Source of the DNA: Candidatus Parcubacteria bacterium
GTDB lineage: Bacteria; Patescibacteriota; Minisyncoccia; UBA6257; HR35
Direction: 5' to 3'
Length of the DNA stretch: 64,000 nt
Assembly (NCBI GenBank): GCA_026004535.1
Contig: BPJI01000001.1
Span: 233,491 to 297,490, forward strand
Shown: positions 1 to 64,000 of the stretch, piece after piece
Layout: every line of letters begins with the position of its first letter
Numbering within the stretch: position 1 is the stretch's first letter
Position numbers and translations under genes: made by a program
The notes under the pieces: generated by a model
Told to the model about the DNA's origin: nothing
Database searches by the model: none
Seen by the model: only the letters and a program-made list of their open reading frames with translations

Positions 1-507
1 CCTAAAGGTGTGGCCTTGCTCTATGTTAGAAAAGGTGTTCCTTTAATTCGTCTTTTTTCAGGTTCAGAACATGAACATGAATTAAGAGCGGGGACTGAGG
101 CTGTGCCGTTGATTGTTGGTTTTGCCAAAGCAATGGAATTAGTCGAAAATGAAAAAGAAAAAATAAATGCTTATTTAAGCGAAATTAGAAATTATTTTAT
201 CGAAAAAATCAAATATTTTGATGGAAAAATAATCTTAAATACAATTCCTGAAATTTCTTCAGCTAAAATTTTAAATTTATATTTTCCAACAAGATCGAGT
301 CAAGATCTTTTAATTTATTTAGATAGTAAGGGCATTGCTGTTTCAGCTGGAACTGCTTGTAAATCAAGAGCCAATGAACCAAGTTATATTGTTAGTGATA
401 TTTATGGTAAAGAAAGAAGCAAAAATAGTTTGAGATTTTCTTTTGGTTTGACAACAACAAAAGAAGAGATAGATTATTTATTTGACTGTTTAAAAAATTT
501 TTTATAA
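1..507 (+). CDS. cysteine desulfurase (NifS/IscS family), C-terminal part; gene starts upstream of window
   Basis: Frame is open from base 1. Active-site loop SAGTACKS..EPSYIV and C-terminal RFSFG..T.EEIDY resemble the IscS/NifS C-terminus. Confidence 0.7.
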   Translation, partial: PKGVALLYVRKGVPLIRLFSGSEHEHELRAGTEAVPLIVGFAKAMELVENEKEKINAYLSEIRNYFIEKIKYFDGKIILNTIPEISSAKILNLYFPTRSSQDLLIYLDSKGIAVSAGTACKSRANEPSYIVSDIYGKERSKNSLRFSFGLTTTKEEIDYLFDCLKNFL

Positions 508-514
508 AATATTA

Positions 515-775
515 ATATAATTTACTACCCGGATTATAACCGGATATAATTACCCGGATTTAAATCAGATAGAGCTACCTGGATATAAACCGGATAATAC
601 TACCCGGATTTTTGCCGGATAAATTAGCCGGATGCAAACCGAATACAATTACCCGTATATAATCCGGATTTATCCGGTAATCATCCGGGTAAAATAATCC
701 GCTATTTATCCGGGTATATATATTTAATCCGGTGTTTATCCGGGTAGATATAATCCGGTGATCATCCGTGTAAAA
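515..775. repeat. CCGGAT-family palindromic tandem array (forward TACCCGGAT copies then reverse ATCCGGGTA copies, ~11-bp phase)
   Basis: Direct reading: about 11 forward copies (515-650) followed by about 9 reverse-complement copies (655-775). Intergenic between nifS-like and htrA-like genes. Confidence 0.9.
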
Positions 776-792
776 TAAGATATTATTTCAGC

Positions 793-2058
793 ATGAAAGA
801 TAAAAAAATTCTAATTATAATTTCAGTTTTGAGTTTGTTTTTAGTGGCGTCGTTAATTTATGCTCAATCAGATAGCCAAAGTTTTTTTAAAAATCTGCTC
901 GATTTATTATTAAAAAATATCCAATCAGCAAAAACGACATCAACTCAAGAAACAAAACCATCATTCTTCTTAAATCCAGCGCCAACTGTTTTTGATTTAG
1001 AATCAGCTGTCACTCAAATTGCTGAAAAATCTTCGCCAGCTGTTGTTAGTATTGTTATCAGTAAATATATTCCAATTGTTGAGAGATATTATTTTAATCC
1101 ATTTGAAGAATTTGAATTACCTCCAGAATTAAGGCCATTTTTTCAATTTGAATTTCAAGTACCTCAATATCGGCAAAAAGGCTATGAAAAACAAAAAGTT
1201 GGAGGTGGTACTGGTTTTATTGTTTCCAGTGATGGTTTGATAATAACTAATAAGCATGTTGTCTCTGATCCTAAGGCAGAATATACTGTTTATTTAAATG
1301 ATGGAAGAAAATTCAAGGCTGAAATTTTGGCTATCCATCCGACAGATGATTTAGCCTTAATTAAAATTAGGGCTAATAATTTATCAACTTTAGTCTTGGG
1401 TGATTCTGATAAAGTTAAATTAGGGCAATTTGTAGTTGCTATTGGTAATGCTTTGGGTGAATTTCAAAATACTGTTAGTTTTGGCGTTGTTTCAGGTTTG
1501 CGAAGATCAATTACTGCTTCTGATGAAAAAGGCAATGTTGAAAGACTAGAGGGTTTGATTCAAACCGATGCAGCCATTAATTTTGGTAATTCAGGTGGAC
1601 CATTGATTAATCTTAAAGGAGAAGTTATTGGAGTTAATACTGCCATTGCTAGCGGTGCTCAAAATATTGGATTTGCTATTCCGATTAATCGAGTCAAAAA
1701 AATGATTGATGAGATAAAAACTAAAGGAAAAATTGAAGTACCATTTTTAGGAGTCTATTATTTATTAGTTAATGAAGAAGTTCAGAAAAAATTTAATCTA
1801 CCAGTTGATTACGGTGCTTATGTTTATCGCGAAGGACAGACTGCTATTATTCCTAATTCGCCAGCAGAACTTTATGGTTTAAGAGATAAAGATATTATTC
1901 TAGAATTAGATGGTGAAAAAATAACGCCCCAAAATAGTTTAGGTCAAATAATAGTGAAAAAAAATGTTGGTCAAAAAGTTTTACTCAAAGTTTTAAGAAA
2001 TAACCAAACCTTAAATATCTATGTCATCCTTGGTTCCTTACCAAAAAATCTTCAATAG
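793..2058 (+). CDS. HtrA/DegP-family periplasmic serine protease with C-terminal PDZ domain
   Basis: N-terminal signal/TM segment. Trypsin-like catalytic triad contexts TNKHVV (His), DLALIKI (Asp), GNSGGPL (Ser). PDZ-like C-terminus. Confidence 0.85.
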   Translation: MKDKKILIIISVLSLFLVASLIYAQSDSQSFFKNLLDLLLKNIQSAKTTSTQETKPSFFLNPAPTVFDLESAVTQIAEKSSPAVVSIVISKYIPIVERYYFNPFEEFELPPELRPFFQFEFQVPQYRQKGYEKQKVGGGTGFIVSSDGLIITNKHVVSDPKAEYTVYLNDGRKFKAEILAIHPTDDLALIKIRANNLSTLVLGDSDKVKLGQFVVAIGNALGEFQNTVSFGVVSGLRRSITASDEKGNVERLEGLIQTDAAINFGNSGGPLINLKGEVIGVNTAIASGAQNIGFAIPINRVKKMIDEIKTKGKIEVPFLGVYYLLVNEEVQKKFNLPVDYGAYVYREGQTAIIPNSPAELYGLRDKDIILELDGEKITPQNSLGQIIVKKNVGQKVLLKVLRNNQTLNIYVILGSLPKNLQ

Positions 2059-2599
2059 TTAAAATATTTAAATTATAAAGAGCCTTTTCATATTCATGAA
2101 AAATAGTTAAATACTCATCTTCAGTTAAATTGATTTCTTCATTATTTTTCAGTTTTTCTTCAATAATTGTTACGATTTTATAGGCTTTTTTAATTTCTTC
2201 TAAATTAGGCAAAAATTCAATTGAAACTTTATTTAATTTTTCTTCCAATTTATCAGTATAACCAAAAACAGTCAAGACAAAATCAAAAAAATTATTAATT
2301 TCAATTAAGGCTTTATTTTTATCCTGATAAAAAATTTTTTTAATTTCTTCAAAATTCTTTTTTGGATTTTTTAAAAATTCAAAATCTTTCAGGTTTTTAA
2401 TTAATGTTTTCCAGTAATTAGTTTCATCTTTAGTCTCTTTTTCAATTTTTAACCAATAAAAAATCATTAAACCAGTGATTATTATTGAGAAGAAAAAGCC
2501 AAATGCTTTTAAAATTTCAACTGGTGTTTGGAATAAAAAGCGATTAATACCTTCAACCAATGAAAGAATTCTTCCAATTGTTAAATCAAAGATTGTCAT
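2024..2599 (-). CDS. hypothetical membrane-anchored protein
   Basis: 191-aa ORF with one N-terminal TM helix followed by K/E-rich helical region. No recognisable family. Confidence 0.3.
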   Translation of the reverse strand: MTIFDLTIGRILSLVEGINRFLFQTPVEILKAFGFFFSIIITGLMIFYWLKIEKETKDETNYWKTLIKNLKDFEFLKNPKKNFEEIKKIFYQDKNKALIEINNFFDFVLTVFGYTDKLEEKLNKVSIEFLPNLEEIKKAYKIVTIIEEKLKNNEEINLTEDEYLTIFHEYEKALYNLNILTIEDFLVRNQG

Positions 2600-2612
2600 C
2601 TTTTTAATTTTA

Positions 2613-2702
2613 ACGCAAACAGATGCGAACTATACGCTAACTTAATACGAACAATATCATTGTTCGCGTCAATTCGCGTCAAGTTCGCGTTAATTTCGCG
2701 AT
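2613..2702. repeat. GCGAAC/TTCGCG-family palindromic tandem array
   Basis: Forward copies acgcaaac/atgcgaac/tacgaac, centre aatatcattg, then reverse gttcgcgt x4. The right arm overlaps the last 8 codons of gatA. Confidence 0.85.
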
Positions 2703-4073
2703 CTCAATTTCTTTTAAAAATTTAAATAAGCTTTCTTCTTCAAATAAATTACCAATAATTTGAGCACCAACAGGCAAATTATTAACCCAACCAATATTAA
2801 AAGCTAAAGCTGGTAAATAGGCTAAATTAATTGGTACAGTAAAAATGTCTGATAAATACATTGACAGCGGATCAGTTGTTTTTTCGCCTAATTTAAATGG
2901 TAAAGTTGGCGAAGTCGGCATTAAAATTAAATCTACTTCTTTAAATGCTTTTTGGAAATCTTCATAAATAAATTTTCTTGTTTTTAAGGCTTTTAAGTAG
3001 TAAGCTTCATAATAACCATGGGATAGGACAAAAGTGCCTAATAAAATTCTTCTTTTAACTTCCTGACCAAAACCAAGCTCTCTTGAGTTCAAATATTTTT
3101 CTAAAAGATGATCGGTTTCATAACTTAGACCATAACGAATGCCATCATAACGAGCTAAGTTTGAACTTACTTCAGCAGTCATAATTAAATAATAAGTTGG
3201 TAGAGCATAGGGGAGAGATGGTAAAGATATTTTTTTAATTTCAAATTTTTCTTTTATTTTTTCTAAAAAATTTTCAAAAACATCTTTAACTTCTTTTTCA
3301 AGACCTAAACTAAAAACTTCTTCAGGAACACCTATTTTTCTAATTTCTTTTATTTTTTCAACATAATTTTGTGAAGTACTATCTAATTCATCCTTACCGC
3401 GGGTAATTCTAAAAACTAAAATTAAATCATCCAAATCTTTAGCTAATGGTCCAATTTGATCCAAAGAAGAGGCCATAGCAATTAAACCATATCGAGAAAT
3501 AGCTGAATAAGTTGGTTTTAAGCCATAAATACCGCAAAAACCAGCTGGTTGTCTAATTGAACCACCAGTATCAGAGCCTAAGGCAATTGGTACTAAACCA
3601 GCACCAACAACTGCGGCCGAACCTCCGGATGACCCCCCAGGAACTCTCGTTTGATCAAAAGGATTTAGGGTTTGAAAAAAAGCAGAATTTTCAGTTGAAG
3701 AACCCATAGCAAATTCATCTAAATTTGTTTTGCCAACAATAATTGCACCTGATTGTTTTAGTTTTTTAATCACAGTTGCATCATAAACAGCAGTATAATT
3801 TTCTAAAATTTTAGAACCAGCAGTACATTTTATACCCTCAACTAAAATATTATCTTTAATCGCAATCGGAATTCCCCACAATGGCAAATTTCTATCTTTA
3901 TTTTTTAATTCTTTAATAGTTTTATAAGCTAATTCTTCATTCAAAAACAAAAAACCTTTAATTTTTTTATCTTCCTCTTTTAAAAACTCAAAATAATGAT
4001 GATAAAAATCTTCCAGATCTGTTTCAGTTAAAATGTTCCTGATATCTTTAATTGTTAAATTTTTAAAGTTCAT
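2679..4073 (-). CDS. gatA: Glu-tRNA(Gln)/Asp-tRNA(Asn) amidotransferase subunit A
   Basis: Amidase signature GGSSGGSAAVV, Ser-cisSer-Lys context, length 464 aa. Confidence 0.85.
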   Translation of the reverse strand: MNFKNLTIKDIRNILTETDLEDFYHHYFEFLKEEDKKIKGFLFLNEELAYKTIKELKNKDRNLPLWGIPIAIKDNILVEGIKCTAGSKILENYTAVYDATVIKKLKQSGAIIVGKTNLDEFAMGSSTENSAFFQTLNPFDQTRVPGGSSGGSAAVVGAGLVPIALGSDTGGSIRQPAGFCGIYGLKPTYSAISRYGLIAMASSLDQIGPLAKDLDDLILVFRITRGKDELDSTSQNYVEKIKEIRKIGVPEEVFSLGLEKEVKDVFENFLEKIKEKFEIKKISLPSLPYALPTYYLIMTAEVSSNLARYDGIRYGLSYETDHLLEKYLNSRELGFGQEVKRRILLGTFVLSHGYYEAYYLKALKTRKFIYEDFQKAFKEVDLILMPTSPTLPFKLGEKTTDPLSMYLSDIFTVPINLAYLPALAFNIGWVNNLPVGAQIIGNLFEEESLFKFLKEIEIAKLTRT

Positions 4074-4990
4074 TTATTACTATTTAAAAATTTATTTACT
4101 TCTAAGGCAGCAATGATTCCTTGACCAACAGCAATGCCAATTTGTTTATGAGGAATATTAGTTACATCACCAGCAGCAAAAACCCCAGGCATATTTGTTT
4201 GACATAATTGATTAATAACAATTTCACCGTATTCATTTTTTATGCCCCAATTATCAGGTACGAAATCAGTATTTGCTTTTAAACCAATATGAATAAAAAC
4301 TCCGTCAACTTTTAAATCTTTAATTTTGCCACTGATTTTATCTAAATATTTTAAACCTTTAACAAATTCATCGCCATAAATTTCTTGGGTTAGAGCATTA
4401 TAAATAATTTCAACATTTGATTGTCTTTTTAATTCTTCAATTAAAACTTTGTCTCCTTTCATTTCTGGATTTTTATTAATGATATAAACTTTTTGACAAA
4501 TTCTTGAGCCCATAATTCCTCCTTCATTAGCAGAATTTCCTCCGCCAATTATTGCCACAACTTTATTGCGAAATAATGGAAGATCGCAAACATAACAGTA
4601 ACTTAAACCCTTATGATAAAATTTTTCTTCACCAGGAATATTTAATTTTTTCGGGCTTGAACCAGTGGCAATAATTATTGTTTTCGTTAAATACTCGTTT
4701 TTATTAGTTTTAACTTTAAAGATATTATTTTCTTTCTCCAGGGCAATAACTTTTTCATTAATTGGTGCAATTCCATATTTTTCCATATGTTCTTTAAATC
4801 TTTGTGTTAGTTCAACTCCATTTGTTTCAGGAAAGCCAGGATAATTTTCAACGATGCCTGAAAGTGCCATCTCTCCACCAATATCTTTAGCAATAATTAA
4901 AAAATTTCTGTTTTGTCTTTCTAAATAAATAGCGGCTGAAATACCAGCAGCCGAGGCACCAATAATAATTGAATCATAAATATTATTCAT
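4070..4990 (-). CDS. trxB: thioredoxin-disulfide reductase-like FAD/NAD(P) oxidoreductase
   Basis: GASAAGISAA FAD motif, redox CxxC (CYVC), second GGGNSA nucleotide motif, 306 aa. Confidence 0.75.
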   Translation of the reverse strand: MNNIYDSIIIGASAAGISAAIYLERQNRNFLIIAKDIGGEMALSGIVENYPGFPETNGVELTQRFKEHMEKYGIAPINEKVIALEKENNIFKVKTNKNEYLTKTIIIATGSSPKKLNIPGEEKFYHKGLSYCYVCDLPLFRNKVVAIIGGGNSANEGGIMGSRICQKVYIINKNPEMKGDKVLIEELKRQSNVEIIYNALTQEIYGDEFVKGLKYLDKISGKIKDLKVDGVFIHIGLKANTDFVPDNWGIKNEYGEIVINQLCQTNMPGVFAAGDVTNIPHKQIGIAVGQGIIAALEVNKFLNSNK

Positions 4991-5217
4991 CTTAAAGCTT
5001 CCATAATTTCTTCAGGTGAAAAACCAATAATAATTTTGCCTTCAATGTCAATAACTGGAACGCCATATTGCCCTGATTTTTCTACCATTTCATTTGCCCA
5101 CTCGTTATTTGTCTCAACATTTCTTTCCTCATATTCATAGCCCTGCTTTTTAAGGAATTCTTTTGTTGCTTGACACCAAGGACAATGGGTTGTTGTATAA
5201 ATAATTATTTTTTTCAT
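4987..5217 (-). CDS. glutaredoxin-like small thiol-disulfide protein (CPWC)
   Basis: 76 aa, CPWC active site near N-terminus. Translationally coupled to trxB. Confidence 0.6.
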   Translation of the reverse strand: MKKIIIYTTTHCPWCQATKEFLKKQGYEYEERNVETNNEWANEMVEKSGQYGVPVIDIEGKIIIGFSPEEIMEALR

Positions 5218-5855
5218 TTTAAAAGCTTGTTAAGGGTCGACTGAATTTGAGGAATATTTACGCCCTCAATTTTTTGACCATTAATAAAGAATGTTGGCGT
5301 ACCCTGAACACCGATGCTAATACCGTATTGAGTGTCATTTTGAACATCTTGAACATATTTATTATCATTTAAACATCTTTCAAAAGATGTTAGATCTAAG
5401 TTTAGTTCTTGAGCTAATTTAATTAAAATTTCCTTTTTAGCTATTTCTTCGCCAGTCATAAATTTTTTAAACGCCTCTTTGTTAAATTCCCAATATTTAT
5501 TTTGTTCATTAGCACAACGAGAAGCATTGTGAATAATTGTTGCTTGAGGATGAACAACAAAATCTCGAAAATATAAAACAACTTTTCCTTGTTGGATTAA
5601 TGGTTCTAATTGAGGATAAAGTTCTAAAACCGCTCGACCGCAGAATGGGCAGAGAAAATCACCGAATTCAATAATTTTAATTGGTGCTTGAGGATTACCT
5701 AATGGTGGTAAATTGCCTGAGTTTATTTCTTGAACAGATGTTGTTGGAACCGAAGGCAATTGAACTTTCGGACCTTTAGTTAGCAAAAAATAACCAGCGA
5801 CAATAATTAAAGTTACAATAATAACTGTTGGTAAATATCTATTTAAATTACTCAT
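5214..5855 (-). CDS. DsbA-like thioredoxin-fold thiol:disulfide interchange protein, membrane anchored
   Basis: N-terminal TM helix, CPFC active site, DsbA-like length. Confidence 0.65.
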   Translation of the reverse strand: MSNLNRYLPTVIIVTLIIVAGYFLLTKGPKVQLPSVPTTSVQEINSGNLPPLGNPQAPIKIIEFGDFLCPFCGRAVLELYPQLEPLIQQGKVVLYFRDFVVHPQATIIHNASRCANEQNKYWEFNKEAFKKFMTGEEIAKKEILIKLAQELNLDLTSFERCLNDNKYVQDVQNDTQYGISIGVQGTPTFFINGQKIEGVNIPQIQSTLNKLLK

Positions 5856-5906
5856 GATTAAAAATTTTTTAATCTCGACAAGTTTATTATAACATATAAT
5901 TTATTT

Positions 5907-7790
5907 ATGAGAGAAAAAATAAGAAATTTTGCCATAATTGCTCATATTGATCATGGTAAATCAACTTTAGCTGATAGATTTTTGGAAATTACTGGAACTG
6001 TAAGTAAAGATAAATTAGTGCCTCAATATTTAGATAGACTTTCTTTGGAAAGGGAAAAGGGAATAACAATAAAGATGCAGCCAGTAACAATGGAATATCA
6101 AGGCTATATTTTGAATTTAATTGATACTCCTGGTCATATTGATTTTAATTATGAAGTTTCAAGAGCCTTAGCCGCAGTTGAAGGAGTAATTTTACTCATT
6201 GATGGAACTCAAGGTGTTCAAGCCCAGACAATTCATAATTTAGAATTAGCAAAAAAACAAAATTTAGTTATTATTCCTGCGATTAATAAAATTGATTTAG
6301 AAATTCACAATTTAGATGATCTACTTGAAGATATTTATAGATTAACAGGCGAAAGAGAGGTATATTTAATTTCGGCTAAATTAGGAACAGGAGCCGAGGA
6401 ATTATTAAAAGCAGTAATTGAAAAAATTCCTTTCCCAAACGGTTGTGAAAATTACCCAGATATAAACCAGATAAAATTACCCGGATATAAACCAGATAAA
6501 ATTAGTTATCAGGGCGATAATATATCCGGTTCTCATCCGGGTAATACATCCGGTCAACATCTGGGTAATATAGCAGGCAAAGCATTAGTTTTTGATTCTC
6601 ATTTTGATTCTTATAAAGGAATAATTGCCCATGTTAGAATTTTTGAGGGTGAATTTAGAAAATTTCAGGAAGCTTATCTAAGGCAAGCAAAATATAAATT
6701 TAAGATTCTAGAAGTTGGAATTTTTAAACCAGAACTCGAAGAAAAGGAAAAATTAGAATCAGGAATGATTGGTTATCTGGCTACTGGGATTAAAGATCCG
6801 GGAATTTTAAAAATTGGTGAGACAATAACTTTTGATTTAGATACCGAACCACTTTCTGGTTATCAGGAACCAAAACCAGTTGTTTTTGCTTCTGTTTTCC
6901 CTTCAACTAATATTAGTTTTGAAAATTTTGAAAATAGTTTAAAGAAATTTCAATTACAAGATCCTTCAATCTATTTAGAAAAGACAAACTCGCCATTTTT
7001 GGGCAAAGGCTATAATGTTGGAGCAATGGGGCTACTTCATTTAGAAATTTTTGAACAAAGATTAAAAAGAGAATTCCAAACTGATATTATTTTAACTTTA
7101 CCTTCAATTAGATATAAAGCAGTTTTAAAAAATAATCAAGAAGTTTTTATTATTAATCCAAATGAAATTGATTTAGCCCAAGTTTTATATTTTGAAGAAC
7201 CATTTATTGAAGTTGAAATATTTACGCCAATAACTTACAGTGAAAATATTTTTAGTTTAATTAGAAATTCAAGAGGAATAATAAAAAATCAAGTAGTTGA
7301 AGGAAGTTTTTTAAAAATTGTTACTGAAATGCCCTTAGAGGAATTAATTTCGGGATTTTATGATGAATTAAAATCAGTTTCTTCTGGTTATGCTTCATTA
7401 AGATGGCAATTTTTGGATTACCGAAAATCTGATTTAGTTAAATTAGATATTTTAATTGCTGAACAAACGGAGTCAAGCCTTTCAAGGATTATTCATCGAG
7501 ATAAGGCTGAAAAAATTGGCAGAAAAATTCTTTTAGAATTAAAAGAAAATTTGCCCCGAGAAGAATTTGCGATTAAATTACAAGCAGCAATTAATAATCG
7601 AATCATTGCCCGAGAAACTATTCCTGCTTTAAGAAAGGATGTTGCTGGTTGGCTTTACGGTGGTGATCGAACAAGAAAAATGAAATTATGGCAAAAACAA
7701 AAAGAAGGTAAGAAAAAATTACAAGAATTAGGCAAGGGTAAAGTAAAAATTCCTAATGATGTTTTATTAAAAATTTTAAAAGTTCGATGA
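5907..7790 (+). CDS. lepA: translation elongation factor 4 (LepA) carrying a ~40-aa in-frame repeat-derived insertion
   Basis: GTPase motifs AHIDHGKST, DTPGH, NKID. LepA C-terminal domain present. Residues ~185-228 are encoded by a CCGGAT-family array. Confidence 0.9.
   Translation: MREKIRNFAIIAHIDHGKSTLADRFLEITGTVSKDKLVPQYLDRLSLEREKGITIKMQPVTMEYQGYILNLIDTPGHIDFNYEVSRALAAVEGVILLIDGTQGVQAQTIHNLELAKKQNLVIIPAINKIDLEIHNLDDLLEDIYRLTGEREVYLISAKLGTGAEELLKAVIEKIPFPNGCENYPDINQIKLPGYKPDKISYQGDNISGSHPGNTSGQHLGNIAGKALVFDSHFDSYKGIIAHVRIFEGEFRKFQEAYLRQAKYKFKILEVGIFKPELEEKEKLESGMIGYLATGIKDPGILKIGETITFDLDTEPLSGYQEPKPVVFASVFPSTNISFENFENSLKKFQLQDPSIYLEKTNSPFLGKGYNVGAMGLLHLEIFEQRLKREFQTDIILTLPSIRYKAVLKNNQEVFIINPNEIDLAQVLYFEEPFIEVEIFTPITYSENIFSLIRNSRGIIKNQVVEGSFLKIVTEMPLEELISGFYDELKSVSSGYASLRWQFLDYRKSDLVKLDILIAEQTESSLSRIIHRDKAEKIGRKILLELKENLPREEFAIKLQAAINNRIIARETIPALRKDVAGWLYGGDRTRKMKLWQKQKEGKKKLQELGKGKVKIPNDVLLKILKVR
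6450..6580. repeat. CCGGAT-family palindromic array embedded in-frame in lepA
   Basis: attacccagat/attacccggat forward copies then atccggttct/atccgggtaat/atccggtcaa reverse copies. No stop codon in the lepA frame. Confidence 0.85.
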
Positions 7791-8866
7791 AGCTTTTAAT
7801 CCAAAAAGTAAAAGATGTAAGAATAGATGATAAAGATTACCCGGATAAGGACCAGATAGAGTCACCCGGATTTAAACCGGATATGATTAACTACCCGGAT
7901 AATAACCGGATAGAACTATCCGGATTTGAACCGGATAAAGTTAATCATCTACAAGATGAGAAACAAATAAAACTAATTTTGAGTGATTTAACAAATAAAA
8001 TCATAGGTATTTTATTTAAAGTACATAATATATTAGGTCCAAGCTTTAAAGAAGTACAATATAAAAAAGCAATAGAGGACGTTCTATTAAAGGAAAACAT
8101 AGATTTCAAAAAAGAAATCTCTGTCCATATAGATTTTAAATCATTTAAATTAAAAGATTTAAGAATTGATTTTATCATCGAAAATAAATTAATATTGGAA
8201 GTCAAGTCTAAGCCGTTTCTTACAAAAGAAGATATGAGACAAACTTTAAGATATTTAAAAGTTACAGATCTACCCCTAGCCATATTAGTCAATTTCAGAA
8301 GAAAAAAGTTAGAATACAAAAGAATAATAAATCCTGAAGTAATAGATAAATATAGCCCATCCGGTGAAAATCAGGGTAACCAATCTGGTAAACATCCGGG
8401 TAATAACATATCCGGTAATCATCCGGGTAATATATCCGGTTTTCATCCGTGTAATAACATATCCGGTTCTCATCCGGGTAAAATATCCGATAAATATCCG
8501 GGTAATAATTTATTATTAATTTATGTTGGGATTGAAAAAGGAGATGAAAATAAAAATTTAGAAGAAATTGTTAATTATTTAGAAAATTTACAAATTATTG
8601 ATGAAAATGGTAAATTTGCAAAAACAATGAAAGAAACAAAGCCTGTTTTTGTTTTTATTTCTAATATAACTTTATTAGCTGGGTTTGAAAAGGGAAGAAT
8701 AAATTTTAATCGAGCTTTAGAACCAAAATTAGCCAAAGAAATTTTCAAAAAATTAATCCAGGTTTTTAAAAATAAAGGTTATCAAGTTTTTTCTAAAGAA
8801 TTCGGCAGTTATTTAGAGATTACCTCCACTAATGTTGGTCCAATAAACTTTTATCTTCAAATTTAA
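7787..8866 (+). CDS. dtd: D-aminoacyl-tRNA deacylase reading frame interrupted in-frame by a ~670-bp composite element (fusion protein or inactivated gene)
   Basis: N-terminal MKLLIQKVKDV and C-terminal LLLIYVGIEKGDE..SNITLLAG..NVGPINFYLQI match Dtd motifs (MIALIQRV / LLVLLGVEKDD / SQFTLAAD / NDGPVTFWLQV). The 224 codons between them are repeat + GxxExxY module. ATGA overlap with lepA stop. Confidence 0.6.
   Translation: MKLLIQKVKDVRIDDKDYPDKDQIESPGFKPDMINYPDNNRIELSGFEPDKVNHLQDEKQIKLILSDLTNKIIGILFKVHNILGPSFKEVQYKKAIEDVLLKENIDFKKEISVHIDFKSFKLKDLRIDFIIENKLILEVKSKPFLTKEDMRQTLRYLKVTDLPLAILVNFRRKKLEYKRIINPEVIDKYSPSGENQGNQSGKHPGNNISGNHPGNISGFHPCNNISGSHPGKISDKYPGNNLLLIYVGIEKGDENKNLEEIVNYLENLQIIDENGKFAKTMKETKPVFVFISNITLLAGFEKGRINFNRALEPKLAKEIFKKLIQVFKNKGYQVFSKEFGSYLEITSTNVGPINFYLQI
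7838..8509 (+). mobile_element. composite element: forward CCGGAT array (7838-7948) + GxxExxY PD-(D/E)xK nuclease module (7949-8353) + reverse CCGGAT array (8354-8509)
   Basis: Terminal arrays are reverse complements of each other and belong to the same family as the cargo-less arrays elsewhere in the window. The whole element is stop-free in the dtd frame. Confidence 0.55.
7949..8353 (+). other. GxxExxY-family PD-(D/E)xK nuclease-like domain (no own ATG; in-frame with dtd)
   Basis: LTNKIIGILFKVHNILGPSFKEVQYKKAIEDVL..RIDFIIENKLILEVKSK..LRYLKVTDLPLAILVNFRRKKLEYKRII matches the GxxExxY consensus (E.LT..IIG..vH..LGpG.lEsvYe.AL..EL; D..v.....vELK; llnYlk.tg...gllINF). Confidence 0.65.
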
Positions 8867-8949
8867 AACACACGATGTCTTATTAATTTTTTTCATTATT
8901 CATTGCTATAACAGAAAATAATGAAAATGACTGACATAGCAGTTGGTAA

Positions 8950-10473
8950 ATGAATCTTATCTCTTTTACAAATTTTAATTTATTTCGGGGTGAAAAAGAG
9001 CTTATTAGAGATAGTAATTTTATTATTCTTGAAAAAGAAAAAATTGGTCTTATTGGTCGAAATGGCAGTGGGAAATCAACTTTATTAAGTCTAATTTATA
9101 AGATTTGGCAAAATCAACCAATTGATAACGAAATAAGATTTACTGGTAAAGTTTTTGTTAATTCTAAGATAGTTTTTGGTTTTTTACCCCAAGAAATAAA
9201 ATTTGATTTTCAAGGAAAAGTTAAAGATTATTTTCAAACTGTGATAAAAACAAATTTTAATATAGAAAATAACTGGGAATATGAAAAAAGAAGAAATAAA
9301 ATTTTTAAGAAATTAAATCTATCAGAGGAAATTTTAAATAAAGACATGAGTAATATTTCTGGTGGTGAAGCAACAAGAATAGGCTTAGCCGGGGTTTTTC
9401 TATCTCAAGCCAATTTTTGGCTTTTAGATGAACCAACAAATAATTTAGATCTTGAAGGTATTGATCTTTTAATTGAAGAAATAGGAAATTTTAAAGGCAA
9501 TATTTTGATTGTTACTCATGATCGTCGTGTTTTAGATAAATTACAAAAAATAATAGAGATTGATGAAGAAACAAAAACAATTAGATCCTGGGGAGGAAAT
9601 TATAGTTTTTATAAAATAAAAAAAGAAGAAGAATATGAAGCAAGATTAAGAAAATATGAGGCACAGAAAGAGAAGAGAAAAAATCTCGAAAATACTATAA
9701 AAGAAATTAGGAAAAAAGCACAAATTTTCGAGAATTTAAGTAAAAATGCTTTCTATCGTAGTAAAGGTTCTAAATTGGCAAAAAGGGCATTAGCCATAGA
9801 AGCAAGAATTCAAAGAGAGCTGTTAGAACTTGATGAGCCATCTTTATCAGTTAAACCAAAATTTTTTGTTGGTAATATATCTGTAAAAGAAGGAAATTTA
9901 ATAGATGTTAAAAACTTAAATTTTAGCATTAACAATAAAAAAATCCTAAATAATATTGATTTAAAGATCAATTTTAAAGATAAAGTTTTAATTAAAGGTC
10001 CTAATGGTTCAGGTAAATCAACTTTAATAAAACTAATTACCAAAGAAATTGAACCAGAAAGTGGTGAGATAATTATTAATCCAAATATTAAAATAGGTTA
10101 TTTACCACAATCACCTCAAATAGAAAATCCTGAAATAAAAGTCAAAGAATTTCTAATCAAAAATTACAATCTGTCCGAAGATAATGTGAAAAGAATCTTA
10201 AATGAAATGAAAATTTCTGAAACAATTACTTTTAAACTTAAAGAACTTAGCCTTGGAGAAATTAGAAGAATTCAATTAGCAGCTATTTTATTTTTAGCTC
10301 CTAATGTTTTAATTTTAGATGAACCAACTAATCATTTAGATGTTTATACAATTGAAGAATTAACTGATGCTCTTAGATATTATTTAGATCAAGGAGGCAC
10401 AATTATTTTTTCCTCTCATGATGAATATTTTATTAACGACATTAAACCAAATAAGGTTATAAATTTACTATAA
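8950..10473 (+). CDS. ABC-F family ATPase (two tandem ABC domains, no TM domain)
   Basis: Walker A GRNGSGKST and GPNGSGKST, signatures LSGGE / LSLGE, K/E-rich inter-domain linker. 507 aa. Confidence 0.8.
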   Translation: MNLISFTNFNLFRGEKELIRDSNFIILEKEKIGLIGRNGSGKSTLLSLIYKIWQNQPIDNEIRFTGKVFVNSKIVFGFLPQEIKFDFQGKVKDYFQTVIKTNFNIENNWEYEKRRNKIFKKLNLSEEILNKDMSNISGGEATRIGLAGVFLSQANFWLLDEPTNNLDLEGIDLLIEEIGNFKGNILIVTHDRRVLDKLQKIIEIDEETKTIRSWGGNYSFYKIKKEEEYEARLRKYEAQKEKRKNLENTIKEIRKKAQIFENLSKNAFYRSKGSKLAKRALAIEARIQRELLELDEPSLSVKPKFFVGNISVKEGNLIDVKNLNFSINNKKILNNIDLKINFKDKVLIKGPNGSGKSTLIKLITKEIEPESGEIIINPNIKIGYLPQSPQIENPEIKVKEFLIKNYNLSEDNVKRILNEMKISETITFKLKELSLGEIRRIQLAAILFLAPNVLILDEPTNHLDVYTIEELTDALRYYLDQGGTIIFSSHDEYFINDIKPNKVINLL

Positions 10474-10645
10474 AAACCAAATTTTTACTTTAAGATTTGG
10501 TTCTACATAATTTATCAATTTCTTAAAGAATTTAGAATTATAAAAAATCATTAACAATATTCAATTTTTACTATATTTAAATAAAAAAATTAAAAGTAAA
10601 GGATATTATTGAATTATAAAAGTTGATTTTGAGAAAGAAAACTAT

Positions 10646-11047
10646 CTAGTTAGTTTTAACTTCGAGTGTTTTTTTCAAAATATTAACTAACTCATTTAAA
10701 TCTGTTGCTTTTCTTAAATAGTCAACCGCGCCAATTTCACCAGCAATTTTTTTATGATATTTAGCCAACTCAGCATCTAAATCGTCAATTGAAGTAATAA
10801 AGAAAATTTTTATATTTTTAAGTTCAGGATTTTCTTTGATAGCCAAAAAAGTTTCTACTCCATCCATTTCAGGCATGGTATTATCTAATAAAATAACATC
10901 AGGTTTGTTAGTTTTTAAAATTTCTAAAGCAACTTTACCATTTTCAGCCTCTAAGACATTAAAATTGGCAGATTGTAATTTTATCTTCCATATCTCACGA
11001 AAATTTTTATCATCATCAACAATTAAAATCAAAGGTTTATTATTCAT
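10646..11047 (-). CDS. response regulator, receiver domain only (CheY-like)
   Basis: ILIVDDD..DVILLDNTMPEMDG..K motif set, 133 aa, no output domain. Confidence 0.75.
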   Translation of the reverse strand: MNNKPLILIVDDDKNFREIWKIKLQSANFNVLEAENGKVALEILKTNKPDVILLDNTMPEMDGVETFLAIKENPELKNIKIFFITSIDDLDAELAKYHKKIAGEIGAVDYLRKATDLNELVNILKKTLEVKTN

Positions 11048-11439
11048 TGCAAAAATTCTTTTATTTTTTTAATTATATCAGGCAAATCAGTTGTTTTACG
11101 GATAACCCCAACCGCTCCAATGCTTTTGGCATAATTATCATCAATTTTTGTTCCATCGTTATTATATTGTAAATTGGTAATTAAAATTATTGGTGGACAT
11201 TCTTTGCCAAGATCTCTTTGCAAATAACAAAACAGACTAAAACCATTTAAAATAGGCATTGATAAATCTAAAAGAATTAAATCAGTATTTTTGCAAACAG
11301 AAATATTTTTTAATGCTTCCTGAGGATCAGTAAAACCAATGACATCAAAGCCCTCTTTTTTAAGAACAAATGAAAAGAGTTCAACAAATGATTTTTCGTC
11401 GTCAATTAAAACAATTTTTTTGGCCATTTGTTCGGCCAT
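11044..11439 (-). CDS. response regulator, receiver domain only (CheY-like)
   Basis: VLIDDE..LILLDLSMP receiver motifs, 131 aa. 4-nt overlap with downstream receiver gene. Confidence 0.75.
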   Translation of the reverse strand: MAEQMAKKIVLIDDEKSFVELFSFVLKKEGFDVIGFTDPQEALKNISVCKNTDLILLDLSMPILNGFSLFCYLQRDLGKECPPIILITNLQYNNDGTKIDDNYAKSIGAVGVIRKTTDLPDIIKKIKEFLQ

Positions 11440-11478
11440 TAATTAAATTATAATACTAAATTTGTCAAGATGTCAAGC

Positions 11479-13068
11479 TCAAGAAATTGGCAATTTTACA
11501 TAAAATTTACTTCCTTTACCTTCGCCTTCTGATTCAGCCCAAATTTTACCCTGATGAGCCTCAACTAAATTCTTGACAATGTAGAGTCCTAAACCAGTGC
11601 CTCTAATTTCTTTTTTAATTGAAGGATCGCGAACAAATTCACCAAAAAGCTTGCTTTGTAATTCTTTTGACATTCCAATACCAGAATCACTAACACAAAT
11701 TAATAATTCATTATTTTCTTTATTAACACTTACCTTAACCCATCCTTGAGAAGTATATTTAATAGCATTATCAATTAAATTTTGGATAATTTGAGCAAAT
11801 CTTAATTTATCAACTTTCAGAATTATTTGCTCAAGATTAGTTTCAAAACTTAGCTCTAAATTCTTTTCTTTGGCTAAGAGTATAAAATTATTTACAATTT
11901 CTTTAATCAAACCAATAATTTCGACTTCTTCAAAGTTAAGCTCTAATTTTCCTTCTTCAATTCGACGATAATCCATAAATTCTTCAATTAAAACTAAAAG
12001 TTTATCAACTGAATCCTTAATTTTTTTGGCAAAATCTTTTGCTTGCTCAGGTACATTTTCGATTCCATCAGCAATCAACTCAGCATAACCTTTAACAACC
12101 GCCATGGGTGCTTTCACCTGATGAGACGCAAACGAAAGAAACTCCGACTTAATTCTGTTTAATGTTTCCAATTTTTGATTGAGTTTAGCTAATTTTTCTC
12201 GTTGTTCAATCTCTTGATAGACAGAACGGATTAGGAATATACTGAGAACGAAAGATAAAGCTAAAATAGTCAATCTAGTTATAATTTCTACAAAGTTTTT
12301 GTACTGGCTTAATTCGAATAAATTAACTAATAAAAGAACGATAATAAAAATCGCTGCTGAGGCCAATTTAACGTTGAATAATTCATATTTGTGAATTCCT
12401 AAACTTAAACTTATTATGAATGGTAACATAAAAAAACCACTGAAAGGAATAAAATTAGAATTATTAAAAAAATTAGGAAAAATAAAATCAAAAGTTATTA
12501 CTAGGAATGAAGTAAGCAAAAATGAAACTATTATTAACAAATATTTACCTTTTTCATTTTTGCTTCGTAAATACTTAACTACCAGATTTTTTAAAGCCAA
12601 TAAGTTAAAATATATAGTTGTTAAGCCGAAAATGATGATACCAAATTTTCGTATTTCTGGATTTAGTGGATTAATAGAAATAATTTTAGAAACCAATAAT
12701 TGTGTTAAGCTTATAATTGACATCAGTGATGTTAAAAATAGATGAATATAGAAAACTTTCTTGTTTCCTGACAATCTTTCGTCGGGGTAAAAGTATGAAA
12801 TTGCATATATAAGAAAATTGATCCAGGCAGCAGTAAAAAGTAAAAACCTAAAAATAATTAATGTGATGTTATAATCTGTAGATTTAAATAATAATACGGC
12901 CAAAAGGGACCATATTGCCACAAGAATTGTATAAATGAAAAAAACTATATTTGTTAAGCTTTTTCTATTCTTTAAATAAGCGATATACCCCAGGATAAAA
13001 ATAACTATACTAGTAGCTGTTGCTATTGTGATATCAAAATTTAAAATTATATTTCTAACAATTTCCAT
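11479..13068 (-). CDS. sensor histidine kinase with ~7-TM N-terminal sensor region
   Basis: Multiple predicted TM helices in the first 270 aa. H-box SHQVKAP, HATPase G-boxes DSGIGM, GTGLGLYIV. Confidence 0.8.
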   Translation of the reverse strand: MEIVRNIILNFDITIATATSIVIFILGYIAYLKNRKSLTNIVFFIYTILVAIWSLLAVLLFKSTDYNITLIIFRFLLFTAAWINFLIYAISYFYPDERLSGNKKVFYIHLFLTSLMSIISLTQLLVSKIISINPLNPEIRKFGIIIFGLTTIYFNLLALKNLVVKYLRSKNEKGKYLLIIVSFLLTSFLVITFDFIFPNFFNNSNFIPFSGFFMLPFIISLSLGIHKYELFNVKLASAAIFIIVLLLVNLFELSQYKNFVEIITRLTILALSFVLSIFLIRSVYQEIEQREKLAKLNQKLETLNRIKSEFLSFASHQVKAPMAVVKGYAELIADGIENVPEQAKDFAKKIKDSVDKLLVLIEEFMDYRRIEEGKLELNFEEVEIIGLIKEIVNNFILLAKEKNLELSFETNLEQIILKVDKLRFAQIIQNLIDNAIKYTSQGWVKVSVNKENNELLICVSDSGIGMSKELQSKLFGEFVRDPSIKKEIRGTGLGLYIVKNLVEAHQGKIWAESEGEGKGSKFYVKLPIS

Positions 13069-13069
13069 A

Positions 13070-14134
13070 TTATAACCAATTTATTATTGGTTGTCTTTTA
13101 TAAGATACTGCTGATGGAGGCTGTGTCTTTCCTATTCTAAAAAGAAAAGCTAAAATTTTATTTTTTTCATTAACATCAAAAACGTCAATTATTTTTTGAT
13201 AAGATTCATTTATTATTTGTTTTTCTCTTTTACTAAAGGTATTATCATCTTCTGAATTGATTCTTTGCCATAAAAACGGTACTCCTGTAATTAAATGAAA
13301 ACCTAAATTTAATTTTGTAGATCTGAGCCAGATATTTTCTAATAATTTCCCGGCATAGATAAAATCAGAATCATTATTGTTGATGAACATACCGCCGATT
13401 AAGGCACACGATTGAGCTGTTTTAATGCTACCTTGATTAATTTTTTTGACAAAACCTATCTTTTTAAAAATACTTAATATCGGCCAATATCTAAAAAGTT
13501 TAAAAATTTTAATTGCCTGGGGAGGTATTTCTAGTGTTCTTACGTATAATCCACTTTTATAGTGTTGCTCTTTCTCTTCAAATAAAATCTCTTTAAACAT
13601 AAGTTTATGCATTGTTCTGTTCGAAAAATTTATCAATGAATCCTTAGTAATATTCTGTGCTAAATTTTCTATTTTTGTTCTATCGTCTATTAGGATAACC
13701 TTGCACTGAGGATAATTCGATATTTCTTTTAATAGAAAAGTTTTTTCGTTTTCTTGAAGTGGTTCAGTGCTGAATGGTTTTCTGTTAGAGCATCTTTTTT
13801 CAATAAATTCAAAAAGATCTTCATTGCTTTCTGTGTCTGAGTTTAGCGGTATAAATCTTATTGCCAAAGATATTCTATTACGAGGAAAAATTTCGTAATT
13901 TATTTTGTAACCAAAATGTTTAGCAGCTATTTCTATGTTTTCTAATAAGGCGCCATGAGCAATATAGGTCCCTCGGTTTTTATAATTTAATATTGGATGA
14001 TCTTTTTCTGGCAGCATAACCACTTCTAAAACTGATTCATTGATTTTAACATTAAATTCCCATGGTTGAGAGTTTCCACCAGAAGGAGCAAGATTACCAG
14101 CTTTAATTATTTGTTCTAACAATTCTTTTTCCAT
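13070..14134 (-). CDS. nitroreductase-superfamily protein with two tandem half-domains (SagB/McbC-type dehydrogenase-like)
   Basis: APSGGNSQPWEF motif near N-terminus and second RCSNRKPFSTEP nitroreductase start ~110 aa later. 2-nt gap to the kinase gene. Confidence 0.55.
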   Translation of the reverse strand: MEKELLEQIIKAGNLAPSGGNSQPWEFNVKINESVLEVVMLPEKDHPILNYKNRGTYIAHGALLENIEIAAKHFGYKINYEIFPRNRISLAIRFIPLNSDTESNEDLFEFIEKRCSNRKPFSTEPLQENEKTFLLKEISNYPQCKVILIDDRTKIENLAQNITKDSLINFSNRTMHKLMFKEILFEEKEQHYKSGLYVRTLEIPPQAIKIFKLFRYWPILSIFKKIGFVKKINQGSIKTAQSCALIGGMFINNNDSDFIYAGKLLENIWLRSTKLNLGFHLITGVPFLWQRINSEDDNTFSKREKQIINESYQKIIDVFDVNEKNKILAFLFRIGKTQPPSAVSYKRQPIINWL

Positions 14135-14168
14135 TCTTATATTATATTTTTATTTTAATTAAAATTTT

Positions 14169-15284
14169 TCAAAAATTAAAAAACTTTCTAATTTTATTTA
14201 AAAATTTTTTTCTTTTGATTTCATTTTTGTTAAATTCAGGATCTAAAATTTTTTCGATATTGAAATCATATTTTCCCGATCTGATTTTCTTACCCAGAAG
14301 AATACTTCTTACAGTATAGGCAGTTATGCCAGCCGAGATGAAGGCTGCTGTTGAGAGCTGGGGCCAAGAATATAATGTTTTTCCTATTTCTAATACTGAA
14401 GTTAAAGATCTTAAAGGTACTAAGTTTAAATCTATAATTTTAGCCATTGCTTCATAAAGTTTTTGTGGTGATTTTTTTATCTCATCGAAATTAAATCCTG
14501 TTAATCGCCCTCCAAAAATTTCTAAATTTTTATCAATATCAAACCTTTCAACATCTAAAATAACATTATCGCCATTATCAGTAGCCATAACAACAGGAAT
14601 TTTTAGCTTTTTAGCTTCTTCTCGAATTTTAACTTTGATTACAACATCGTCTAGCTCTTCGATAATAATATCCAATCCTCTAATGAAAGTTTTGTAATTC
14701 CTATCATTAAGACCTTCGTTAAATACTTCTATTTTTAAATAGGGATTTAATTGATAAGCAAAGCAAAATAATGCTTCAGTTTTATTTGCCCCGACCCAGG
14801 TGAAATCAAATGGCATTCTGTTTAAATTACTAGGAGCAATAAAATCTGGGTCAGATATTTTAAAATGTCTTCCCACGCCCATCAATAAAAGACATAAAAA
14901 TATATTACTTCCAACACTTAAACCAGCAATACCTATTTTAGAGTTATAAATTTTATTCTGTTCTTCGAGGGTAATTAGGTTTCTATTTCTTGCCAACCTA
15001 ACTTCCTGGTGCAATTTATCTGGTAAATAATGAACCAAATATTTATTCCATGGAAAATAAACCCAATTACCCAATTTTGTTAACGATTTACCATTCGTAT
15101 GTTTTTTTACAAACAGTTCAAATTCTTGTTGATAATTTTTATTAAATTTGAATCGTGGATTCCTTATTAAAAACAAATCCTCGAGTTGAAGCTTATAAGT
15201 ATCAATTATTCTATTAACTTTATATTTTCTTGAAAATTCTTTTAAATTTAATTTGTCAGCTTTGATAATTATCGGCTTAAGCAT
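14169..15284 (-). CDS. E1-like ThiF/MoeB/MccB-family adenylyltransferase with ~85-aa N-terminal extension
   Basis: RLARNRNLITLEEQNKIYNSKIGIAGLSVGS (Rossmann/GxGxxG) and ISDPDFIAPSNLNRM (E1 DxD...SNLNRQ motif). The Cys-free N-terminal extension precedes the E1 core. Confidence 0.7.
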   Translation of the reverse strand: MLKPIIIKADKLNLKEFSRKYKVNRIIDTYKLQLEDLFLIRNPRFKFNKNYQQEFELFVKKHTNGKSLTKLGNWVYFPWNKYLVHYLPDKLHQEVRLARNRNLITLEEQNKIYNSKIGIAGLSVGSNIFLCLLLMGVGRHFKISDPDFIAPSNLNRMPFDFTWVGANKTEALFCFAYQLNPYLKIEVFNEGLNDRNYKTFIRGLDIIIEELDDVVIKVKIREEAKKLKIPVVMATDNGDNVILDVERFDIDKNLEIFGGRLTGFNFDEIKKSPQKLYEAMAKIIDLNLVPLRSLTSVLEIGKTLYSWPQLSTAAFISAGITAYTVRSILLGKKIRSGKYDFNIEKILDPEFNKNEIKRKKFLNKIRKFFNF

Positions 15285-15285
15285 T

Positions 15286-16803
15286 TTATCTGGTTAAAAC
15301 CCATTTATGTTTACTGCCTGATTTAAAAAATTTTTCATGTCCATATGGCCAAAATATTAATTTTGGATAAGCTCTTTCTTTTAAATTGTTTGACAATTCT
15401 CTATATTCCGATGATTTTTCTCTTAAGGTTTCAACAATTTTTTTAAGGGCTATTTTCTCGTAATATTTTTTAAAAACAACCCCCTTTTTAAGTTCTAAAT
15501 TAATTTCTAAATATTGATTTTGTTTAGGGTTATATTTTGTTGTCATGGTAAATTTGCCTGTTAGGAAGCTGGATAATTCTTTACTTAATATAGCTGATTT
15601 TATAAACTCTGGAAAGATTAAAATAGCATATAAAGTCGTAGCTAAATTTTTCCGTTCATAAACATAAACAAAAGGCAGTTCAAATAATAAACTATCTATT
15701 TTGTATTTTCTGGCTATTTTAATAATATCTAGTTTTTTATTTTTAAAATAATCTTTAAAATATGAATAATTGAATATTCCTCCTCTATCGCCAATTTGAT
15801 ATCTAATTAAAGGTATAGCATTATCACCTGTTAGAATTAGTTCGCCATTTTCTTCTTCAAAATTCACAAAATAAGGTATAAATTGCGCTAAAGTAGGAGT
15901 TTTGCTGATGTCGCCGAATGTCTCCTTTAAAAAATTTTTATTTTTAACACAAAGATGTCTGATTAGGGCTGCTAACGGTGTTTCAAAGGCGGTAGCACCA
16001 AATTCAGAAGAGCCATAAGCGTTCATTATGTCTAATAGTATATTAAGATTAAGTTTTTCTTTGAAGTAATATTTTAATTCTTCAGGGAAAGGTTCGCCCG
16101 CTAAAATTAATCTTATTTTAATCCTGGAAATGTCAATTTTACTATCAATAAGTTCATCAATTATATCTTTGACAAATGGAGGATAGCCTGCTATTATTAT
16201 TTGTCTATAGTAAGGCGCAATATCTTTAAAAATTTTGATTACTTCTTGTTTATTAACCCCAGGTGAAATAATTGAAAGATTTGTCCGGCCTAATGCATTG
16301 CCTAAATAGCAACCTAATAACATCCCGACGCCAGCACTCCAGACGCCCATTCCAAAAGTAATAATAAATAATGTCGGTTTGGTTAAAAATGATGGACGAT
16401 AACTTAAAAATAATTCTGTTCCTATCTCTCGAATTAAGTCAAATCTCGGTTCTCTAAAAAAATATGTTGGTTTACCGGTTGTGCCTGATGAAGCATGGAT
16501 AGTTAGGGGTTTTTGAAAAGTGCCATCCCATAATAATTTTTTATAATCATAATAATGAACATAATTTTCTTTTGTTGTTGGAGGTAATAATTTAAAATCT
16601 TCTAAAGTTTTTATTTTTTCAGGATTAACTTTATTTCTTTTGAGAAAGTCTTTATAAGCAGGTACTTTCTGAGCCGCCATGTGAAAAAGTTTTAGGGTGC
16701 GTTCTTCTTTTATTTTATCCCAATCTTTAATTTTATTTATCTTGATTTCTGATATTATTTTATTAATAAATTTCCTGAATTGTTTTATATTATGGGGAAA
16801 CAT
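15286..16803 (-). CDS. adenylate-forming enzyme, PaaK/coenzyme-F390-synthetase-like (ANL superfamily)
   Basis: AMP-binding P-loop ASSGTTGKPT and YQIGDRG motif typical of the phenylacetate-CoA ligase clade. 505 aa. Confidence 0.65.
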   Translation of the reverse strand: MFPHNIKQFRKFINKIISEIKINKIKDWDKIKEERTLKLFHMAAQKVPAYKDFLKRNKVNPEKIKTLEDFKLLPPTTKENYVHYYDYKKLLWDGTFQKPLTIHASSGTTGKPTYFFREPRFDLIREIGTELFLSYRPSFLTKPTLFIITFGMGVWSAGVGMLLGCYLGNALGRTNLSIISPGVNKQEVIKIFKDIAPYYRQIIIAGYPPFVKDIIDELIDSKIDISRIKIRLILAGEPFPEELKYYFKEKLNLNILLDIMNAYGSSEFGATAFETPLAALIRHLCVKNKNFLKETFGDISKTPTLAQFIPYFVNFEEENGELILTGDNAIPLIRYQIGDRGGIFNYSYFKDYFKNKKLDIIKIARKYKIDSLLFELPFVYVYERKNLATTLYAILIFPEFIKSAILSKELSSFLTGKFTMTTKYNPKQNQYLEINLELKKGVVFKKYYEKIALKKIVETLREKSSEYRELSNNLKERAYPKLIFWPYGHEKFFKSGSKHKWVLTR

Positions 16804-16824
16804 TTTTTTAAATTTTTATCGTTT

Positions 16825-17289
16825 TTAAACATTTTTAGTAACTTCATTATATGACTTGCCATTAGTAACTAAAATGCCGATAAAAAACCCCGAACCTTTT
16901 ATGTACCGATGTGAGTGCTTAATACCAGCTGGTATATAGACAGCAACAGGTGAATTTAATATATAATTTTCATCACCTAAAAATACTTCTACTTTTAAAC
17001 CTTTAAGATTTTTTTTATTTCCAATCCACATATACATTTGATCAACAGAATGACTATGATATGAAACATGAGGTTTTGTATTTTTAACATTATCTAAAAC
17101 CCTACAAGCTACGAATAACTTACCTTTTGGGTTATTAATATTATCAGAAAATTTATACAAATATGGAGTAAGCCCTTTAACTATATGATGAGCCGACATA
17201 TTGGTAAATAATTCTTTTCTAGGAGTTAAAATTAAGTTTTTAAATTTATTTTTATGAGTCGTTTTTTTATTTTTTTGTGTTCGTTTCAT
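16825..17289 (-). CDS. small cupin-fold protein (likely starts at internal Met ~17196)
   Basis: HSHSVDQMYMWI...GD..YIPAGIKHS resembles the two-motif cupin signature. K-rich N-terminal 30 aa probably not translated. Confidence 0.4.
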   Translation of the reverse strand: MKRTQKNKKTTHKNKFKNLILTPRKELFTNMSAHHIVKGLTPYLYKFSDNINNPKGKLFVACRVLDNVKNTKPHVSYHSHSVDQMYMWIGNKKNLKGLKVEVFLGDENYILNSPVAVYIPAGIKHSHRYIKGSGFFIGILVTNGKSYNEVTKNV

Positions 17290-17569
17290 TGTTTTAGAAT
17301 AATTAAATTACGACATTGAGAATTATAAATATTATTCAAATTTGATATAAACTTCGACCTTACTTTGCTCTGTCTATTTGTTTTTTGCCTAAATTCAACC
17401 AATAATCAGATGGTAGTGTTTTTAATTCCTTTAATCTTTTATCTCCTCTTTGTGGATATTTAAAATATATAAATTTTTTATTATCCGTATAAAGTTTTTA
17501 AAATAACGTTTTTTTGAAATTTCAGACAATTTTCAACAATTTCAGATAGTGTATTTTAAACTAATTCTT

Positions 17570-17930
17570 CCTTAGTAAGCCATTTGATTTCTTCTACATT
17601 TTCAGGCGGTTCGAAGTTGTTTTGTTGATTTTTGTTATCAAGATAGCATACAATTACTGTTTTGAAAAAACCCTTGCTTTGTTTTATTAAGCGAAAATCT
17701 AAGGTATTTTGTACTTGATACATTGCTTTTACTTTATAACCTGTTTCATAGAGTACTATCTTTTCGGCTGCTTGTTCTCTTATATCTCCTTTTAATTGAT
17801 CGCCACTTGGAGTAAACCAAATAGGTCCGGGGTCATAATTTACTTCGCAAACTTCTAAAAAGCCTTTGGGAATTTCCTTTTTAACACCTAAAATTTCGTT
17901 CTTTTCATTAAAAACTCAAATAATTATGAA
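17570..17930 (-). pseudogene. NUDIX-hydrolase-like remnant without usable start codon
   Basis: Minus-strand translation gives ..PSGDQLKGDIREQAAEKIVLYETGYKV.. (Nudix-box-like G-x5-E-x7-REuxEExG pattern). The frame is bounded by a stop with no in-frame ATG until late. Confidence 0.3.
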
Positions 17931-18244
17931 GAATTGCATTTATATTTAATATTATAATTATATCATAACTTTACAAATCTATAATTTAATTTGATCTTGG
18001 TGATAGAGTAAATATAATTTTTTTTATTTTTTATAATCTTATTTTTTTATATTATATAATTTTAAATGACATTTATAGTTATTAATTAATACAATAGTAA
18101 TAGATAATTTCTCAATTTCTTAAGAAATTGAGAAAATCAGGTTAAAACACTTTAAATTCAATTTCCAACATGTGGAAGGCTACAAAACCCTCAATTTTCC
18201 TTAATTTTTTAACCTCCTCCAACTCTTGACAAATTGATTCTTGA

Positions 18245-18276
18245 CCCGAACCCTATGTGGTTTGGGGTTTTTGATG
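18245..18276 (+). terminator. hairpin + U-tract upstream of radical SAM gene (terminator/attenuator-like)
   Basis: CCCGAACC-ctatgt-GGTTTGGG followed by GTTTTTGATG. Confidence 0.3.
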
Positions 18277-18314
18277 TATTAAAGTAGAAATCTAAAAGAA
18301 AGGAGGTGAGAAAG

Positions 18315-19295
18315 ATGGAAATCCAAAATTTAATGAGACAAAATGAAATTCAAAGTCAGAAAGGAGGTAAAATGATGCGTCAGGTGACCCAGCAGCAGGT
18401 GAATCGTTGGCTTAGTGGTAGTCTTGACTTTATGTGGCTCGAGATCGCCAAAAAGTGCAACTTGCGATGCATCCACTGTTACGCTAGCTCCAGCCTACAC
18501 CTTCCTCTTTTTGGAAAAATGAGTAAAGAGGATCGGGAAAGGGTGCTTGATGAAGGTATTCAATTAGGATGCCGCAGAGTTCAGTTCATTGGCGGTGAAC
18601 CAACTCTTCGCCCACATCTTTTCGAACTCATCCAACATGCCAAAGATGTTGGTTATGAGTTCATTGAGGTGTTCACTAACGGGACAATCCTCAACGATCA
18701 AAGACTGCACAGGATCAAGAAGTTAGGCGTTCACCTTGCTTTTTCGCTCTATGCCAACAGCCCTGACATTCATGAAAAAATTACCCAAAGCAATGGTAGT
18801 TTTTACAGGACCTTGGGTAATATCAAAAAGGCTGTCGGCATGGGCATCCCAGTGCGCGTTGGTGTCATTGTTATAAATGGCATCAATGACCACGTCGTTG
18901 CAAACACTCTGTCTATGCTCCAAGAAATTGGAGTTCAGAATGTTAAAACAGACAGAGTGCGAGGGATTGGTCAAGGAGCAGAACTTAATCCCAACCAAGA
19001 TTCTTTTGCCGAACTCTGTGGAGAGTGCTGGAAAGGGAATATCAGGATTGATGCTGATGGCAAAGCTTCGCCGTGTGTGATGTCGTGGTTCTATGAAGTC
19101 GGGGAGGTTAGCCAAACTCGAGGGCTTGCAGATGTTGTGAGCTCTTCGAGATTAGCTGATTTTAGGAAGAAGATGGCTGATATAAATCTTAGTTCAAATC
19201 AGCCATTAAACTGTAACCCTCCATGCCCAGTCCTATGTGGCCCGGATGAAGGATGCGATCCTTGCGTTCCAATTTGCGATCCGTGTCAACCATAA
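18315..19295 (+). CDS. radical SAM enzyme with C-terminal SPASM/twitch-like Cys cluster and Cys/Pro-rich tail; GC-rich horizontally acquired gene
   Basis: CNLRCIHCY (CxxxCxxC), GGEP motif, C-terminal CGECWKG..ASPCVMSWF cluster, tail CNPPCPVLCGPDEGCDPCVPICDPCQP. Two SD-ATG pairs (AGGAGGTGA-N5-ATG at 18315; AAGGAGGT-N4-ATGATG at 18372). GC ~50% vs ~30% flanks. Confidence 0.8.
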   Translation: MEIQNLMRQNEIQSQKGGKMMRQVTQQQVNRWLSGSLDFMWLEIAKKCNLRCIHCYASSSLHLPLFGKMSKEDRERVLDEGIQLGCRRVQFIGGEPTLRPHLFELIQHAKDVGYEFIEVFTNGTILNDQRLHRIKKLGVHLAFSLYANSPDIHEKITQSNGSFYRTLGNIKKAVGMGIPVRVGVIVINGINDHVVANTLSMLQEIGVQNVKTDRVRGIGQGAELNPNQDSFAELCGECWKGNIRIDADGKASPCVMSWFYEVGEVSQTRGLADVVSSSRLADFRKKMADINLSSNQPLNCNPPCPVLCGPDEGCDPCVPICDPCQP

Positions 19296-19304
19296 CATGC
19301 TAAG

Positions 19305-19340
19305 GCGGCTGTAGATAAATACAGCCCCTTTTATCTTTTT
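19305..19340 (+). terminator. rho-independent terminator after radical SAM gene
   Basis: GGCTGTA-gataaa-TACAGCC stem-loop followed by CCTTTTATCTTTTT. Confidence 0.6.
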
Positions 19341-19407
19341 ATTGTATTATAAGTATTATAATTAAATAATTAATATTAACTAAATATTTTATTTAAAAAT
19401 TGAAACT

Positions 19408-20187
19408 ATGAAGTTAAGATTAAATTTTAAAGTTAATCCCTATTATTTATTAGCGAGTTATTTTGATTATTATGAAAATATTTTTTGGTGGGACCCTGAA
19501 AAGTATGATGATTTTTTAAAAGTTAAAAGGTTCCCTAAGTTTTTATACCAATCATTTTGGTTAAGAGAAAATAAAAGAATATTTTTAAAAGTAAATAACA
19601 AAAGATCTTTAAAACAATTATTTAATCTGCTTTATAAGAACTCCCGAGAATTATTTAATAAAATTTTAGAATCAAAAGAATTTAAAAAATTTCTAAAAGA
19701 GACCGAAGATTACTCTCAATGGTTAGAAAATGAATGGAACTTAAAAAAAGATATAGTCCTTAAAAATTTAGAAGATATTACTGGCCTAAAGATAATTGAT
19801 AAAAATTTAAATGTTGATGTTTTTGTTGTTAAACCACCTCTAAAAGGTGGTTTTGTTATTCCTCATAAAAAAATAATTGTCTGGGGGCATAGTGAGGATT
19901 GGTCTAATTATTCAATTGTCTATCTTTGCCATGAACTTTTACATATCTTAACTTATAAAAAATATAAACATCCTAACTTAATGCATGCTTTAATTGAATT
20001 AGCAACTGACAATGAATTAAGAATAAGACTTAATGGAGGTAAATATCCTCCTTTTGTTGGTCATTCTTATTTAGAAAATATAAAAAAGAAAATCTATCCT
20101 ATTTGGAAACAATATCTAAATAAAAAATTAAAAGTAAAAGATATTATTGAATTAGAAGAATTGATTTTGAGAAAGAAAATTATCTAA
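19408..20187 (+). CDS. hypothetical protein with HExxH motif (possible zinc-dependent hydrolase)
   Basis: YLCHELLHILT HExxH motif. No other recognisable domains. Confidence 0.3.
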   Translation: MKLRLNFKVNPYYLLASYFDYYENIFWWDPEKYDDFLKVKRFPKFLYQSFWLRENKRIFLKVNNKRSLKQLFNLLYKNSRELFNKILESKEFKKFLKETEDYSQWLENEWNLKKDIVLKNLEDITGLKIIDKNLNVDVFVVKPPLKGGFVIPHKKIIVWGHSEDWSNYSIVYLCHELLHILTYKKYKHPNLMHALIELATDNELRIRLNGGKYPPFVGHSYLENIKKKIYPIWKQYLNKKLKVKDIIELEELILRKKII

Positions 20188-20368
20188 TTTGTTTTAGATT
20201 ATAATTTTATTATGATTAATTTTCTTTTGGGGTTTTGGACAGCTGATTTATTATTTTCGCTTGTTTTGTATTTTAAAAAAGAGATAATTTTTAATTTAAG
20301 CAAAGATTATATTCTTTTTTCAATTATTGTCGATATTTTGTTGTTGATTTTTCTTTTATTTTTAAAGT

Positions 20369-22177
20369 ATGGCAGAAAATTTAGAAAAACTTAGACATTC
20401 ATTAGCACATCTTTTGGCATCAGCAGTTTTAAAGATTGATCCTCGGGCAAAATTGGGTATTGGCCCAACAACCGAAGATGGTTTTTATTATGATTTTCTC
20501 TTTTCAATTAAAGTTGATGAAAGTCTTTTGCCAAAATTAGAATCAATAATGAAAGATTTAATTTCTCAGAATTTAAAATTTGTTGGTAAGAAAATTTCTT
20601 TTCCTCAAGCTAAAAAAATTTTTAAAAATCAGCCTTTTAAATTAGAGCTGATTAATGATTTAAAAAAATATGGCACAACTGATTTTCAGGAGATTCAATT
20701 AATTAAAGCCAAAAAGAAGAAAGCAAAAAAATTAGCTCGAGTAACAATTTATCAAACAGGTGATTTTATTGATTTATGCCGTGGCGGTCATATTAAAAGC
20801 ACCAAAGAAATAAATCCTCAAGCTTTTAAATTAATAAGAATTGCTGGTGCTTATTGGCGAGGAGATGAGAAAAATCCAATGCTAACAAGAATTTATGGAG
20901 TTGCTTTTAAAACCGAAAAAGAATTAGACGAATATTTAAAAAAACAAGAAGAGGCAGAAAAATATAATCATCGGGTTTTAGGAGAAAAATTAAAGATATT
21001 TTTAATTAGTCCTTATATTGGCAAAGGATTACCATTGCTTTTACCCAAAGGAGAAATTATTAAAAATATTTTAATTAAATACATGAGAAAGAAAGAAGAA
21101 AAATATGGCTACACTTATGTTGCCACTCCTCATGTTGCTTCTTCTAAACTTTACGAAAAAAGTGGACATTTGAAATATTACCAAAATGAAATGTATAAAG
21201 TTATTGATCCTGCAGAAGGAGAAGATTTTTATTTAAAGCCAATGAATTGTCCGCACCATCATCTGATTTACCAAGAATTAGTTAAAAGTTATCGCGATCT
21301 ACCTTTAAGATTAGCCGAAGCTGGAGCAGTTTATCGTGTTGAAAAATCTGGAGAAACTTATGGACTCATGAGAGTAAGAGGACCAATTACTCAAAATGAT
21401 GCTCATATTTATGTTAATGAACAAAATTTAGAAGAAGAATTTTTAAAAGTTTTAGATTTATTATCAGAAGTTTATGACGATCTTAAAATTATTCAAAATT
21501 ATTGGTTTCGACTTTCTTTGCCAGATTTTTCAGGCAAAAATAAAGAGAAATATGGCGGTGATTTAAGACTTTGGCAATGGGCAAGTAAAATTATCAACAA
21601 TGCTTGTCAAAAGAAAAAAATTAATTTAGTTAAAGGTTTAGGTGAGGCTGCTTTTTATGGGCCAAAATTAGATATGCAGATTAAAAACATTTATGGCAAA
21701 GAAGAAACAATAGCCACAATCCAAGTTGATATTTTAGTACCTAAAAGAATGGGACTTGTCTATGTTGATAAAAATAATAAAGAAAAAAATCCAATTGTGA
21801 TTCATCGAGCAATTTTAGGTTCTTATGAAAGATTTATTGGGTTTTTATTAGAAGCAACCAAAGGAGATTTGCCTTTATGGCTTTCACCAATTCAAGTTTT
21901 AATTTTGCCCGTCGGTAATGAGCATCAAGATTATGCTGAAGAAATTAAGCAAAAAATTTCTGATTTTAGAGTTGAAATTTGGCCAGCTGAAGAAAGTTTG
22001 GCCAAAAGAATTTTATTAGCTGAAGAAGAAAAAATCCCAGTTATTTTAGTTGTTGGTGAACGAGAAAAGAAGAATAAAACTATTTCTTTAAGATTAAGGC
22101 ATCAGAAAGATTTGGGTGAGAAAAAAATAGAAGAAATTATTAAATTATTAAATGAAGAAGGAGATATCCCTAATTAA
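20369..22177 (+). CDS. thrS: threonyl-tRNA synthetase (lacks N-terminal TGS domain)
   Basis: Starts at editing-domain motif RHSLAHLLA..GPTTEDGFYYDF. Class II motifs, anticodon-binding C-terminus. 602 aa. Confidence 0.9.
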   Translation: MAENLEKLRHSLAHLLASAVLKIDPRAKLGIGPTTEDGFYYDFLFSIKVDESLLPKLESIMKDLISQNLKFVGKKISFPQAKKIFKNQPFKLELINDLKKYGTTDFQEIQLIKAKKKKAKKLARVTIYQTGDFIDLCRGGHIKSTKEINPQAFKLIRIAGAYWRGDEKNPMLTRIYGVAFKTEKELDEYLKKQEEAEKYNHRVLGEKLKIFLISPYIGKGLPLLLPKGEIIKNILIKYMRKKEEKYGYTYVATPHVASSKLYEKSGHLKYYQNEMYKVIDPAEGEDFYLKPMNCPHHHLIYQELVKSYRDLPLRLAEAGAVYRVEKSGETYGLMRVRGPITQNDAHIYVNEQNLEEEFLKVLDLLSEVYDDLKIIQNYWFRLSLPDFSGKNKEKYGGDLRLWQWASKIINNACQKKKINLVKGLGEAAFYGPKLDMQIKNIYGKEETIATIQVDILVPKRMGLVYVDKNNKEKNPIVIHRAILGSYERFIGFLLEATKGDLPLWLSPIQVLILPVGNEHQDYAEEIKQKISDFRVEIWPAEESLAKRILLAEEEKIPVILVVGEREKKNKTISLRLRHQKDLGEKKIEEIIKLLNEEGDIPN

Positions 22178-23447
22178 ATTTCTATTTGTTCTTTTGGATA
22201 TTTTTTTGTTCTTTTTAGCTTTAAATTTGGCTTTAGCTTTTCGTTTTGGCCTGAATTATTCAATTTATCTTCAGGAACATATTTTGCCATTTTTATTTTT
22301 GCTGCCGTTCTATGTTTTTCTTTTATTTACTTTTAATCTTTATGATTTCTATTTATTAAATTTGAAAATTTTATTACAAAGAATTTTTTATTTTTTTCTT
22401 TTGGCTTTAATTTTAAGCGTTATTTATTTTTACTTTGGGCAAACAATTTTTAAAATATCTCCTAAAACCAACCTTTTAATTTTTCTTTTTTCCTTTCTTT
22501 TGCTTTTATTTATCTCTCGTCATTTAATTTTAAAGATCTTCCAAAAAAGAAAAATTACTGTTTATTTTTTGGGCGATGAAAATTTGAAAAATAAACTAGA
22601 GACTGATTTAAAAAATCACCCCTTTTTTATTTTTAAAGAAATATCGGGACATAATATGCCCCGAATATTAAAGGGCGAAAATAATTCTTATGTTATCTTA
22701 GTAATTGCTCCTCATTATCACTTAAAACCAAACGATTTTCAAGAGATTTTAAAGGAAGAAATAACAATTTTTGATTTTGTTGATTTTTATGAGAAATTTT
22801 TAGGCAGAATTCCCCTAGAGGCAATTGACAGTGATTGGTTAATTAGAGAAATAGCTAGTGGTAAATCAAACTTTTATTTTTATTTTAAAAGAGGAATTGA
22901 TGTTATTGTTTCTGTCTTTTTGTTATTATTTTTATTTTTACCTTTATTTTTACCAATTGCTTTTTTAATTTATCTTTCTGATCCTGGACCAATATTTTTT
23001 ACTCAGCCCCGAGTTGGTTATAAAAGACAAATTTTTAAATTGATAAAATTTAGAACAATGAGACAAGAAAAGGAAGAACATGGTAAATGGGCTGTTGGTA
23101 GTGAAGAGAAGAGAATTTTCTTTATTGGTAAAATTTTAAGAAAGACTCATTTAGACGAACTACCTCAAATATTTAATATTCTTAAAGGAGAACTAACTTT
23201 AGTTGGGCCAAGACCAGAACAACCAAAAATTTTCGAGGATTTAGAAAAAGAAATTCCTTTCTATGAGCTGAGGGCCTTAGTTTTGCCTGGTTTTACTGGC
23301 TGGGCTCAGGTTAATTATAAATATCCAGAAAACATTGAGGAAACAAAAATCAAACTTGAATACGATCTTTATTACTTGAAAAACAATAATTTATTTTTAG
23401 ATTTTTTGATTATAATTAAAACATTCCATAAGTTATTGACATTTTAA
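22152..23447 (+). CDS. polyprenyl-phosphate glycosyl-1-phosphate transferase (bacterial sugar transferase, WbaP/WcaJ-like)
   Basis: Four N-terminal TM helices. C-terminal sugar-transferase domain with KFRTM and ELPQIFNILKGELTLVGPRP. Confidence 0.75.
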   Translation: MKKEISLIKFLFVLLDIFLFFLALNLALAFRFGLNYSIYLQEHILPFLFLLPFYVFLLFTFNLYDFYLLNLKILLQRIFYFFLLALILSVIYFYFGQTIFKISPKTNLLIFLFSFLLLLFISRHLILKIFQKRKITVYFLGDENLKNKLETDLKNHPFFIFKEISGHNMPRILKGENNSYVILVIAPHYHLKPNDFQEILKEEITIFDFVDFYEKFLGRIPLEAIDSDWLIREIASGKSNFYFYFKRGIDVIVSVFLLLFLFLPLFLPIAFLIYLSDPGPIFFTQPRVGYKRQIFKLIKFRTMRQEKEEHGKWAVGSEEKRIFFIGKILRKTHLDELPQIFNILKGELTLVGPRPEQPKIFEDLEKEIPFYELRALVLPGFTGWAQVNYKYPENIEETKIKLEYDLYYLKNNNLFLDFLIIIKTFHKLLTF

Positions 23448-23505
23448 AAATTTTAAGGTAAAATTAGTTTAAAGGTCGTCATTTTATTTTTAATTAATTT
23501 TTAAA

Positions 23506-24702
23506 ATGGCAGCAAAATTTGAAAGAACAAAACCACATATCAATGTCGGTACTATTGGTCATGTTGATCATGGTAAAACAACCTTAACTTCGGCAATTAC
23601 TCATGTTCTAAAACTTAAAGGTTTGGTCGAAAGAGAATTAGCCTATGAAGAAATTGATAAAGCGCCAGAAGAAAAATCTAGAGGTTTGACTATTAACATT
23701 CACCACTGCGAATACGAGACAGAAAAAAGACATTATGCTCACATTGATGCTCCTGGGCATGTTGACTATGTCAAAAATATGATTGTTGGTGCGGCACAAA
23801 TGGATGGGGCAATTTTGGTCGTTGCCGCTAATGATGGTGTAATGGCTCAAACAAGAGAGCACATTTTATTAGCTCGTCAAGTTAACGTTCCAGCCATCGT
23901 TGTTTTTATTAATAAAGTTGACATGGTACCTGATAAAGAATTGATTGATTTAGTTGAAGAAGATGTAAGAGCTGAATTAAAAAAGCATGGCTATCCAGGA
24001 GATGAAATACCGGTTATTCGTGGTTCAGCTTTAAAAGCTGTAGAGGCAAAATCATTAGACGATCCTTGGGCAAAGCCAATCTTAGAACTTCTAGATACTT
24101 TAGATAATTATATTCCTGAACCAGTTCGTGATGTTGATAAGCCATTTTTGATGCCAATTGAGGATGTTTTCTCAATTGAGGGTCGGGGTACAGTTGTTAC
24201 TGGTAGAGTTGAAAGAGGAAAAATTAAAGTTAATGATGAAGTTGAAATTGTTGGTTTAAAACATGAACCAATAAAAACAGTTGTTACAGGTATTCAAATG
24301 TTTCACAAGGATATGGACGAAGCAATTCCTGGTGATAATGTTGGTTTACTTTTAAGAGGTGTTAAAAAAGAAGATGTTGAAAGAGGAATGGTTGTGGCTA
24401 AACCAGGTACAATTACTCCTCATACTGATTTTGAAGCCGAAGTTTATGTTCTCAAAGCCGAAGAAGGTGGAAGACACACACCATTTCATACTGGATATAA
24501 ACCTCAATTTTATATTCGAACGACAGACGTTACTGGTGAAGTTACTTTACCTGAAGGCATTGAGGCAGTAATGCCAGGTGATAATGCTAAAATGATTGTT
24601 AAGTTAATTTATCCTGTTGCCTTAGAAGAAGGTTCAAGATTTGCTATTCGTGAAGGTGGAAGAACAGTTGGTGCTGGAGTTGTAACTAAAATTTTGAAAT
24701 AA
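23506..24702 (+). CDS. tuf: elongation factor Tu
   Basis: [19 protein letters not shown] motifs. 398 aa. Immediately precedes rpsJ. Confidence 0.95.
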
Positions 24703-25028
24703 TGGTAAAAACAAAACAGTCTGAACAACAAATTGTTAGATTAAGATTTAGATCTTATGATCACAATTTACTTGATAAATCATTAAAGCAGATTGTTGAT
24801 TTATTACAGAAAGAGGGAATAGAAGTTAGAGGTCCAATACCATTGCCGACCGAAATTAAAAAATATACTGTTAATCGTTCGCCCTTTATCTATAAAAAAA
24901 GTATGGAGCAATTTGAAATGAGAATCCACAAAAGAATTTTAGATATTCTTAATCCTTCGCCAAGAATTTTAGAATTATTTAACTCTCTTGATTTACCAGC
25001 AGGTGTAGAGGTGGAGATAAAAGTGTAA
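24702..25028 (+). CDS. rpsJ: 30S ribosomal protein S10
   Basis: IRLRFRSYDHNLLDKS..RGPIPLPT S10 consensus. Confidence 0.9.
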   Translation: MVKTKQSEQQIVRLRFRSYDHNLLDKSLKQIVDLLQKEGIEVRGPIPLPTEIKKYTVNRSPFIYKKSMEQFEMRIHKRILDILNPSPRILELFNSLDLPAGVEVEIKV

Positions 25029-25032
25029 AATA

Positions 25033-25215
25033 GATTACCCGGATAAATACCGGATAGATTACCCGGATAACTAACCGGATTATTTTACCCGGATGATTAC
25101 CGGATAAATCCGGTTTATATCCGGTCTAAATCCGGGTAGTTGTATACGGTTTAAATCCGGGTAAATTCATCCGGGTGTACATCCGGGTAGTTCTATCCGG
25201 CTTATATCCGGGTAA
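25033..25215. repeat. CCGGAT-family palindromic array between rpsJ and rplC
   Basis: 7 forward TACCCGGAT/ACCGGAT copies then 8 reverse ATCCGG(G)T copies. Fills a 198-bp gap inside the S10 operon. Confidence 0.9.
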
Positions 25216-25226
25216 GCAGCTATTAG

Positions 25227-25871
25227 ATGGAAAATTTAAGGCCAAAATTTTTGTTAGCCAGAAAAATTGGGATGACGCAAATTTTTAAGAATGATAAGAC
25301 TTTACCAGTTACTGTTTTAGAGGCTTTACCAGCTGAAGTTATTAGGATTAAAGAAAAAAATAAAGATGGCTACGATGCTCTTATTTTAAAAATTGATAAT
25401 AAATTAAAAGAATTTAGGTTTGAAGGAGAGGCACCATTTAAAATTGGAGAAAAGATCGATGCTTCAATTTTTAATGTTGGGGAAATAGTTAATGTTAGAA
25501 GTCGAAGAAAAGCTAAGGGATTTGCCGGAGTTGTTAAAAGACATGGTTTTGCTGGTGGACCAAGAACTCATGGTCAAAAGGACAGAGAAAGAGCGCCAGG
25601 TTCAATTGGCCAAAGATGGCCACAAAGAGTGAGAAAAGGATTAAAGATGGCCGGAAGAATCTCTCCTATTTATGTAACAGTTAAAAATCTAGAAATTATT
25701 GATGTTTTACCGGAAAAAAATTTAATTTTAGTTAAGGGTTCTGTTCCAGGGCCAAATAAAAGATTAGTTGAATTAAGGAGTGCTTTTTTGGCAAATAAAG
25801 GTAGAATTTATTTAAATAAAGAATTAACTAAAAAGCTGAAAAGTTTAGAAACTGAAAAAGTTGTTCAATAA
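25227..25871 (+). CDS. rplC: 50S ribosomal protein L3
   Basis: KIGMTQIF start, L3 length and motifs. Confidence 0.9.
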   Translation: MENLRPKFLLARKIGMTQIFKNDKTLPVTVLEALPAEVIRIKEKNKDGYDALILKIDNKLKEFRFEGEAPFKIGEKIDASIFNVGEIVNVRSRRKAKGFAGVVKRHGFAGGPRTHGQKDRERAPGSIGQRWPQRVRKGLKMAGRISPIYVTVKNLEIIDVLPEKNLILVKGSVPGPNKRLVELRSAFLANKGRIYLNKELTKKLKSLETEKVVQ

Positions 25872-26515
25872 TGAAAACCTACTTATACAATTTTCAAGGC
25901 GAAAAGATTGGTGAGATAGAATTTCCAGAAATTTTTAATCTTGAATTTAATCCAGCTTTAGTTCATCAAGTAATGAGATGGCAGATGTTAAATAATTACC
26001 ATCCTTATGCTCACACAAAAACAAGGGGAGAGGTAAGAGGTGGTGGTCGAAAACCTTGGCCACAAAAAGGAACAGGCAGAGCTAGACATGGTTCGATTAG
26101 ATCTCCTATTTGGAAAGGAGGTGGTGTTGTTTTTGGCCCAAGAAAAGAAAAAATAAGACAAATTAAAGTTAATAAAAAAATGAAAAAAAAGGCAATTTTA
26201 ATGACAATTGCCGAAAAATTGAGACAAAATTTAATTAGAGTTATTGATAAATTAGAGCCAAAAGAATATAAAACAAAAGAATTTGAAAAATTTTTCAGTA
26301 AATTTTTACAGCCAAGAAAAACAAAAAAGAAAAAAGAAACTGCCTTATTAGTAATTGAAAATGATAAAAAAGAAATTTATCGAAGCATTCGTAATCTTCC
26401 TTATGCTGATGCTATTTCTGCTCGCAATTTAAACCTTTTAGAACTTTTAAATCATAAATATTTATTTTTAACCAAAGATTCCTTAACCGAACTTTACAAA
26501 AGATTTTCGGTGTAA
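25871..26515 (+). CDS. rplD: 50S ribosomal protein L4
   Basis: Position after rplC. L4-like GGGRKPW..KGTGRAR motif. Confidence 0.85.
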   Translation: MKTYLYNFQGEKIGEIEFPEIFNLEFNPALVHQVMRWQMLNNYHPYAHTKTRGEVRGGGRKPWPQKGTGRARHGSIRSPIWKGGGVVFGPRKEKIRQIKVNKKMKKKAILMTIAEKLRQNLIRVIDKLEPKEYKTKEFEKFFSKFLQPRKTKKKKETALLVIENDKKEIYRSIRNLPYADAISARNLNLLELLNHKYLFLTKDSLTELYKRFSV

Positions 26516-27154
26516 AGAAGATAAGCCATATTTTTTTATTAATTGATAATGTTTTTTTGTACCATAGCCTTTGTGAATCTCAAATAAATATTTTGGAAAT
26601 TTTTGAGCAATTTTTTTCATATAATCATCTCTGTGGGTTTTGGCCAAGATTGAAGCTCCGCCTAAGGAAGCTAATCTTCTATCTCCCTTAATGAAAAAAT
26701 AGATATTTTTATAATTCAATTCTTTAATTGCTTTACCATCTAAAACAATTGCTTCAGGCTTAAAATAACCAATAATTTTTTTGACTCCATAAACGAATGC
26801 CTGATTAATGCCAATTTTGTCTATTTTTTTATTACTAATTGAAACAATTTTATACTTTAAGCCATTTTTTTTAATTATTTTTCTTAGAATTTCTCTTTCT
26901 TCAGGTTTTAAAATTTTTGAATCAAAAAATAAAATTTTATTTTTTGTTAAAATTTTTAAAGAATCTTTATCTAAATAAAGACCAGCAACAGTTAATGGTC
27001 CAGCTAAAGCACCACGGCCAGCTTCGTCAATAGCAACTAAGCTTTTATGCTTTCTGATTAATTTTTTTTCCACTGACCAAAAATTTGACTTTAAATTTTT
27101 CTTAGATAAAATTTTTTTGAAATGGAATTTGTCCATCTTCATGTCCATTCTCAT
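26483..27154 (-). CDS. rnhB: ribonuclease HII
   Basis: AIDEAGRGALAGPL catalytic motif. True start probably internal Met (overlaps rplD end and dnaE start). Confidence 0.8.
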   Translation of the reverse strand: MRMDMKMDKFHFKKILSKKNLKSNFWSVEKKLIRKHKSLVAIDEAGRGALAGPLTVAGLYLDKDSLKILTKNKILFFDSKILKPEEREILRKIIKKNGLKYKIVSISNKKIDKIGINQAFVYGVKKIIGYFKPEAIVLDGKAIKELNYKNIYFFIKGDRRLASLGGASILAKTHRDDYMKKIAQKFPKYLFEIHKGYGTKKHYQLIKKYGLSSLHRKSFVKFG

Positions 27155-30100
27155 TATAGTTTATTAGATGGAATGTCGAAAATTGACGATTTACTTAAAA
27201 GAGCTTTGGAACTTAATTTTAAAGCTTTAGCTTTAACTGATCACGGCACATTGGCCGGAGCAATTGAATTTTATAAAAAAGCAAAAAAAATAGGAATTAA
27301 ACCAATTATTGGTTGCGAAGTTTATTTAGCTCCAAGAACGAGATTTGATAAAACAGCTAAAATCGATTCAAAAAATTATCATTTAACTTTATTAGCTCAA
27401 AATGAAAAAGGTTATAAAAATCTTCTTAAATTAGTAACTAAAGCTTGGTTAGAAGGGTTTTACTATAAACCAAGAATTGATAAGGAGCTTTTAAAACAAT
27501 ATAGTCAAGGTTTGATTTGTCTTTCTGGTTGCCCAAGCAGTGAAATTTCTAAAGCTCTTTTAAGCAATAATTATGAATTAGCTAAAAAATTAGCTTTTGA
27601 ATATTTAGAAATTTTTGGTAAAGATAATTTTTATTTAGAAGTTGATTATCATCCAAAAATTGAGGATTCAAGTAAATTAAAACCACTCCTAATCAAACTT
27701 GCTGAAGAAACAAAAATTCCTTTAGTTGTAACTTATGATAGTCATTATCCTTATTCAGAAGATGCTTCAATTCACGATGTTTTTTTAGCCATTCAAACAG
27801 GTAAAGATCTTGATGAGGAAGAAAGATTAACAATGAGACAAGATGATTTTTCTTTGGCTTCGGCTGAAATTATTTATGGATTGAATAAAGACATACCTCA
27901 AGCAATAAAAAATACTTTAGAAGTTGCCGAAAAGTGCAATTTAGAAATTGAATTAGGGAAATTAAAATTGCCTAAGTATCCAATTGATGAAAATGAAATG
28001 ATTTATCTAAGGAAATTATGTGAAGTTGGAATTAGTAAAAGAAACTTAAACAAAGATGAAATTAAAGATAGACTTGATTATGAACTTAGAATAATTGAAC
28101 AAACTGGTTTTGCTGGTTATTTTTTGATTGTTCAAGATATTGTTAATTTTGCCAAAGAAAATAATTTAGCAGTTGGTCCAGGAAGAGGTTCGGTTGGAGG
28201 TAGTTTGGTTGCTTATCTTTTAGGAATTACTGAAATTAATCCTCTAAGATATGGTCTTTTATTTGAAAGATTTTTAAATCCTGAAAGGTACGAATTTCCT
28301 GATATTGATATTGATTTTTCTGATGTTAAAAGAGATTTAATTTTCGATTATATTCGTCAAAAATATGGTCAAGATAGATTTGCTCAAATTATTACTTTTG
28401 GGAAAATGGCATCAAGAGCGGCTGTTCGTGATGCTGGTCGGGCCCTAGGTTTTTCTTTTTCTTTTGTTGATAGATTAGCCAGATTAATTCCAGCTAATTT
28501 GTCTTTGGAAGAAGCAGAAAAATTAATTGATGTTCAAAAAATAATCAAAGAAAATAAAGATTACCAAAAAATTATTGATTCAGCTAAAAGATTAGAAGGA
28601 ACAATTAGACATGCAAGTGTTCATGCCTGCGGAACAGTTATTACTCCTGGGCCAATTACTGATTTCTTGCCACTTCAATTTGCTCCAGGTAAAGAAAAAG
28701 TGATTATTAGTCAATATGATATGTATTCGGTTCAAGAAATTGGACTTTTGAAAATGGACTTTTTAGGTTTAAGAACATTATCAATTATTGAGACAACTCA
28801 AGGTTTGATTAAAGAAAGACATAACCAAGAGATTATTTTCAGTGATAAATTTGATGATCGAGAGACTTTTGAAATTTTAAGGCAAGGAAAAACAATTGGT
28901 ATTTTTCAATTAGAAGGTAGGGGGATGACCGAATGTTTAAAAAGATTAAAACCAGAAAAATTGGAAGATATAGCTGTGATGGTTGCTTTATTTAGGCCAG
29001 GACCGATTGAACTCATTCCTTCATTCATTCGTCGAAGATTTGGCAAAGAAGAAATAAATTATTTACATCCAAAATTAGAACCAATCTTGAAAGAAACTTA
29101 CGGTATTATGGTTTATCAAGAGCAATTAATGAAGATAGCTCAAGAACTTGGTGGCTATTCTTTAATTGAGGCTGATGTTTTAAGAAAAGCTGTTGGTAAA
29201 AAAATAAAAAGTTTGTTGGATGAGGAGATAAAAAAATTATTTGAGCGAATGGTAAAAAATGGTATTAATAGAGAAATAGCAGAAAAAATATGTAAATTAA
29301 TTGAACCTTTCGCTCGCTATGGTTTTAATAAAAGCCACGCCGTTGCTTATGCCATTTTGGCTTATTATACAGCTTATTTAAAGGCCCATTTTCCTATTGA
29401 ATTTTTAACAGCTTGTTTAATTCATGAGGGTAAAGACATTGACCGAGTTAAAATTTATCTTCAAGATTTTAAAAACCATGGGATTGAAGTCTTACCACCT
29501 GACATTAATGAAAGCAATTTCCATTTCACCATTATTGATGAAAGAAGAGTTAGGTTTGGTTTAGGTTCAATTAAAAATATTGGCGCTCCTTTAGTTTATG
29601 CCATTGAGGAAGAAAGAAAAAAGAATGGTCCATTTTTAAGTTTAGCTGATTTTCTTAATCGAGTTAGACATAAAGATTTAAACAAAAAATCTTTAGAAAG
29701 TTTTATTAAAGCTGGTGTTTTTGATCGTTTTTATCCTCGAAGCACTTTAATCAATAATTTTGATTATATTTTAGACTATTCGCAAAAGAGCAAAAATTTC
29801 AGTGAAAGAAAGAGCCTTTTTGGTGCGACTAATAATGATTTATATCTTAAGCCAGGAAAAAATATCGATGAATTAGAAATTTTAAAATGGGAAAAAGAAC
29901 TCTTAGGAATTTATCTTTCTGGTCATCCCTATAAAAAATATGCACCCAAATTAAATGGCAAAGCAAAAAATATCAGAGACGTTTTAAAACTTGAAGATGG
30001 TTTTAAAGTTAGTTTAGCTGGAGTTTTAAATGAGCTTAAGAGAGTCTTGACTAAAAATAAGGAACCTTTTGCCTATTTAGAAATTGAAGATTTGACTGAT

Positions 30101-30247
30101 AAAATCGAAGTTATGCTTTTTCCTAAGGTTTATGAAAATTATTTTGAAATTTTAAAGGAAGGTAAAATTTATTTTTTAGTTGGTACAGTTCAAAAAAGAG
30201 AAAGTAAAAATATTGTTGTCGCTGATTTAATTACCGAAATTAAATAA
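27122..30247 (+). CDS. dnaE: DNA polymerase III alpha subunit
   Basis: PHP domain HLHVHSHYSLLDG, polymerase core motifs, OB-fold C-terminus. 1041 aa. Confidence 0.9.
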   Translation: MEFVHLHVHSHYSLLDGMSKIDDLLKRALELNFKALALTDHGTLAGAIEFYKKAKKIGIKPIIGCEVYLAPRTRFDKTAKIDSKNYHLTLLAQNEKGYKNLLKLVTKAWLEGFYYKPRIDKELLKQYSQGLICLSGCPSSEISKALLSNNYELAKKLAFEYLEIFGKDNFYLEVDYHPKIEDSSKLKPLLIKLAEETKIPLVVTYDSHYPYSEDASIHDVFLAIQTGKDLDEEERLTMRQDDFSLASAEIIYGLNKDIPQAIKNTLEVAEKCNLEIELGKLKLPKYPIDENEMIYLRKLCEVGISKRNLNKDEIKDRLDYELRIIEQTGFAGYFLIVQDIVNFAKENNLAVGPGRGSVGGSLVAYLLGITEINPLRYGLLFERFLNPERYEFPDIDIDFSDVKRDLIFDYIRQKYGQDRFAQIITFGKMASRAAVRDAGRALGFSFSFVDRLARLIPANLSLEEAEKLIDVQKIIKENKDYQKIIDSAKRLEGTIRHASVHACGTVITPGPITDFLPLQFAPGKEKVIISQYDMYSVQEIGLLKMDFLGLRTLSIIETTQGLIKERHNQEIIFSDKFDDRETFEILRQGKTIGIFQLEGRGMTECLKRLKPEKLEDIAVMVALFRPGPIELIPSFIRRRFGKEEINYLHPKLEPILKETYGIMVYQEQLMKIAQELGGYSLIEADVLRKAVGKKIKSLLDEEIKKLFERMVKNGINREIAEKICKLIEPFARYGFNKSHAVAYAILAYYTAYLKAHFPIEFLTACLIHEGKDIDRVKIYLQDFKNHGIEVLPPDINESNFHFTIIDERRVRFGLGSIKNIGAPLVYAIEEERKKNGPFLSLADFLNRVRHKDLNKKSLESFIKAGVFDRFYPRSTLINNFDYILDYSQKSKNFSERKSLFGATNNDLYLKPGKNIDELEILKWEKELLGIYLSGHPYKKYAPKLNGKAKNIRDVLKLEDGFKVSLAGVLNELKRVLTKNKEPFAYLEIEDLTDKIEVMLFPKVYENYFEILKEGKIYFLVGTVQKRESKNIVVADLITEIK

Positions 30248-30250
30248 GAA

Positions 30251-30371
30251 ACAGAACTTACTGAACTGATGCAGAACTGACGGAATTTTTCTGCGAGTTC
30301 TGTGTGAGTTCAGTAATTTCCGCGGTAGTATTTTTCTGTAAGTTCTATGTTCGTTCCGTAAGTTCTGCGTA
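30251..30371. repeat. CAGAAC/GTTCTG-family palindromic tandem array
   Basis: acagaact/actgaact/gcagaact/gacggaat then gagttctg/gagttcag/aagttcta/aagttctg. Lies between dnaE and ligT-like gene. Confidence 0.85.
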
Positions 30372-30378
30372 CTTGAAA

Positions 30379-30930
30379 ATGAAATTAAGATTGTTTATTG
30401 CCCTATCTTTAACCAAAGGATTAATAAAGAAAATTAATTTTTTAGAAGAAGAGATTGAGACAAGGACCAAAATAAAATTTCCCTGGATTCCCGTTAAAAA
30501 TTTGCATTTAACAATTGTTTTTTTGGGTTATTTAAATTATGAAGACTTTATAAAATTAAGAGATATTTTCCAAAATTTTAATTGGCGAAAAAGGATTGAG
30601 GCTAAAATTAAGAAAATTGATTATGGTCCACCAGGACATAAAAGAATGATTTGGCTCTACTTAGAGAAGAATAAAGATTTGGAAGAATTAAAAAATTTAA
30701 TTGAAGAAAATTTAAATCAAACACAAATTTTTTATCATCGAGAGGAAAGAGAATTTTTGCCTCATATAAATTTAGCTAGATTAAAAAACATTAAAGACTT
30801 ACCAGAAATTAAAAAAGAATTAAATTGGCAGATAGTTTTTAATGAATTAGTCTTGTATGAATCAATTCTTAAACCAACTGGAGCTCTTTATGAAAAGCTT
30901 TTAAGATTGGATCTAAATTTCCATTCATAA
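30379..30930 (+). CDS. 2H-phosphoesterase (LigT/ThpR-like RNA 2',3'-cyclic phosphodiesterase)
   Basis: Two H-x-T/S-x motifs: HLTIVFLG and HINLARL. The ORF-track start at 30304 runs into the repeat; the Met at 30379 is more likely. Confidence 0.6.
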
Positions 30931-31610
30931 TATCTTCTAAATTATGCCAAGATTTATTGAGTCGATGGTCAGTAACGCGATTTTGAGGAAAGTTATAAGT
31001 TCTTATTTTTTCAGCTCTTTCTTGAGATCCAATTTGCTTTCTTCTTTCTTCAGTTAAATTGCCATAAATTTTTTGTTGTTCTAATTCCCAAATTTTATTT
31101 TTTAAAAGTTCTAAAGCTATTTCTCGATTTCTTTGCTGACTTCGTTCTGTTTGACAAGAGACAACAATTCCTGTTGGTTTATGTAAAATTCTGACAGCTG
31201 TTTCAACTTTATTGACATTTTGACCACCGGGACCTCCAGCTCTAAAAAAACTGATTTCGATATCTGACTCCTTAATTTGAATTTGGGGTAAATTTAATTT
31301 GGGCAAGATAGCAACTGAAGCAGTTGAAGTATGGATGCGTCCACTTTTTTCAGTTACTGGTATTCTTTGAACTCGATGAACTCCTGCTTCTTGCTTTAAT
31401 AAATCATAAGCTTTATTACCAGTAATTTCGGCTGTTAAACTTTTTATTCCTCCCAAATCAGTTTCATTTAAATCTAATATCTTGATTTTAAATTTATTTT
31501 TTTCAAAAAATTTTAAATACATTCGCCATAAATCACGGGCAAATAAGGCAGCTTCTTCGCCACCAACTCCAGCCCTGATTTCTAAATAGATTGTTTGAAT
31601 TTCTTGATTC
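30869..31610 (-). CDS. prfA: peptide chain release factor 1-like protein lacking N-terminal domain 1
   Basis: PVT tripeptide (RF1 type) and GGQ motif ([16 protein letters not shown]). Starts at MNQEIQ directly in domain 2. 247 aa vs ~355 normal. Confidence 0.65.
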
Positions 31611-31646
31611 ATACTAAAAAAGTATGTTATAATTAGAACACGAATC

Positions 31647-31859
31647 CTATTTTTTGTTTTTCTTTTTTTCTTGTCTTTGTAAAAATTTTTCAACCCTACC
31701 CATAACTTTTTTAGTTTCTTCTTTACCAGTAAAAACCGGAGAACAATTGCGACAAATTTCTACAAAAATTTCTTTTTTCGTTGCTGGAATTTCATATTCA
31801 GCACCACAAGCGCATTTTATCTTAGCTAAAAAATATTGGGGATGAATTTTGTTTTTCAT
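31647..31859 (-). CDS. rpmE: 50S ribosomal protein L31
   Basis: [10 protein letters not shown]...CxCG...[10 protein letters not shown]31 zinc-ribbon consensus. The ORF-track N-terminal 40 aa is upstream read-through. Confidence 0.8.
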
Positions 31860-31876
31860 AATATAATTATAACATA

Positions 31877-32593
31877 ATGGAAACACAAATCCAACAACAA
31901 GTTCAAGAGAGGATTTTTGGTGAAATGATGAAAGCTGGTGTTCATTATGGCCGAGCCAAAAGATACACTCATCCATCAATTAAAAATTTTCTTTTAAAGT
32001 CAAATAAGAATATTGAATTTTTTAACTTGAGATTAACTTTGCAAAAATTAAATGAGGTTAGTGATTATTTGAAACAGGCTTTGGCTGAAAATAAAAAAAT
32101 TTTATTTGTTGGTACGACTCCAGCAAGTCAAAACAAAATTCAAGAAATAGCTCAAGCTCTAAATCAGTATTATTTAAACTATAAATGGGTTGGTGGTTTT
32201 TTAACTAATTTTCAAACAATTAAAGCAAGGCTAATATATTTTAGAGAATTACTGAAAAAAGAAGAAAGTGGTGAAATTCAAAATTTGCCTCCAGCCCAAA
32301 GAGTGAAAATAGAAAAAGAACTTCAAAAATTAAAAAATCTTTATTCGGGAGTAGTTAATTTAGATTCTTTGCCCGATATTGTTTTTATTGTTAATTTGGC
32401 TTATAAACAACACAAAACAGCCAAAAGAGAAGCAATTAGAATGAAAATACCAATTATTGCTTTAGCTGGTTCAGATAATGATGTAAGTAATGTTTTTTTA
32501 TTTGTCCCTGGTAATGACAAAGCACCAAGAAGCATTGCTTGGCAACTAGATTATCTTTTGTCGAAAGTAAAAACACAGAATATACAGAACTAA
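31877..32593 (+). CDS. rpsB: 30S ribosomal protein S2
   Basis: MKAGVHYGRAKRYTHPSIKNF..IFNL..T S2 N-terminal consensus. 238 aa. Confidence 0.85.
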   Translation: METQIQQQVQERIFGEMMKAGVHYGRAKRYTHPSIKNFLLKSNKNIEFFNLRLTLQKLNEVSDYLKQALAENKKILFVGTTPASQNKIQEIAQALNQYYLNYKWVGGFLTNFQTIKARLIYFRELLKKEESGEIQNLPPAQRVKIEKELQKLKNLYSGVVNLDSLPDIVFIVNLAYKQHKTAKREAIRMKIPIIALAGSDNDVSNVFLFVPGNDKAPRSIAWQLDYLLSKVKTQNIQN

Positions 32594-32697
32594 CATAGAA
32601 CTCACAGAAAAATTCCGTCAGTTATGCTTCAGTTCTGTATAGTTCTACATCTAAAAAAATTCAGTAAGTTCAACGTCAGTTCAGTTAGTTCTGTATA
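32583..32697. repeat. CAGAAC/GTTCTG-family array (mixed orientation) overlapping last codons of rpsB
   Basis: tacagaact/catagaact ... cagttctgta/tagttctaca/cagttcagt/tagttctgtat. Confidence 0.8.
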
Positions 32698-32708
32698 AAA
32701 TATAAAAA

Positions 32709-33299
32709 ATGAACCAAGAGTTTTTAGAAAAAATCAAGAAATTGAGAGAAGAAACTGGAGCGCCAATTGGTAAATGCAGGGAAGCTTTAGAAAAAGAAAA
32801 TTGGGATTTGGATAAGGCAAAAATTTATTTAAGAAAAATCGGCGAATCTCTCTTAGAAAAGAAAAAAGAAAAAGAAACTAAAAATGGAATTATTGAAGGT
32901 TATATTCATTTTAATGGCCGGGTTGGTGCTTTGGTTGAACTTTTGTCAGAAACAGATTTTGTGGCCCAAAATCCTGAATTTAAAAAATTAGCTCATGAAT
33001 TAGCAATGCAAGTTGCTTTTATGAATCCTTTATATTTAGATTTAGAAAGTGTATCCGCAGAAGTTTTGGAAAGAAAAAAACAAGAATTGAGTGAAGATAT
33101 TCAAGACAAACCAGAAAAAGTCAGACAAGAAATTATTGAAGGGAGATTGAAAAAATGGGCTGAAGAAATTTGTTTATTAGAGCAACCATATTTTAAGGAT
33201 GAGAATTTAAAAATTAGAGATTTAATTAATGAATATGCTAATAAATTTGGAGAGAAAATTGAAGTTAGAAGATTTGCACGTTTAAGTCGTGATGAATAG
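32709..33299 (+). CDS. tsf: elongation factor Ts (short form)
   Basis: N-terminal UBA-like KKLREETGAPIGKCREALE. 196 aa. Follows rpsB. Confidence 0.8.
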   Translation: MNQEFLEKIKKLREETGAPIGKCREALEKENWDLDKAKIYLRKIGESLLEKKKEKETKNGIIEGYIHFNGRVGALVELLSETDFVAQNPEFKKLAHELAMQVAFMNPLYLDLESVSAEVLERKKQELSEDIQDKPEKVRQEIIEGRLKKWAEEICLLEQPYFKDENLKIRDLINEYANKFGEKIEVRRFARLSRDE

Positions 33300-33600
33300 T
33301 TATTTAATTTTAATTTTAGGTTATTTATTGATCTTTACGGCTATAGTTTTATCTTATTATCGGCTCAAAAAGATTGAAATTACCAAAGAAGATCTGATCT
33401 ATTGGCGCAAACTCGAAAATATTTTTACTGTCTTTAAAAATAAAATTTTAACTTCAATAAAAATTTCCGAAGATGAAATCACCTATTTATGGCGAAATTT
33501 GGTTGAGAAATTTCTTCTGCGGATAAAAATTTTTGGTTTAAAAATAGAAACCTGGGCAAGTAAAAAATTAGAAAAAATGAAAAATAAAGAATCTTTTTAG
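33289..33600 (+). CDS. hypothetical small membrane protein
   Basis: One N-terminal TM helix. No family recognised. Confidence 0.3.
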   Translation: MMNSYLILILGYLLIFTAIVLSYYRLKKIEITKEDLIYWRKLENIFTVFKNKILTSIKISEDEITYLWRNLVEKFLLRIKIFGLKIETWASKKLEKMKNKESF

Positions 33601-33690
33601 GTTATAATTTATAATAGAAATAGGTCGGCATAGCTCAATGGTACCTGCCTGCAGGCAGGCAGGGATGGTTTTGTAAATCGAAGTGACTGC

Positions 33691-33762
33691 GCCGAGGTAG
33701 CTCAACGGTAGAGCAGGGGCTTTGTAAGCCCAAGGTTAGGGGTTCGAATCCCCTCCTCGGCT
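33691..33762 (+). tRNA. tRNA-Thr (anticodon TGT)
   Basis: Manual fold: acceptor GCCGAGG/CCTCGGC, D-arm GCTC-AACGGTA-GAGC, anticodon loop TTTGTAA, T-arm AGGGG-TTCGAAT-CCCCT, discriminator T. CCA not encoded. Confidence 0.8.
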
Positions 33763-33766
33763 CAAG

Positions 33767-34402
33767 ATGAAAGGATTAACTTATGTTGAGCTTTTAGTTG
33801 TTTTGGGTTTGATCCCGGTTGTTATTGGTATTATTTCCGGAGTTTTAAAGGTTCAGAATTATTACAAGACAACAAGAGATTTGCAAAGACTGCAAGATTT
33901 AAATTTACTGAATAGTGCTCTAAATTTTTATTTTCAAAATGCAACCTCGATTGATCCTGATGGCCCCAATCTTGATGGTCGTGGTGTTGATGAATCAATG
34001 CCAACAATTTTTGTTTCTGTTCCAAGCGAAAAAGATAAATTTTTCGAATCTTGCTTTTATTATCCTAATAATAAAACCTATTACATTTATCAGACTAACA
34101 AAAATGACTACCAAAAGATAAATGGGTTTGGTTGGGTGCCAGTTAATTTTTTCGAGGTAGATTTTCCTGGTATTTCATCTTTGCCAGTTGATCCTATAAA
34201 TAATTTAAGGTCAGGACTTTATTATTTATATGCTTTCCAAAGAAATTCTCCTCAATATGAAGTTTCGGTTGGATTTGAGTCAGCAGAGTTCCAAAAAGGA
34301 GGTGTTGCTGATCGAGTTTCTAATGATGGCGGTAATGACGAAAATAGATTAGAATTAGGAACAAACCTAAATCTTATTCCTGGTTTTGTCTTTAGCTTTT
34401 AA
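33767..34402 (+). CDS. type IV pilin-like/pseudopilin-like protein
   Basis: Class III signal MKG|LTYVELLVVLGL with Glu at +5. Secreted globular C-terminus. Confidence 0.55.
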   Translation: MKGLTYVELLVVLGLIPVVIGIISGVLKVQNYYKTTRDLQRLQDLNLLNSALNFYFQNATSIDPDGPNLDGRGVDESMPTIFVSVPSEKDKFFESCFYYPNNKTYYIYQTNKNDYQKINGFGWVPVNFFEVDFPGISSLPVDPINNLRSGLYYLYAFQRNSPQYEVSVGFESAEFQKGGVADRVSNDGGNDENRLELGTNLNLIPGFVFSF

Positions 34403-34437
34403 CCCTAATCCCTAACTATGTTATAATTATCATAAGC

Positions 34438-34968
34438 ATGAACCGTGAATTTTTTTTAAGTCTATTAGAATTTATTCTTCTTTTGCTTCTGGTTATTTTG
34501 CCAATTAGATTTTTTTTATTCGAGCCATTTTTGGTTCGTGGCCAAAGTATGGAGCCTAATTTTCATAATTTTGATTACCTAATTATTGATAAATTAACTT
34601 ACCGTCTTCGTAGTCCTCAAAGAGGAGAAGTTGTTGTTTTTAAACCACCATTCGATAATCATGTTTATTACATTAAAAGAGTTATTGGGCTTCCTGGAGA
34701 AAAAATTGAAATCGAAGAATCAAAAGTATTTATTTTTAACAAGGATAATCCTGAAGGATTTATTTTAAATGAAGATTATCTCAAAGGTCATTACACTTTA
34801 GGTAAAATTGAAGTTAATCTTGGGCCGGATGAATATTTTGTTTTAGGAGACAATCGTGAAGTAAGTTATGATTCAAGAAAATGGGGTCCAGTCAAAAGAG
34901 AGAGAATTATCGGTAGAGTTGTTTTCCAAATTTCTTTAATTAAATTAGCTCAAGCTTTCATCAAATGA
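34438..34968 (+). CDS. lepB: signal peptidase I
   Basis: Boxes GQSMEPNF (Ser), YIKRVIGLPGE (Lys), GDNREVSYDSRKWG. Confidence 0.85.
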   Translation: MNREFFLSLLEFILLLLLVILPIRFFLFEPFLVRGQSMEPNFHNFDYLIIDKLTYRLRSPQRGEVVVFKPPFDNHVYYIKRVIGLPGEKIEIEESKVFIFNKDNPEGFILNEDYLKGHYTLGKIEVNLGPDEYFVLGDNREVSYDSRKWGPVKRERIIGRVVFQISLIKLAQAFIK

Positions 34969-44366: not shown

Positions 44367-44668
44367 AAATTAAAAAAGGAGATCAGGTTTTAATTATTAA
44401 AGGTAAAGATAGGGGTAAAGTTGGAAAAGTAATTAAAGCTTTACCTAAAGAAAGCCGTGTTATTATTGAAGGTTTAAATTTAGTTAAAAAACATATTAAG
44501 CCAAGAAGAGAGGGAGAAAAAGGAAAGATTATCGAAGTGCCGAGACCAATTTCGGTAAGTAATGTAAAATTAGTTTGCCCGAATTGTCATAAAGCAACAA
44601 GAGTTGGTTATAAATTCGAAGGTCAAAAAAAATTTAGATATTGTAAAAAATGTCAAAACAAGATTTAA
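44363..44668 (+). CDS. rplX: 50S ribosomal protein L24 with Cys4 zinc-ribbon C-terminus
   Basis: [21 protein letters not shown] motif. C-terminal CPNC..CKKC. Confidence 0.85.
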   Translation: MKIKKGDQVLIIKGKDRGKVGKVIKALPKESRVIIEGLNLVKKHIKPRREGEKGKIIEVPRPISVSNVKLVCPNCHKATRVGYKFEGQKKFRYCKKCQNKI

Positions 44669-45144
44669 AGAAACCAAGACCAATCAAAGGAATTGTTCAG
44701 ATAGGAATTGGTAAGTTAGTTGTTGCTCATCCTGAAGCTCAGGAAAAAATTATTGAAGATGGAATTTATGTTCTTTCAATGATAACCGGACAAAAACCAA
44801 AAATTGTGACTGCTAAAAAATCTATCTCGGGATTTAAAGTCAGAAAAGGAATGCCGGTTGCTTTGTTGGTAACTTTAAGAAAAAAAAGATTGAATGACTT
44901 CATTCAAAGATTGCTAACTTATGCTTTGCCAAGAGCAAAAGATTTTTATGGTCTTAAAGCAGATAATTTTGATAATAGAGGAAATATTAATCTTGGTTTT
45001 CGTGAGATAAGTGTTTTTCCTGAAGCAATTTCTGATAAAATTAAATATAACTTTGGTTTTTCAATTAATTTAGTTGGTTCAGGAAAAACCAAAGAAGAGA
45101 ATATTGATTTGTGGCGAGAATTAGGTTTTCCGATTAAAGTCTGA
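44650..45144 (+). CDS. rplE: 50S ribosomal protein L5
   Basis: Position and L5 motifs ([10 protein letters not shown]). Confidence 0.85.
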
Positions 45145-45329
45145 TGCCATCAAAAGCACAAATTGTTCGTTGGTTAAAAAAACCAAAGTATAAGACTAGA
45201 AAAAGAAATGTTTGTTTTCGTTGTGGGCGAACAAGAGGTTATTTTCGAGATTTTAATTTGTGTCGAATTTGTTTAAGAGAAATGGCTCATCGGGGAGAAA
45301 TCCCTGGTCTTAAAAAAGCAAGCTGGTAA
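45144..45329 (+). CDS. rpsN: 30S ribosomal protein S14 type Z (zinc-binding, 61 aa)
   Basis: [34 protein letters not shown]. Confidence 0.9.
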
Positions 45330-45718
45330 TGACCGACCCAATTGCTGATTTACTTACAAGAATTAAGAATGCTTTAAGAGTAAGAAAAAAACAAGTTATT
45401 GCTCCTTATTCAAAAATAAAAGTTGGGATTTTGAAAATTTTAAGAGATAAAGGTTTGATCAGGGGATTTAAAATTGAAGGTGATGTTAAGAAGAATTTTA
45501 TTATTTATCTTAAATATGATGAAAATGGCGAACCTCTAATTGAAGATTTAAAGAGAGTTTCAAAACCAGGAAGAAGAGTTTATGCTGGTTACAAAGAATT
45601 AAGGCCATTAAGAAGAGGATTTGCTTTTAGAATTGTTTCAACTAGTCGAGGTTTAATAACTGATGAAGAAGCAAGAAAAAGAAAATTAGGTGGTGAAATT
45701 ATCTGTGAAGTTTATTAA
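45329..45718 (+). CDS. rpsH: 30S ribosomal protein S8
   Basis: [16 protein letters not shown]8 start. Confidence 0.9.
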   Translation: MTDPIADLLTRIKNALRVRKKQVIAPYSKIKVGILKILRDKGLIRGFKIEGDVKKNFIIYLKYDENGEPLIEDLKRVSKPGRRVYAGYKELRPLRRGFAFRIVSTSRGLITDEEARKRKLGGEIICEVY

Positions 45719-46269
45719 TGTCAAAAATAGGTAAAAAACCAATAAATATTTCAGACAATATTTCAATTCAAGAACTTGCTGAAAATAGATTTGAAATAAA
45801 AGGGCCAAAGGGTTCATTAATTTTTGATTTACCTCAAAATTTTAAACTAGAAATTGAAAATAGTACTTTAAAAATCAGCCCCCTGGAAATTAATAGAAAA
45901 ACTAAACCATTATGGGGAACATTAAGAAGGCTTTTGGAAAACAAAATTATTGGTGTTAGTCAAGGATTTGAGAAAGTTTTAATTTTAGAAGGCTTAGGAT
46001 ATTCGGCGGAACAAAGAGGAGATAGATTATTTTTTAAACTTGGTTTTTCTCATCCAATTGAGATCGAAATTCCAGAAGATATTAAGATTGAAATTAAGCA
46101 AGAAAAAGGAAGGTCATTGATTTATGTTCGGGGAATTGATAAAGAAAAAGTTGGTAATTTTGCTAGTCAAATTAAAAAATTAAAACCAGCAGATAGATAT
46201 CATCAAAAAGGATTTAGATATATTAATGAGGTCATTAAATTAAAGCCAGTTAAGAAAGCAGGTAAGTGA
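45718..46269 (+). CDS. rplF: 50S ribosomal protein L6
   Basis: MSKIGKKPI..two alpha/beta repeats. 183 aa. Confidence 0.9.
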
Positions 46270-46604
46270 TGGATAAAGAAAAAAGATTAAGAAGAAAAAA
46301 AAGAGTTAGAGCGAAAATCTTGGGCACTAAAGAAAGACCACGACTTTCTATTTTTCGATCAAATCAACATATTTATGCTCAGATTATTGATGATACCGAG
46401 GGAAGAACTTTGGTTAGTGCTAATAGTTTAAAGTTAAAAGGCTTAACCAATAAGGATAAAGTTTTGAAAGTTGCCGAAGATTTAGCTGAAAAAGCAAAGA
46501 CAAAGGGAATTGAAAAGGTTGTTTTTGATCGTAATGGTTTTAGTTATAAAGGTCGGATTAAATTATTGGCTGAAAAATTAAGAGAGCTCGGTTTGGAATT
46601 TTAA
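46266..46604 (+). CDS. rplR: 50S ribosomal protein L18
   Basis: [21 protein letters not shown]18 consensus. Confidence 0.9.
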
Positions 46605-47126
46605 ATGGCAGAAAAATTTGAATTCAAAGTTATTGAAGTTAAAAGAGTGGCCAAAGCAGTTGAAGGAGGGAAAAGAATTAAAGTTCGAGCAGTTGTTGTT
46701 GCTGGTAATTTACAGGGTAAGGTTGGGATCGGTGTTGCTAAGGGAGATGATATTGCTTTAGCTGTGGAAAAGGCAAGAAGATTAGCTGAAAAAAATACCA
46801 CTAATACTCCTTTAATCGAAGGCACTGTTCCTTTTGAAATTGAAAATAAATTTGGAGCTACAAAAATTTTATTAAAACCTGCTAAAAAAGGAAGAGGTTT
46901 GATTGCTGGTAATGTTGTTCGGACAGTTCTTTCTTTAGCAGGTTATACCGATGTTTCGGCTAAAATTTTAGGAGTAACAAAAAACCCATTAGTTAATGCT
47001 TTAGCAACAATCAAAACTTTGGAAAAACTTAATAAAATTTATGAAAAGAAACTTAAATTAAAAACATTAATCAATAAAGAAAATGCAAGTACACCAGATA
47101 AAGTTCAAATTGAAGAAGAAAAATAG
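46605..47126 (+). CDS. rpsE: 30S ribosomal protein S5
   Basis: VIEVKRVAKAVEGGKR..VVVAGN..G.VG.G..K S5 consensus. Confidence 0.9.
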   Translation: MAEKFEFKVIEVKRVAKAVEGGKRIKVRAVVVAGNLQGKVGIGVAKGDDIALAVEKARRLAEKNTTNTPLIEGTVPFEIENKFGATKILLKPAKKGRGLIAGNVVRTVLSLAGYTDVSAKILGVTKNPLVNALATIKTLEKLNKIYEKKLKLKTLINKENASTPDKVQIEEEK

Positions 47127-47514
47127 AGTTGGCCGTGGTGGTAAAAGGGGTTCTTATTCAGGTAGAGGTATAAAAGGGCAGAAAGCAAGAGCTGGTCGTC
47201 GTATCAGGCCAGCCTTAAGGGATGTTATTTTAAAATTCCCGAAAAAAAGAGGTTGGGCAAATATAAAGATTGAAAAAAATATTTTGGAAGTTAATCTTGA
47301 AAAAATTAATGAGAAATTTCAACCAGGAGAAATTGTTAGCCCTGAAACATTAAAAGAAAAGAAAATTTTAAGGATTCCTAAAAGTTTAAAAAATTTTCAA
47401 ATAAAAATTTTGGGCCAAGGCGATCTAACCAAGTCGTTAATTTTTGATCATCGTTTAATTTTTTCTCGATCAGCTAGAGAAAAAATAGAAAATTCAAATA
47501 GCAAAATTCAATGA
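47083..47514 (+). CDS. rplO: 50S ribosomal protein L15 (follows rpsE directly; no rpmD/L30 gene)
   Basis: KNRVGRGGKRGSYSGRGIKGQKARAG L15 N-terminus. True start probably a non-ATG codon downstream of 47083. Confidence 0.8.
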   Translation: MQVHQIKFKLKKKNRVGRGGKRGSYSGRGIKGQKARAGRRIRPALRDVILKFPKKRGWANIKIEKNILEVNLEKINEKFQPGEIVSPETLKEKKILRIPKSLKNFQIKILGQGDLTKSLIFDHRLIFSRSAREKIENSNSKIQ

Positions 47515-48779
47515 AAATTTTCGAACTTTTAAAAAAATTATTCATTTATAAAGATTTAAGACAAAGAACCTTGGTTGTCCTCGGCCTTTTACTCTTTGCT
47601 CGTCTTTTAGCCAACATACCTTTACCTGATGTTGATTTAGAAAAATTTAAAAATTTATTTGAAGCTAATCAATTTTTAGGTTTCATTAATATTTTTTCTG
47701 GCGGTGCTTTGGCCAACTTTTCAATTGCTTTGTTAGGTCTTGGTCCATACATTACAGCTGTAATTATTTTACAGCTTTTAACTTTTGTTTATCCTAGATT
47801 AAAGGAAATGTATTATGAGGAAGGCGAAATTGGTAGGGCTAAATTTAATCAATATGCACGGATTTTAACAATTCCTTTGGCTTTAATTCAATCAATTGGT
47901 TTTTTAAATTTTCTTGGTTCACAAGGAGTAATTTTTTTAACCCCCTTGACATTAATTCGTGATGCTATTATCGTTACCTGTGGAGTGGTTATTTTAATGT
48001 GGTTAGGAGAACTAATCACTGAACGAAAGTTGGGCAACGGAATTTCTTTGATTATTTTCTCTGGTATTGTCGCTGGTTTCCCTCAGATTTTGTTTCAAGT
48101 CTATGCTACTTTTTCTTTAGAAAAGCTTCAAATTTATATTCCTTTTATTATTTTGGCAATTTTAATTATTGCTGGTATTGTTTTTATCAATGAAGCTGAG
48201 AGAAGAATTCAACTCATTTTTGCTAAAAGAGTCAGGGGGACGAAACTTTACGGTGGAGCCAGTACTTATCTACCAGTTAGAATTGCTCAAGCAGGCGTTA
48301 TTCCGATCATTTTTGCTATTGCCTTACTTTTATTTCCTCAAACTTTAGCTCAGTTTTTAGCTTTAACGAAAATTGAATTTTTTACTACATTGCTTCAATC
48401 TTTAAATTCTTTCCTTAACAATATCTTTCTTTTTTCTTTTCTTTATTTCATCTTAGTTTTTGTCTTTACGTATCTTTATACTTCAATTACCTTTAATCCT
48501 GAAGAAATATCTAAAAATTTACAGACGGCTGGTGCTTTTGTTCCGGGGATTCGTCCAGGTAAAGAAACAGAAAAATATTTCAAAAATATTGTCTCCCGTT
48601 TAACATTTTTTGGTGGTTTATTTTTGGGATTTATTGCTATTTTGCCCTATCTCTTTGAGTTCTTAACTAAAACTCAATTTTTAGCTATTGGCGGAACTTC
48701 AATTTTAATTTTAGTTTCAGTTGCTATTGAGACAGTTAAAAAGATTCAATCAGAATTAAGTTTGAGAGAGTATGAATAA
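47511..48779 (+). CDS. secY: preprotein translocase subunit SecY
   Basis: 10 TM helices. Position after rplO. 422 aa. Confidence 0.9.
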   Translation: MKIFELLKKLFIYKDLRQRTLVVLGLLLFARLLANIPLPDVDLEKFKNLFEANQFLGFINIFSGGALANFSIALLGLGPYITAVIILQLLTFVYPRLKEMYYEEGEIGRAKFNQYARILTIPLALIQSIGFLNFLGSQGVIFLTPLTLIRDAIIVTCGVVILMWLGELITERKLGNGISLIIFSGIVAGFPQILFQVYATFSLEKLQIYIPFIILAILIIAGIVFINEAERRIQLIFAKRVRGTKLYGGASTYLPVRIAQAGVIPIIFAIALLLFPQTLAQFLALTKIEFFTTLLQSLNSFLNNIFLFSFLYFILVFVFTYLYTSITFNPEEISKNLQTAGAFVPGIRPGKETEKYFKNIVSRLTFFGGLFLGFIAILPYLFEFLTKTQFLAIGGTSILILVSVAIETVKKIQSELSLREYE

Positions 48780-49356
48780 AGTTTTTTTCTTGACTGGTCC
48801 GCCGCTTTCAGGCAAGGATACTCAAGGAAAGCTTTTAGCAAAAAAGATTAAAGGCAAATTCTTGGTTACTCATATTTTAGTTGATAAATTTTTTAAAAAG
48901 CAAAAGAAGGGTTATGTTAAAATTGGCAAGAAGTTTTTTTCAATTAAAAAAGAAATTGAACGAAGATTTCAAGGAGGTTTGTATTCACCAGAAATCATAG
49001 GTTATGTTGTTGCTGAAAAAATTAAAGAATTAGTCGAGAAATATAACTTGGTTTTTTCAGGTTCGCCAAGAATGATTGAAGAAGCAAAAATTGAAATCAA
49101 GACTTTAAAAGATTTAGGAATTGATTTTAGAGTGATTTTTTTAAATGTCTCGGAAGAAGAAATTTTTAAACGAGCTAAAAAAAGAAAAAGAGAAAAAGAA
49201 GATGATCCTGAAATAGTTAAAAAAAGAATCTCTAATTTTAAAAAGTATGTTTTGCCAACAGTAAATTTTTTAAAGAAGAGAGGTTGCTTAATCGAAGTTA
49301 ATGGCGAAGGAGATATTAAAGAGATTCATAAAAAAATTATAACTTCCCTCTTTTAA
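48772..49356 (+). CDS. adk: adenylate kinase-like nucleoside monophosphate kinase (short form without LID zinc motif)
   Basis: P-loop GPPLSGKDTQ. Position after secY. 194 aa. Confidence 0.65.
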   Translation: MNKVFFLTGPPLSGKDTQGKLLAKKIKGKFLVTHILVDKFFKKQKKGYVKIGKKFFSIKKEIERRFQGGLYSPEIIGYVVAEKIKELVEKYNLVFSGSPRMIEEAKIEIKTLKDLGIDFRVIFLNVSEEEIFKRAKKRKREKEDDPEIVKKRISNFKKYVLPTVNFLKKRGCLIEVNGEGDIKEIHKKIITSLF

Positions 49357-50320
49357 TTTTTTCATAAATATAATTCAAGCAATATTTCCAGGAAAAAGGA
49401 TAATCAATTGTAGGAGCTAATTTAATTAATTTTCCGCCAAAGCTTTTTTTAAATTGAGTTAAACCATGCCAAGGATGATTTTTTGTTTCTTTTCGAGCAA
49501 TACCCCAAAGATTATAAATTTTACAACCGCGATTTTTTGCTTCTTGAATTATTGCCCATTGCATTTTATAGTTCAAAGGTTCTCTAATTGGCAAGGAGGC
49601 TGAATGATGATAAAAAGCAATTTGATGCGAAAAAATTATTAAAGCTCCTGAATAATATTTGCCTTCAACTTTACCTAAAAAAAGTAAAGCTTTATTTTCT
49701 CGAGAAAAAATTTCTAATTCTTTTTGGATAAACTCTTTAGGGTAGGGAATAAATTTTTTTCTTTGGGCTAAATCTTGATAAATCTGCCAAAAAATTTCAA
49801 ATTTATCTAAATCAATTGTTTTTTCAATTTCTAAAAAAGGTTTTTTTAAAGAATCTAAAACTAATTTTCTTGTTGTTTCGCTCATTTCCTTTAACATTTC
49901 ATCGTCATTTTTTATTTCTTTAAGCCAGAAATTTTCTGTAACTGCATAAGTTGGAGCAAAAATAAAGTCTTTTGTTTTAGTTAGTTCTTCGTTTAAAGGA
50001 TTGATTCTTAAAAAATCGTATTTTTTTTGATAACTATTTTTCTTTAAGAAATCAACAAGTAAATTTAAAAACTTATCAGCTTTTTCTTTTTTTATCACTG
50101 GTCCATGATGAACAACCAGTCCCTTCCTTTTACCTTGATAACCAATTAATTGGCAAACACCAATTAAATTATCATTGTCAAAAACTCCTAATCTAATGAC
50201 TTCTCGGCCCAATTCTTTTTCAATCTCACCATATTCAAAATCCTGCAAAAAACTTAGATAATTATTTTCATCCAAAAATCTATTCCACAAATTTTTATCC
50301 TCAAAAATTTTAATTTCCAT
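49337..50320 (-). CDS. FemAB-family aminoacyltransferase (peptidoglycan interpeptide-bridge formation-like)
   Basis: C-terminal half ..YYSGALIIFSHQIAFYHHSAS..KMQWAIIQEAKNRGCKIYNLWGI..FKKSFGG matches the FemABX consensus. Confidence 0.6.
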   Translation of the reverse strand: MEIKIFEDKNLWNRFLDENNYLSFLQDFEYGEIEKELGREVIRLGVFDNDNLIGVCQLIGYQGKRKGLVVHHGPVIKKEKADKFLNLLVDFLKKNSYQKKYDFLRINPLNEELTKTKDFIFAPTYAVTENFWLKEIKNDDEMLKEMSETTRKLVLDSLKKPFLEIEKTIDLDKFEIFWQIYQDLAQRKKFIPYPKEFIQKELEIFSRENKALLFLGKVEGKYYSGALIIFSHQIAFYHHSASLPIREPLNYKMQWAIIQEAKNRGCKIYNLWGIARKETKNHPWHGLTQFKKSFGGKLIKLAPTIDYPFSWKYCLNYIYEKIKRGKL

Positions 50321-50337
50321 TAAATAATATGAATTAA

Positions 50338-50465
50338 ACCTAATTAACTCGAATTTATTTGTATATATTCGTGTATATTCATTATATAAAAATATTCGAA
50401 TAAATTCGCGTATATTCGTAATATAAAAAAATTCGTATATATGCGTTATAAATTCGAATCAATAT
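50338..50465. repeat. ATTCG/GCGAAT-family tandem array (mostly one orientation)
   Basis: attcgtgta/attcgaata/attcgcgta/attcgtaat/attcgtata/tgcgttata/attcgaatc. Confidence 0.8.
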
Positions 50466-50536
50466 GGATAAAACACAATTAAAATTAACTCTGTTTTAGA
50501 TCATTTAAAGCGCGAGAACTCTGTTATAATTAAATT

Positions 50537-51719
50537 ATGAATAAAAAAATAAATAAATCCTTCACTTTAGTTGAACTTTTAGTTGTCTTAGCTCTAATAG
50601 CTATCTTAGCTACTGTCTTAATTGTTGTCATTAAGCCAGCAGATATCTTTAAAAGAGGTAGAGATAGTCAAAGAACTTCAGACCTTAAAAATCTTGAAAA
50701 AATATTTGACCTTATTCTTTTTGAAACTCAAGGCACCTTTTCTGAACTTCAATATGCTTCCTCAAATGTTGTCTATATCTCTCTTCCTGATACTTCATCA
50801 ACTTGTGGTCAATGGATAAGTCAATTACCACAGCTTCCTTCAGGCTGGTCATATAGATGCTCAGCAACTCCAACAAATATTGATGGTACTGGCTGGATTC
50901 CTATTCCTTTTAATCAATTTTCAAGCATTAATCTTTCTAGACTTTTCATTGATCCAATCAATAGACCTCCATATTACTATGCATTTGTTGCTGGAGGAAG
51001 TTATGCTCTCTATGCTCAATTAGAAAATCCTCAGTCTCAAGCCTCAAAAACAGACAATGATAATTATCCTCATCTATTTTCAGTAGGAACAAATAAAAGA
51101 CTCATTGATCAAGCTCAAGGACTTGTAGGGTATTGGTCTTTTGATGATTGGAATGGAAATATTGCTAATGATTATTCAGGAAACAATAATAATGGAACCT
51201 CTAGTTAATGGTCCTCAACTTGTGTTGATGGTAAAGTAGGTAAAGCTTTAAGTTTTGATGGAGTGGATGATTATGTGGAAATACCTTATAGTCCGAGTTT
51301 AAATCTTTCTGGCAATAGTGAATCTTGTTTTATGGATAAAACATACCAGTGCTGTTTATAATTGTCAAGCAAATCAATGGAGCAGAGGTTATTTTCCACT
51401 AGGTGGCACATCTGTTATGCATGGCTCAGAATACTTGGTATAGTATTAATCAATGGTAATGCCTAATGATGGTGCTTTATCATTTGGTTGGGTATACTAT
51501 ATTAAACATCAACCGTCAAATCATATAAAGATGGCGAATTTATAGCTCAGTACATCGCAGTAGTCCTGTATTATCCTGCTTCTTCTTATTGGATGGATGG
51601 CTAGGTATGTGTCGAGCTGTTGCACATTTATTTTTCAAGGTCTCATCGACGAAGTCCGCATCTATAATCGTGCTTTATCAGACCAAGAAATAAAAGCATT
51701 ATATGAAGCAACAAAGTAA
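50537..51719 (+). pseudogene. decayed paralog of pilin-LamG gene 58779..59963
   Basis: 5' ~600 nt ~99% identical to intact copy. Second ATG mutated (ATA). In-frame TAA at 51206 plus indels. Divergent but LamG-like middle (..DDYVEIPYSPSLNLSGNS..) broken by frameshifts. Conserved tail LIDEVRIYNRALSDQEIKALYEATK* at 51640-51719. Confidence 0.8.
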
Positions 51720-51824
51720 TCCCTCAGCTTCTCAGTTTCAAAGAAAATATCGGGGCATCGTATGTTCTCAATTTTTACTTTAGATAATATATAGTTTTCA
51801 TCATGGTATTAATATCCAGTACTA

Positions 51825-52005
51825 ATCCGGGTAGTATATCCGGTTTTCATCAGGATAATCTTATATACTTTCCATCATACTAATCTATCCGGTAATCATC
51901 CGGGTAATCTATCCGGTAATCATCCGGGTAATCTATCCGGTAATCATCCGGGTAACTATATCCGGTATTCATCCGGGTAGTATATCATGTTTCCATCAGG
52001 GTAAT
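51825..52005. repeat. CCGGAT-family array, reverse-orientation copies (3' module of pilin-LamG locus)
   Basis: tatccggtaatcatccgggtaatc x3 etc. Followed by ctact/agtag hairpin and ttttacgacctcgtacgtcgtaaag palindrome. Confidence 0.9.
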
Positions 52006-52102
52006 CTATAAATTTTTCATTTCTACTATCTAAATACGATCGTATTAAGTTAGGAGAAGTGAAATTTTACGACCTCGTACGTCGTAAAGTTAAAGTAAAA
52101 TA

Positions 52103-52180
52103 TATTGACGTGCGACGTCCCAAATATTAAATAATTCAAATCAATATATGGACGTCGCACGTCTTATTTGAACTCGAAAT
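52103..52180. repeat. REP-like palindrome GACGTGCGACGTCC..GGACGTCGCACGTC
   Basis: Arms of ~21 nt, loop ~18 nt. Related to palindromes at 38582-38640 and 61058-61120. Confidence 0.75.
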
Positions 52181-52266
52181 TTTTGAATTCACAACTGAAG
52201 AATTCTTGAGTTATAATTGAAAGAGTAGAAGTAAGTTTTGGGTTGTTAATATGTTATAATTAATCT

Positions 52267-52620
52267 ATGAAAGAAGAAATAATCATTGATGCCAAAAATA
52301 AATCTTTAGGTAGATTAGGGACAGAAATTGCTTATTATTTGCAAGGAAAACATCAACCTGATTATGAGCCATCAAAAGATAAAAAGATTTTTGTTTTAGT
52401 AAAAAATTTAGATCAGGCAAAATTTGCTGGTAAAAAGTTTGATCAAAAAGTATTTCTTAAACACACTGGTTATATTGGCCATTTAAAGGAAATTCCCTTA
52501 AAGCTTTTATGGTCGCAAAATAAATTAAAAGTTTTACAGACTATTGTTAGCCGAATGTTGCCGAAAAATAAATTGAGAAAAAAAAGATTAGCGCGGATAA
52601 AATTAATCGATGGAGACTAA
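52267..52620 (+). CDS. rplM: 50S ribosomal protein L13
   Basis: IDAKNKSLGRLGTEIAYYLQGKH L13 consensus. Confidence 0.9.
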   Translation: MKEEIIIDAKNKSLGRLGTEIAYYLQGKHQPDYEPSKDKKIFVLVKNLDQAKFAGKKFDQKVFLKHTGYIGHLKEIPLKLLWSQNKLKVLQTIVSRMLPKNKLRKKRLARIKLIDGD

Positions 52621-53101
52621 AGTTGAAGAAGTAAAAACTTTAGAAATTGAGAAAGAAACTGAAGAGCCAAAAACTGAAGTATCTTTTCCTTTAATTGAAA
52701 AAGGAAGATATTTTGAAGGAATTGGACGAAGAAAAAGAGCAACAGCCCGAGTGAGGATTTGGCAAAACGATGCCAATAAAGATTTTAATATTTTAATTAA
52801 CGACAGAAATTATAAAGATTATTTTAAAAATATTGAATTTCAAAAAATTGTTGAAGCGCCACTAAGAAAAATTAAAGCTCAAAAAATTTATAAAGTTACC
52901 TGTAAAGTAATTGGTGGAGGGCCAAGAGGTCAAGCCGAGGCAATTCGTTTAGGTTTAGCTCGATCTTTAGTTTTATTAAATCCTGAATGGAAGCCAAAAT
53001 TTAAAAAAGCAGGCTTTTTAACTCGAGATCCAAGAGAAGTTGAAAGAAAGAAATATGGCAAAAGAAAAGCTCGCAAAGAAGAGCAGTGGCAAAAGAGATA
53101 A
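52610..53101 (+). CDS. rpsI: 30S ribosomal protein S9 with ~35-aa acidic N-terminal extension
   Basis: GRRKRATARVRIW..GGGPRGQAEAIRLGLARSL..RDPREVERKKYGKRKARK. Confidence 0.9.
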   Translation: METKVEEVKTLEIEKETEEPKTEVSFPLIEKGRYFEGIGRRKRATARVRIWQNDANKDFNILINDRNYKDYFKNIEFQKIVEAPLRKIKAQKIYKVTCKVIGGGPRGQAEAIRLGLARSLVLLNPEWKPKFKKAGFLTRDPREVERKKYGKRKARKEEQWQKR

Positions 53102-54183
53102 TGCTTAAAATTGACAAATTCTTATTAGTTTTAGTCTTTATCCTTTCTCTTTTGGGTTTAATCAATTTTTTTAGTGCTTCTTATTATTTCTCTTTAAAAA
53201 ATTTTAACGATCCTTATTTCTATTTTTTAAGATTTTTAATTAGAATAACCCTACTGGGAATTTTACTTTTCTTTATTGGTTATTTTTTAGCGCCGAAAAT
53301 TCATCGCTACAAAAAATTTATTATTTTTATATTTTTTTTAGTTTATTTTTCAATTTTTTTAGGTTTCTTGCCACAATTTAAATTAGCTGGGGCAACTGCT
53401 TCTCGTTGGGTAAATTTAGGGCCCTTTTCTTTTCAACCATCAGAAATAATCAAACCATTAGCGATTTTATTTTATATTTTTCTTTTTGCCGGTCTTAAAA
53501 ATTTTTCTTTAATTCAAAAAAATCTTATTTTTATTTTAAGTTCATTTTTTTTAATTTTGCCAATTTATCTCCAGCCCTCGTTAAGTAATGTTTTAATAAT
53601 TTTTTCTAGTATTTTAATTGTTTTTCTGAGTTTTCTTAAATCTAATAAAGAAATATTTATCACTTTATTTATTTTTCTAATTCTTGTTTTAATTTTGGCT
53701 TTAATAAGTACTTTTTGGAGTTATAGGAAAGAAAGATTGCTTTCTTTTTTAACTAAAGGTAAGTTGTTTGAAGAAAAATATTTTCAAATTGAACAATCAA
53801 TTTTAGGTATTAGTTCAGGAGGAATTTCAGGTAAAGGACTTGGTAGGTCAGAAATGAAAATAATCGGTTTGCCTCAAATGTTGACCGATTCTATTTTTAC
53901 TATTTATGCTGAAGAAACAGGCTTTATTGGTTCTTTGCTGTTGGTTATCTTGTTTTTTTTCTTAATTTTAAGGATAATTTTAATAGGTCTAAAAGGTGGT
54001 GATTGGAAAAAGCCATTTTGTTTTAGTTTTGCTTGGTGGATTTTTTTTCAAACATTTTTACATTTATCCTCAAATAGTGGTTTGATTGCGCCAACAGGAG
54101 TAATTTTGCCATTTTTTAGCTATGGTCCTTCAGGCCAATTAGCAATTTATTTTAGTTTGGGGTTAATAAGTAGAGATGAATAA
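53086..54183 (+). CDS. ftsW: SEDS-family peptidoglycan glycosyltransferase (FtsW/RodA)
   Basis: ~9 TM helices. Immediately upstream of murG. 365 aa. Confidence 0.75.
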   Translation: MAKEIMLKIDKFLLVLVFILSLLGLINFFSASYYFSLKNFNDPYFYFLRFLIRITLLGILLFFIGYFLAPKIHRYKKFIIFIFFLVYFSIFLGFLPQFKLAGATASRWVNLGPFSFQPSEIIKPLAILFYIFLFAGLKNFSLIQKNLIFILSSFFLILPIYLQPSLSNVLIIFSSILIVFLSFLKSNKEIFITLFIFLILVLILALISTFWSYRKERLLSFLTKGKLFEEKYFQIEQSILGISSGGISGKGLGRSEMKIIGLPQMLTDSIFTIYAEETGFIGSLLLVILFFFLILRIILIGLKGGDWKKPFCFSFAWWIFFQTFLHLSSNSGLIAPTGVILPFFSYGPSGQLAIYFSLGLISRDE

Positions 54184-55318
54184 CGAAGAAATAAGAATTT
54201 GTTTAACTGGAGGAGCAACTGGCGGTCATTTTTTCCCTTTAGTTTTTGTTGCTCGGGAAATTAAAAAAATTGCTACCAAGGAAAATTTAAACGTTAAAAT
54301 TTTTTATCTAGGCACCAAACCATTTAAAGAAGAAATTTTGAAAAAAGAGGGAGTTAATATTTATCTTTTGCCTGAAGTTAAGCTAAGAAAATATTTTAGT
54401 TTAAAAAACGTTCTTGATCTTATTAAATTCCCTTTTAGTTTTTTTATTGCCTTTTATTATTTATTTAAATTTATGCCTGATTTAATTTTTTCTAAAGGTG
54501 GGCCAAGTAGTCTAAGTGTTGTTTTAGCTGGTTGGATTCTGGCTATACCTATTTTTATTCATGAATCAGACTCAATTCCTGGTTTGACTAATAAAATCTC
54601 AGCTAAATTTGCTACCAAAATTTTTTTAGCTTTTGCTGAAGCTGAGAAATATTTTCCTCGTAAAAAAACAATTATTGTTGGTCAACCAATTGATATTGAG
54701 GCATTGACAGAAAAAATAATTTTTGAAGACTATCAAAGATTTGGCCTTGATCCTCACAAAAAGATTGTTTTAGTTTTAGGTGGTTCTCAAGGTTCAAGAT
54801 TTTTAAATGATTTAATCATTGAAGCCTTGCCTCAACTTTTAAATTTAGCCCAAGTTGTTCATCAAACAGGAGAAAAAAAATATCCAGATGCTTATCTTTA
54901 TGCTAAGGGAACTTTATTAGAAAAAAATCCAGAAAGAATCAAGGATTATCATCCATTTCCGTTTATTGATCATAATGACTTAACTATTTTAATGAAAATT
55001 TCTGATCTTATTATTGCTCGCGCTGGTTCAAGTACAATTTTTGAGATCGCTGCTTTGGGCAAACCAAGTATTTTAATTCCAATTGAGGAAAAAGTTGCTG
55101 GTTGGCATCAAGTAATCAATGCTCGAATCTACGATCATTATGGTGCTTGTAAAGTTTTAGAAGAAAAAAATGCTAAGCCCCATTTATTGGTTTCTTTGAT
55201 TGAAGATATTTTAAAAAATGAAGAGTTAATGAAATCAATGAGCGAATCAGCTTTAAAATTTGCTAAAACGGACGCAGGTCAAAAAATTGCTGAAGAAATC
55301 GTCTATTTTATAAAATGA
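54176..55318 (+). CDS. murG: UDP-GlcNAc:lipid I N-acetylglucosaminyltransferase MurG
   Basis: N-terminal GGATGGHFFP motif, GT-B fold length 380 aa. ftsW-murG synteny. Confidence 0.85.
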   Translation: MNNEEIRICLTGGATGGHFFPLVFVAREIKKIATKENLNVKIFYLGTKPFKEEILKKEGVNIYLLPEVKLRKYFSLKNVLDLIKFPFSFFIAFYYLFKFMPDLIFSKGGPSSLSVVLAGWILAIPIFIHESDSIPGLTNKISAKFATKIFLAFAEAEKYFPRKKTIIVGQPIDIEALTEKIIFEDYQRFGLDPHKKIVLVLGGSQGSRFLNDLIIEALPQLLNLAQVVHQTGEKKYPDAYLYAKGTLLEKNPERIKDYHPFPFIDHNDLTILMKISDLIIARAGSSTIFEIAALGKPSILIPIEEKVAGWHQVINARIYDHYGACKVLEEKNAKPHLLVSLIEDILKNEELMKSMSESALKFAKTDAGQKIAEEIVYFIK

Positions 55319-55608
55319 AAAAAATATTTTATTTAGTTTACTTTCTTTTGCCATTTTTTTTATGGTTCTTAATTTACCTTAAAAAACCAGATTTAATTGT
55401 TATTTTTAAAAGACCGATTTTTGAGAAGTCTTTAATTATACCAATTGAGGATTTATGGCAAATAATATTAATTTTTGCTATTTTTCAATTCGGTAATGAG
55501 GTTTTGACTCATTTAATTTCTAAAAAAATTTTTGGTAAAATTAATTTAATATTTATTTTCTTTCATTTTTTGGTCGTTTTATATTTGTTAATTTTTAATT
55601 TGTTTTGA
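55315..55608 (+). CDS. hypothetical small membrane protein
   Basis: Three predicted TM helices. No family. Confidence 0.3.
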   Translation: MKKIFYLVYFLLPFFLWFLIYLKKPDLIVIFKRPIFEKSLIIPIEDLWQIILIFAIFQFGNEVLTHLISKKIFGKINLIFIFFHFLVVLYLLIFNLF

Positions 55609-55636
55609 AACGCGGATAGCTGCAGAAAAATATTTT

Positions 55637-55885
55637 TACCCGGATATGAACCGGATAATACTACCCGGATATAGACCGGATAGAACTATCCGGATTATAA
55701 CCGGATAAGTTACTCGGATTTAAACCAGATTTATCCGGTAATCATCTGGGTAAAATAATCCGGTAGTTTATCCGGGTAATCTATCCGGTTGACTATCCGG
55801 GTAAATATTTTAATATCCGGTATTTATCCGGGTGAAATAATCCGGTAATCATCCGGGTAATTATATCCGGTAGATCATCAGGGTA
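55637..55885. repeat. CCGGAT-family palindromic array (forward 55637-55730, reverse 55735-55885)
   Basis: tacccggat x5 then atccggta/atccgggta x9. Lies between membrane-protein gene and rplU. Confidence 0.9.
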
Positions 55886-55923
55886 GTTAAAACATTTCAG
55901 TAGCTGTCTGCGCATTTAAAAAA

Positions 55924-56235
55924 ATGAAAATAGCTGTGATTCAAACAGGAGGGAAGCAATATTTAGTTGAAGAAGGTAAGGAAATTGAAATCGAAAAAAT
56001 AAGAAATGTTAATCCAGAAAAAATTGAATTCAGAGATGTTTTACTTTATGCTGACGATAATAATTTTCTTTTAGGTCAACCTAAATTAGATAATGTTTTT
56101 GTTGTAGGTAAGATGGTCAAAGAAAAGAAAAATAAAGTTGTTGTTTTGAAATACAAACCAAAAACAAGATATCGTCAAAAGAAGGGTTATAAAAAAATAA
56201 CCTGGATTGTGAAAATTGAAAAAATAAATGCTTAA
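55924..56235 (+). CDS. rplU: 50S ribosomal protein L21
   Basis: MKIAVIQTGGKQYLVEEGKEIEIEKI L21 start. Confidence 0.9.
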   Translation: MKIAVIQTGGKQYLVEEGKEIEIEKIRNVNPEKIEFRDVLLYADDNNFLLGQPKLDNVFVVGKMVKEKKNKVVVLKYKPKTRYRQKKGYKKITWIVKIEKINA

Positions 56236-58711
56236 GAAATTATTTTCATTTTTAAATAAGAATCCTTTAACAGCTTGGCAGCCCTTGCTCGAAAAAATAA
56301 ATTCTTTAGAAAAAGATTTTGAAAAAATTCCTGATGATAAATTAAAGGAAAAAACTTTTGAATTTAAGGAAAGATTAAAAAATGGAGAAAAGATTGATGC
56401 TCTTTTACCCGAGGCTTTTGCTTTAGTTAGGGAAGCAGCCAAAAGAACATTGAAGCAAAGACATTTTGATGTCCAAATCTTAGGTGGCATTGGTCTTCAT
56501 CAAGGAATGGTAGTCGAGATGATGACTGGTGAGGGAAAAACCTTAACCGCAACTTTACCTGCTTATTTGAATGCTTTAACTGGTGAAGGTGTTCATATTG
56601 TTACCGTTAATGATTATTTGGCTCAAAGAGATACTGTTTGGATGGGGCAAATTTATGATCTCTTAGGACTTTCAGTTGCTTGTTTGATTCATAATAATGC
56701 CTTTTTATATGATCCAGGTTTTACTCAAGAAAAAATTGATCAAGCAAGAGATGCCCTAGGAGCTTTTTATGTTTTTCATGAATTTTTAAGACCAGTTGCC
56801 AGAAAAGAAGCTTATTTAGCTGATATTGTTTATGGCACTAATCATGAATTTGGCTTTGATTATTTAAGAGACAATTTAGTTTATAACCCTGATGATTTAG
56901 TTCAGGTTAAAGGTCTAAATTATGCTATTGTTGATGAGGTTGATAGTATTTTAATTGATGAAGCCAGAACGCCTTTAATTATTGGTTCTTATGAAGTTGA
57001 AGAATTTAATGTTTATTATTTTTATGACGAAATAGCCAAAAGACTTCAAAAAGATATTGATTTTACCATTGATGAGAAAAAAAGAAAAGTTTATTTGACC
57101 GAAGAAGGTTTAAATAAAATTGAAAAAATTTTAGGCTACAATCCTTATGAAGTTTTAGATATTAAAGCAACTCATCATTTAGAACAGGCTTTAAATGCCA
57201 ATTATCTTTATCAGCGAGATAAAGATTATGTCGTTAAAAATAATGAAATAATTATTGTTGATGAATTTACTGGTAGATTGATGTTTGGTCGTCGTTGGTC
57301 TGGAGGACTTCATCAAGCGATTGAAGCTAAAGAAAGAGTTCCAATTAGAGCTGAAATGAAAACAGTGGCAACAATTACCATTCAGAATTTCTTTCGTAAA
57401 TATAAAAAGTTAGCTGGAATGACTGGTACTGCTTATACCTCGCGGGAAGAATTTTTAGCAGTCTATAATTTAGATGTTGTTGTTATTCCTCCTAATAAAC
57501 CTTGTATTCGCCAAGATCATCCAGATAAAATCTTCTTAAGGGAAGAAGCTAAATGGAAGGCAGTTGTTAACAAAATTAAAGAGCTTTATCAAATTGGAAG
57601 ACCAGTCTTAGTTGGGACAACTTCAATTGAAAAAAATGAGAAATTGTCTGAAATGTTAAAGAAAGAAGGCATACCCCATAATGTTCTAAATGCTAAGAAT
57701 CACGAAGAGGAAGGAAAAATAATTGCTCAGGCAGGTAAATTAAGACAAGTAACTGTTGCTACTAATATGGCCGGTCGGGGTGTTGATATTATTTTGGGAG
57801 GCAATCCGCCTGATCCTGAAGAAGCTAAAAAAGTTCGTGAATTAGGAGGCCTTTTTGTAATTGGAACCGAAAGACATGAAGCTCGAAGAATTGATAATCA
57901 ATTAAGGGGAAGAGCTGGAAGACAAGGAGATCCGGGCGAAACTCAGTTTTTTATTTCTTTAGAAGATGATTTATTGAGAATTTTTGGTGGTGAAAGAATA
58001 AAACAAATAGTTGAAAAATTTAATTTTCCTGAAGATCAAGCAATTGAAAATCAATTAATTAGTAAAGTTATTGAAGAAGCCCAAAGTAAAGTTGAAGGTT
58101 ATAATTTTGATGTCAGAAAACACCTTTTAGAATATGACGATGTTATTAATGCTCAAAGAGAAAAAATTTATTCAGAAAGAAGACAATTTTTACTTGATGA
58201 AATTGAGGTTGAAAAATTTTTTGAGCAAGAATTTGAAAAATTAATTCAGGAAGAAAGTGATGAAGTAATTAAATTTGTTTTTAAAGATCAACAGCCAAAG
58301 CAAGCTTTTAGTGAAAAATTTAATTTTTTCAAAGAAAATTTAGCTGAGGAACTTAAAAAAATTTTAAAAAATATTATTTTAAGAACCTATGATTATTTAT
58401 GGATTGAACATTTGCATTATTTAGAAGATTTAAAACAATCAGTTGGTTTTCGTGGCTATGGCCAAAGAGACCCATTGGTTGCTTTTAAGCAAGAAAGTTA
58501 TAAGGCTTTTGTTGATTTTCATAAAATTTTAAGAATAAATATTTTGCAAATTTTTATGAATTTGGAATTAAAAATCGAAACACCCAAAATTGGCCGCAAT
58601 GATCCTTGTCCTTGTGGTTCAGGTAAAAAATATAAAAAATGTGGTTTATTAAACACCCCCGAACATCAAGAAAATATAAAAAAACTTAAATCTCAACAAT
58701 CTCCTGTCTAG
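56228..58711 (+). CDS. secA: preprotein translocase ATPase SecA
   Basis: DEAD-like motor motifs (MTGEGKTLTA, DEVDSILIDEARTPLII). C-terminal zinc finger CPCGSGKKYKKCG. 827 aa. Confidence 0.95.
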   Translation: MLKKLFSFLNKNPLTAWQPLLEKINSLEKDFEKIPDDKLKEKTFEFKERLKNGEKIDALLPEAFALVREAAKRTLKQRHFDVQILGGIGLHQGMVVEMMTGEGKTLTATLPAYLNALTGEGVHIVTVNDYLAQRDTVWMGQIYDLLGLSVACLIHNNAFLYDPGFTQEKIDQARDALGAFYVFHEFLRPVARKEAYLADIVYGTNHEFGFDYLRDNLVYNPDDLVQVKGLNYAIVDEVDSILIDEARTPLIIGSYEVEEFNVYYFYDEIAKRLQKDIDFTIDEKKRKVYLTEEGLNKIEKILGYNPYEVLDIKATHHLEQALNANYLYQRDKDYVVKNNEIIIVDEFTGRLMFGRRWSGGLHQAIEAKERVPIRAEMKTVATITIQNFFRKYKKLAGMTGTAYTSREEFLAVYNLDVVVIPPNKPCIRQDHPDKIFLREEAKWKAVVNKIKELYQIGRPVLVGTTSIEKNEKLSEMLKKEGIPHNVLNAKNHEEEGKIIAQAGKLRQVTVATNMAGRGVDIILGGNPPDPEEAKKVRELGGLFVIGTERHEARRIDNQLRGRAGRQGDPGETQFFISLEDDLLRIFGGERIKQIVEKFNFPEDQAIENQLISKVIEEAQSKVEGYNFDVRKHLLEYDDVINAQREKIYSERRQFLLDEIEVEKFFEQEFEKLIQEESDEVIKFVFKDQQPKQAFSEKFNFFKENLAEELKKILKNIILRTYDYLWIEHLHYLEDLKQSVGFRGYGQRDPLVAFKQESYKAFVDFHKILRINILQIFMNLELKIETPKIGRNDPCPCGSGKKYKKCGLLNTPEHQENIKKLKSQQSPV

Positions 58712-58778
58712 CTTCCAAGCTTCTCAGTTTCCAGACTTTCGGGCTTCTTAGTTTATGTTATTATGTTATAATTAAATT

Positions 58779-59963
58779 ATGAATAAAAAAATGAATAAAT
58801 CCTTCACTTTAGTTGAACTCTTAGTTGTCTTAGCTCTAATAGCTATCTTAGCTACTGTCTTAATTGTTGTCATTAAGCCAGCAGATATCTTTAAAAGAGG
58901 TAGAGATAGTCAAAGAACTTCAGACCTTAAAAATCTTGAAAAAATATTTGACCTTATTCTTTTTGAAACTCAAGGCACCTTTTCTGAACTTCAATATGCT
59001 TCCTCAAATGTTGTCTATATCTCTCTTCCTGATACTTCATCAACTTGTGGTCAATGGATAAGTCAATTACCACAGCTTCCTTCAGGCTGGTCATATAGAT
59101 GCTCAGCAACTCCAACAAATATTGATGGTACTGGCTGGATTCCTATTCCTTTTAATCAATTTTCAAGCATTAATCTTTCTAGACTTTTCATTGATCCAAT
59201 CAATAGACCTCCATATTACTATGCATTTGTTGCTGGAGGAAGTTATGCTCTCTATGCTCAATTAGAAAATCCTCAGTCTCAAGCCTCAAAAACAGACAAT
59301 GATAATTATCCTCATCTATTTTCAGTAGGAACAAATAAAAGACTCATTGATCAAGCTCAAGGACTTGTAGGGTATTGGTCTTTTGATGAAGGAACTGGAA
59401 ATATTGCTAATGATTATTCAGGAAACAATAATAATGGAACACTCTATAATGGTCCTCAATGGGTTGATGGTAAAGTAGGCAAAGCTTTAAGTTTTGATGG
59501 AGTGGATGATTATGTCCAGACACCGTTATCCTCTAACATATTACCCCTAACAATTGAAGTATGGTTTAAAACAAATGTTAATACTGGGGAACATTCTATT
59601 GTTGATAGCGACGTCAGTGGGCGCTATGGGCAATCAATTATATTGGGCTATATGTATGGGGATAATACCTTAGACGTAGAATATCATGATGGATGGTATG
59701 ATTCTCCTTTTGTTGTTGGGGTAGGAGTTTGGCACCATGCGGTTGCAATTTTTACGACAGGGAAAGTGGAACTTTATGTAAATGGTAATTATATTGGTTC
59801 ACTAGTATTTACACAAGGATTCCTAGATGGAGATAATTTTAGAATCGGTAGGCACAATTCGGGCGACCCACAATGGTTCAATGGTCTCATCGACGAAGTC
59901 CGCATTTACAATCGCGCTTTATCAGATCAAGAAATTAAAGCATTATATGAAGCAATAAAGTAA
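58779..59963 (+). CDS. type IV pilin-like protein with C-terminal LamG-like (concanavalin A-like lectin) domain; only intact member of 3-copy family
   Basis: Prepilin-type N-terminus MNKKMNKS|FTLVELLVVLALIAILA with Glu+5. C-terminal LamG hallmark GLIDEVRIYNRALSDQEIKALY. Extended -10 TGTTATAAT at 58764-58772. Confidence 0.8.
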   Translation: MNKKMNKSFTLVELLVVLALIAILATVLIVVIKPADIFKRGRDSQRTSDLKNLEKIFDLILFETQGTFSELQYASSNVVYISLPDTSSTCGQWISQLPQLPSGWSYRCSATPTNIDGTGWIPIPFNQFSSINLSRLFIDPINRPPYYYAFVAGGSYALYAQLENPQSQASKTDNDNYPHLFSVGTNKRLIDQAQGLVGYWSFDEGTGNIANDYSGNNNNGTLYNGPQWVDGKVGKALSFDGVDDYVQTPLSSNILPLTIEVWFKTNVNTGEHSIVDSDVSGRYGQSIILGYMYGDNTLDVEYHDGWYDSPFVVGVGVWHHAVAIFTTGKVELYVNGNYIGSLVFTQGFLDGDNFRIGRHNSGDPQWFNGLIDEVRIYNRALSDQEIKALYEAIK

Positions 59964-59985
59964 TTCCTCAGCTTCTCAGCTTCAA

Positions 59986-60012
59986 AGAAAATATCGGGAC
60001 ATCGTATGTCCT
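59986..60012 (+). terminator. short hairpin + T-tract after pilin-LamG gene (also present after both pseudogene copies)
   Basis: GGGACATCGTATGTCC then TCAATTTTT. Confidence 0.4.
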
Positions 60013-60064
60013 CAATTTTTACTTTAGATAATATATAGTTTTCATCATGGTATTAATATCCAGT

Positions 60065-60225
60065 ACTAATCCGGGTAGTATATCCGGTTTTCATCAGGAT
60101 AATATTATATACTTTCCATCATGCTAATATATCCAGTATTCATCCGGGTAATCTATCCGGTAATAATCCGGGTAACTATATCCGGTAATAATCCGGGTAG
60201 TATATCATGTTTCTATCGGGATAAC
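60065..60225. repeat. CCGGAT-family array, reverse-orientation copies (3' module of pilin-LamG locus)
   Basis: tatccggtaataatccgggtaactatatccggtaataatccgggtagtat. Followed by ctact/agtag hairpin. Confidence 0.9.
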
Positions 60226-60633
60226 CTATAAATTTTTCATTTCTACTATTTAAATACGATCGTATCAAGTTAGTAGAAGTGAAAAAAAAATTTCTTTTTG
60301 TGCCATAATTAAGACATGGTAAAAGTAGTAGAAAGGCAAAGGAAAAATAGATTGGTATTTAAAAAAATTGGATGTTTTGGCAAAAGTTTGCTTCTGGTTG
60401 GAGGAAGAAAAGAATTATCGATCCTCTAAAGTGGCAAAAAAAATTAGAAGTGAAAAATAAACTTGATGTTCCTTTTTGATACTAATTTTTTAATCTATTA
60501 TCTTAATTCATTAGTTCATTAATTTCCAATGAATGAGCTCTGGATTCAATATTAAAAGGATTCAATATTAAAATAACCCGGAATTCGTAATTCGGGACTA
60601 AAGAATTTTTGAATTTTATGTTATAATTTAAAT

Positions 60634-61047
60634 ATGCCAACAATTAATCAATTAATAAGAAAAGGTAGAAATAAGATTGAAAAGAGGTCAAGGTCGCCAG
60701 TGCTTTTGTATTATTATAATTCTTTAAAAAGAAAAGAAAAGTATTTGCCAGCACCTTTTAAAAGAGGTGTTTGTATTAGAGTTTATACAATGACGCCAAA
60801 AAAGCCTAATTCAGCTTTAAGAAAAGTTGCTAAAGTTAGATTAAGTAATGGCCGTGAAGTTACGGCTTATATTCCTGGTATAGGTCATAATTTACAAGAG
60901 CACTCAATTGTTTTAGTTCGTGGTGGGAGAGTAAAAGATTTGCCAGGGGTAAGATATCATATTGTTCGTGGCGTTTATGATGCTGCTGGTGTTGAAGGCA
61001 GAAGACAAGGTCGATCGTTATATGGAGCTAAGAAACCAAAAGAATAA
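60634..61047 (+). CDS. rpsL: 30S ribosomal protein S12
   Basis: [31 protein letters not shown]. Extended -10 TGTTATAAT at 60619-60627. Confidence 0.95.
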
Positions 61048-61057
61048 AAATCTGTTT

Positions 61058-61120
61058 ATAATTAACGACGTATGACGTTCTAGATATTATTTTCTCAATA
61101 TCTGGACGTTGCACGTCATA
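61058..61120. repeat. REP-like imperfect palindrome between rpsL and rpsG
   Basis: ACGACGTATGACGTTCTAGATATT ... AATATCTGGACGTTGCACGTCAT. Degenerate member of the GACGTGCGATGTCC palindrome family. Confidence 0.6.
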
Positions 61121-61128
61121 GATTAATA

Positions 61129-61617
61129 ATGCCAAGAAGGAAAATTAAAATTGAAAGAAAATGGAATCCAGACCCTGTTTATAATAGTATTGCTGTGACT
61201 CGTTTTATTAACAATTTAATGAGAAATGGTGAAAAGTCAAAAGCACAAAAGATTTTTTATAAGGCAATGGACATTATTCAGCAAAAAACAGGTGAAAATC
61301 CAATAAAAGTTTTTCAAACAGCAATTAAGAATGTTGCTCCAGTTGTTGAGGTTTGGCCAAGAAGAATTGGTGGAGCAACTTTTATGGTGCCAAGACAAGT
61401 AAGATCAGAAAGAAGATTTTCTAAAGCAGTTAAATGGATTATCGAATCAGCCAGAAACAAAAAAGGGAAGCCAATGTTTGAAAAATTAGCTGAAGAAATT
61501 ATCGCCGCCAGTCAGGAAGAGGGCGATGCTTATAAAAAGAAGGTTGAGGTCCATAAATTAGCTGAGACTAATAAAGCCTTTGCCCATTTTGGTTGGTGGG
61601 GAAGGAGACAAAAGTAA
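61129..61617 (+). CDS. rpsG: 30S ribosomal protein S7
   Basis: S7 consensus ..[17 protein letters not shown].. 162 aa. Lies between rpsL and fusA. Confidence 0.9.
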
Positions 61618-63749
61618 TGCCGCGTTTATATCCAATTGAAAAAACAAGAAATATAGGAATTATTGCTCATATTGATGCCGGTAAGACAACAACAACTGAA
61701 AGAATTTTATATTACACCGGAATTTCTTACAAGATTGGTGAAGTACATGAAGGGACAACTGTTACCGATTGGATGCCTCAAGAAAGAGAAAGAGGAATAA
61801 CAATTACTTCAGCAGCAGTTACTTGTTTTTGGACCCAAAGTTATTTAAAACAACCAGAAACAAGAGAAGAAAGAATTAAAGGAGAATATAAGATTAATAT
61901 TATTGATACTCCAGGACATGTTGATTTTACAGCTGAAGTTGAAAGATCATTAAGAGTTTTAGATGGGGCAATTGTTGTTTTTGATGGTGTTCAGGGAGTT
62001 GAAGCACAATCAGAAACTGTTTGGCACCAGGCTGATAAATATAAAGTTCCAAGAATTTGTTTTATTAATAAATTAGATCGAATTGGGGCTGATTTTGAGT
62101 TTTGCCTAAAGTCAATTGAAGAAAGATTAACCAAAGACTTTGCTTTAATAACTTTGCCAATTGGCCAAGAGAAAGATTTTAAAGGGGTAATTGATTTAAT
62201 TTCAATGAAAGAAGTTTACTTTGAAGGCGAAAGAGGAGAAAAAGTAATTTATAAAGAAATTGATCCTTCAAGAAAAAATGAAGCTGAAAATTGGAGACAC
62301 ATTTTTTTAGAAAAATTAGCTGAAAGAGATGAAGAATTTATGGAGAAATATTTAGCTAATGAATTTAATGAAATTGACATTCGTCAAGCAATCAGACGCC
62401 AGGTTTTAAACTATAATTTTATTCCTGTCTATGTTGGTTCGGCTTTAGACAATAAAGGAGTGCAACTTTTACTTGATGGTGTTGTTGATTTTTTGCCCTC
62501 ACCAATTGATTTACCTTCGCCTCGAGGAATTGATCCTTTAACTAATCAAGAAATCGAAAGAAAACCAACTGATGATGAAGCCTTTTCTGCTTTGGTTTTT
62601 AAAATCCAAGTTGATCCTTATGTTGGGACTCTGTCTTATGTTCGAGTTTATTCAGGAATTTTAAAGGCAGGAATGACAGTTCTAAATACAACAACTGGAG
62701 AAACGCTGAGAATTGGAAGAATCGCTAGAATGCATGCTAATCATCGTGAAGAAATTGAAGAGCTTTTTGCTGGTGATATTGGCACTATCGTTGGCATTAA
62801 AACATTGAAAACAGGTGATACTTTGGCTGATCCTAAAAAACCAATTGTTTATGAAAAAATTGAATTTGCCGATCCTGTTATTTGGATGAAAGTTGAACCA
62901 AAAACAAAAGCTGATCAAGAAAAAATGGGTTTAGCAATTAAGGCTTTAGTTGATGAAGATCCAACTTTTAAATTATCTCAAGATCCTGATACTGGCGATA
63001 CTTTAATTGGTGGTATGGGAGAACTGCATTTAGAAATTAAAGTTGATAGATTGAAAAGAGAATTTAATGTTGAAGTTAATGTTGGCAAACCCCAAGTTGC
63101 CTACTTAGAGACAGTAACCAAAGAATCAGTTGCTGAGGGAAAATATATTAGGCAAAGTGGTGGTCGGGGTCAATACGGTCATGTGTGGTTAAAAGTTGAA
63201 CCATTAGAAAGAGGCAAAGGTTTTGAATTTGTTAATGCTATCAAAGGCGGTATTATTCCTGATAATTTTATTCCTTCAGTTGAAAAAGGAGTCAGGGAAG
63301 CGATGGAAAAGGGAGTTTTGGCTGGTTATCCAATTAGAGACATTAGGGTAACTTTGTTTGATGGCTCTTATCACGAAGTTGACTCTTCTGATATTGCCTT
63401 TAAAATTGCTGGCGCGATTGCTTTACAAGAAGCAGTTAAACAAGGAAATCCAATTTTACTTGAACCAATTATGAAAATTGAGGTTGTTATCCCTCCGGAA
63501 TTTTTAGGCGATGTTACTGGAGATTTATCTTCACGTCGAGCAAAAATTGAAGAAGTTTTTGATCGAGGAATGAGTAAGGTAATTAGAGCTAAAGTACCGT
63601 TGGCAGAAATGTTTGGTTATGTAACTGTTTTAAGATCATTAACTCAGGGAAGAGGAACAAATATGATGGAATTCTCTCATTATGAACCCGTGCCTCAAAA
63701 TTTATCCCAGGTTATTATTCAAAATTTTAATTTAACCAAAAGTAAATGA
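61593..63749 (+). CDS. fusA: elongation factor G
   Basis: [26 protein letters not shown]-motifs. Five-domain length 718 aa. Confidence 0.95.
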
Positions 63750-64000
63750 AAGACAAGGGTCAATTATTGATTGAAGTTGTTCTTGGCTTAGGACTTTTAG
63801 TTGTTATTTTAGGAATTTTAGCTTCATTTACAAGTATTCTTTTTAGATCACAAAGATACCAAAGTTTCAATCAGGGAATAGCTATTTCTGGTTTTGAAAA
63901 ATATCGTAATGCTTTAATATCAATTGCTCAAACTGATTGGAGTCTCCTTGATAATTTAACCTCAACTGAGTCTTATTACGTTTTGGCCACTTCTACCTCT
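63745..64000 (+). CDS. type IV pilin-like/pseudopilin-like protein, 5' part (continues beyond window)
   Basis: MKDKG|[17 protein letters not shown] class III signal-like N-terminus with Glu+5. ATGA overlap with fusA stop. Confidence 0.45.

What the first reader, a model, noticed from the sequence alone, without database searches (positions are those of the whole stretch)
18372..19340. Sharply GC-rich single-gene island: horizontally acquired radical SAM/SPASM enzyme grafted onto local expression signals
From the ATGATG at 18372 to just past the terminator at ~19340, GC content jumps to roughly 50% against ~30% on both sides. Boundaries coincide with one ORF and its own rho-independent terminator. 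The gene encodes a radical SAM protein (CxxxCxxC) with SPASM/twitch-like auxiliary-cluster cysteines, the class that matures RiPPs, sulfatases and cofactor peptides. It sits divergently next to the E1/nitroreductase/ligase operon, separated by a ~1-kb AT-rich spacer containing a NUDIX pseudogene remnant. The un-ameliorated composition suggests a recent transfer from a much higher-GC donor.
Basis: seen in the sequence. Interest (0 to 1): 0.72.

Follow-up and report, generated by a model that had tools for sequence, protein, structure and literature searches.

The report
Foreign radical-SAM gene carrying its own peptide
A single gene with foreign base composition in a tiny hot-spring bacterium is real and was acquired horizontally. 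It is half of a two-gene peptide-modifying module, and the enzyme probably carries the peptide it modifies fused to its own tail.

Summary
The GC island is real. Window 18372-19295 has 46.1% GC and GC3 of 0.45. The 66 other ORFs have GC3 of 0.185±0.03 (z=8.8), and this is the only such region in 64 kb. The source is a PacBio-HiFi Parcubacteria MAG (KatS3mg096), so an assembly chimera is unlikely.

The gene is an intact radical SAM enzyme of an unnamed, widespread subfamily. It has a CxxxCxxC motif, a half-SPASM (twitch-like) domain, and a Cys/Pro-rich tail.

It is not a lone gene. The AT-rich gene directly downstream (19408-20187) is an HExxH…ExxxD gluzincin-like protein. It lies beside the closest homologues of this enzyme in other Patescibacteria, which have 51-61% GC. 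The donor pool is therefore Patescibacteria, not a distant phylum.

The acquisition is not clearly recent. The same GC-rich gene, terminator and AT-rich partner layout occurs in two related lineages. Synonymous sites between the window and one of them are saturated.

The locus carries recombination scars: a mosaic partner gene, a partner 3' remnant at 10578-10648, and presence/absence polymorphism in relatives.

In relatives, peptides resembling the tail are encoded as separate precursor genes next to the enzyme. The tail is therefore probably a fused RiPP core, an architecture like that of borosins. This is inferred and has not been shown experimentally.

The parts
18341..19330 (+). GC-rich segment (about 46% GC) that makes up the compositional island
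   Evidence: 60-bp GC profile and sliding windows. GC3 0.448 against 0.185±0.03. Codon bias z=4.5.
18372..19295 (+). Radical SAM enzyme ORF of 307 aa. Alternative in-frame starts are ATG 18315 and GTG 18306.
   Evidence: Pfam Radical_SAM 92.5 bits and SPASM 27.6 bits. No NCBIfam equivalog reaches its cutoff. AF2 pLDDT 88; best fold match is SkfB, TMq 0.71. dN/dS is well below 1 against relatives.
18300..18374 (+). Two Shine-Dalgarno/start pairs in one frame: AAGGAGGTG with ATG 18315, and AAAGGAGGT (18360-18368) with ATG 18372
   Evidence: Read from the sequence. The same double arrangement is present in L001.
18456..18479 (+). CxxxCxxC motif (C29, C33, C36) for the radical-SAM [4Fe-4S] cluster
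   Evidence: Invariant in the 48-sequence alignment A6 and in A1.
19017..19076 (+). Auxiliary-cluster cysteines C216, C219 and C235 (C-x2-C-x10-G-x4-C). This is the first half of a SPASM or twitch domain.
   Evidence: C216 and C235 are invariant and C219 is at least 90% conserved in A6. The Pfam SPASM match covers profile positions 3-53 of 67 only.
19212..19292 (+). Cys/Pro-rich C-terminal tail CNPPCPVLCGPDEGCDPCVPICDPCQP. It is a candidate fused core peptide.
   Evidence: AF2 pLDDT is below 50 here. The tail aligns with free-standing precursor cores in L120, L073, L059, L066 and L070, sharing the motif C.P…C[DN]PC.P-COOH. It is the only such segment in the window.
19302..19345 (+). Intrinsic terminator (hairpin 19302-19330 plus U-run) between the rSAM gene and the partner
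   Evidence: -16 kcal/mol, z=-3.5. Equivalent hairpins occur in L114 (-28) and L001 (-19.9). The hairpin is partly conserved between the window and L114.
19408..20187 (+). Conserved partner gene: a 259-aa HExxH…ExxxD gluzincin-like protein (H175, E176, H179, E197, D201). It is AT-rich (GC 0.235, GC3 0.17).
10578..10648 (+). Degraded copy of the partner gene's 3' end. It is about 90% nt identical to 20118-20187, matches 18 of 21 aa, and has an internal stop. It sits at the ancestral dtd-to-partner position.
   Evidence: tblastn, sequences, alignment A5. Synteny LepA…dtd-partner is seen in L115 and L116.
17556..17903 (-). NUDIX pseudogene fragment in the spacer. It is an open frame with no start before M at 17723.
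   Evidence: Pfam NUDIX E=6.7e-7. Translation. ORF list.
18245..18266 (+). Terminator-like hairpin plus U-run in the leader, about 35 nt upstream of the first SD. Its function is unknown.
   Evidence: -12.7 kcal/mol, z=-2.2, weak. No Rfam family matches.

Best explanation
The island is one intact, horizontally acquired gene. It belongs to a Patescibacteria peptide-maturation (RiPP-type) module.

The enzyme. It is a short radical SAM protein with a (β/α)6 core, a CxxxCxxC motif, and one twitch/half-SPASM auxiliary-cluster site (C216, C219, C235). It has no RRE domain. Its last ~27 residues (CNPPCPVLCGPDEGCDPCVPICDPCQP) are not a folded Fe-S domain. They are the equivalent of the core peptide that related systems encode as a separate precursor gene.

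Inferred mechanism:
1. The enzyme reductively cleaves SAM.
2. The 5'-deoxyadenosyl radical abstracts an H atom in the Cys/Pro/Asp-rich tail, either its own or that of a neighbouring subunit.
3. Cys-to-carbon (thioether-type) cross-links form, as in the twitch enzyme SkfB.
4. The downstream HExxH…ExxxD gluzincin-like partner then cuts the modified peptide off the enzyme body.

Inferred evolution. The rSAM half came from a higher-GC member of the Patescibacteria gene pool, where rSAM and partner are neighbours. It was integrated by recombination at the resident partner locus, which ancestrally was LepA…dtd-partner. This left a mosaic partner gene and a partner 3' remnant. The arrival predates the split from lineage L114. 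The gene has been only partly ameliorated, or is re-acquired repeatedly.

Shown: the composition anomaly, gene integrity, partner synteny, the fold assignments, the fused and split peptide architectures, and the recombination scars.

Inferred: the chemistry, self-modification, the cleavage role of the partner, and the direction and timing of transfer.
For: Composition and integrity. Purifying selection: dN 0.24 with saturated dS against L001, and dN/dS of about 0.19 for L001-L108.

Not a chimera: HiFi source and Logan contig L113 identical across the right junction.

Partner synteny. Homologues at 40% identity abut the rSAM in L004/5/7, L006/8, L109, L110-112 and L073.

Donor pool. {window, P0001, P0002} nest inside the partner-associated Patescibacteria clade (NJ tree; organisms; GC 0.51-0.61).

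RiPP context of the partner. Wolfebacteria loci L120-125 hold an ABC exporter, an M16 peptidase, two partner paralogues, a long RRE+SPASM rSAM, a 46-aa Cys/Pro peptide and an MvdD-type ATP-grasp. L116 has partner, a 98-aa ORF, then an ATP-grasp.

Tail as core peptide:
- Free peptides lie downstream of long full-SPASM rSAMs in L120 and L073.
- Free peptides lie just upstream of tail-less short-family members in L059, L066 and L070. L059 and L066 share a conserved leader, and L066 has a weak NHLP-like match.
- All of these align with the fused tails on C.P…C[DN]PC.P-COOH.
- Tail-less members keep only the three core auxiliary cysteines.
- The tail is predicted to be disordered.
- P0095 has a tandem-repeat tail, PCDPDLEPL ×3.
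- There is no other candidate precursor in the window.

Best structural match: SkfB, a twitch-domain thioether-forming RiPP maturase.

Scars: partner mosaic; remnants in the window and in L001; L116 and L115 lack the rSAM although the L001 partner 5' end is 96.3% identical to that of L116.
Against: - No chemistry was tested.
- Several tail positions are at least 90% conserved across phyla (C281, C298 and flanking prolines). This would also fit metal or cluster ligands that replace the missing second half of the SPASM domain. RiPP cores are usually more variable than this.
- The tail is low-complexity, so the alignment with free precursors could partly reflect composition.
- The partner is uniformly AT-rich and the rSAM is not. 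That is awkward for joint transfer of the pair.
- In the putative donors the two genes are convergent, but here they are co-directional.
- The three closest rSAM genes all have about 45% GC in AT-rich flanks (WIN, L001) and GC-rich flanks (L108). Simple amelioration from a 55-60% donor does not predict this.
- The left junction lacks a second assembly.
- L001/L116 could be paralogous loci of one genome rather than presence/absence alleles.
Confidence: 0.55

Rival explanations
1. A single, recent transfer of a lone radical SAM/SPASM maturase gene came from a much higher-GC, phylogenetically distant donor. It landed behind local expression signals and has not been ameliorated.
For: Sharp gene-length GC3 anomaly. 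Own terminator. The family is often compositionally discordant with its hosts and occurs on plasmids and next to IS elements. L116 and L115 lack the gene.
Against: The nearest relatives are Patescibacteria genes that carry the same partner. The layout is shared with L114 and L001-3, so it is older than at least one split. WIN-L001 synonymous sites are saturated, yet both genes have GC3 of 0.41-0.45. The closest genes are 45-46% GC, not high GC.
Confidence: 0.15
2. The gene is a long-term resident of this Parcubacteria lineage. Its ~45% GC is held up by selection, for example on codon choice or translation speed for Fe-S loading, on mRNA structure, or on a biased amino-acid composition. It is not explained by recent foreign origin.
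For: Three lineages (WIN, L114, L001) share the position next to the partner. WIN-L001 dS is saturated, yet GC3 is about the same (0.45 and 0.41). A simple two-state decay argument (my inference) says neutral amelioration should have erased the signal over that divergence. GC1 and GC2 are raised partly by Cys, Pro, Gly, Val and Arg content.
Against: A related long-type rSAM in Portnoybacteria (L073) has GC 0.31 and GC3 0.23 in a 0.26 flank, so the fold tolerates AT-rich coding. No other gene in 64 kb, ribosomal genes included, exceeds GC3 0.26. L116 and L115 lack the gene at a tight dtd-partner junction. L108 shows the same ~46% GC gene in 60-77% GC flanks. The 43-codon L114 tail has GC3 of 0.18 against 0.33 in the window, which hints at ongoing decay (small sample).
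Confidence: 0.15
3. The Cys/Pro-rich tail is simply a degenerate second half of the SPASM domain, or another metal-binding tail, that ligates auxiliary Fe-S clusters. The true substrate is elsewhere: a separate peptide, the partner protein, or a small molecule as with MoaA, BlsE or DesII.
For: Seven tail cysteines would be enough for the missing SPASM ligands. C281, C298 and several prolines are at least 90% conserved across phyla. HMM and fold matches include the small-molecule twitch enzymes MoaA, BlsE, DesII and BtrN.
Against: Long relatives with a complete canonical SPASM (CSECEYRYCCFDC…C) still have a peptide with the same motif as a separate gene. Tail-less short members exist, and they have a leader+core precursor gene directly upstream. 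The tail has pLDDT below 50, whereas the rest of the protein is above 90. Tail length and repeat number vary widely.
Confidence: 0.3
4. Assembly or binning artefact. A fragment from a ~46% GC organism was joined into an AT-rich contig.
For: The two Logan short-read contigs found here end at 17402 and 18922. No second assembly was found for the left junction.
Against: The assembly is from PacBio HiFi reads with N50 of 10.5 kb on a 556-kb contig. Logan contig L113 crosses the right junction with 0 mismatches. Three other assemblies (L001-L003) and L114 show the same AT-rich to GC-rich junctions next to the same partner.
Confidence: 0.03

Closest known systems
SkfB (sporulation killing factor maturase) and other twitch/SPASM radical SAM RiPP maturases (AlbA, CteB, SuiB, StsB)
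   Same: Radical SAM core with CxxxCxxC and a C-terminal auxiliary-cluster β-hairpin (C…G-x4-C). SkfB is the best fold match to the model (TMq 0.71, E=1.8e-15). The Cys-rich peptide substrate suggests thioether-type cross-linking.
   Different: There is no N-terminal RRE/PqqD domain; the protein starts about 20 residues before CxxxCxxC. NCBIfam scores are 50-77 bits against cutoffs of 300-850. The canonical CX2CX5CX3C second half of the SPASM domain is absent. The putative substrate is fused to the enzyme. Sequence identity to SkfB is only about 23%.
Borosins (OphMA/omphalotin; split and fused bacterial borosins)
   Same: Architecture only. The core peptide is fused to the C-terminus of its modifying enzyme. 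Related systems have enzyme and precursor as separate genes, and a separate peptidase releases the product (literature: bioRxiv 10.1101/2021.12.24.474128, PMC8429565).
   Different: Borosin enzymes are SAM-dependent N-methyltransferases, not radical SAM enzymes. There is no homology. Self-modification here is inferred and was not tested.
αKG-dependent HExxH enzymes adjacent or fused to radical SAM maturases (ChlBH/ChlH, BpmH, PflC; IPR026337/TIGR04267)
CPR graspetide gene clusters with metallopeptidases (Makarova et al. 2022, PMC8939145)
   Same: RiPP loci in Patescibacteria that combine ATP-grasp (MvdD-like) ligases, SPASM radical SAM enzymes and uncharacterised metallopeptidases. Here L120-125 and L116 place the partner family in exactly such loci.
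   Different: The window has no ATP-grasp gene near the module. Whether the partner is one of the two metallopeptidase clusters in that paper was not checked against their data.
MoaA (GTP 3',8-cyclase) and other small-molecule twitch enzymes (BlsE, DesII, BtrN)
   Same: Best NCBIfam and PDB sequence matches over the N-terminal radical SAM core (95 bits). Twitch-type single auxiliary site.
   Different: Scores are far below the equivalog cutoffs (95 against 325). The MoaA C-terminal GG and GTP-binding arginines were not examined. The genomic context is peptide-maturation genes, not molybdopterin genes.

Membership tests
Radical SAM superfamily (PF04055) | CxxxCxxC cluster motif and a Pfam score above the gathering threshold | tested here: met
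   C29-x3-C33-x2-C36 is invariant. PF04055 scores 92.5 bits against a cutoff of 29.5. The GGEP SAM-binding motif is invariant.
SPASM domain (PF13186/TIGR04085) | Seven-Cys motif: C-x9-15-G-x4-C, a gap, CX2CX5CX3C, a gap, then C. It binds two auxiliary [4Fe-4S] clusters. | tested here: inconclusive
   The first half is present (C219-x10-G230-x4-C235), and Pfam SPASM scores 27.6 against 21.5 but covers profile positions 3-53 of 67 only. No canonical CX2CX5CX3C is present. A proline-rich CX3CX3CX5CX2CX3CX2C tail with pLDDT below 50 stands in its place. The long relative L120 has the canonical motif.
Named radical SAM equivalogs (MoaA, PqqE, AlbA, SkfB, StsB, anSME-like, NirJ/Ahb, mycofactocin MftC, viperin) | Whole-protein NCBIfam score at or above the curated cutoff | tested here: not met
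   The best is 95.3 bits for archaeal MoaA against a cutoff of 325. All others are 48-87 bits against cutoffs of 180-850. The same holds for 10 homologues. PADLOC pVip hits are core-only.
RRE-dependent RiPP maturases (sacti-/ranthipeptide synthases) | N-terminal RiPP recognition element (PqqD-like winged helix) | tested here: not met
   Only about 20 residues precede CxxxCxxC, or about 40 with the upstream start. There is no PqqD hit. The long relative L120 has a ~100-aa N-extension with a weak PqqD hit.
Gluzincin zinc metallopeptidases (partner gene 19408-20187) | HExxH plus a Glu third ligand about 18-20 residues downstream in an ExxxD motif; zincin fold | tested here: met
αKG-dependent HExxH hydroxylases (TIGR04267/IPR026337) | Sequence membership in the mod_HExxH family; Fe(II)/αKG dependence | tested here: not met
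Horizontally acquired genomic island | Composition and codon usage outside the genome's gene-to-gene variance | tested here: met
   GC3 z=8.8 and codon-bias z=4.5. It is the only outlier in 64 kb.
Horizontally acquired genomic island | Mobility hallmarks: an integrase or transposase, a tRNA target, flanking direct repeats | tested here: inconclusive
   No integrase or transposase is present in 10-24 kb, and the only tRNA is at 33691. The one repeat pair is the partner 3' end (10578-10648 against 20118-20187). It brackets 9.5 kb, not the 1-kb island.
Horizontally acquired genomic island | Phylogenetic incongruence, or patchy presence among close relatives | tested here: inconclusive
   L115 and L116 have dtd-partner without the rSAM. 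L001 has the rSAM beside a partner whose 5' end is 96% identical to that of L116. The partner gene is mosaic. No species tree was available, and L001 and L116 could be paralogous loci.
Enzyme-core fusion RiPPs (borosin-like architecture) | The core peptide is part of the modifying enzyme's polypeptide and is modified and then released | not testable with these tools
   Sequence evidence only. The tail aligns with free precursor cores in split relatives. Modification and release need biochemistry.

The most novel reading that the evidence does not exclude
The short radical SAM family, found in at least 531 GTDB species representatives from Patescibacteria and DPANN archaea to Acidobacteria and Streptomyces, would define an undescribed RiPP class. 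Its Cys/Pro-rich core (…C.P..C[DN]PC.P-COOH) is usually fused to the C-terminus of its own twitch-type radical SAM maturase. It is sometimes split off as a leader+core gene upstream or downstream. That would be the first radical SAM counterpart of the borosin 'enzyme carries its own substrate' architecture. In Patescibacteria it is coupled to a dedicated new gluzincin family that releases the peptide. The enzyme gene also moves among genomes as a single-gene cassette that keeps about 45% GC, recombining at the partner locus.
Probability: 0.45. Interest if true: 0.8.

Novelty: new variant of a known kind. Interest (0 to 1): 0.6.

Why it matters
As a GC island, the finding is a clear but ordinary case of horizontal acquisition in a reduced symbiont genome. 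Following it up gives three further results.

1. A compact two-gene peptide-maturation module (radical SAM enzyme plus a new HExxH gluzincin family) recurs in Patescibacteria. The secondary metabolism of these organisms and the molecules they use on their hosts are almost unknown.

2. There is sequence-level evidence that a large, unnamed radical SAM subfamily carries its substrate peptide fused to its own C-terminus, with split variants in relatives. If confirmed, this adds a new architecture and probably a new cross-linked peptide class to radical SAM RiPP chemistry. It also gives a simple one-protein system for studying substrate recognition without an RRE.

3. One gene stays about 20 GC points above its neighbours in several related AT-rich lineages, at a locus with a mosaic partner gene and gene remnants. 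That makes it a natural test of amelioration against recurrent gene replacement in ultra-small genomes.

Tried and rejected
- Closer relatives. The metagenome-contig scan with the close-clade alignment found nothing closer than 48% identity. The viral-contig scan found no relative. Plasmid tblastn gave only hits below 40% identity in Actinomycetes and others. The ~45% GC reservoir therefore remains unidentified.
- The window's own rSAM protein is not in the 5.8-billion-protein collection; the best hit is 62% identical. It could not be traced directly.
- Rfam found no riboswitch or RNA in the leader or the gene, either at gathering threshold or at E≤1.
- A structured RNA or antisense gene was considered as the cause of the GC. 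The antisense ORF 18723-19115 is what a GC-rich stretch gives by chance. I found no support for this and did not pursue it.
- Defence-system reading. PADLOC gave only generic viperin-core similarity, and nothing for the partner. Rejected.
- A separate precursor peptide upstream of the rSAM in module-bearing loci. No conserved SD-preceded small ORF was found, and there is none elsewhere in the window.
- A transposase reading of the 'CPNPNCPDYG' stretch after the L108 gene was rejected. It is the family's Cys/Pro tail in another frame.
- An integrase-type att model for the partner 3' repeat was rejected on geometry. The remnant lies upstream of the intact gene, not downstream.
- The afdb50 fold library was unavailable.
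- Independent confirmation of the left junction failed. Logan contig L119 ends at about 17402.
Full report
**1.

Window 18372-19295 has 46.1% GC. The 1-kb flanks have 26.2% (left) and 21.8% (right), and the window as a whole has 30.1%. For 924-bp sliding windows the mean is 0.300 with sd 0.032. This stretch is the only one above 0.38 in 64 kb.

The excess sits above all at synonymous positions. GC3 is 0.448 against 0.185±0.030 (maximum 0.26) in 66 other ORFs, z=8.8. GC1 and GC2 are raised less (z=2.6 and 1.7). Karlin codon bias relative to all other genes is 0.572 against 0.255±0.071. GC3 is high along the whole gene.

The left edge falls at the Shine-Dalgarno site and ATG (about 18341-18371). 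The right edge falls just after a hairpin plus U-run at 19302-19345 (-16 kcal/mol, z=-3.5). After that, GC drops to 7-15%.

The rest of the description is correct: the ORF, the terminator, the divergent ThiF/nitroreductase/PaaK-like operon, and the ~1-kb spacer with a start-less NUDIX fragment.

**2. Source and the artefact question**

The downstream protein is 100% identical to KatS3mg096_249 of a Candidatus Parcubacteria MAG, on a 556,583-bp contig. That data set is a PacBio HiFi assembly (read N50 10.5 kb) of 52 °C hot-spring sediment (PMC9671151).

An independent Logan assembly contig (L113) equals window 18922-24187 without a mismatch, so it crosses the right junction. The left junction has no second assembly, because L119 stops at about 17402. 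However, four other assemblies from related organisms show the same AT-rich to GC-rich junction beside the same neighbour. I put a chimera at about 3%.

**3. What the gene encodes**

- Pfam gives Radical_SAM (92.5 bits) and SPASM (27.6 bits, first two-thirds of the profile only).
- No NCBIfam equivalog comes near its cutoff. The best is MoaA at 95 bits against a cutoff of 325. The same holds for ten homologues.
- The AF2 model has pLDDT 88. It shows the partial TIM barrel, a β-hairpin and a helix of a twitch/SPASM domain. The last 28 residues have pLDDT below 50.
- Foldseek ranks SkfB, a twitch-domain thioether-forming RiPP maturase, first (TMq 0.71). MoaA, DesII, BlsE, SuiB and ChlB follow.
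- Among the Cys motifs, CxxxCxxC (C29/33/36), C216 and C235 are invariant, and C219 is at least 90% conserved.
- The canonical second SPASM motif CX2CX5CX3C is missing. In its place is CNPPCPVLCGPDEGCDPCVPICDPCQP.
- The gene is under purifying selection: dN 0.24 with saturated dS against L001, and dN/dS of about 0.19 for L001-L108.

The family is large and spread widely. Hosts include Patescibacteria, DPANN archaea, Acidobacteriota, Cyanobacteria, Proteobacteria and many Streptomyces.

**4. It is not a lone gene**

The AT-rich ORF directly downstream (19408-20187, 259 aa, no Pfam/NCBIfam/PADLOC hit) has 40%-identical homologues. These lie immediately next to the nearest rSAM homologues in L004/5/7, L006/8 (Jorgensenbacteria), L109, L110-112 and L073 (Portnoybacteria). 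That makes 11 loci in an unbiased neighbour clustering.

The partner family is Patescibacteria-wide and sits in RiPP-type loci. In Wolfebacteria (L120-125) two paralogues lie with an ABC exporter, an M16 peptidase, an MvdD-type ATP-grasp and a long rSAM/SPASM enzyme. In L116 the partner is followed by a 98-aa ORF and an MvdD-like ATP-grasp. CPR graspetide loci with uncharacterised metallopeptidases have been reported (PMC8939145).

**5. The tail looks like a fused substrate**

- Long relatives with separate peptides. The Wolfebacteria long rSAM has an N-terminal extension with a weak PqqD hit and a complete canonical SPASM (CSECEYRYCCFDC…C). A separate 46-aa gene follows it: MKNKKLKLEIKEVTRGGLVGAS-QCPVMGCTPNDPTQGCPPDPCNPR. 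Portnoybacteria L073 has the same arrangement, with MELQKVTPQEDRKDSG-PCNPEYGNCGPTTGGSCDPCSP.
- Tail-less short members with upstream precursors. Members of the short family that lack the tail keep only the three core auxiliary cysteines. Three of them have a leader+core gene upstream on the same strand. L059 (68 aa) and L066 have it directly upstream and share the leader motif K[KR]SLL.S.D.NQV.QLEA; L066 also has a weak NHLP-leader match. L070 has one about 1.2 kb upstream.
- Shared motif. These free cores align with the fused tails on C.P…C[DN]PC.P-COOH.
- Prevalence and variability. By a strict count, 98 of 122 fetched loci have the fused form. Tail length and repeat number vary; P0095 has PCDPDLEPL three times.
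- No alternative in the window. The window contains no other such peptide.
- No named family. No named precursor family matches. Literature searches returned only borosins as enzyme-core fusions.

I therefore favour, at about 0.45-0.6, that the window protein is a maturase with its own core peptide fused to it, and that the gluzincin partner releases the peptide. The chemistry (thioether-type cross-links, by analogy with SkfB and with sacti- and ranthipeptides) is inferred.

The main rival, at about 0.3, is that the tail is a proline-rich replacement for the second SPASM half that ligates clusters. The ≥90% conservation of C281, C298 and neighbouring prolines fits that reading.

**6. Origin of the GC anomaly**

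Across 80 GTDB loci the rSAM gene usually tracks its host's GC, although it is often 5-15 points discordant. This fits an HGT-prone family that is also found on plasmids and beside IS elements.

An NJ tree places {window, P0001, P0002} inside the clade whose members carry the partner (P0003-P0016). Those genes have GC 0.51-0.61 and GC3 0.52-0.75. The donor pool is therefore other Patescibacteria, not a distant phylum.

Three facts complicate 'recent':

(a) Lineage L114 has a partner that is 78% aa and 85% nt identical, with pS 0.36. It shares the rSAM tail, a partly conserved terminator hairpin, the AT-rich partner and the next small ORF. The gene was therefore in place before that split.

(b) L001-3 (rSAM 67% aa identical) have the same layout. 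WIN-L001 synonymous sites are saturated (pS 0.76), yet GC3 is 0.45 and 0.41.

(c) L108, whose gene is 80% aa identical to that of L001 (dS 0.64), has the same 46%-GC gene between 60-77% GC flanks. It is either another transfer or a chimeric 1.7-kb contig.

A rough two-state decay estimate (my inference) gives the following. The window-L114 divergence alone would bring a donor GC3 of about 0.65 down to about 0.45. That fits partial amelioration from the identified donor clade. The same argument cannot explain equal GC3 across the saturated WIN-L001 divergence unless acquisitions were independent or selection holds GC up.

Independent or repeated acquisition has some support. L116 and L115 have dtd and partner 3 bp apart and no rSAM. 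The L001 partner 5' end is 96.3% identical to that of L116, and homology begins 6 nt before the ATG. The caveat is that these could be two loci of one genome.

A related long-type rSAM in L073 is encoded at GC3 0.23. AT-rich coding of the fold is therefore possible.

**7. Scars at the locus**

- Mosaic partner. Residues 191-259 are 72-83% identical to the L115/L116 type. Residues 1-190 are only 16-36% identical to that type, but 51-55% identical (middle third, residues 96-190) to the rSAM-associated type. This indicates recombination near codon ~190.
- Remnant in the window. A ~70-nt degraded copy of the partner 3' end lies at 10578-10648, about 90% identical to 20118-20187 and with an internal stop. 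It follows LepA, a PDDEXK::dtd ORF and an ABC-F gene. That is where L115 and L116 have the intact partner.
- Remnant in L001. L001 has an analogous remnant about 130 nt upstream of its rSAM. Each remnant resembles its own lineage's partner.

About 8.8 kb lies between the remnant and the intact partner: two response regulators, a histidine kinase, the nitroreductase/ThiF/ligase operon, the NUDIX fragment and the rSAM. Only the rSAM is compositionally foreign.

I read this as insertion by recombination at the partner locus. The exact mechanism is unresolved. I considered Campbell-type integration of a circle carrying a partner copy; it fits the geometry but not the uniformly AT-rich partner. No integrase, transposase or tRNA target is nearby.

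**8. Verdict**

The gene is a horizontally derived radical SAM gene. It is half of a conserved Patescibacteria two-gene module and comes from a moderately GC-richer relative rather than a distant high-GC donor. It is not demonstrably recent.

The most interesting outcome lies outside the original claim. A large unnamed radical SAM subfamily appears to carry its substrate peptide as a C-terminal fusion, with split variants, and in Patescibacteria it is paired with a new gluzincin family. I rate this as a new variant of a known kind, with interest 0.6. The fused-core reading has a probability of about 0.45 and would merit about 0.8 if proven.

Noticed in passing
window 10578-10648 (+): Pseudogene fragment of the partner gene's last ~21 codons. 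18 of 21 aa are identical to 20122-20184, and it has an internal stop. It lies between the ABC-F gene and the 3' end of the minus-strand response-regulator gene, at the position where relatives L115 and L116 have the intact partner after dtd.
   Followed up: yes
window 7787-8866 (+): One 359-aa ORF combines a PD-(D/E)XK nuclease domain (PDDEXK_3, residues 67-180) with a D-Tyr-tRNA deacylase domain (residues 243-357). In relatives L115 and L116, dtd is a stand-alone 143-aa gene. This may be a nuclease inserted into or fused with dtd.
   Followed up: partly
window 10646-17289 (-): A minus-strand block lies between the partner remnant and the rSAM, with native AT-rich composition. It holds two response regulators, a 7TM histidine kinase, a nitroreductase-fold protein, a ThiF/E1-like protein (NCBIfam 'Rv1355c family', here split from the nitroreductase part), a PaaK-like adenylating ligase and a 154-aa unknown. 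E1-like plus SagB-like dehydrogenase genes are RiPP-typical, but no link to the rSAM module was seen in other loci.
   Followed up: partly
window 18108-18135 and 18245-18266: The spacer holds a 12-bp-arm palindrome, TTTCTCAATTTC-TTAA-GAAATTGAGAAA. A terminator-like hairpin plus U-run (-12.7 kcal/mol, z=-2.2) lies about 35 nt upstream of the first Shine-Dalgarno site of the rSAM gene. This may be an operator or attenuator. No Rfam match was found.
   Followed up: partly
window 18300-18374; L001 850-930: Two in-frame start sites each have a strong SD: AAGGAGGTG with ATG 18315, and AAAGGAGGT with ATG 18372. The second SD encodes the residues QKGG. The same double arrangement occurs in L001, which suggests two isoforms or translational coupling.
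   Followed up: no
L108 (JGI 3300020567, 1688 bp): A gene 80% aa and 88% nt identical to the L001 rSAM has GC 0.463. It lies between 60-77% GC flanks, including a WD40-repeat gene with GC3 0.87. About 70 nt of AT-rich leader is retained, and the Cys/Pro tail continues in another frame. This is either a transfer into a GC-rich genome or a chimeric short contig.
   Followed up: partly
L120-L125 (Wolfebacteria, e.g. L120 1-10807): A complete RiPP-like cluster seen in more than 20 assemblies. It holds an ABC exporter, an M16 peptidase, two tandem paralogues of the HExxH partner, an RRE+SPASM radical SAM enzyme with a 46-aa Cys/Pro-rich precursor overlapping its stop codon, several small ORFs, and an MvdD-type ATP-grasp.
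   Followed up: partly
window 20212-20394 (+): A 60-aa hydrophobic ORF (MINFLLGFWTADLLFSLVLYF…) lies directly after the partner and overlaps the ThrRS start. Its first ~43 residues are conserved almost unchanged in L114. It may be a small membrane protein belonging to the module, for immunity or export.
   Followed up: no
window 17402-18922: The two short-read (Logan, DRR290133) contigs found here end at about 17402 and start at 18922, inside the rSAM gene. The HiFi contig is continuous. The cause may be a coverage or strain-heterogeneity effect at the island.
   Followed up: no
L059 5721-5927; L066 5522-5902; L070 4549-4767: Candidate precursor genes lie upstream of tail-less members of the short rSAM family: an Edaphobacter, a deltaproteobacterial MAG and a Patescibacteria MAG. 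L059 and L066 share the leader motif K[KR]SLL.S.D.NQV.QLEA, and all three have Cys/Pro-rich cores. No named family matches them.
   Followed up: partly

What the first reader, a model, noticed from the sequence alone, without database searches (positions are those of the whole stretch)
25033..25215. Selfish arrays lodged inside the S10/spc ribosomal-protein operon
Ribosomal-protein genes in these operons normally abut or overlap. Here a 198-bp CCGGAT array separates rpsJ from rplC, and a 170-bp CACGGATA array separates rplV from rpsC (42311-42478). Both form long imperfect hairpins in the polycistronic mRNA. Their persistence suggests they are neutral or act as processing/attenuation sites.
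Basis: partly seen in the sequence, partly recalled or inferred. Interest (0 to 1): 0.5.

Follow-up and report, generated by a model that had tools for sequence, protein, structure and literature searches.

The report
Palindromic motif-array selfish elements in operon
The two repeat blocks inside this ribosomal-protein operon are real copies of a selfish palindromic DNA element that litters this tiny Parcubacteria genome, also sits in frame inside essential genes, and in its full form carries a small nuclease gene at its centre.

Summary
Both arrays exist as described. Array 1 (25033-25215) fills the 198-nt rpsJ-rplC spacer. Array 2 (42311-42480) starts inside the last codons of rplV and supplies its stop codon. 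Each has a left arm of ~12-nt units (CCGGAT or CACGGAT cores) and a right arm of their reverse complements. Predicted RNA hairpins are -95 and -55 kcal/mol (z -8.9, -6.6), and neither has a terminator tail.

They are not operon-specific. The 64-kb window holds about 14 such arrays of several motif families. One lies in frame inside lepA. One flanks a complete GxxExxY PD-(D/E)XK nuclease, all in frame inside dtd.

Relatives lack array 1 (32-62-nt spacer) and mostly have rplV overlapping rpsC. Array 2's site was hit in two separate lineages. Near-identical strains differ by whole arrays and by exact 24-nt units. Copies inside genes keep a 24-nt period and a hydrophilic frame; intergenic copies do not.

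Best reading: these are non-autonomous copies of a nuclease-associated palindromic-array mobile element, tolerated and co-transcribed here. The link to the nuclease as the mobilising enzyme is inferred. A processing or attenuation role is unsupported. I found no description of this element in the literature searched.

The parts
25033..25215 (.). Array 1: solo palindromic array of the CCGGAT family in the rpsJ-rplC spacer. Left arm about 25033-25105 (6 units), centre CCGGAT-aa-ATCCGG at 25100-25113, right arm to 25215 (8-9 units).
   Evidence: Absent from relatives L047 and L048-L057.
42311..42480 (.). Array 2: solo palindromic array of the CACGGAT/ATCCGTG family. It overlaps the 3' end of rplV, supplies codons DTTDKHG plus the stop, and ends 7 nt before the rpsC ATG.
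   Evidence: The ancestral state is TAATG overlap in L051-L056. An independent CGCGGAT-type array sits at the same site in L048.
24702..25028 (+). rpsJ (S10). Its start overlaps the tuf stop.
25227..25871 (+). rplC (L3). It is 100% identical to an NCBI protein of a 'Candidatus Parcubacteria bacterium' MAG on a 556,583-bp contig.
41987..42334 (+). rplV (L22), 115 aa against 109-110 aa in relatives. The C-terminus is rewritten by array 2.
42488..43174 (+). rpsC (S3).
7835..8512 (+). Composite (putatively autonomous) element in frame inside dtd (7787-8866). It consists of a left CCGGAT arm (7835-7940), a GxxExxY PD-(D/E)XK nuclease (7985-8329) and a right ATCCGG arm (8359-8512).
6448..6575 (+). 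Solo array in frame inside lepA (5907-7790). It adds about 40 aa (NYPDINQIKLPGYKPD...SGSHPGNTSGQHLGN) between the G domain and domain II.
   Evidence: an orthologous, diverged insert in L048; lepA in L027 and L042 has an empty site.
526..770 (.). Solo CCGGAT-family array, intergenic.
55610..55910 (.). CCGGAT-family array (55637-55885) nested inside a short outer ACGCGGAT...ATCTGCGC palindrome, upstream of rplU.
40027..40262 (.). One-armed (ATCCGG only) array after a pilin-like gene copy, just upstream of rplW at the break in the S10 operon.
51812..52010 (.). One-armed array after the second pilin-like copy, upstream of rplM-rpsI.
60028..60206 (.). One-armed array after the intact pilin-like gene (58779-59963), upstream of rpsL-rpsG-fusA.
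36252..36343 (.). Palindromic array of another motif family (CGAAT / ATTCG), between hisS and the HIT gene.
50356..50452 (.). CGAAT/ATTCG-family array, intergenic.
30250..30390 (.). CAGAACT / AGTTCTG-family palindromic array after dnaE.
32585..32700 (.). CAGAACT / AGTTCTG-family palindromic array between rpsB and tsf.
2620..2710 (.). CGCGAAC / GTTCGCG-family palindromic array at the 3' end of gatA.

Best explanation
Both arrays are 'solo' (ORF-less, non-autonomous) copies of a family of selfish palindromic-array elements that has colonised this Parcubacteria lineage.

Anatomy. An element has two arms. The left arm is a tandem run of ~12-nt units, paired into 24-nt double units, each with a G+C-rich core such as (C)CCGGAT and an A+T-rich spacer. 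The right arm is the same run in reverse complement. The arms usually meet head to head as CCGGAT-NN-ATCCGG. Full-length members carry a ~115-aa GxxExxY PD-(D/E)XK nuclease gene between the arms.

Proposed mechanism (inferred, not shown). The repeated cores are multiple binding sites for the cognate nuclease or mobilisation machinery, like the subterminal binding-site arrays of Mu, Tn7 or Ac/Ds ends. The nuclease makes breaks that are repaired by copying an element into a new or homologous site. This would be helped by DNA exchange between cells.

After insertion. Arms gain and lose whole 24-nt units by slippage or unequal recombination, and the cores slowly decay.

Which copies survive. Only harmless copies persist: those in intergenic spacers such as rpsJ-rplC, those at gene ends such as rplV-rpsC, and those in frame in surface loops, where one reading frame encodes Pro/Gly/Asn/Asp-rich linkers (PGYKPD..., SGNHPGN...).

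In the S10 operon. The two copies are simply co-transcribed and can fold into long imperfect hairpins. They lack a terminator tail and most likely have no dedicated function. Side effects on mRNA stability or translational coupling are possible.
For: Shown:
(1) Dispersed multi-copy family. The window has 8 CCGGAT-family elements and about 6 of other motif families. The same architecture occurs in 35+ low-GC metagenome contigs.
(2) Insertion polymorphism. Array 1 is absent in L047 (L3 87% identical) and in L048-L057. The dtd composite is absent in L048. The L048 4938-5054 array is absent in the 97-100% identical strain L049. The L038 nested arrays are absent in L043.
(3) The rplV/rpsC junction is filled in the window and in L048. 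L048 is 92-97% identical in protein to L051/L052, which keep the ancestral TAATG overlap, as do L055 and L056. This requires two insertions or a lateral transfer.
(4) Near-identical strains differ by exact 24- or 48-nt units.
(5) In 21 distinct arrays inside open frames the double-unit period is 24 nt in 89%, and all are read in the hydrophilic frame. In intergenic arrays the period is 24 nt in only 39% and a multiple of 3 in 41%. No obviously out-of-frame gene interruption was seen.
(6) Nuclease link. The arm-GxxExxY-arm structure lies in frame in dtd (window) and in enolase (L033, 59.5% identical nuclease, same junctions). Of the 150 best representatives among 5031 hits, 31 have the domain embedded in host proteins such as GatB, RecG, LepA, enolase, RecO, DHFR and transketolase, flanked by array-encoded peptides. 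Nuclease clade tracks the flanking motif family (nearest neighbour same family 18/21; 0/2000 permutations). Stand-alone GxxExxY genes are also flanked by inverted arrays. The catalytic D...E.K residues are invariant, and the model is a confident PD-(D/E)XK fold.
(7) Hairpin energy comes from motif content, not in-register arm pairing. About 95% is kept when units are shuffled within arms. This fits unit-wise recognition rather than selection on a specific stem.
Against: - No target-site duplication or clean element boundary was found at any empty-versus-filled pair.
- No transposase or second GxxExxY gene was found in the parts of the window scanned.
- Nuclease activity and binding to the cores are untested.
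- The nuclease-to-motif correlation could reflect common descent of composite elements rather than specificity.
- One composite (L033) keeps an intact CCAGAT-ct-ATCCGG centre beside the ORF, so a simple 'the ORF splits its own recognition site' homing model does not hold.
- Recurrent use of the same site (rplV/rpsC, GatB, RecG) could reflect selection on permissive sites rather than targeting.
- The exact CCGGAT pattern is absent from 185,579 species-representative genomes, so all comparative data for this motif family come from a handful of metagenomes.
- An RNA-level role in the operon cannot be excluded without transcript data.
Confidence: 0.62

Rival explanations
1. The arrays are host-beneficial RNA elements of the polycistronic mRNA. 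The long hairpins would act as RNase III processing sites, 3'-end stabilisers for the upstream cistron (as REP elements do in E. coli), or uncouplers or attenuators that set the rpsJ:rplC and rplV:rpsC expression ratios.
For: Strong predicted hairpins. Array 1 starts 4-5 nt after the rpsJ stop, and array 2 ends 7 nt before the rpsC start, positions where a stable stem could affect termination or initiation. The rplV/rpsC site is occupied in two lineages. Several other arrays in the window sit next to ribosomal-protein or translation genes.
Against: Array 1 is absent from every relative examined, and array 2 from five of six. The same elements sit in frame inside lepA, dtd and many other genes, where cleavage would destroy the mRNA. 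There is no T-tract terminator and no Rfam family. Stem stability does not depend on in-register pairing.
Confidence: 0.12
2. The arrays arise and grow in place, without transposition. A short motif-like seed in an A+T-rich spacer expands by replication slippage, and the inverted arm is created by intra-strand template switching. The shared motifs would reflect mutational bias or gene conversion between loci.
For: Arrays clearly expand and contract by whole units. The ancestral rplV/rpsC junction (TTAGATAAAAAA) resembles the unit flank GGATAAA. Spacers of relatives carry 7-nt direct repeats with copy-number variation. No target-site duplication was found.
Against: The same core, unit pair (ACCCGGAT / ACCGGAT), 24-nt period and 2-nt centre recur at more than 40 unrelated loci and in several organisms. 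Whole arrays of 120-200 nt appear between strains that are 97-100% identical in the flanks. One family nests inside another. A homologous nuclease gene sits between the arms in two unrelated host genes. Template switching predicts in-register complementary arms, which are only weakly seen.
Confidence: 0.1
3. The arrays are clustered binding sites for a host DNA-binding protein, for example a nucleoid organiser, a regulator of translation-related operons or a partition-like system. They would be maintained for chromosome biology.
For: Short conserved cores spaced about one helical turn apart with free spacers are typical of protein-binding arrays. Density is high, about 14 per 64 kb.
Against: Several unrelated core motifs coexist in one genome. 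Positions are not conserved between relatives. Old copies decay, as the lepA copies show. Copies occur inside coding sequence under translational rather than positional constraint.
Confidence: 0.07
4. Assembly or polishing artefact of a metagenome-assembled genome.
For: Repeats can be mis-assembled. The window contains three 98-100% identical repeat ends.
Against: Independent assemblies from different projects show the same architecture, orthologous copies and reading-frame conservation.
Confidence: 0.01

Closest known systems
Rickettsia palindromic elements (RPEs) and other MITEs that insert in frame (for example the Coxiella MITEs, PMC5896051; RPEs discussed in PMC1779305)
   Same: They are short (about 100-250 nt), palindromic and multi-copy selfish elements. 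They occur both between genes and in frame inside protein-coding genes, where they add tolerated peptide segments. How they move is unknown.
   Different: Here the element is not one conserved sequence. It is two inverted tandem arrays of 12/24-nt units whose number varies between strains. Several core-motif families coexist. A full-length form carries a nuclease gene. There is no sequence relationship to RPEs; this is my assessment from the motifs and was not tested against RPE models.
23S rRNA intervening sequences (IVS) carrying an S23p / 23S_rRNA_IVP ORF (Coxiella IVS, PMC4990558; such ORFs in CPR rRNA insertions, PMC11270868)
   Same: The element is selfish and has inverted flanks that form a long stem, with a small ORF in the loop. 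In L058 a 23S_rRNA_IVP gene is flanked by TCTCAAA/TTTGAGA inverted arrays beside an array-flanked GxxExxY gene. The architecture is therefore shared, with interchangeable cargo.
   Different: IVS sit in rRNA helices and are cut out by RNase III without religation. The elements here sit in mRNA spacers and, in frame, in coding sequence, where the evidence points to translation through them. RNase III processing is untested.
REP / BIME / REPIN elements mobilised by RAYT transposases
   Same: They are short, G+C-richer repeats clustered in inverted orientation in intergenic regions of operons. They form hairpins in mRNA and are thought to be spread by a single-copy cognate nuclease or transposase.
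   Different: A REP unit is itself a 20-40-nt imperfect palindrome with a GTAG-type tetranucleotide and is strictly extragenic. The enzyme is a HUH/Y1 transposase. Here the units are non-palindromic 12-mers in direct arrays, the copies enter genes, and the associated protein is a PD-(D/E)XK nuclease. No RAYT was seen in the parts of the window scanned.
Transposon ends built from multiple subterminal transposase-binding repeats (Mu, Tn7; plant Ac/Ds and En/Spm) and their MITE derivatives (own knowledge)
   Same: Both ends carry several copies of a short binding motif, in inverted orientation between the ends. The spacers are free to vary. Internal-deletion derivatives consist of little more than the two ends.
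   Different: No DDE, TnsA/B or hAT transposase is present and there is no target-site duplication. The arms vary by whole units. The candidate enzyme is only about 115 aa.
Inteins and other homing-endonuclease vehicles
   Same: A nuclease gene is embedded in frame in conserved sites of essential proteins (GatB, RecG, LepA, enolase, Dtd). It would be expressed through the host gene, and the same sites are occupied recurrently across lineages.
   Different: There is no Hint/splicing domain and no conserved junction nucleophiles. The flanks are array-encoded low-complexity linkers, so the insert presumably stays in the mature protein.

Membership tests
MITE (miniature inverted-repeat transposable element) | Small, non-coding, multi-copy element with terminal inverted repeats | tested here: met
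   Solo copies are 100-250 nt with no ORF. There are at least 8 CCGGAT-family copies in 64 kb, with the arms as inverted repeats.
MITE (miniature inverted-repeat transposable element) | Target-site duplication flanking the element | tested here: not met
   No duplication or clean boundary at four empty-versus-filled pairs: rpsJ-rplC, dtd, L048/L049 and L038/L043.
MITE (miniature inverted-repeat transposable element) | Derived from an autonomous IS that encodes a recognised transposase and has the same ends | tested here: inconclusive
   A longer form with the same arms exists, but its ORF is a GxxExxY PD-(D/E)XK nuclease, not a known transposase. No IS transposase was found in the window regions scanned.
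RPE-like in-frame palindromic elements | Palindromic repeat found in frame inside functional protein-coding genes as well as between genes | tested here: met
   lepA and dtd in the window. 21 distinct arrays lie in open frames with a 24-nt period and a hydrophilic frame.
RPE-like in-frame palindromic elements | Sequence homology to the described RPE families | not tested
   No RPE models were available. The unit-array structure makes homology unlikely (inference).
REP/BIME-RAYT system | The unit is itself an imperfect palindrome and is strictly extragenic | tested here: not met
   The units (tacCCGGATaaa) are not palindromic, and copies occur inside genes.
REP/BIME-RAYT system | A cognate RAYT (IS200/IS605-like Y1 transposase) gene in the genome | tested here: inconclusive
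   None among the window ORFs scanned. The rest of the 556-kb genome was not available.
23S rRNA IVS-type element | Inverted flanks forming a long stem around a small central ORF | tested here: met
   The dtd and enolase composites. The array-flanked GxxExxY and 23S_rRNA_IVP genes in L058 and L059.
23S rRNA IVS-type element | Located in an rRNA helix | tested here: not met
   There is no rRNA in the window. The copies lie in mRNA spacers and coding sequence.
23S rRNA IVS-type element | Excised from the transcript by RNase III | not testable with these tools
   This needs RNA end mapping or in-vitro cleavage.
GxxExxY / PDDEXK_3 nuclease family (the ORF of the composite copy) | Full-length match to TIGR04256 / PF13366 above the curated cut-off | tested here: met
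   98.5 bits against a cut-off of 35, covering profile positions 1-116 of 116. The homologues carry PF13366.
GxxExxY / PDDEXK_3 nuclease family (the ORF of the composite copy) | PD-(D/E)XK fold with D...E.K catalytic residues | tested here: met
Intein | Hint splicing domain with conserved junction residues | tested here: not met
   Only GxxExxY and Dtd profiles match the 359-aa ORF. The junctions are variable array-encoded peptides.
Intrinsic terminator / attenuator | G+C-rich stem followed by a T-tract on the transcribed strand | tested here: not met
   There is no + strand terminator-like site within 25029-25226 or 42311-42487.

The most novel reading that the evidence does not exclude
The arrays are the landing pads and remnants of a previously undescribed class of mobile element in CPR bacteria. 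In this reading a minimal PD-(D/E)XK (GxxExxY) nuclease is carried between two inverted binding-site arrays. It is expressed by being translated in frame as an inserted domain of essential host proteins (Dtd, enolase, GatB, RecG, LepA and others), with the arrays doubling as flexible peptide linkers. It would be an intein-like lifestyle without protein splicing. Each nuclease clade would recognise its own core motif, and 23S_rRNA_IVP genes would use the same vehicle.
Probability: 0.3. Interest if true: 0.85.

Novelty: new variant of a known kind. Interest (0 to 1): 0.62.

Why it matters
If the reading is right, ultra-small CPR genomes of about 0.55 Mb tolerate a remarkably dense load of selfish DNA: about 4% of this window. 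This DNA reaches even the most conserved operon and sits inside essential enzymes.

It would give the large, functionally unassigned GxxExxY/PDDEXK_3 family a concrete biological context: mobile, array-flanked and often embedded in host proteins. It would also link that family to the old puzzle of ORF-bearing rRNA intervening sequences.

There are practical consequences.
- Gene callers and MAG pipelines will mis-annotate such genes as fusions, 'hypothetical' ORFs or inflated ribosomal proteins.
- The unit-number variation offers natural strain markers.
- Cognate nuclease and motif pairs would be testable candidates for new sequence-specific DNA tools.

For the S10 operon itself the message is sobering. 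The arrays are most likely passengers, not regulators.

Tried and rejected
- Exact-product look-ups for rpsJ, tuf and the 100%-identical L3 found no contig, so the source genome beyond the window could not be read.
The viral-contig scan gave none.
- A protein search with an array-encoded peptide returned only 4 tiny hypothetical ORFs.
- A PDB sequence search with the nuclease gave nothing; the fold search was needed.
- Rfam gave only tRNA-Thr at gathering threshold, and sub-threshold miRNA-like hairpin noise in E-value mode.
- A search for target-site duplications and clean boundaries at four empty/filled pairs found none.
- The hypothesis that the ORF always splits a palindromic CCGGAT-NN-ATCCGG recognition site was rejected. 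21 of 36 solo centres have that form, but the L033 composite keeps an intact centre next to the ORF.
- The hypothesis that the arms are exact in-register inverted duplicates (recent template switching, or selection on a specific stem) was rejected. Unit shuffling keeps about 95% of the fold energy.
- The intrinsic-terminator reading was rejected.
- The intein reading was rejected.
- A Pfam scan of unassigned ORFs at 10.6-23.4 kb found no transposase. It found a two-component system, ThiF, a nitroreductase, a radical-SAM/SPASM protein and a sugar transferase.
- Eight literature searches found no description of these arrays or of GxxExxY domains embedded in host proteins. PDDEXK_3 is listed as function unknown in PMC3424549.
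Full report
**1. The observation**

The window is about 30% G+C. It carries tuf (23506-24702), rpsJ (24702-25028), rplC (25227-25871) and rplD. Further on it carries rplW, rplB, rpsS, rplV (41987-42334), rpsC (42488-43174) and the rest of the S10/spc genes.

The 198-nt rpsJ-rplC spacer is filled by six forward units (tacCCGGAT / taCCGGAT), followed directly by eight to nine reverse units (ATCCGGt / ATCCGGgta). TRF reports periods of 24-25 nt.

The second array (42311-42480) has CACGGAT/CACTGAT units and then ATCCGTG/ATCTGTG units. It begins inside rplV, so the last residues (DTTDKHG) and the stop codon of L22 are array-encoded.

CCGGAT occurs 103 times in the window against 9.8 +/- 3.3 expected. 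CACGGAT occurs 12 times against 1.5 expected.

As RNA the two spacers fold into long imperfect hairpins of -95.3 and -55.3 kcal/mol (z -8.9 and -6.6).

**2. The arrays are not special to the operon**

Nine clusters of CCGGAT/ATCCGG motifs lie in the window. Arrays with the same build but other cores are also present:
- CGAAT at 36252-36343 and 50356-50452
- CAGAACT at 30250-30390 and 32585-32700
- CGCGAAC at 2620-2710

That makes about 14 elements in 64 kb.

Two copies lie inside genes and keep the reading frame. lepA carries a ~40-aa insert (...NYPDINQIKLPGYKPD...SGSHPGNTSGQHLGN...). dtd is interrupted by a left arm, a complete GxxExxY protein and a right arm, all in one 359-codon frame. The GxxExxY part matches TIGR04256 at E 2.9e-28 over the full profile length.

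The organism is a 'Candidatus Parcubacteria bacterium' MAG: its L3 is 100% identical to an NCBI protein on a 556,583-bp contig.

**3. Distribution elsewhere**

A strict three-unit pattern found nothing relevant in 185,579 species-representative genomes and nothing in viral contigs. It did hit 41 metagenome loci. Most are 25-33% G+C contigs with the same forward-then-reverse architecture. The closest to the window is 75.6% identical in DNA over secA.

In these loci and the window, 31 of 56 arrays lie inside long open frames. Some of the 56 are orthologous or overlapping copies. The arrays inside frames always encode PG(L/F/Y)KPD-type and then SGNHPGN-type repeats.

A stricter, de-duplicated test gave 21 distinct arrays inside open frames. 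All are read in the hydrophilic frame. Their double-unit period is 24 nt in 89% of cases and a multiple of 3 in 94%. In the remaining arrays the period is 24 nt in 39% and 25 nt in 41%, and a multiple of 3 in only 41%.

The arrays not spanned by an open frame look ordinarily intergenic; none was an obvious out-of-frame gene interruption. Copies inside genes are therefore under translational constraint, which argues that they are translated rather than removed from the RNA. Array 1 has unit spacings of 11, 13, 12, 14, 11 | 11, 11 ... and shows no such constraint, as expected for a non-coding copy.

**4. Comparative evidence for gain and loss**

*Array 1.* A relative with 87% identical L3 (L047) has a 44-nt rpsJ-rplC spacer. 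Relatives at 64-78% identity (L048-L057) have spacers of 32-62 nt. Several of these are made of 7-nt direct repeats, and none has an inverted array. Array 1 is therefore a recent, lineage-specific insertion.

*Array 2.* In L051, L052, L055 and L056, rplV (109-110 aa) overlaps or abuts rpsC, with the ancestral junction ...TTAGATAAAAAATAATG.... Only the window and L048 carry an array there, at exactly the same point. L048 is 92-97% identical in L3, L22 and S3 to L051/L052 but only 77-82% identical to the window. Its array is of the CGCGGAT variety. This requires two insertions at the same site, or lateral transfer of the filled allele.

*Other sites.*
- The dtd composite is absent from L048, which has a 138-aa Dtd. 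The lepA insert is shared with L048 but has diverged, and it is absent from L027 and L042.
- A 117-nt array in L048 is missing from strain L049, whose flanks are 97-100% identical.
- In L038 a CCGGAT array nested inside a CGCGGAT array is absent from L043.
- Orthologous arrays in near-identical strains differ by exact 24- or 48-nt units.
- No target-site duplication or sharp boundary was visible at any of these sites.

**5. The nuclease connection**

The window's GxxExxY has a 59.5% identical homologue in L033. That copy is again flanked by CCGGAT-type arms, with similar junctions (...EYKRIINP(E/D)VID...), but it sits in frame inside an enolase gene.

An exhaustive HMMER search with the whole composite insert found 5031 hits at E <= 1e-3. 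Among the 150 best representatives, 31 have the domain embedded with more than 40 host residues on each side. The hosts include GatB, RecG, LepA, enolase, RecO, DHFR, transketolase, a P-type ATPase and asparagine synthase. Each embedded domain is flanked by peptides that are translations of other inverted arrays (TQINAD.../...LRKSA; NESRI.../...SFEEDS; and others).

The same sites in GatB and RecG recur across proteins that belong to different 50%-identity clusters.

Nuclease clades track the flanking motif family. Identity is 55-59% within a family and 35-47% between families. The nearest neighbour has the same family in 18 of 21 cases, matched by 0 of 2000 permutations.

Stand-alone GxxExxY genes (L058, L059) are also flanked at DNA level by short inverted arrays. 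In L058 a neighbouring 23S_rRNA_IVP gene is flanked by TCTCAAA/TTTGAGA arrays.

**6. Structure of the arrays**

In 21 of 36 distinct arrays the arms meet as CCGGAT-NN-ATCCGG. Larger gaps contain degenerate units.

Shuffling units within each arm keeps about 95% of the predicted fold energy (z between -0.2 and -2.1, negative in all nine arrays tested). Hairpin potential therefore comes from motif content in inverted orientation, not from in-register pairing of the arms. This fits recognition of individual units, such as binding sites, better than selection for a particular stem or recent template switching.

Neither S10 array contains a + strand terminator-like site or matches any Rfam family.

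**7. Interpretation**

The best-supported reading is that arrays 1 and 2 are solo, non-autonomous copies of a palindromic-array mobile element whose full-length members carry a GxxExxY nuclease.

Shown:
- multi-copy dispersal
- insertion/absence polymorphism
- unit-number instability
- nesting of one family inside another
- in-frame survival inside genes
- physical and phylogenetic association with the nuclease

Inferred:
- that the cores are binding sites
- that the nuclease drives spread by break-and-copy
- that the S10 copies are functionally neutral passengers

Rivals are an RNA processing or stability element, in-situ expansion, and a host protein-binding array. They are weaker mainly for two reasons. 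The arrays are not conserved at these sites. The identical elements also live inside coding sequences.

**8. Comparison with known systems**

The elements behave like Rickettsia RPEs and other in-frame MITEs. They are built like ORF-bearing rRNA intervening sequences (PMC4990558, PMC11270868). They resemble REP/RAYT systems and multi-site transposon ends in their logic.

They fail defining tests for each of these:
- no target-site duplication and no transposase (MITE)
- units that are not palindromic and not extragenic (REP)
- not in rRNA (IVS)
- no Hint domain (intein)

PDDEXK_3 is listed as function unknown in the superfamily survey PMC3424549. Eight full-text searches found no description of these arrays or of embedded GxxExxY domains. 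I therefore rate the finding a new variant of a known kind (selfish palindromic repeats). A more novel reading, an intein-like lifestyle without splicing, is not excluded.

**9. Verdict**

The finding is real, and the 'selfish' label is right. The 'persistence' and 'processing site' parts are not supported. The interest lies less in the operon than in the element family it exposes.

Noticed in passing
window 25871-40433: The S10 operon is split. rplD is followed by about 14 kb of unrelated genes (rnhB, dnaE, a LigT-like gene, prfB, rpmE, rpsB, tsf, signal peptidase, hisS, HIT, rpsU, an FtsA-like gene, a pilin-like pseudogene) before rplW. In all relatives examined (L048, L051-L056) rplD and rplW are adjacent. 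A terminator-like hairpin (40342-40366) and a promoter-like site (40379-40407, TG-extended) precede rplW.
   Followed up: partly
window 38724-40340, 50522-52062, 58764-60282: There are three copies of a type-IV-pilin-like / LamG-type gene. Their 5' ~615 nt and 3' ~500 nt (including a one-armed ATCCGG array) are nearly identical, but the central ~500 nt are completely different. Only the third copy (58779-59963, 394 aa) is an intact ORF. Each copy sits just upstream of a ribosomal-protein operon (rplW..., rplM-rpsI, rpsL-rpsG-fusA). This looks like a cassette-type variable surface-protein family and a possible substrate for the rearrangements.
   Followed up: partly
P0133, P0135, P0142, P0280 (GatB); P0164, P0195, P0215, P0225, P0276 (RecG): GxxExxY elements of different motif families occupy the same position in GatB (between ...EANISL and LGTKVEVKN...) and in RecG (between DEQHRFGV.QR and LSMSATPIPRT). 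The proteins are from different 50%-identity clusters. This points to site-specific homing or to very few permissive sites.
   Followed up: partly
L058 1892-2260: A 23S_rRNA_IVP (four-helix-bundle 'S23p') gene outside any rRNA is flanked by TCTCAAA / TTTGAGA inverted arrays, next to an array-flanked GxxExxY gene. The architecture is the same with a different cargo.
   Followed up: partly
L047 849-892; L048 9958-10000; L051 4940-5000; L052 4958-5000: The rpsJ-rplC spacers of relatives consist of 7-nt direct repeats (ACTAGTA or TCTAATG). Copy number differs between L051 (61 nt) and L052 (43 nt), although their L3 proteins are identical. No Shine-Dalgarno-like sequence is visible before rplC in any of them.
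   Followed up: no
L051 / L052 6598-6712: The rplW-rplB spacer of these relatives holds yet another palindromic array (GAAGTGAGTAG...CTCATTTCTCATCACCC). S10 operons in this clade are therefore colonised repeatedly, at different junctions.
   Followed up: no
window 10646-19295: The region holds two stand-alone response-regulator receiver genes and a histidine kinase. They are followed by a nitroreductase-like gene, a ThiF-like gene, two ORFs with no family match, and a radical-SAM/SPASM gene in a locally G+C-richer stretch (38%). It may be a peptide-modification (RiPP-like) cluster.
   Followed up: no
window 40342-40366 and 52040-52170: There are G+C-rich palindromes of a different kind (TTACGACGTCGTACGTCGTAA; GACGTGCGACGTC ... 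GACGTCGCACGTC) downstream of the one-armed arrays. They are not built from tandem units.
   Followed up: no
L033 3200-3290: The same enolase gene that carries the GxxExxY composite has a second, small in-frame array of another family (...LTADERRYNADERGY..., cores CGCTGAT / CGCGGAT) about 30 codons downstream.
   Followed up: no
window 24700-24704: The tuf stop and the rpsJ start overlap (TAATG). tuf and rpsJ are therefore translationally coupled here, with a strong promoter-like site (TTGACA-17-TAAAAT) at 23436-23464 upstream of tuf.
   Followed up: no

Follow-up and report, generated by a model that had tools for sequence, protein, structure and literature searches.

A release factor 1 without domain 1 in a Parcubacteria bacterium and the reduction of this domain among its relatives

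To our knowledge, domain 1 is present in the housekeeping release factors RF1 and RF2 of the bacteria characterised so far, and also in the organellar RF1-type factors. A gene in a 64-kb stretch of the genome of a Candidatus Parcubacteria bacterium (the whole stretch is called the window here) raises the question of whether a bacterium can rely on an RF1 from which this domain is missing altogether. An initial annotation, made from the letters alone, proposed that the window encodes such a protein, and that it might be a natural class-I release factor without domain 1 or might reflect a reduction of the termination machinery in this lineage. Three other explanations have to be weighed: an artefact or decaying gene, a specialised paralog that coexists with a normal RF1, and a domain 1 that is supplied by a separate gene. 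The observation itself is confirmed, as this bacterium carries an RF1 gene without domain 1. The preferred reading, to which a probability of about 85% is given, is that the gene represents the lineage's housekeeping prfA ortholog, from which domain 1 was deleted cleanly where it borders on domain 2.

The short prfA gene and its product

The gene, its functional motifs and the gene at its 3' end are as follows.

30869 to 31612, minus strand: short prfA, encoding a 247-aa RF1 with domains 2, 3 and 4 only (ORF list, Pfam, NCBIfam, PDB alignments, AlphaFold2 model)
31553 to 31570, minus strand: GVGGEE, residues 15-20, tip of the U1-recognising helix (Thermus G116 and E119; alignment to 4v4r_AY)
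31352 to 31360, minus strand: PVT tripeptide 'anticodon', residues 85-87 (Thermus RF1 P184-T186), codons CCA GTA ACT (sequence and alignment)
31220 to 31228, minus strand: GGQ catalytic motif, residues 129-131, codons GGT GGT CAA (sequence)
30379 to 30930, plus strand: LigT/2H-phosphoesterase-like gene, outside the release factor and given for context only (Pfam LigT_PEase, E = 8e-11)

The reading frame runs over 247 codons from the ATG at 31612-31610 to the TAA at 30871-30869, so that the end coordinate of 31610 in the initial annotation was off by two nucleotides. At its 3' end, the gene overlaps the convergent LigT-like gene by 62 nt (30869-30930).

The extent of the truncation was established with profile and structure alignments. 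The Pfam RF-1 (GGQ) domain PF00472 is complete (positions 4-116 of 116, E = 1.3e-40), while the Pfam PCRF profile aligns at its positions 100-194 of 194 only. The NCBIfam prfA models pair with the protein from model positions 104 and 112, respectively, to the end. Gap-free alignments to proteins in the PDB cover residues 108-341 of Thermus thermophilus RF1, 89-319 of Thermotoga RF1 and 110-347 of E. coli RF1. Taken together, these starting points indicate that approximately 100-107 N-terminal residues, which make up domain 1, are missing, and that the 247-aa protein begins, as judged from the alignments, at the linker between domains 1 and 2 of canonical RF1. The earlier proposal of an RF1 that starts at domain 2 and is about 105 residues short is thus borne out. 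The two NCBIfam prfA models gave 357 and 349 bits, compared with 253 bits for prfB, 89 bits for PrfH and 59 bits for ArfB. Both prfA scores fall below the equivalog cutoffs of these models (400 and 423 bits), as the protein leaves about 105 model positions unmatched.

All of the elements that are known to read the stop codon are found in the remaining part. Based on the alignment to 4v4r_AY, residue n of the 247-aa protein corresponds to residue n+99 of Thermus RF1. In the latter, the residues that read the first, second and third stop-codon positions (U1/A2/R3) are G116, E119, Q181, H193 and T194. G17 and E20 of the short protein correspond to G116 and E119, and Q82, P85-V86-T87, H94, T95 and the switch loop Q193-I203 are all present. 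The PVT tripeptide of RF1 specifies UAA and UAG. Both PVT and GGQ had been recognised in the initial annotation, and their codons can be read directly at the coordinates given above. An alignment of 40 members of the clade, which are 69-95% identical to the 247-aa RF1, has a mean column identity of 78% and 99 invariant columns. The invariant residues include G15, G17, G18, E19, E20, Q82, P85, T87, H94, T95, the GGQ at 129-131 and the switch loop Q193-I203. On this evidence, the decoding module and the catalytic module are both complete.

An AlphaFold2 model built on the same 40-member alignment has a mean pLDDT of 83. It resembles the ribosome-bound, open form of RF1 (query TM 0.89-0.91, rmsd ~2.5 Å), compared with a TM of only ~0.58 against the closed crystal forms. 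Over domains 2-4, the short protein is ~45-55% identical to canonical RF1 (Thermus thermophilus 4V63, E. coli 2B3T, Thermotoga maritima 1RQ0), and it shares with it the PxT and GGQ motifs, the helix-α5 tip, the His/Thr pair, the switch loop and the predicted open fold. Canonical RF1, however, has a helical-bundle domain 1 of ~100-107 residues, which carries the contact surface for the L11 N-terminal domain and RF3, and this is absent from the short form. A comparison of short and long RF1 sequences yielded five clade-specific residues only, none of which is obviously compensatory.

The search for domain 1 and the identity of the gene

If domain 1 were still encoded nearby, the most obvious place would be the region upstream of the ATG, which holds two further features.

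31613 to 31646, minus strand: spacer between rpmE and prfA, 34 nt, containing a TATAAC box (sequence)
31647 to 31859, minus strand: rpmE, ribosomal protein L31, 70 aa, TAG stop (Pfam Ribosomal_L31, E = 4.5e-20)

Between the TAG stop of rpmE and the ATG of prfA there are 34 nt, and the two are in different frames. Such a spacer leaves no room for an exon that encodes domain 1, and a longer reading frame is not possible. An in-frame extension of prfA can be opened at the TTG at 31693, but it adds 27 K-rich residues that overlap the 3' end of rpmE in another frame. The initial annotation had dismissed this extension as junk, and the Pfam assignment of rpmE agrees with that judgement.

The spacer has no obvious Shine-Dalgarno sequence before the prfA ATG, and a promoter scan of its minus strand found nothing. 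By inspection, the ATGs of rpmE and prfA are each preceded, at a distance of a few bases, by a TATAAT-like box, and neither gene has a Shine-Dalgarno sequence. This suggests that the mRNAs of the two genes may have very short leaders or may be leaderless. On the other side, rpmE (minus strand) and the rpsB reading frame (plus strand) diverge, and the earliest start codons that they could use are only 17 bp apart (31859-31877). The Pfam S2 match starts at residue 17 of the rpsB frame, and the true rpsB start is therefore probably located later.

The search was then widened with a profile HMM of domain 1. The corresponding regions of 67 longer RF1 proteins served to build it, and filters were switched off in the search. 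In all six frames of the 64-kb window and of 11 other RF1 loci with short or stub forms, including flanks of up to 10 kb, the best match had an E-value of 0.17. An upstream or frameshifted exon for domain 1 was thus looked for and not found. A tblastn search of the window with the 247-aa protein matched no RF-like sequence apart from the gene itself, in line with the initial claim that this is the sole RF-like ORF.

To see whether the short form is restricted to this assembly, homologs were sought among 5.8 billion proteins. The protein is 100% identical to the 'hypothetical protein KatS3mg096_260' of a Candidatus Parcubacteria MAG. The best 120 homologs, which come from NCBI, JGI, ENA and Logan assemblies, are 69-100% identical and all 239-252 aa long, with no full-length protein among them. 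Where they are named, they belong to Parcubacteria, Pacebacteria, Minisyncoccia or Patescibacteria. The short form is thus kept throughout the clade, and its N-termini agree within a few residues across more than 100 independent assemblies.

These data bear on the possibility that the short gene is the product of a wrong start call or an assembly error, or that it is a pseudogene truncated at its 5' end. The missed NCBIfam equivalog cutoffs would fit such an explanation, as would the labels 'hypothetical' or 'PCRF domain-containing' that are attached to the short RF1 at NCBI. However, a nearly identical N-terminus in so many independent assemblies, invariant decoding and catalytic residues, and an rpmE gene that ends too close to permit a longer frame are difficult to reconcile with an artefact or a decaying gene, and this explanation is effectively refuted.

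A broader sample was obtained by scanning species-representative genomes with a widely shared RF1 peptide pattern (GQNVNKVE). At least 80 RF1 loci were collected in this way, and they constitute a mixed sample rather than a set of close relatives. In the window, the neighbours of the short prfA are rpmE, the divergent rpsB and the convergent LigT-like gene. Also at four loci with short or stub forms (L006, L008, L009 and L053), rpmE is directly upstream of RF1. The same holds for the long RF1 genes of Patescibacteria, at L021, L025, L026, L031, L040, L044, L067, L071, L075 and others, and the adjacency of rpmE and prfA is seen in some other phyla as well. Since this slot is common to short and long forms, the short gene occupies the ancestral position of prfA. 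Judged from gene order, it is a positional ortholog of the longer RF1 of Patescibacteria and not a PrfH-like paralog.

The alternative that remains to be considered in this context is a specialised rescue paralog of the PrfH or ArfB type, coexisting with a full-length RF1 that is encoded outside the window. PrfH is an accessory factor of ~200 aa with an altered 'anticodon' loop, and its gene is paired with one of the RtcB type. PrfH/RFH (TIGR03072; PDB 7SA4, 9MOR) is similar to the short RF1 in that it is a natural member of the RF family that keeps the GGQ motif and has no domain 1, and the 247-aa protein does match it weakly, both in the profile and in the structure 9mor_A (E = 1e-15). Nevertheless, the score for TIGR03072 (89.3 bits) is well below the cutoff of 166.65, while the RF1 models give 349-357 bits. 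The tripeptide is the canonical PVT instead of the altered motif of PrfH, and no RtcB-like partner adjoins the gene. ArfB, ICT1 and mtRF-R (C12orf65) are reduced members of the RF family that retain the GGQ domain but not superdomain 2/4, and whose action does not depend on the codon; those of the ArfB/ICT1 type consist of the GGQ domain and a basic C-terminal tail. In contrast, the short RF1 has a full domain 2/4, and the ArfB models match its residues 109-143 only. Furthermore, no second release factor was found within 10 kb on either side of RF1 at the 80 loci listed, and the conserved rpmE-prfA slot and the lack of full-length proteins among the best 120 homologs point in the same direction. 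On the evidence of these relatives and of the 64 kb covered here, out of a contig of ~557 kb, a rescue paralog beside a full-length RF1, which the initial annotation had named as the main competing explanation, is considered very unlikely.

Several other features of the window may be recorded here. The str-S10-spc array of ribosomal protein genes is broken up into segments at 23506-26515, from 40433 onward and at 60634-63749. The genes tuf-rpsJ-rplC-rplD are ~14 kb away from rplW-rplB, and between them lie dnaE, prfA, rpmE, rpsB, tsf, a putative RNase HII-like ORF that was assigned by eye from the sequence, and others; rpsL-rpsG-fusA is found at the far end of the window, apart from tuf. Three type IV pilin-like genes (Pfam N_methyl) are present on the plus strand at 38739-39059, 50537-51208 and 58779-59963. 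Their first ~105 residues are essentially identical, after which the sequences diverge, and the first gene ends at 106 aa. The third (394 aa) is located directly after secA and has a Laminin_G_3/concanavalin-like lectin domain. By their sequences, the three genes resemble a cassette or variation system for pilins. A radical SAM/SPASM protein is encoded at 18306-19295 (plus strand) in a stretch with a higher GC content (0.34 versus ~0.28 in the flanks). Finally, an ABC-F type ATPase with two ABC_tran domains and an ABC_tran_Xtn linker (8950-10473, plus strand) is a candidate EttA-like translation factor. EttA is reported to be unusually essential in a cultivated member of the Patescibacteria (PMC11665869).

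Length classes of RF1 across Patescibacteria

The lengths of RF1 at the 80 loci listed were taken from re-derived reading frames. Outside Patescibacteria, they are mostly 350-361 aa among these loci. Many RF1 proteins of Patescibacteria have 312-349 aa, including those of MAGs named RAAC4_OD1, Kaiser-, Taylor- and Paceibacterota. A few, of 267-270 aa, have an N-terminal stub of ~20-30 residues, and at least nine loci, from MAGs with Jorgensen-, Lipton- and other Patescibacteria names, encode an RF1 of 239-249 aa. The RF1 proteins of most other Patescibacteria (312-329 aa; L010, L016, L030, L031, L036, L040, L044, L061, L066, L067, L071, L075 and L076) have two deletions in domain 1, one of ~18 residues at the N-terminus and one of ~16-17 residues that is internal. 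Separately, a hairpin of ~10 residues in domain 2 is also absent from L030, L076 and the database representative P0123.

The forms with a reduced domain 1 (312-349 aa), such as those of RAAC4_OD1 (L031), Kaiserbacteria (L016) and Taylorbacteria (L066), share the rpmE-prfA context with the short RF1 and are 50-58% identical to it over domains 2-4. They differ from it in that they retain a domain 1 that is shortened, compared with RF1 from outside Patescibacteria, by the N-terminal and the internal deletion, whereas the clade of the window has none.

A neighbour-joining tree of domains 2-4 places the forms of 232-252 aa in one clade. In the same tree, the 270-aa RF1 of Nomurabacteria (L053) nests within the clade of ~320-aa proteins. 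Among the proteins found in a database search with L053 (P0271-P0390), ~50 clusters have 263-290 aa, and these are interleaved at ~75-88% identity with relatives of 315-339 aa. The RF1 of this Nomurabacteria subgroup keeps an N-terminal stub of ~20-25 residues only, and from the tree and the lengths it represents a second, independent truncation of domain 1. The tree and the length classes together therefore indicate erosion of domain 1 throughout the superphylum and, on at least two occasions, a truncation that left little or nothing of it. The loss seen in the window would accordingly be the end point of a trend that runs through Patescibacteria.

Not every short or unusual entry in the databases could be taken at face value. 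Two proteins with two RF stretches each, P0121 (477 aa) and P0122 (481 aa), were considered as tandem short release factors and rejected, as they are internal duplications of a full-length RF1. The duplicated part has ~130-140 residues, and the two entries are probably assembly artefacts that act as cluster representatives. Most of the other short representatives that were inspected start in the middle of domain 1 and resemble partial gene calls, and these were not counted as natural.

The graded series also bears on the proposal that the ancestral prfA was split and that domain 1 now acts in trans, as a stand-alone protein encoded elsewhere in the genome. Graded erosion in sister lineages points to loss rather than to relocation, and the domain-1 profile gave no match better than the one mentioned above, in the window or around the short and stub loci. 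On the evidence of these sequences, a domain 1 supplied in trans is highly improbable. A natural class-I release factor without domain 1, encoded by a real ORF, is the interpretation that is supported. The suggestion of a reduction at the level of the lineage holds as well, given the uniform length of the closest homologs, the reduced domain 1 in relatives and the second truncation.

Termination without domain 1

Stop-codon usage indicates what the housekeeping prfA product has to do. In the window, TAG ends rpmE, tsf and secA, and TGA ends lepA, rplB, fusA, rpsU, gatA and trxB, all at normal C-termini. The ORFs of at least 100 aa end with TAA in 42 cases, TGA in 22 and TAG in seven. As both TAG and TGA terminate conserved genes, the genetic code is the standard one and RF1 activity is required for TAG. 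It also follows that RF2, for which the window has no gene, must be encoded outside it.

To find RF2 genes, metagenome contigs were scanned with an AT-biased DNA pattern for SPFD...RRHTSF. This yielded 120 RF2 loci; the pattern had no match in viral contigs. In every locus that is not cut by a contig end, the SPF motif is preceded by 181 residues or more, and the gene is full-length. None of the 120 looks Patescibacteria-like, since their SecA proteins do not exceed 47% identity to that of the window, and other shared genes do not exceed 57%. One locus, L185 (530-823 and downstream, minus strand), was considered as a short RF2 and rejected, because its domain 1 lies just upstream in another frame. 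In this prfB, the frame changes near residue ~100, whereas the canonical frameshift site is near codon 25; a sequencing error or a pseudogene is the probable explanation.

What domain 1 does elsewhere is known in some detail. On the ribosome, its helices α2 and α3 touch the N-terminal domain of L11, and α2 bridges to domain 3 of RF3 (PMC3677378). Among the domains of the release factors, domain 1 is the least conserved. According to Mora et al. (2003), as summarised in PMC1586002, E. coli RF1 from which domain 1 was removed remains codon-specific, releases peptide in vitro and is functional in vivo, although it is unable to stimulate nucleotide exchange on RF3; small genomes are stated there to lack prfC, which is non-essential. 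The engineered E. coli protein (Mora, Zavialov, Ehrenberg & Buckingham 2003, Mol Microbiol 50:1467) has the same architecture of domains 2-4 as the short RF1. However, it is a laboratory construct in a host with RF3 and a full-length RF2, whereas the short RF1 is natural and clade-wide.

Based on these data, a mechanism can be proposed. The short RF1 would bind to the A site, where the PVT loop, the tip of helix α5 and His94/Thr95 would decode the stop codon. It would then open and place the GGQ motif in the peptidyl-transferase centre in the same way as canonical RF1. Since the two contacts are both made by helices α2 and α3 of domain 1, the protein could neither dock to the N-terminal domain of L11 nor form a bridge to RF3, and ordinary decoding of UAA and UAG and the release of the peptide would proceed without them. 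The release factor would turn over without RF3, either spontaneously or through the recycling machinery, and the mechanism predicts a lineage that lacks RF3. Thermus is not known to have RF3 and yet retains domain 1. The absence of RF3 would thus be necessary but not sufficient to explain the loss of domain 1, and some role of the domain that is independent of RF3, such as the contact with L11, would have to be dispensable here too. Any role of domain 1 beyond the recruitment of RF3 is a matter of debate, which centres on the L11 contact and on the different L11 dependence of RF1 and RF2.

A literature search found no description of an RF1 without domain 1 in CPR/Patescibacteria, including in a review of release-factor evolution (PMC6514570) and in a domain-wide survey of prfB and prfA from 2025 (PMC12421855), the latter being restricted to RefSeq representative genomes. 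The conserved domain-1-less RF1 of Patescibacteria has apparently not been reported so far. It is not a shocking find, as domain 1 was already known to be dispensable. Its interest is that it is the natural counterpart of a deletion that was previously made only in the laboratory, together with a phylogenetic series that leads to it. A conserved natural form shows that a deletion tolerated in E. coli is a viable state in the long term. The series from full length through reduced and stub forms to none, with two independent end points, can be correlated with RF3, RF2 and L11. There is also a practical consequence: an essential short prfA that is labelled 'hypothetical' or 'PCRF domain-containing' may cause automated surveys to score RF1 as missing.

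Translation termination thereby joins the ribosome-associated reductions that are known in Patescibacteria. A wider proposal, for and against which the odds seem about even, is that large clades of Parcubacteria terminate with minimal class-I release factors that lack the domain for docking to L11 and RF3, and that this state was reached at least twice, by adaptive or neutral streamlining, after erosion across the superphylum. If this is true, termination and recycling in these bacteria would take place without RF3 and without the bridge between the release factor and L11, and there might be matching changes in RF2 and in the GTPase-associated centre. The function of domain 1 could then be studied in Patescibacteria as a natural system.
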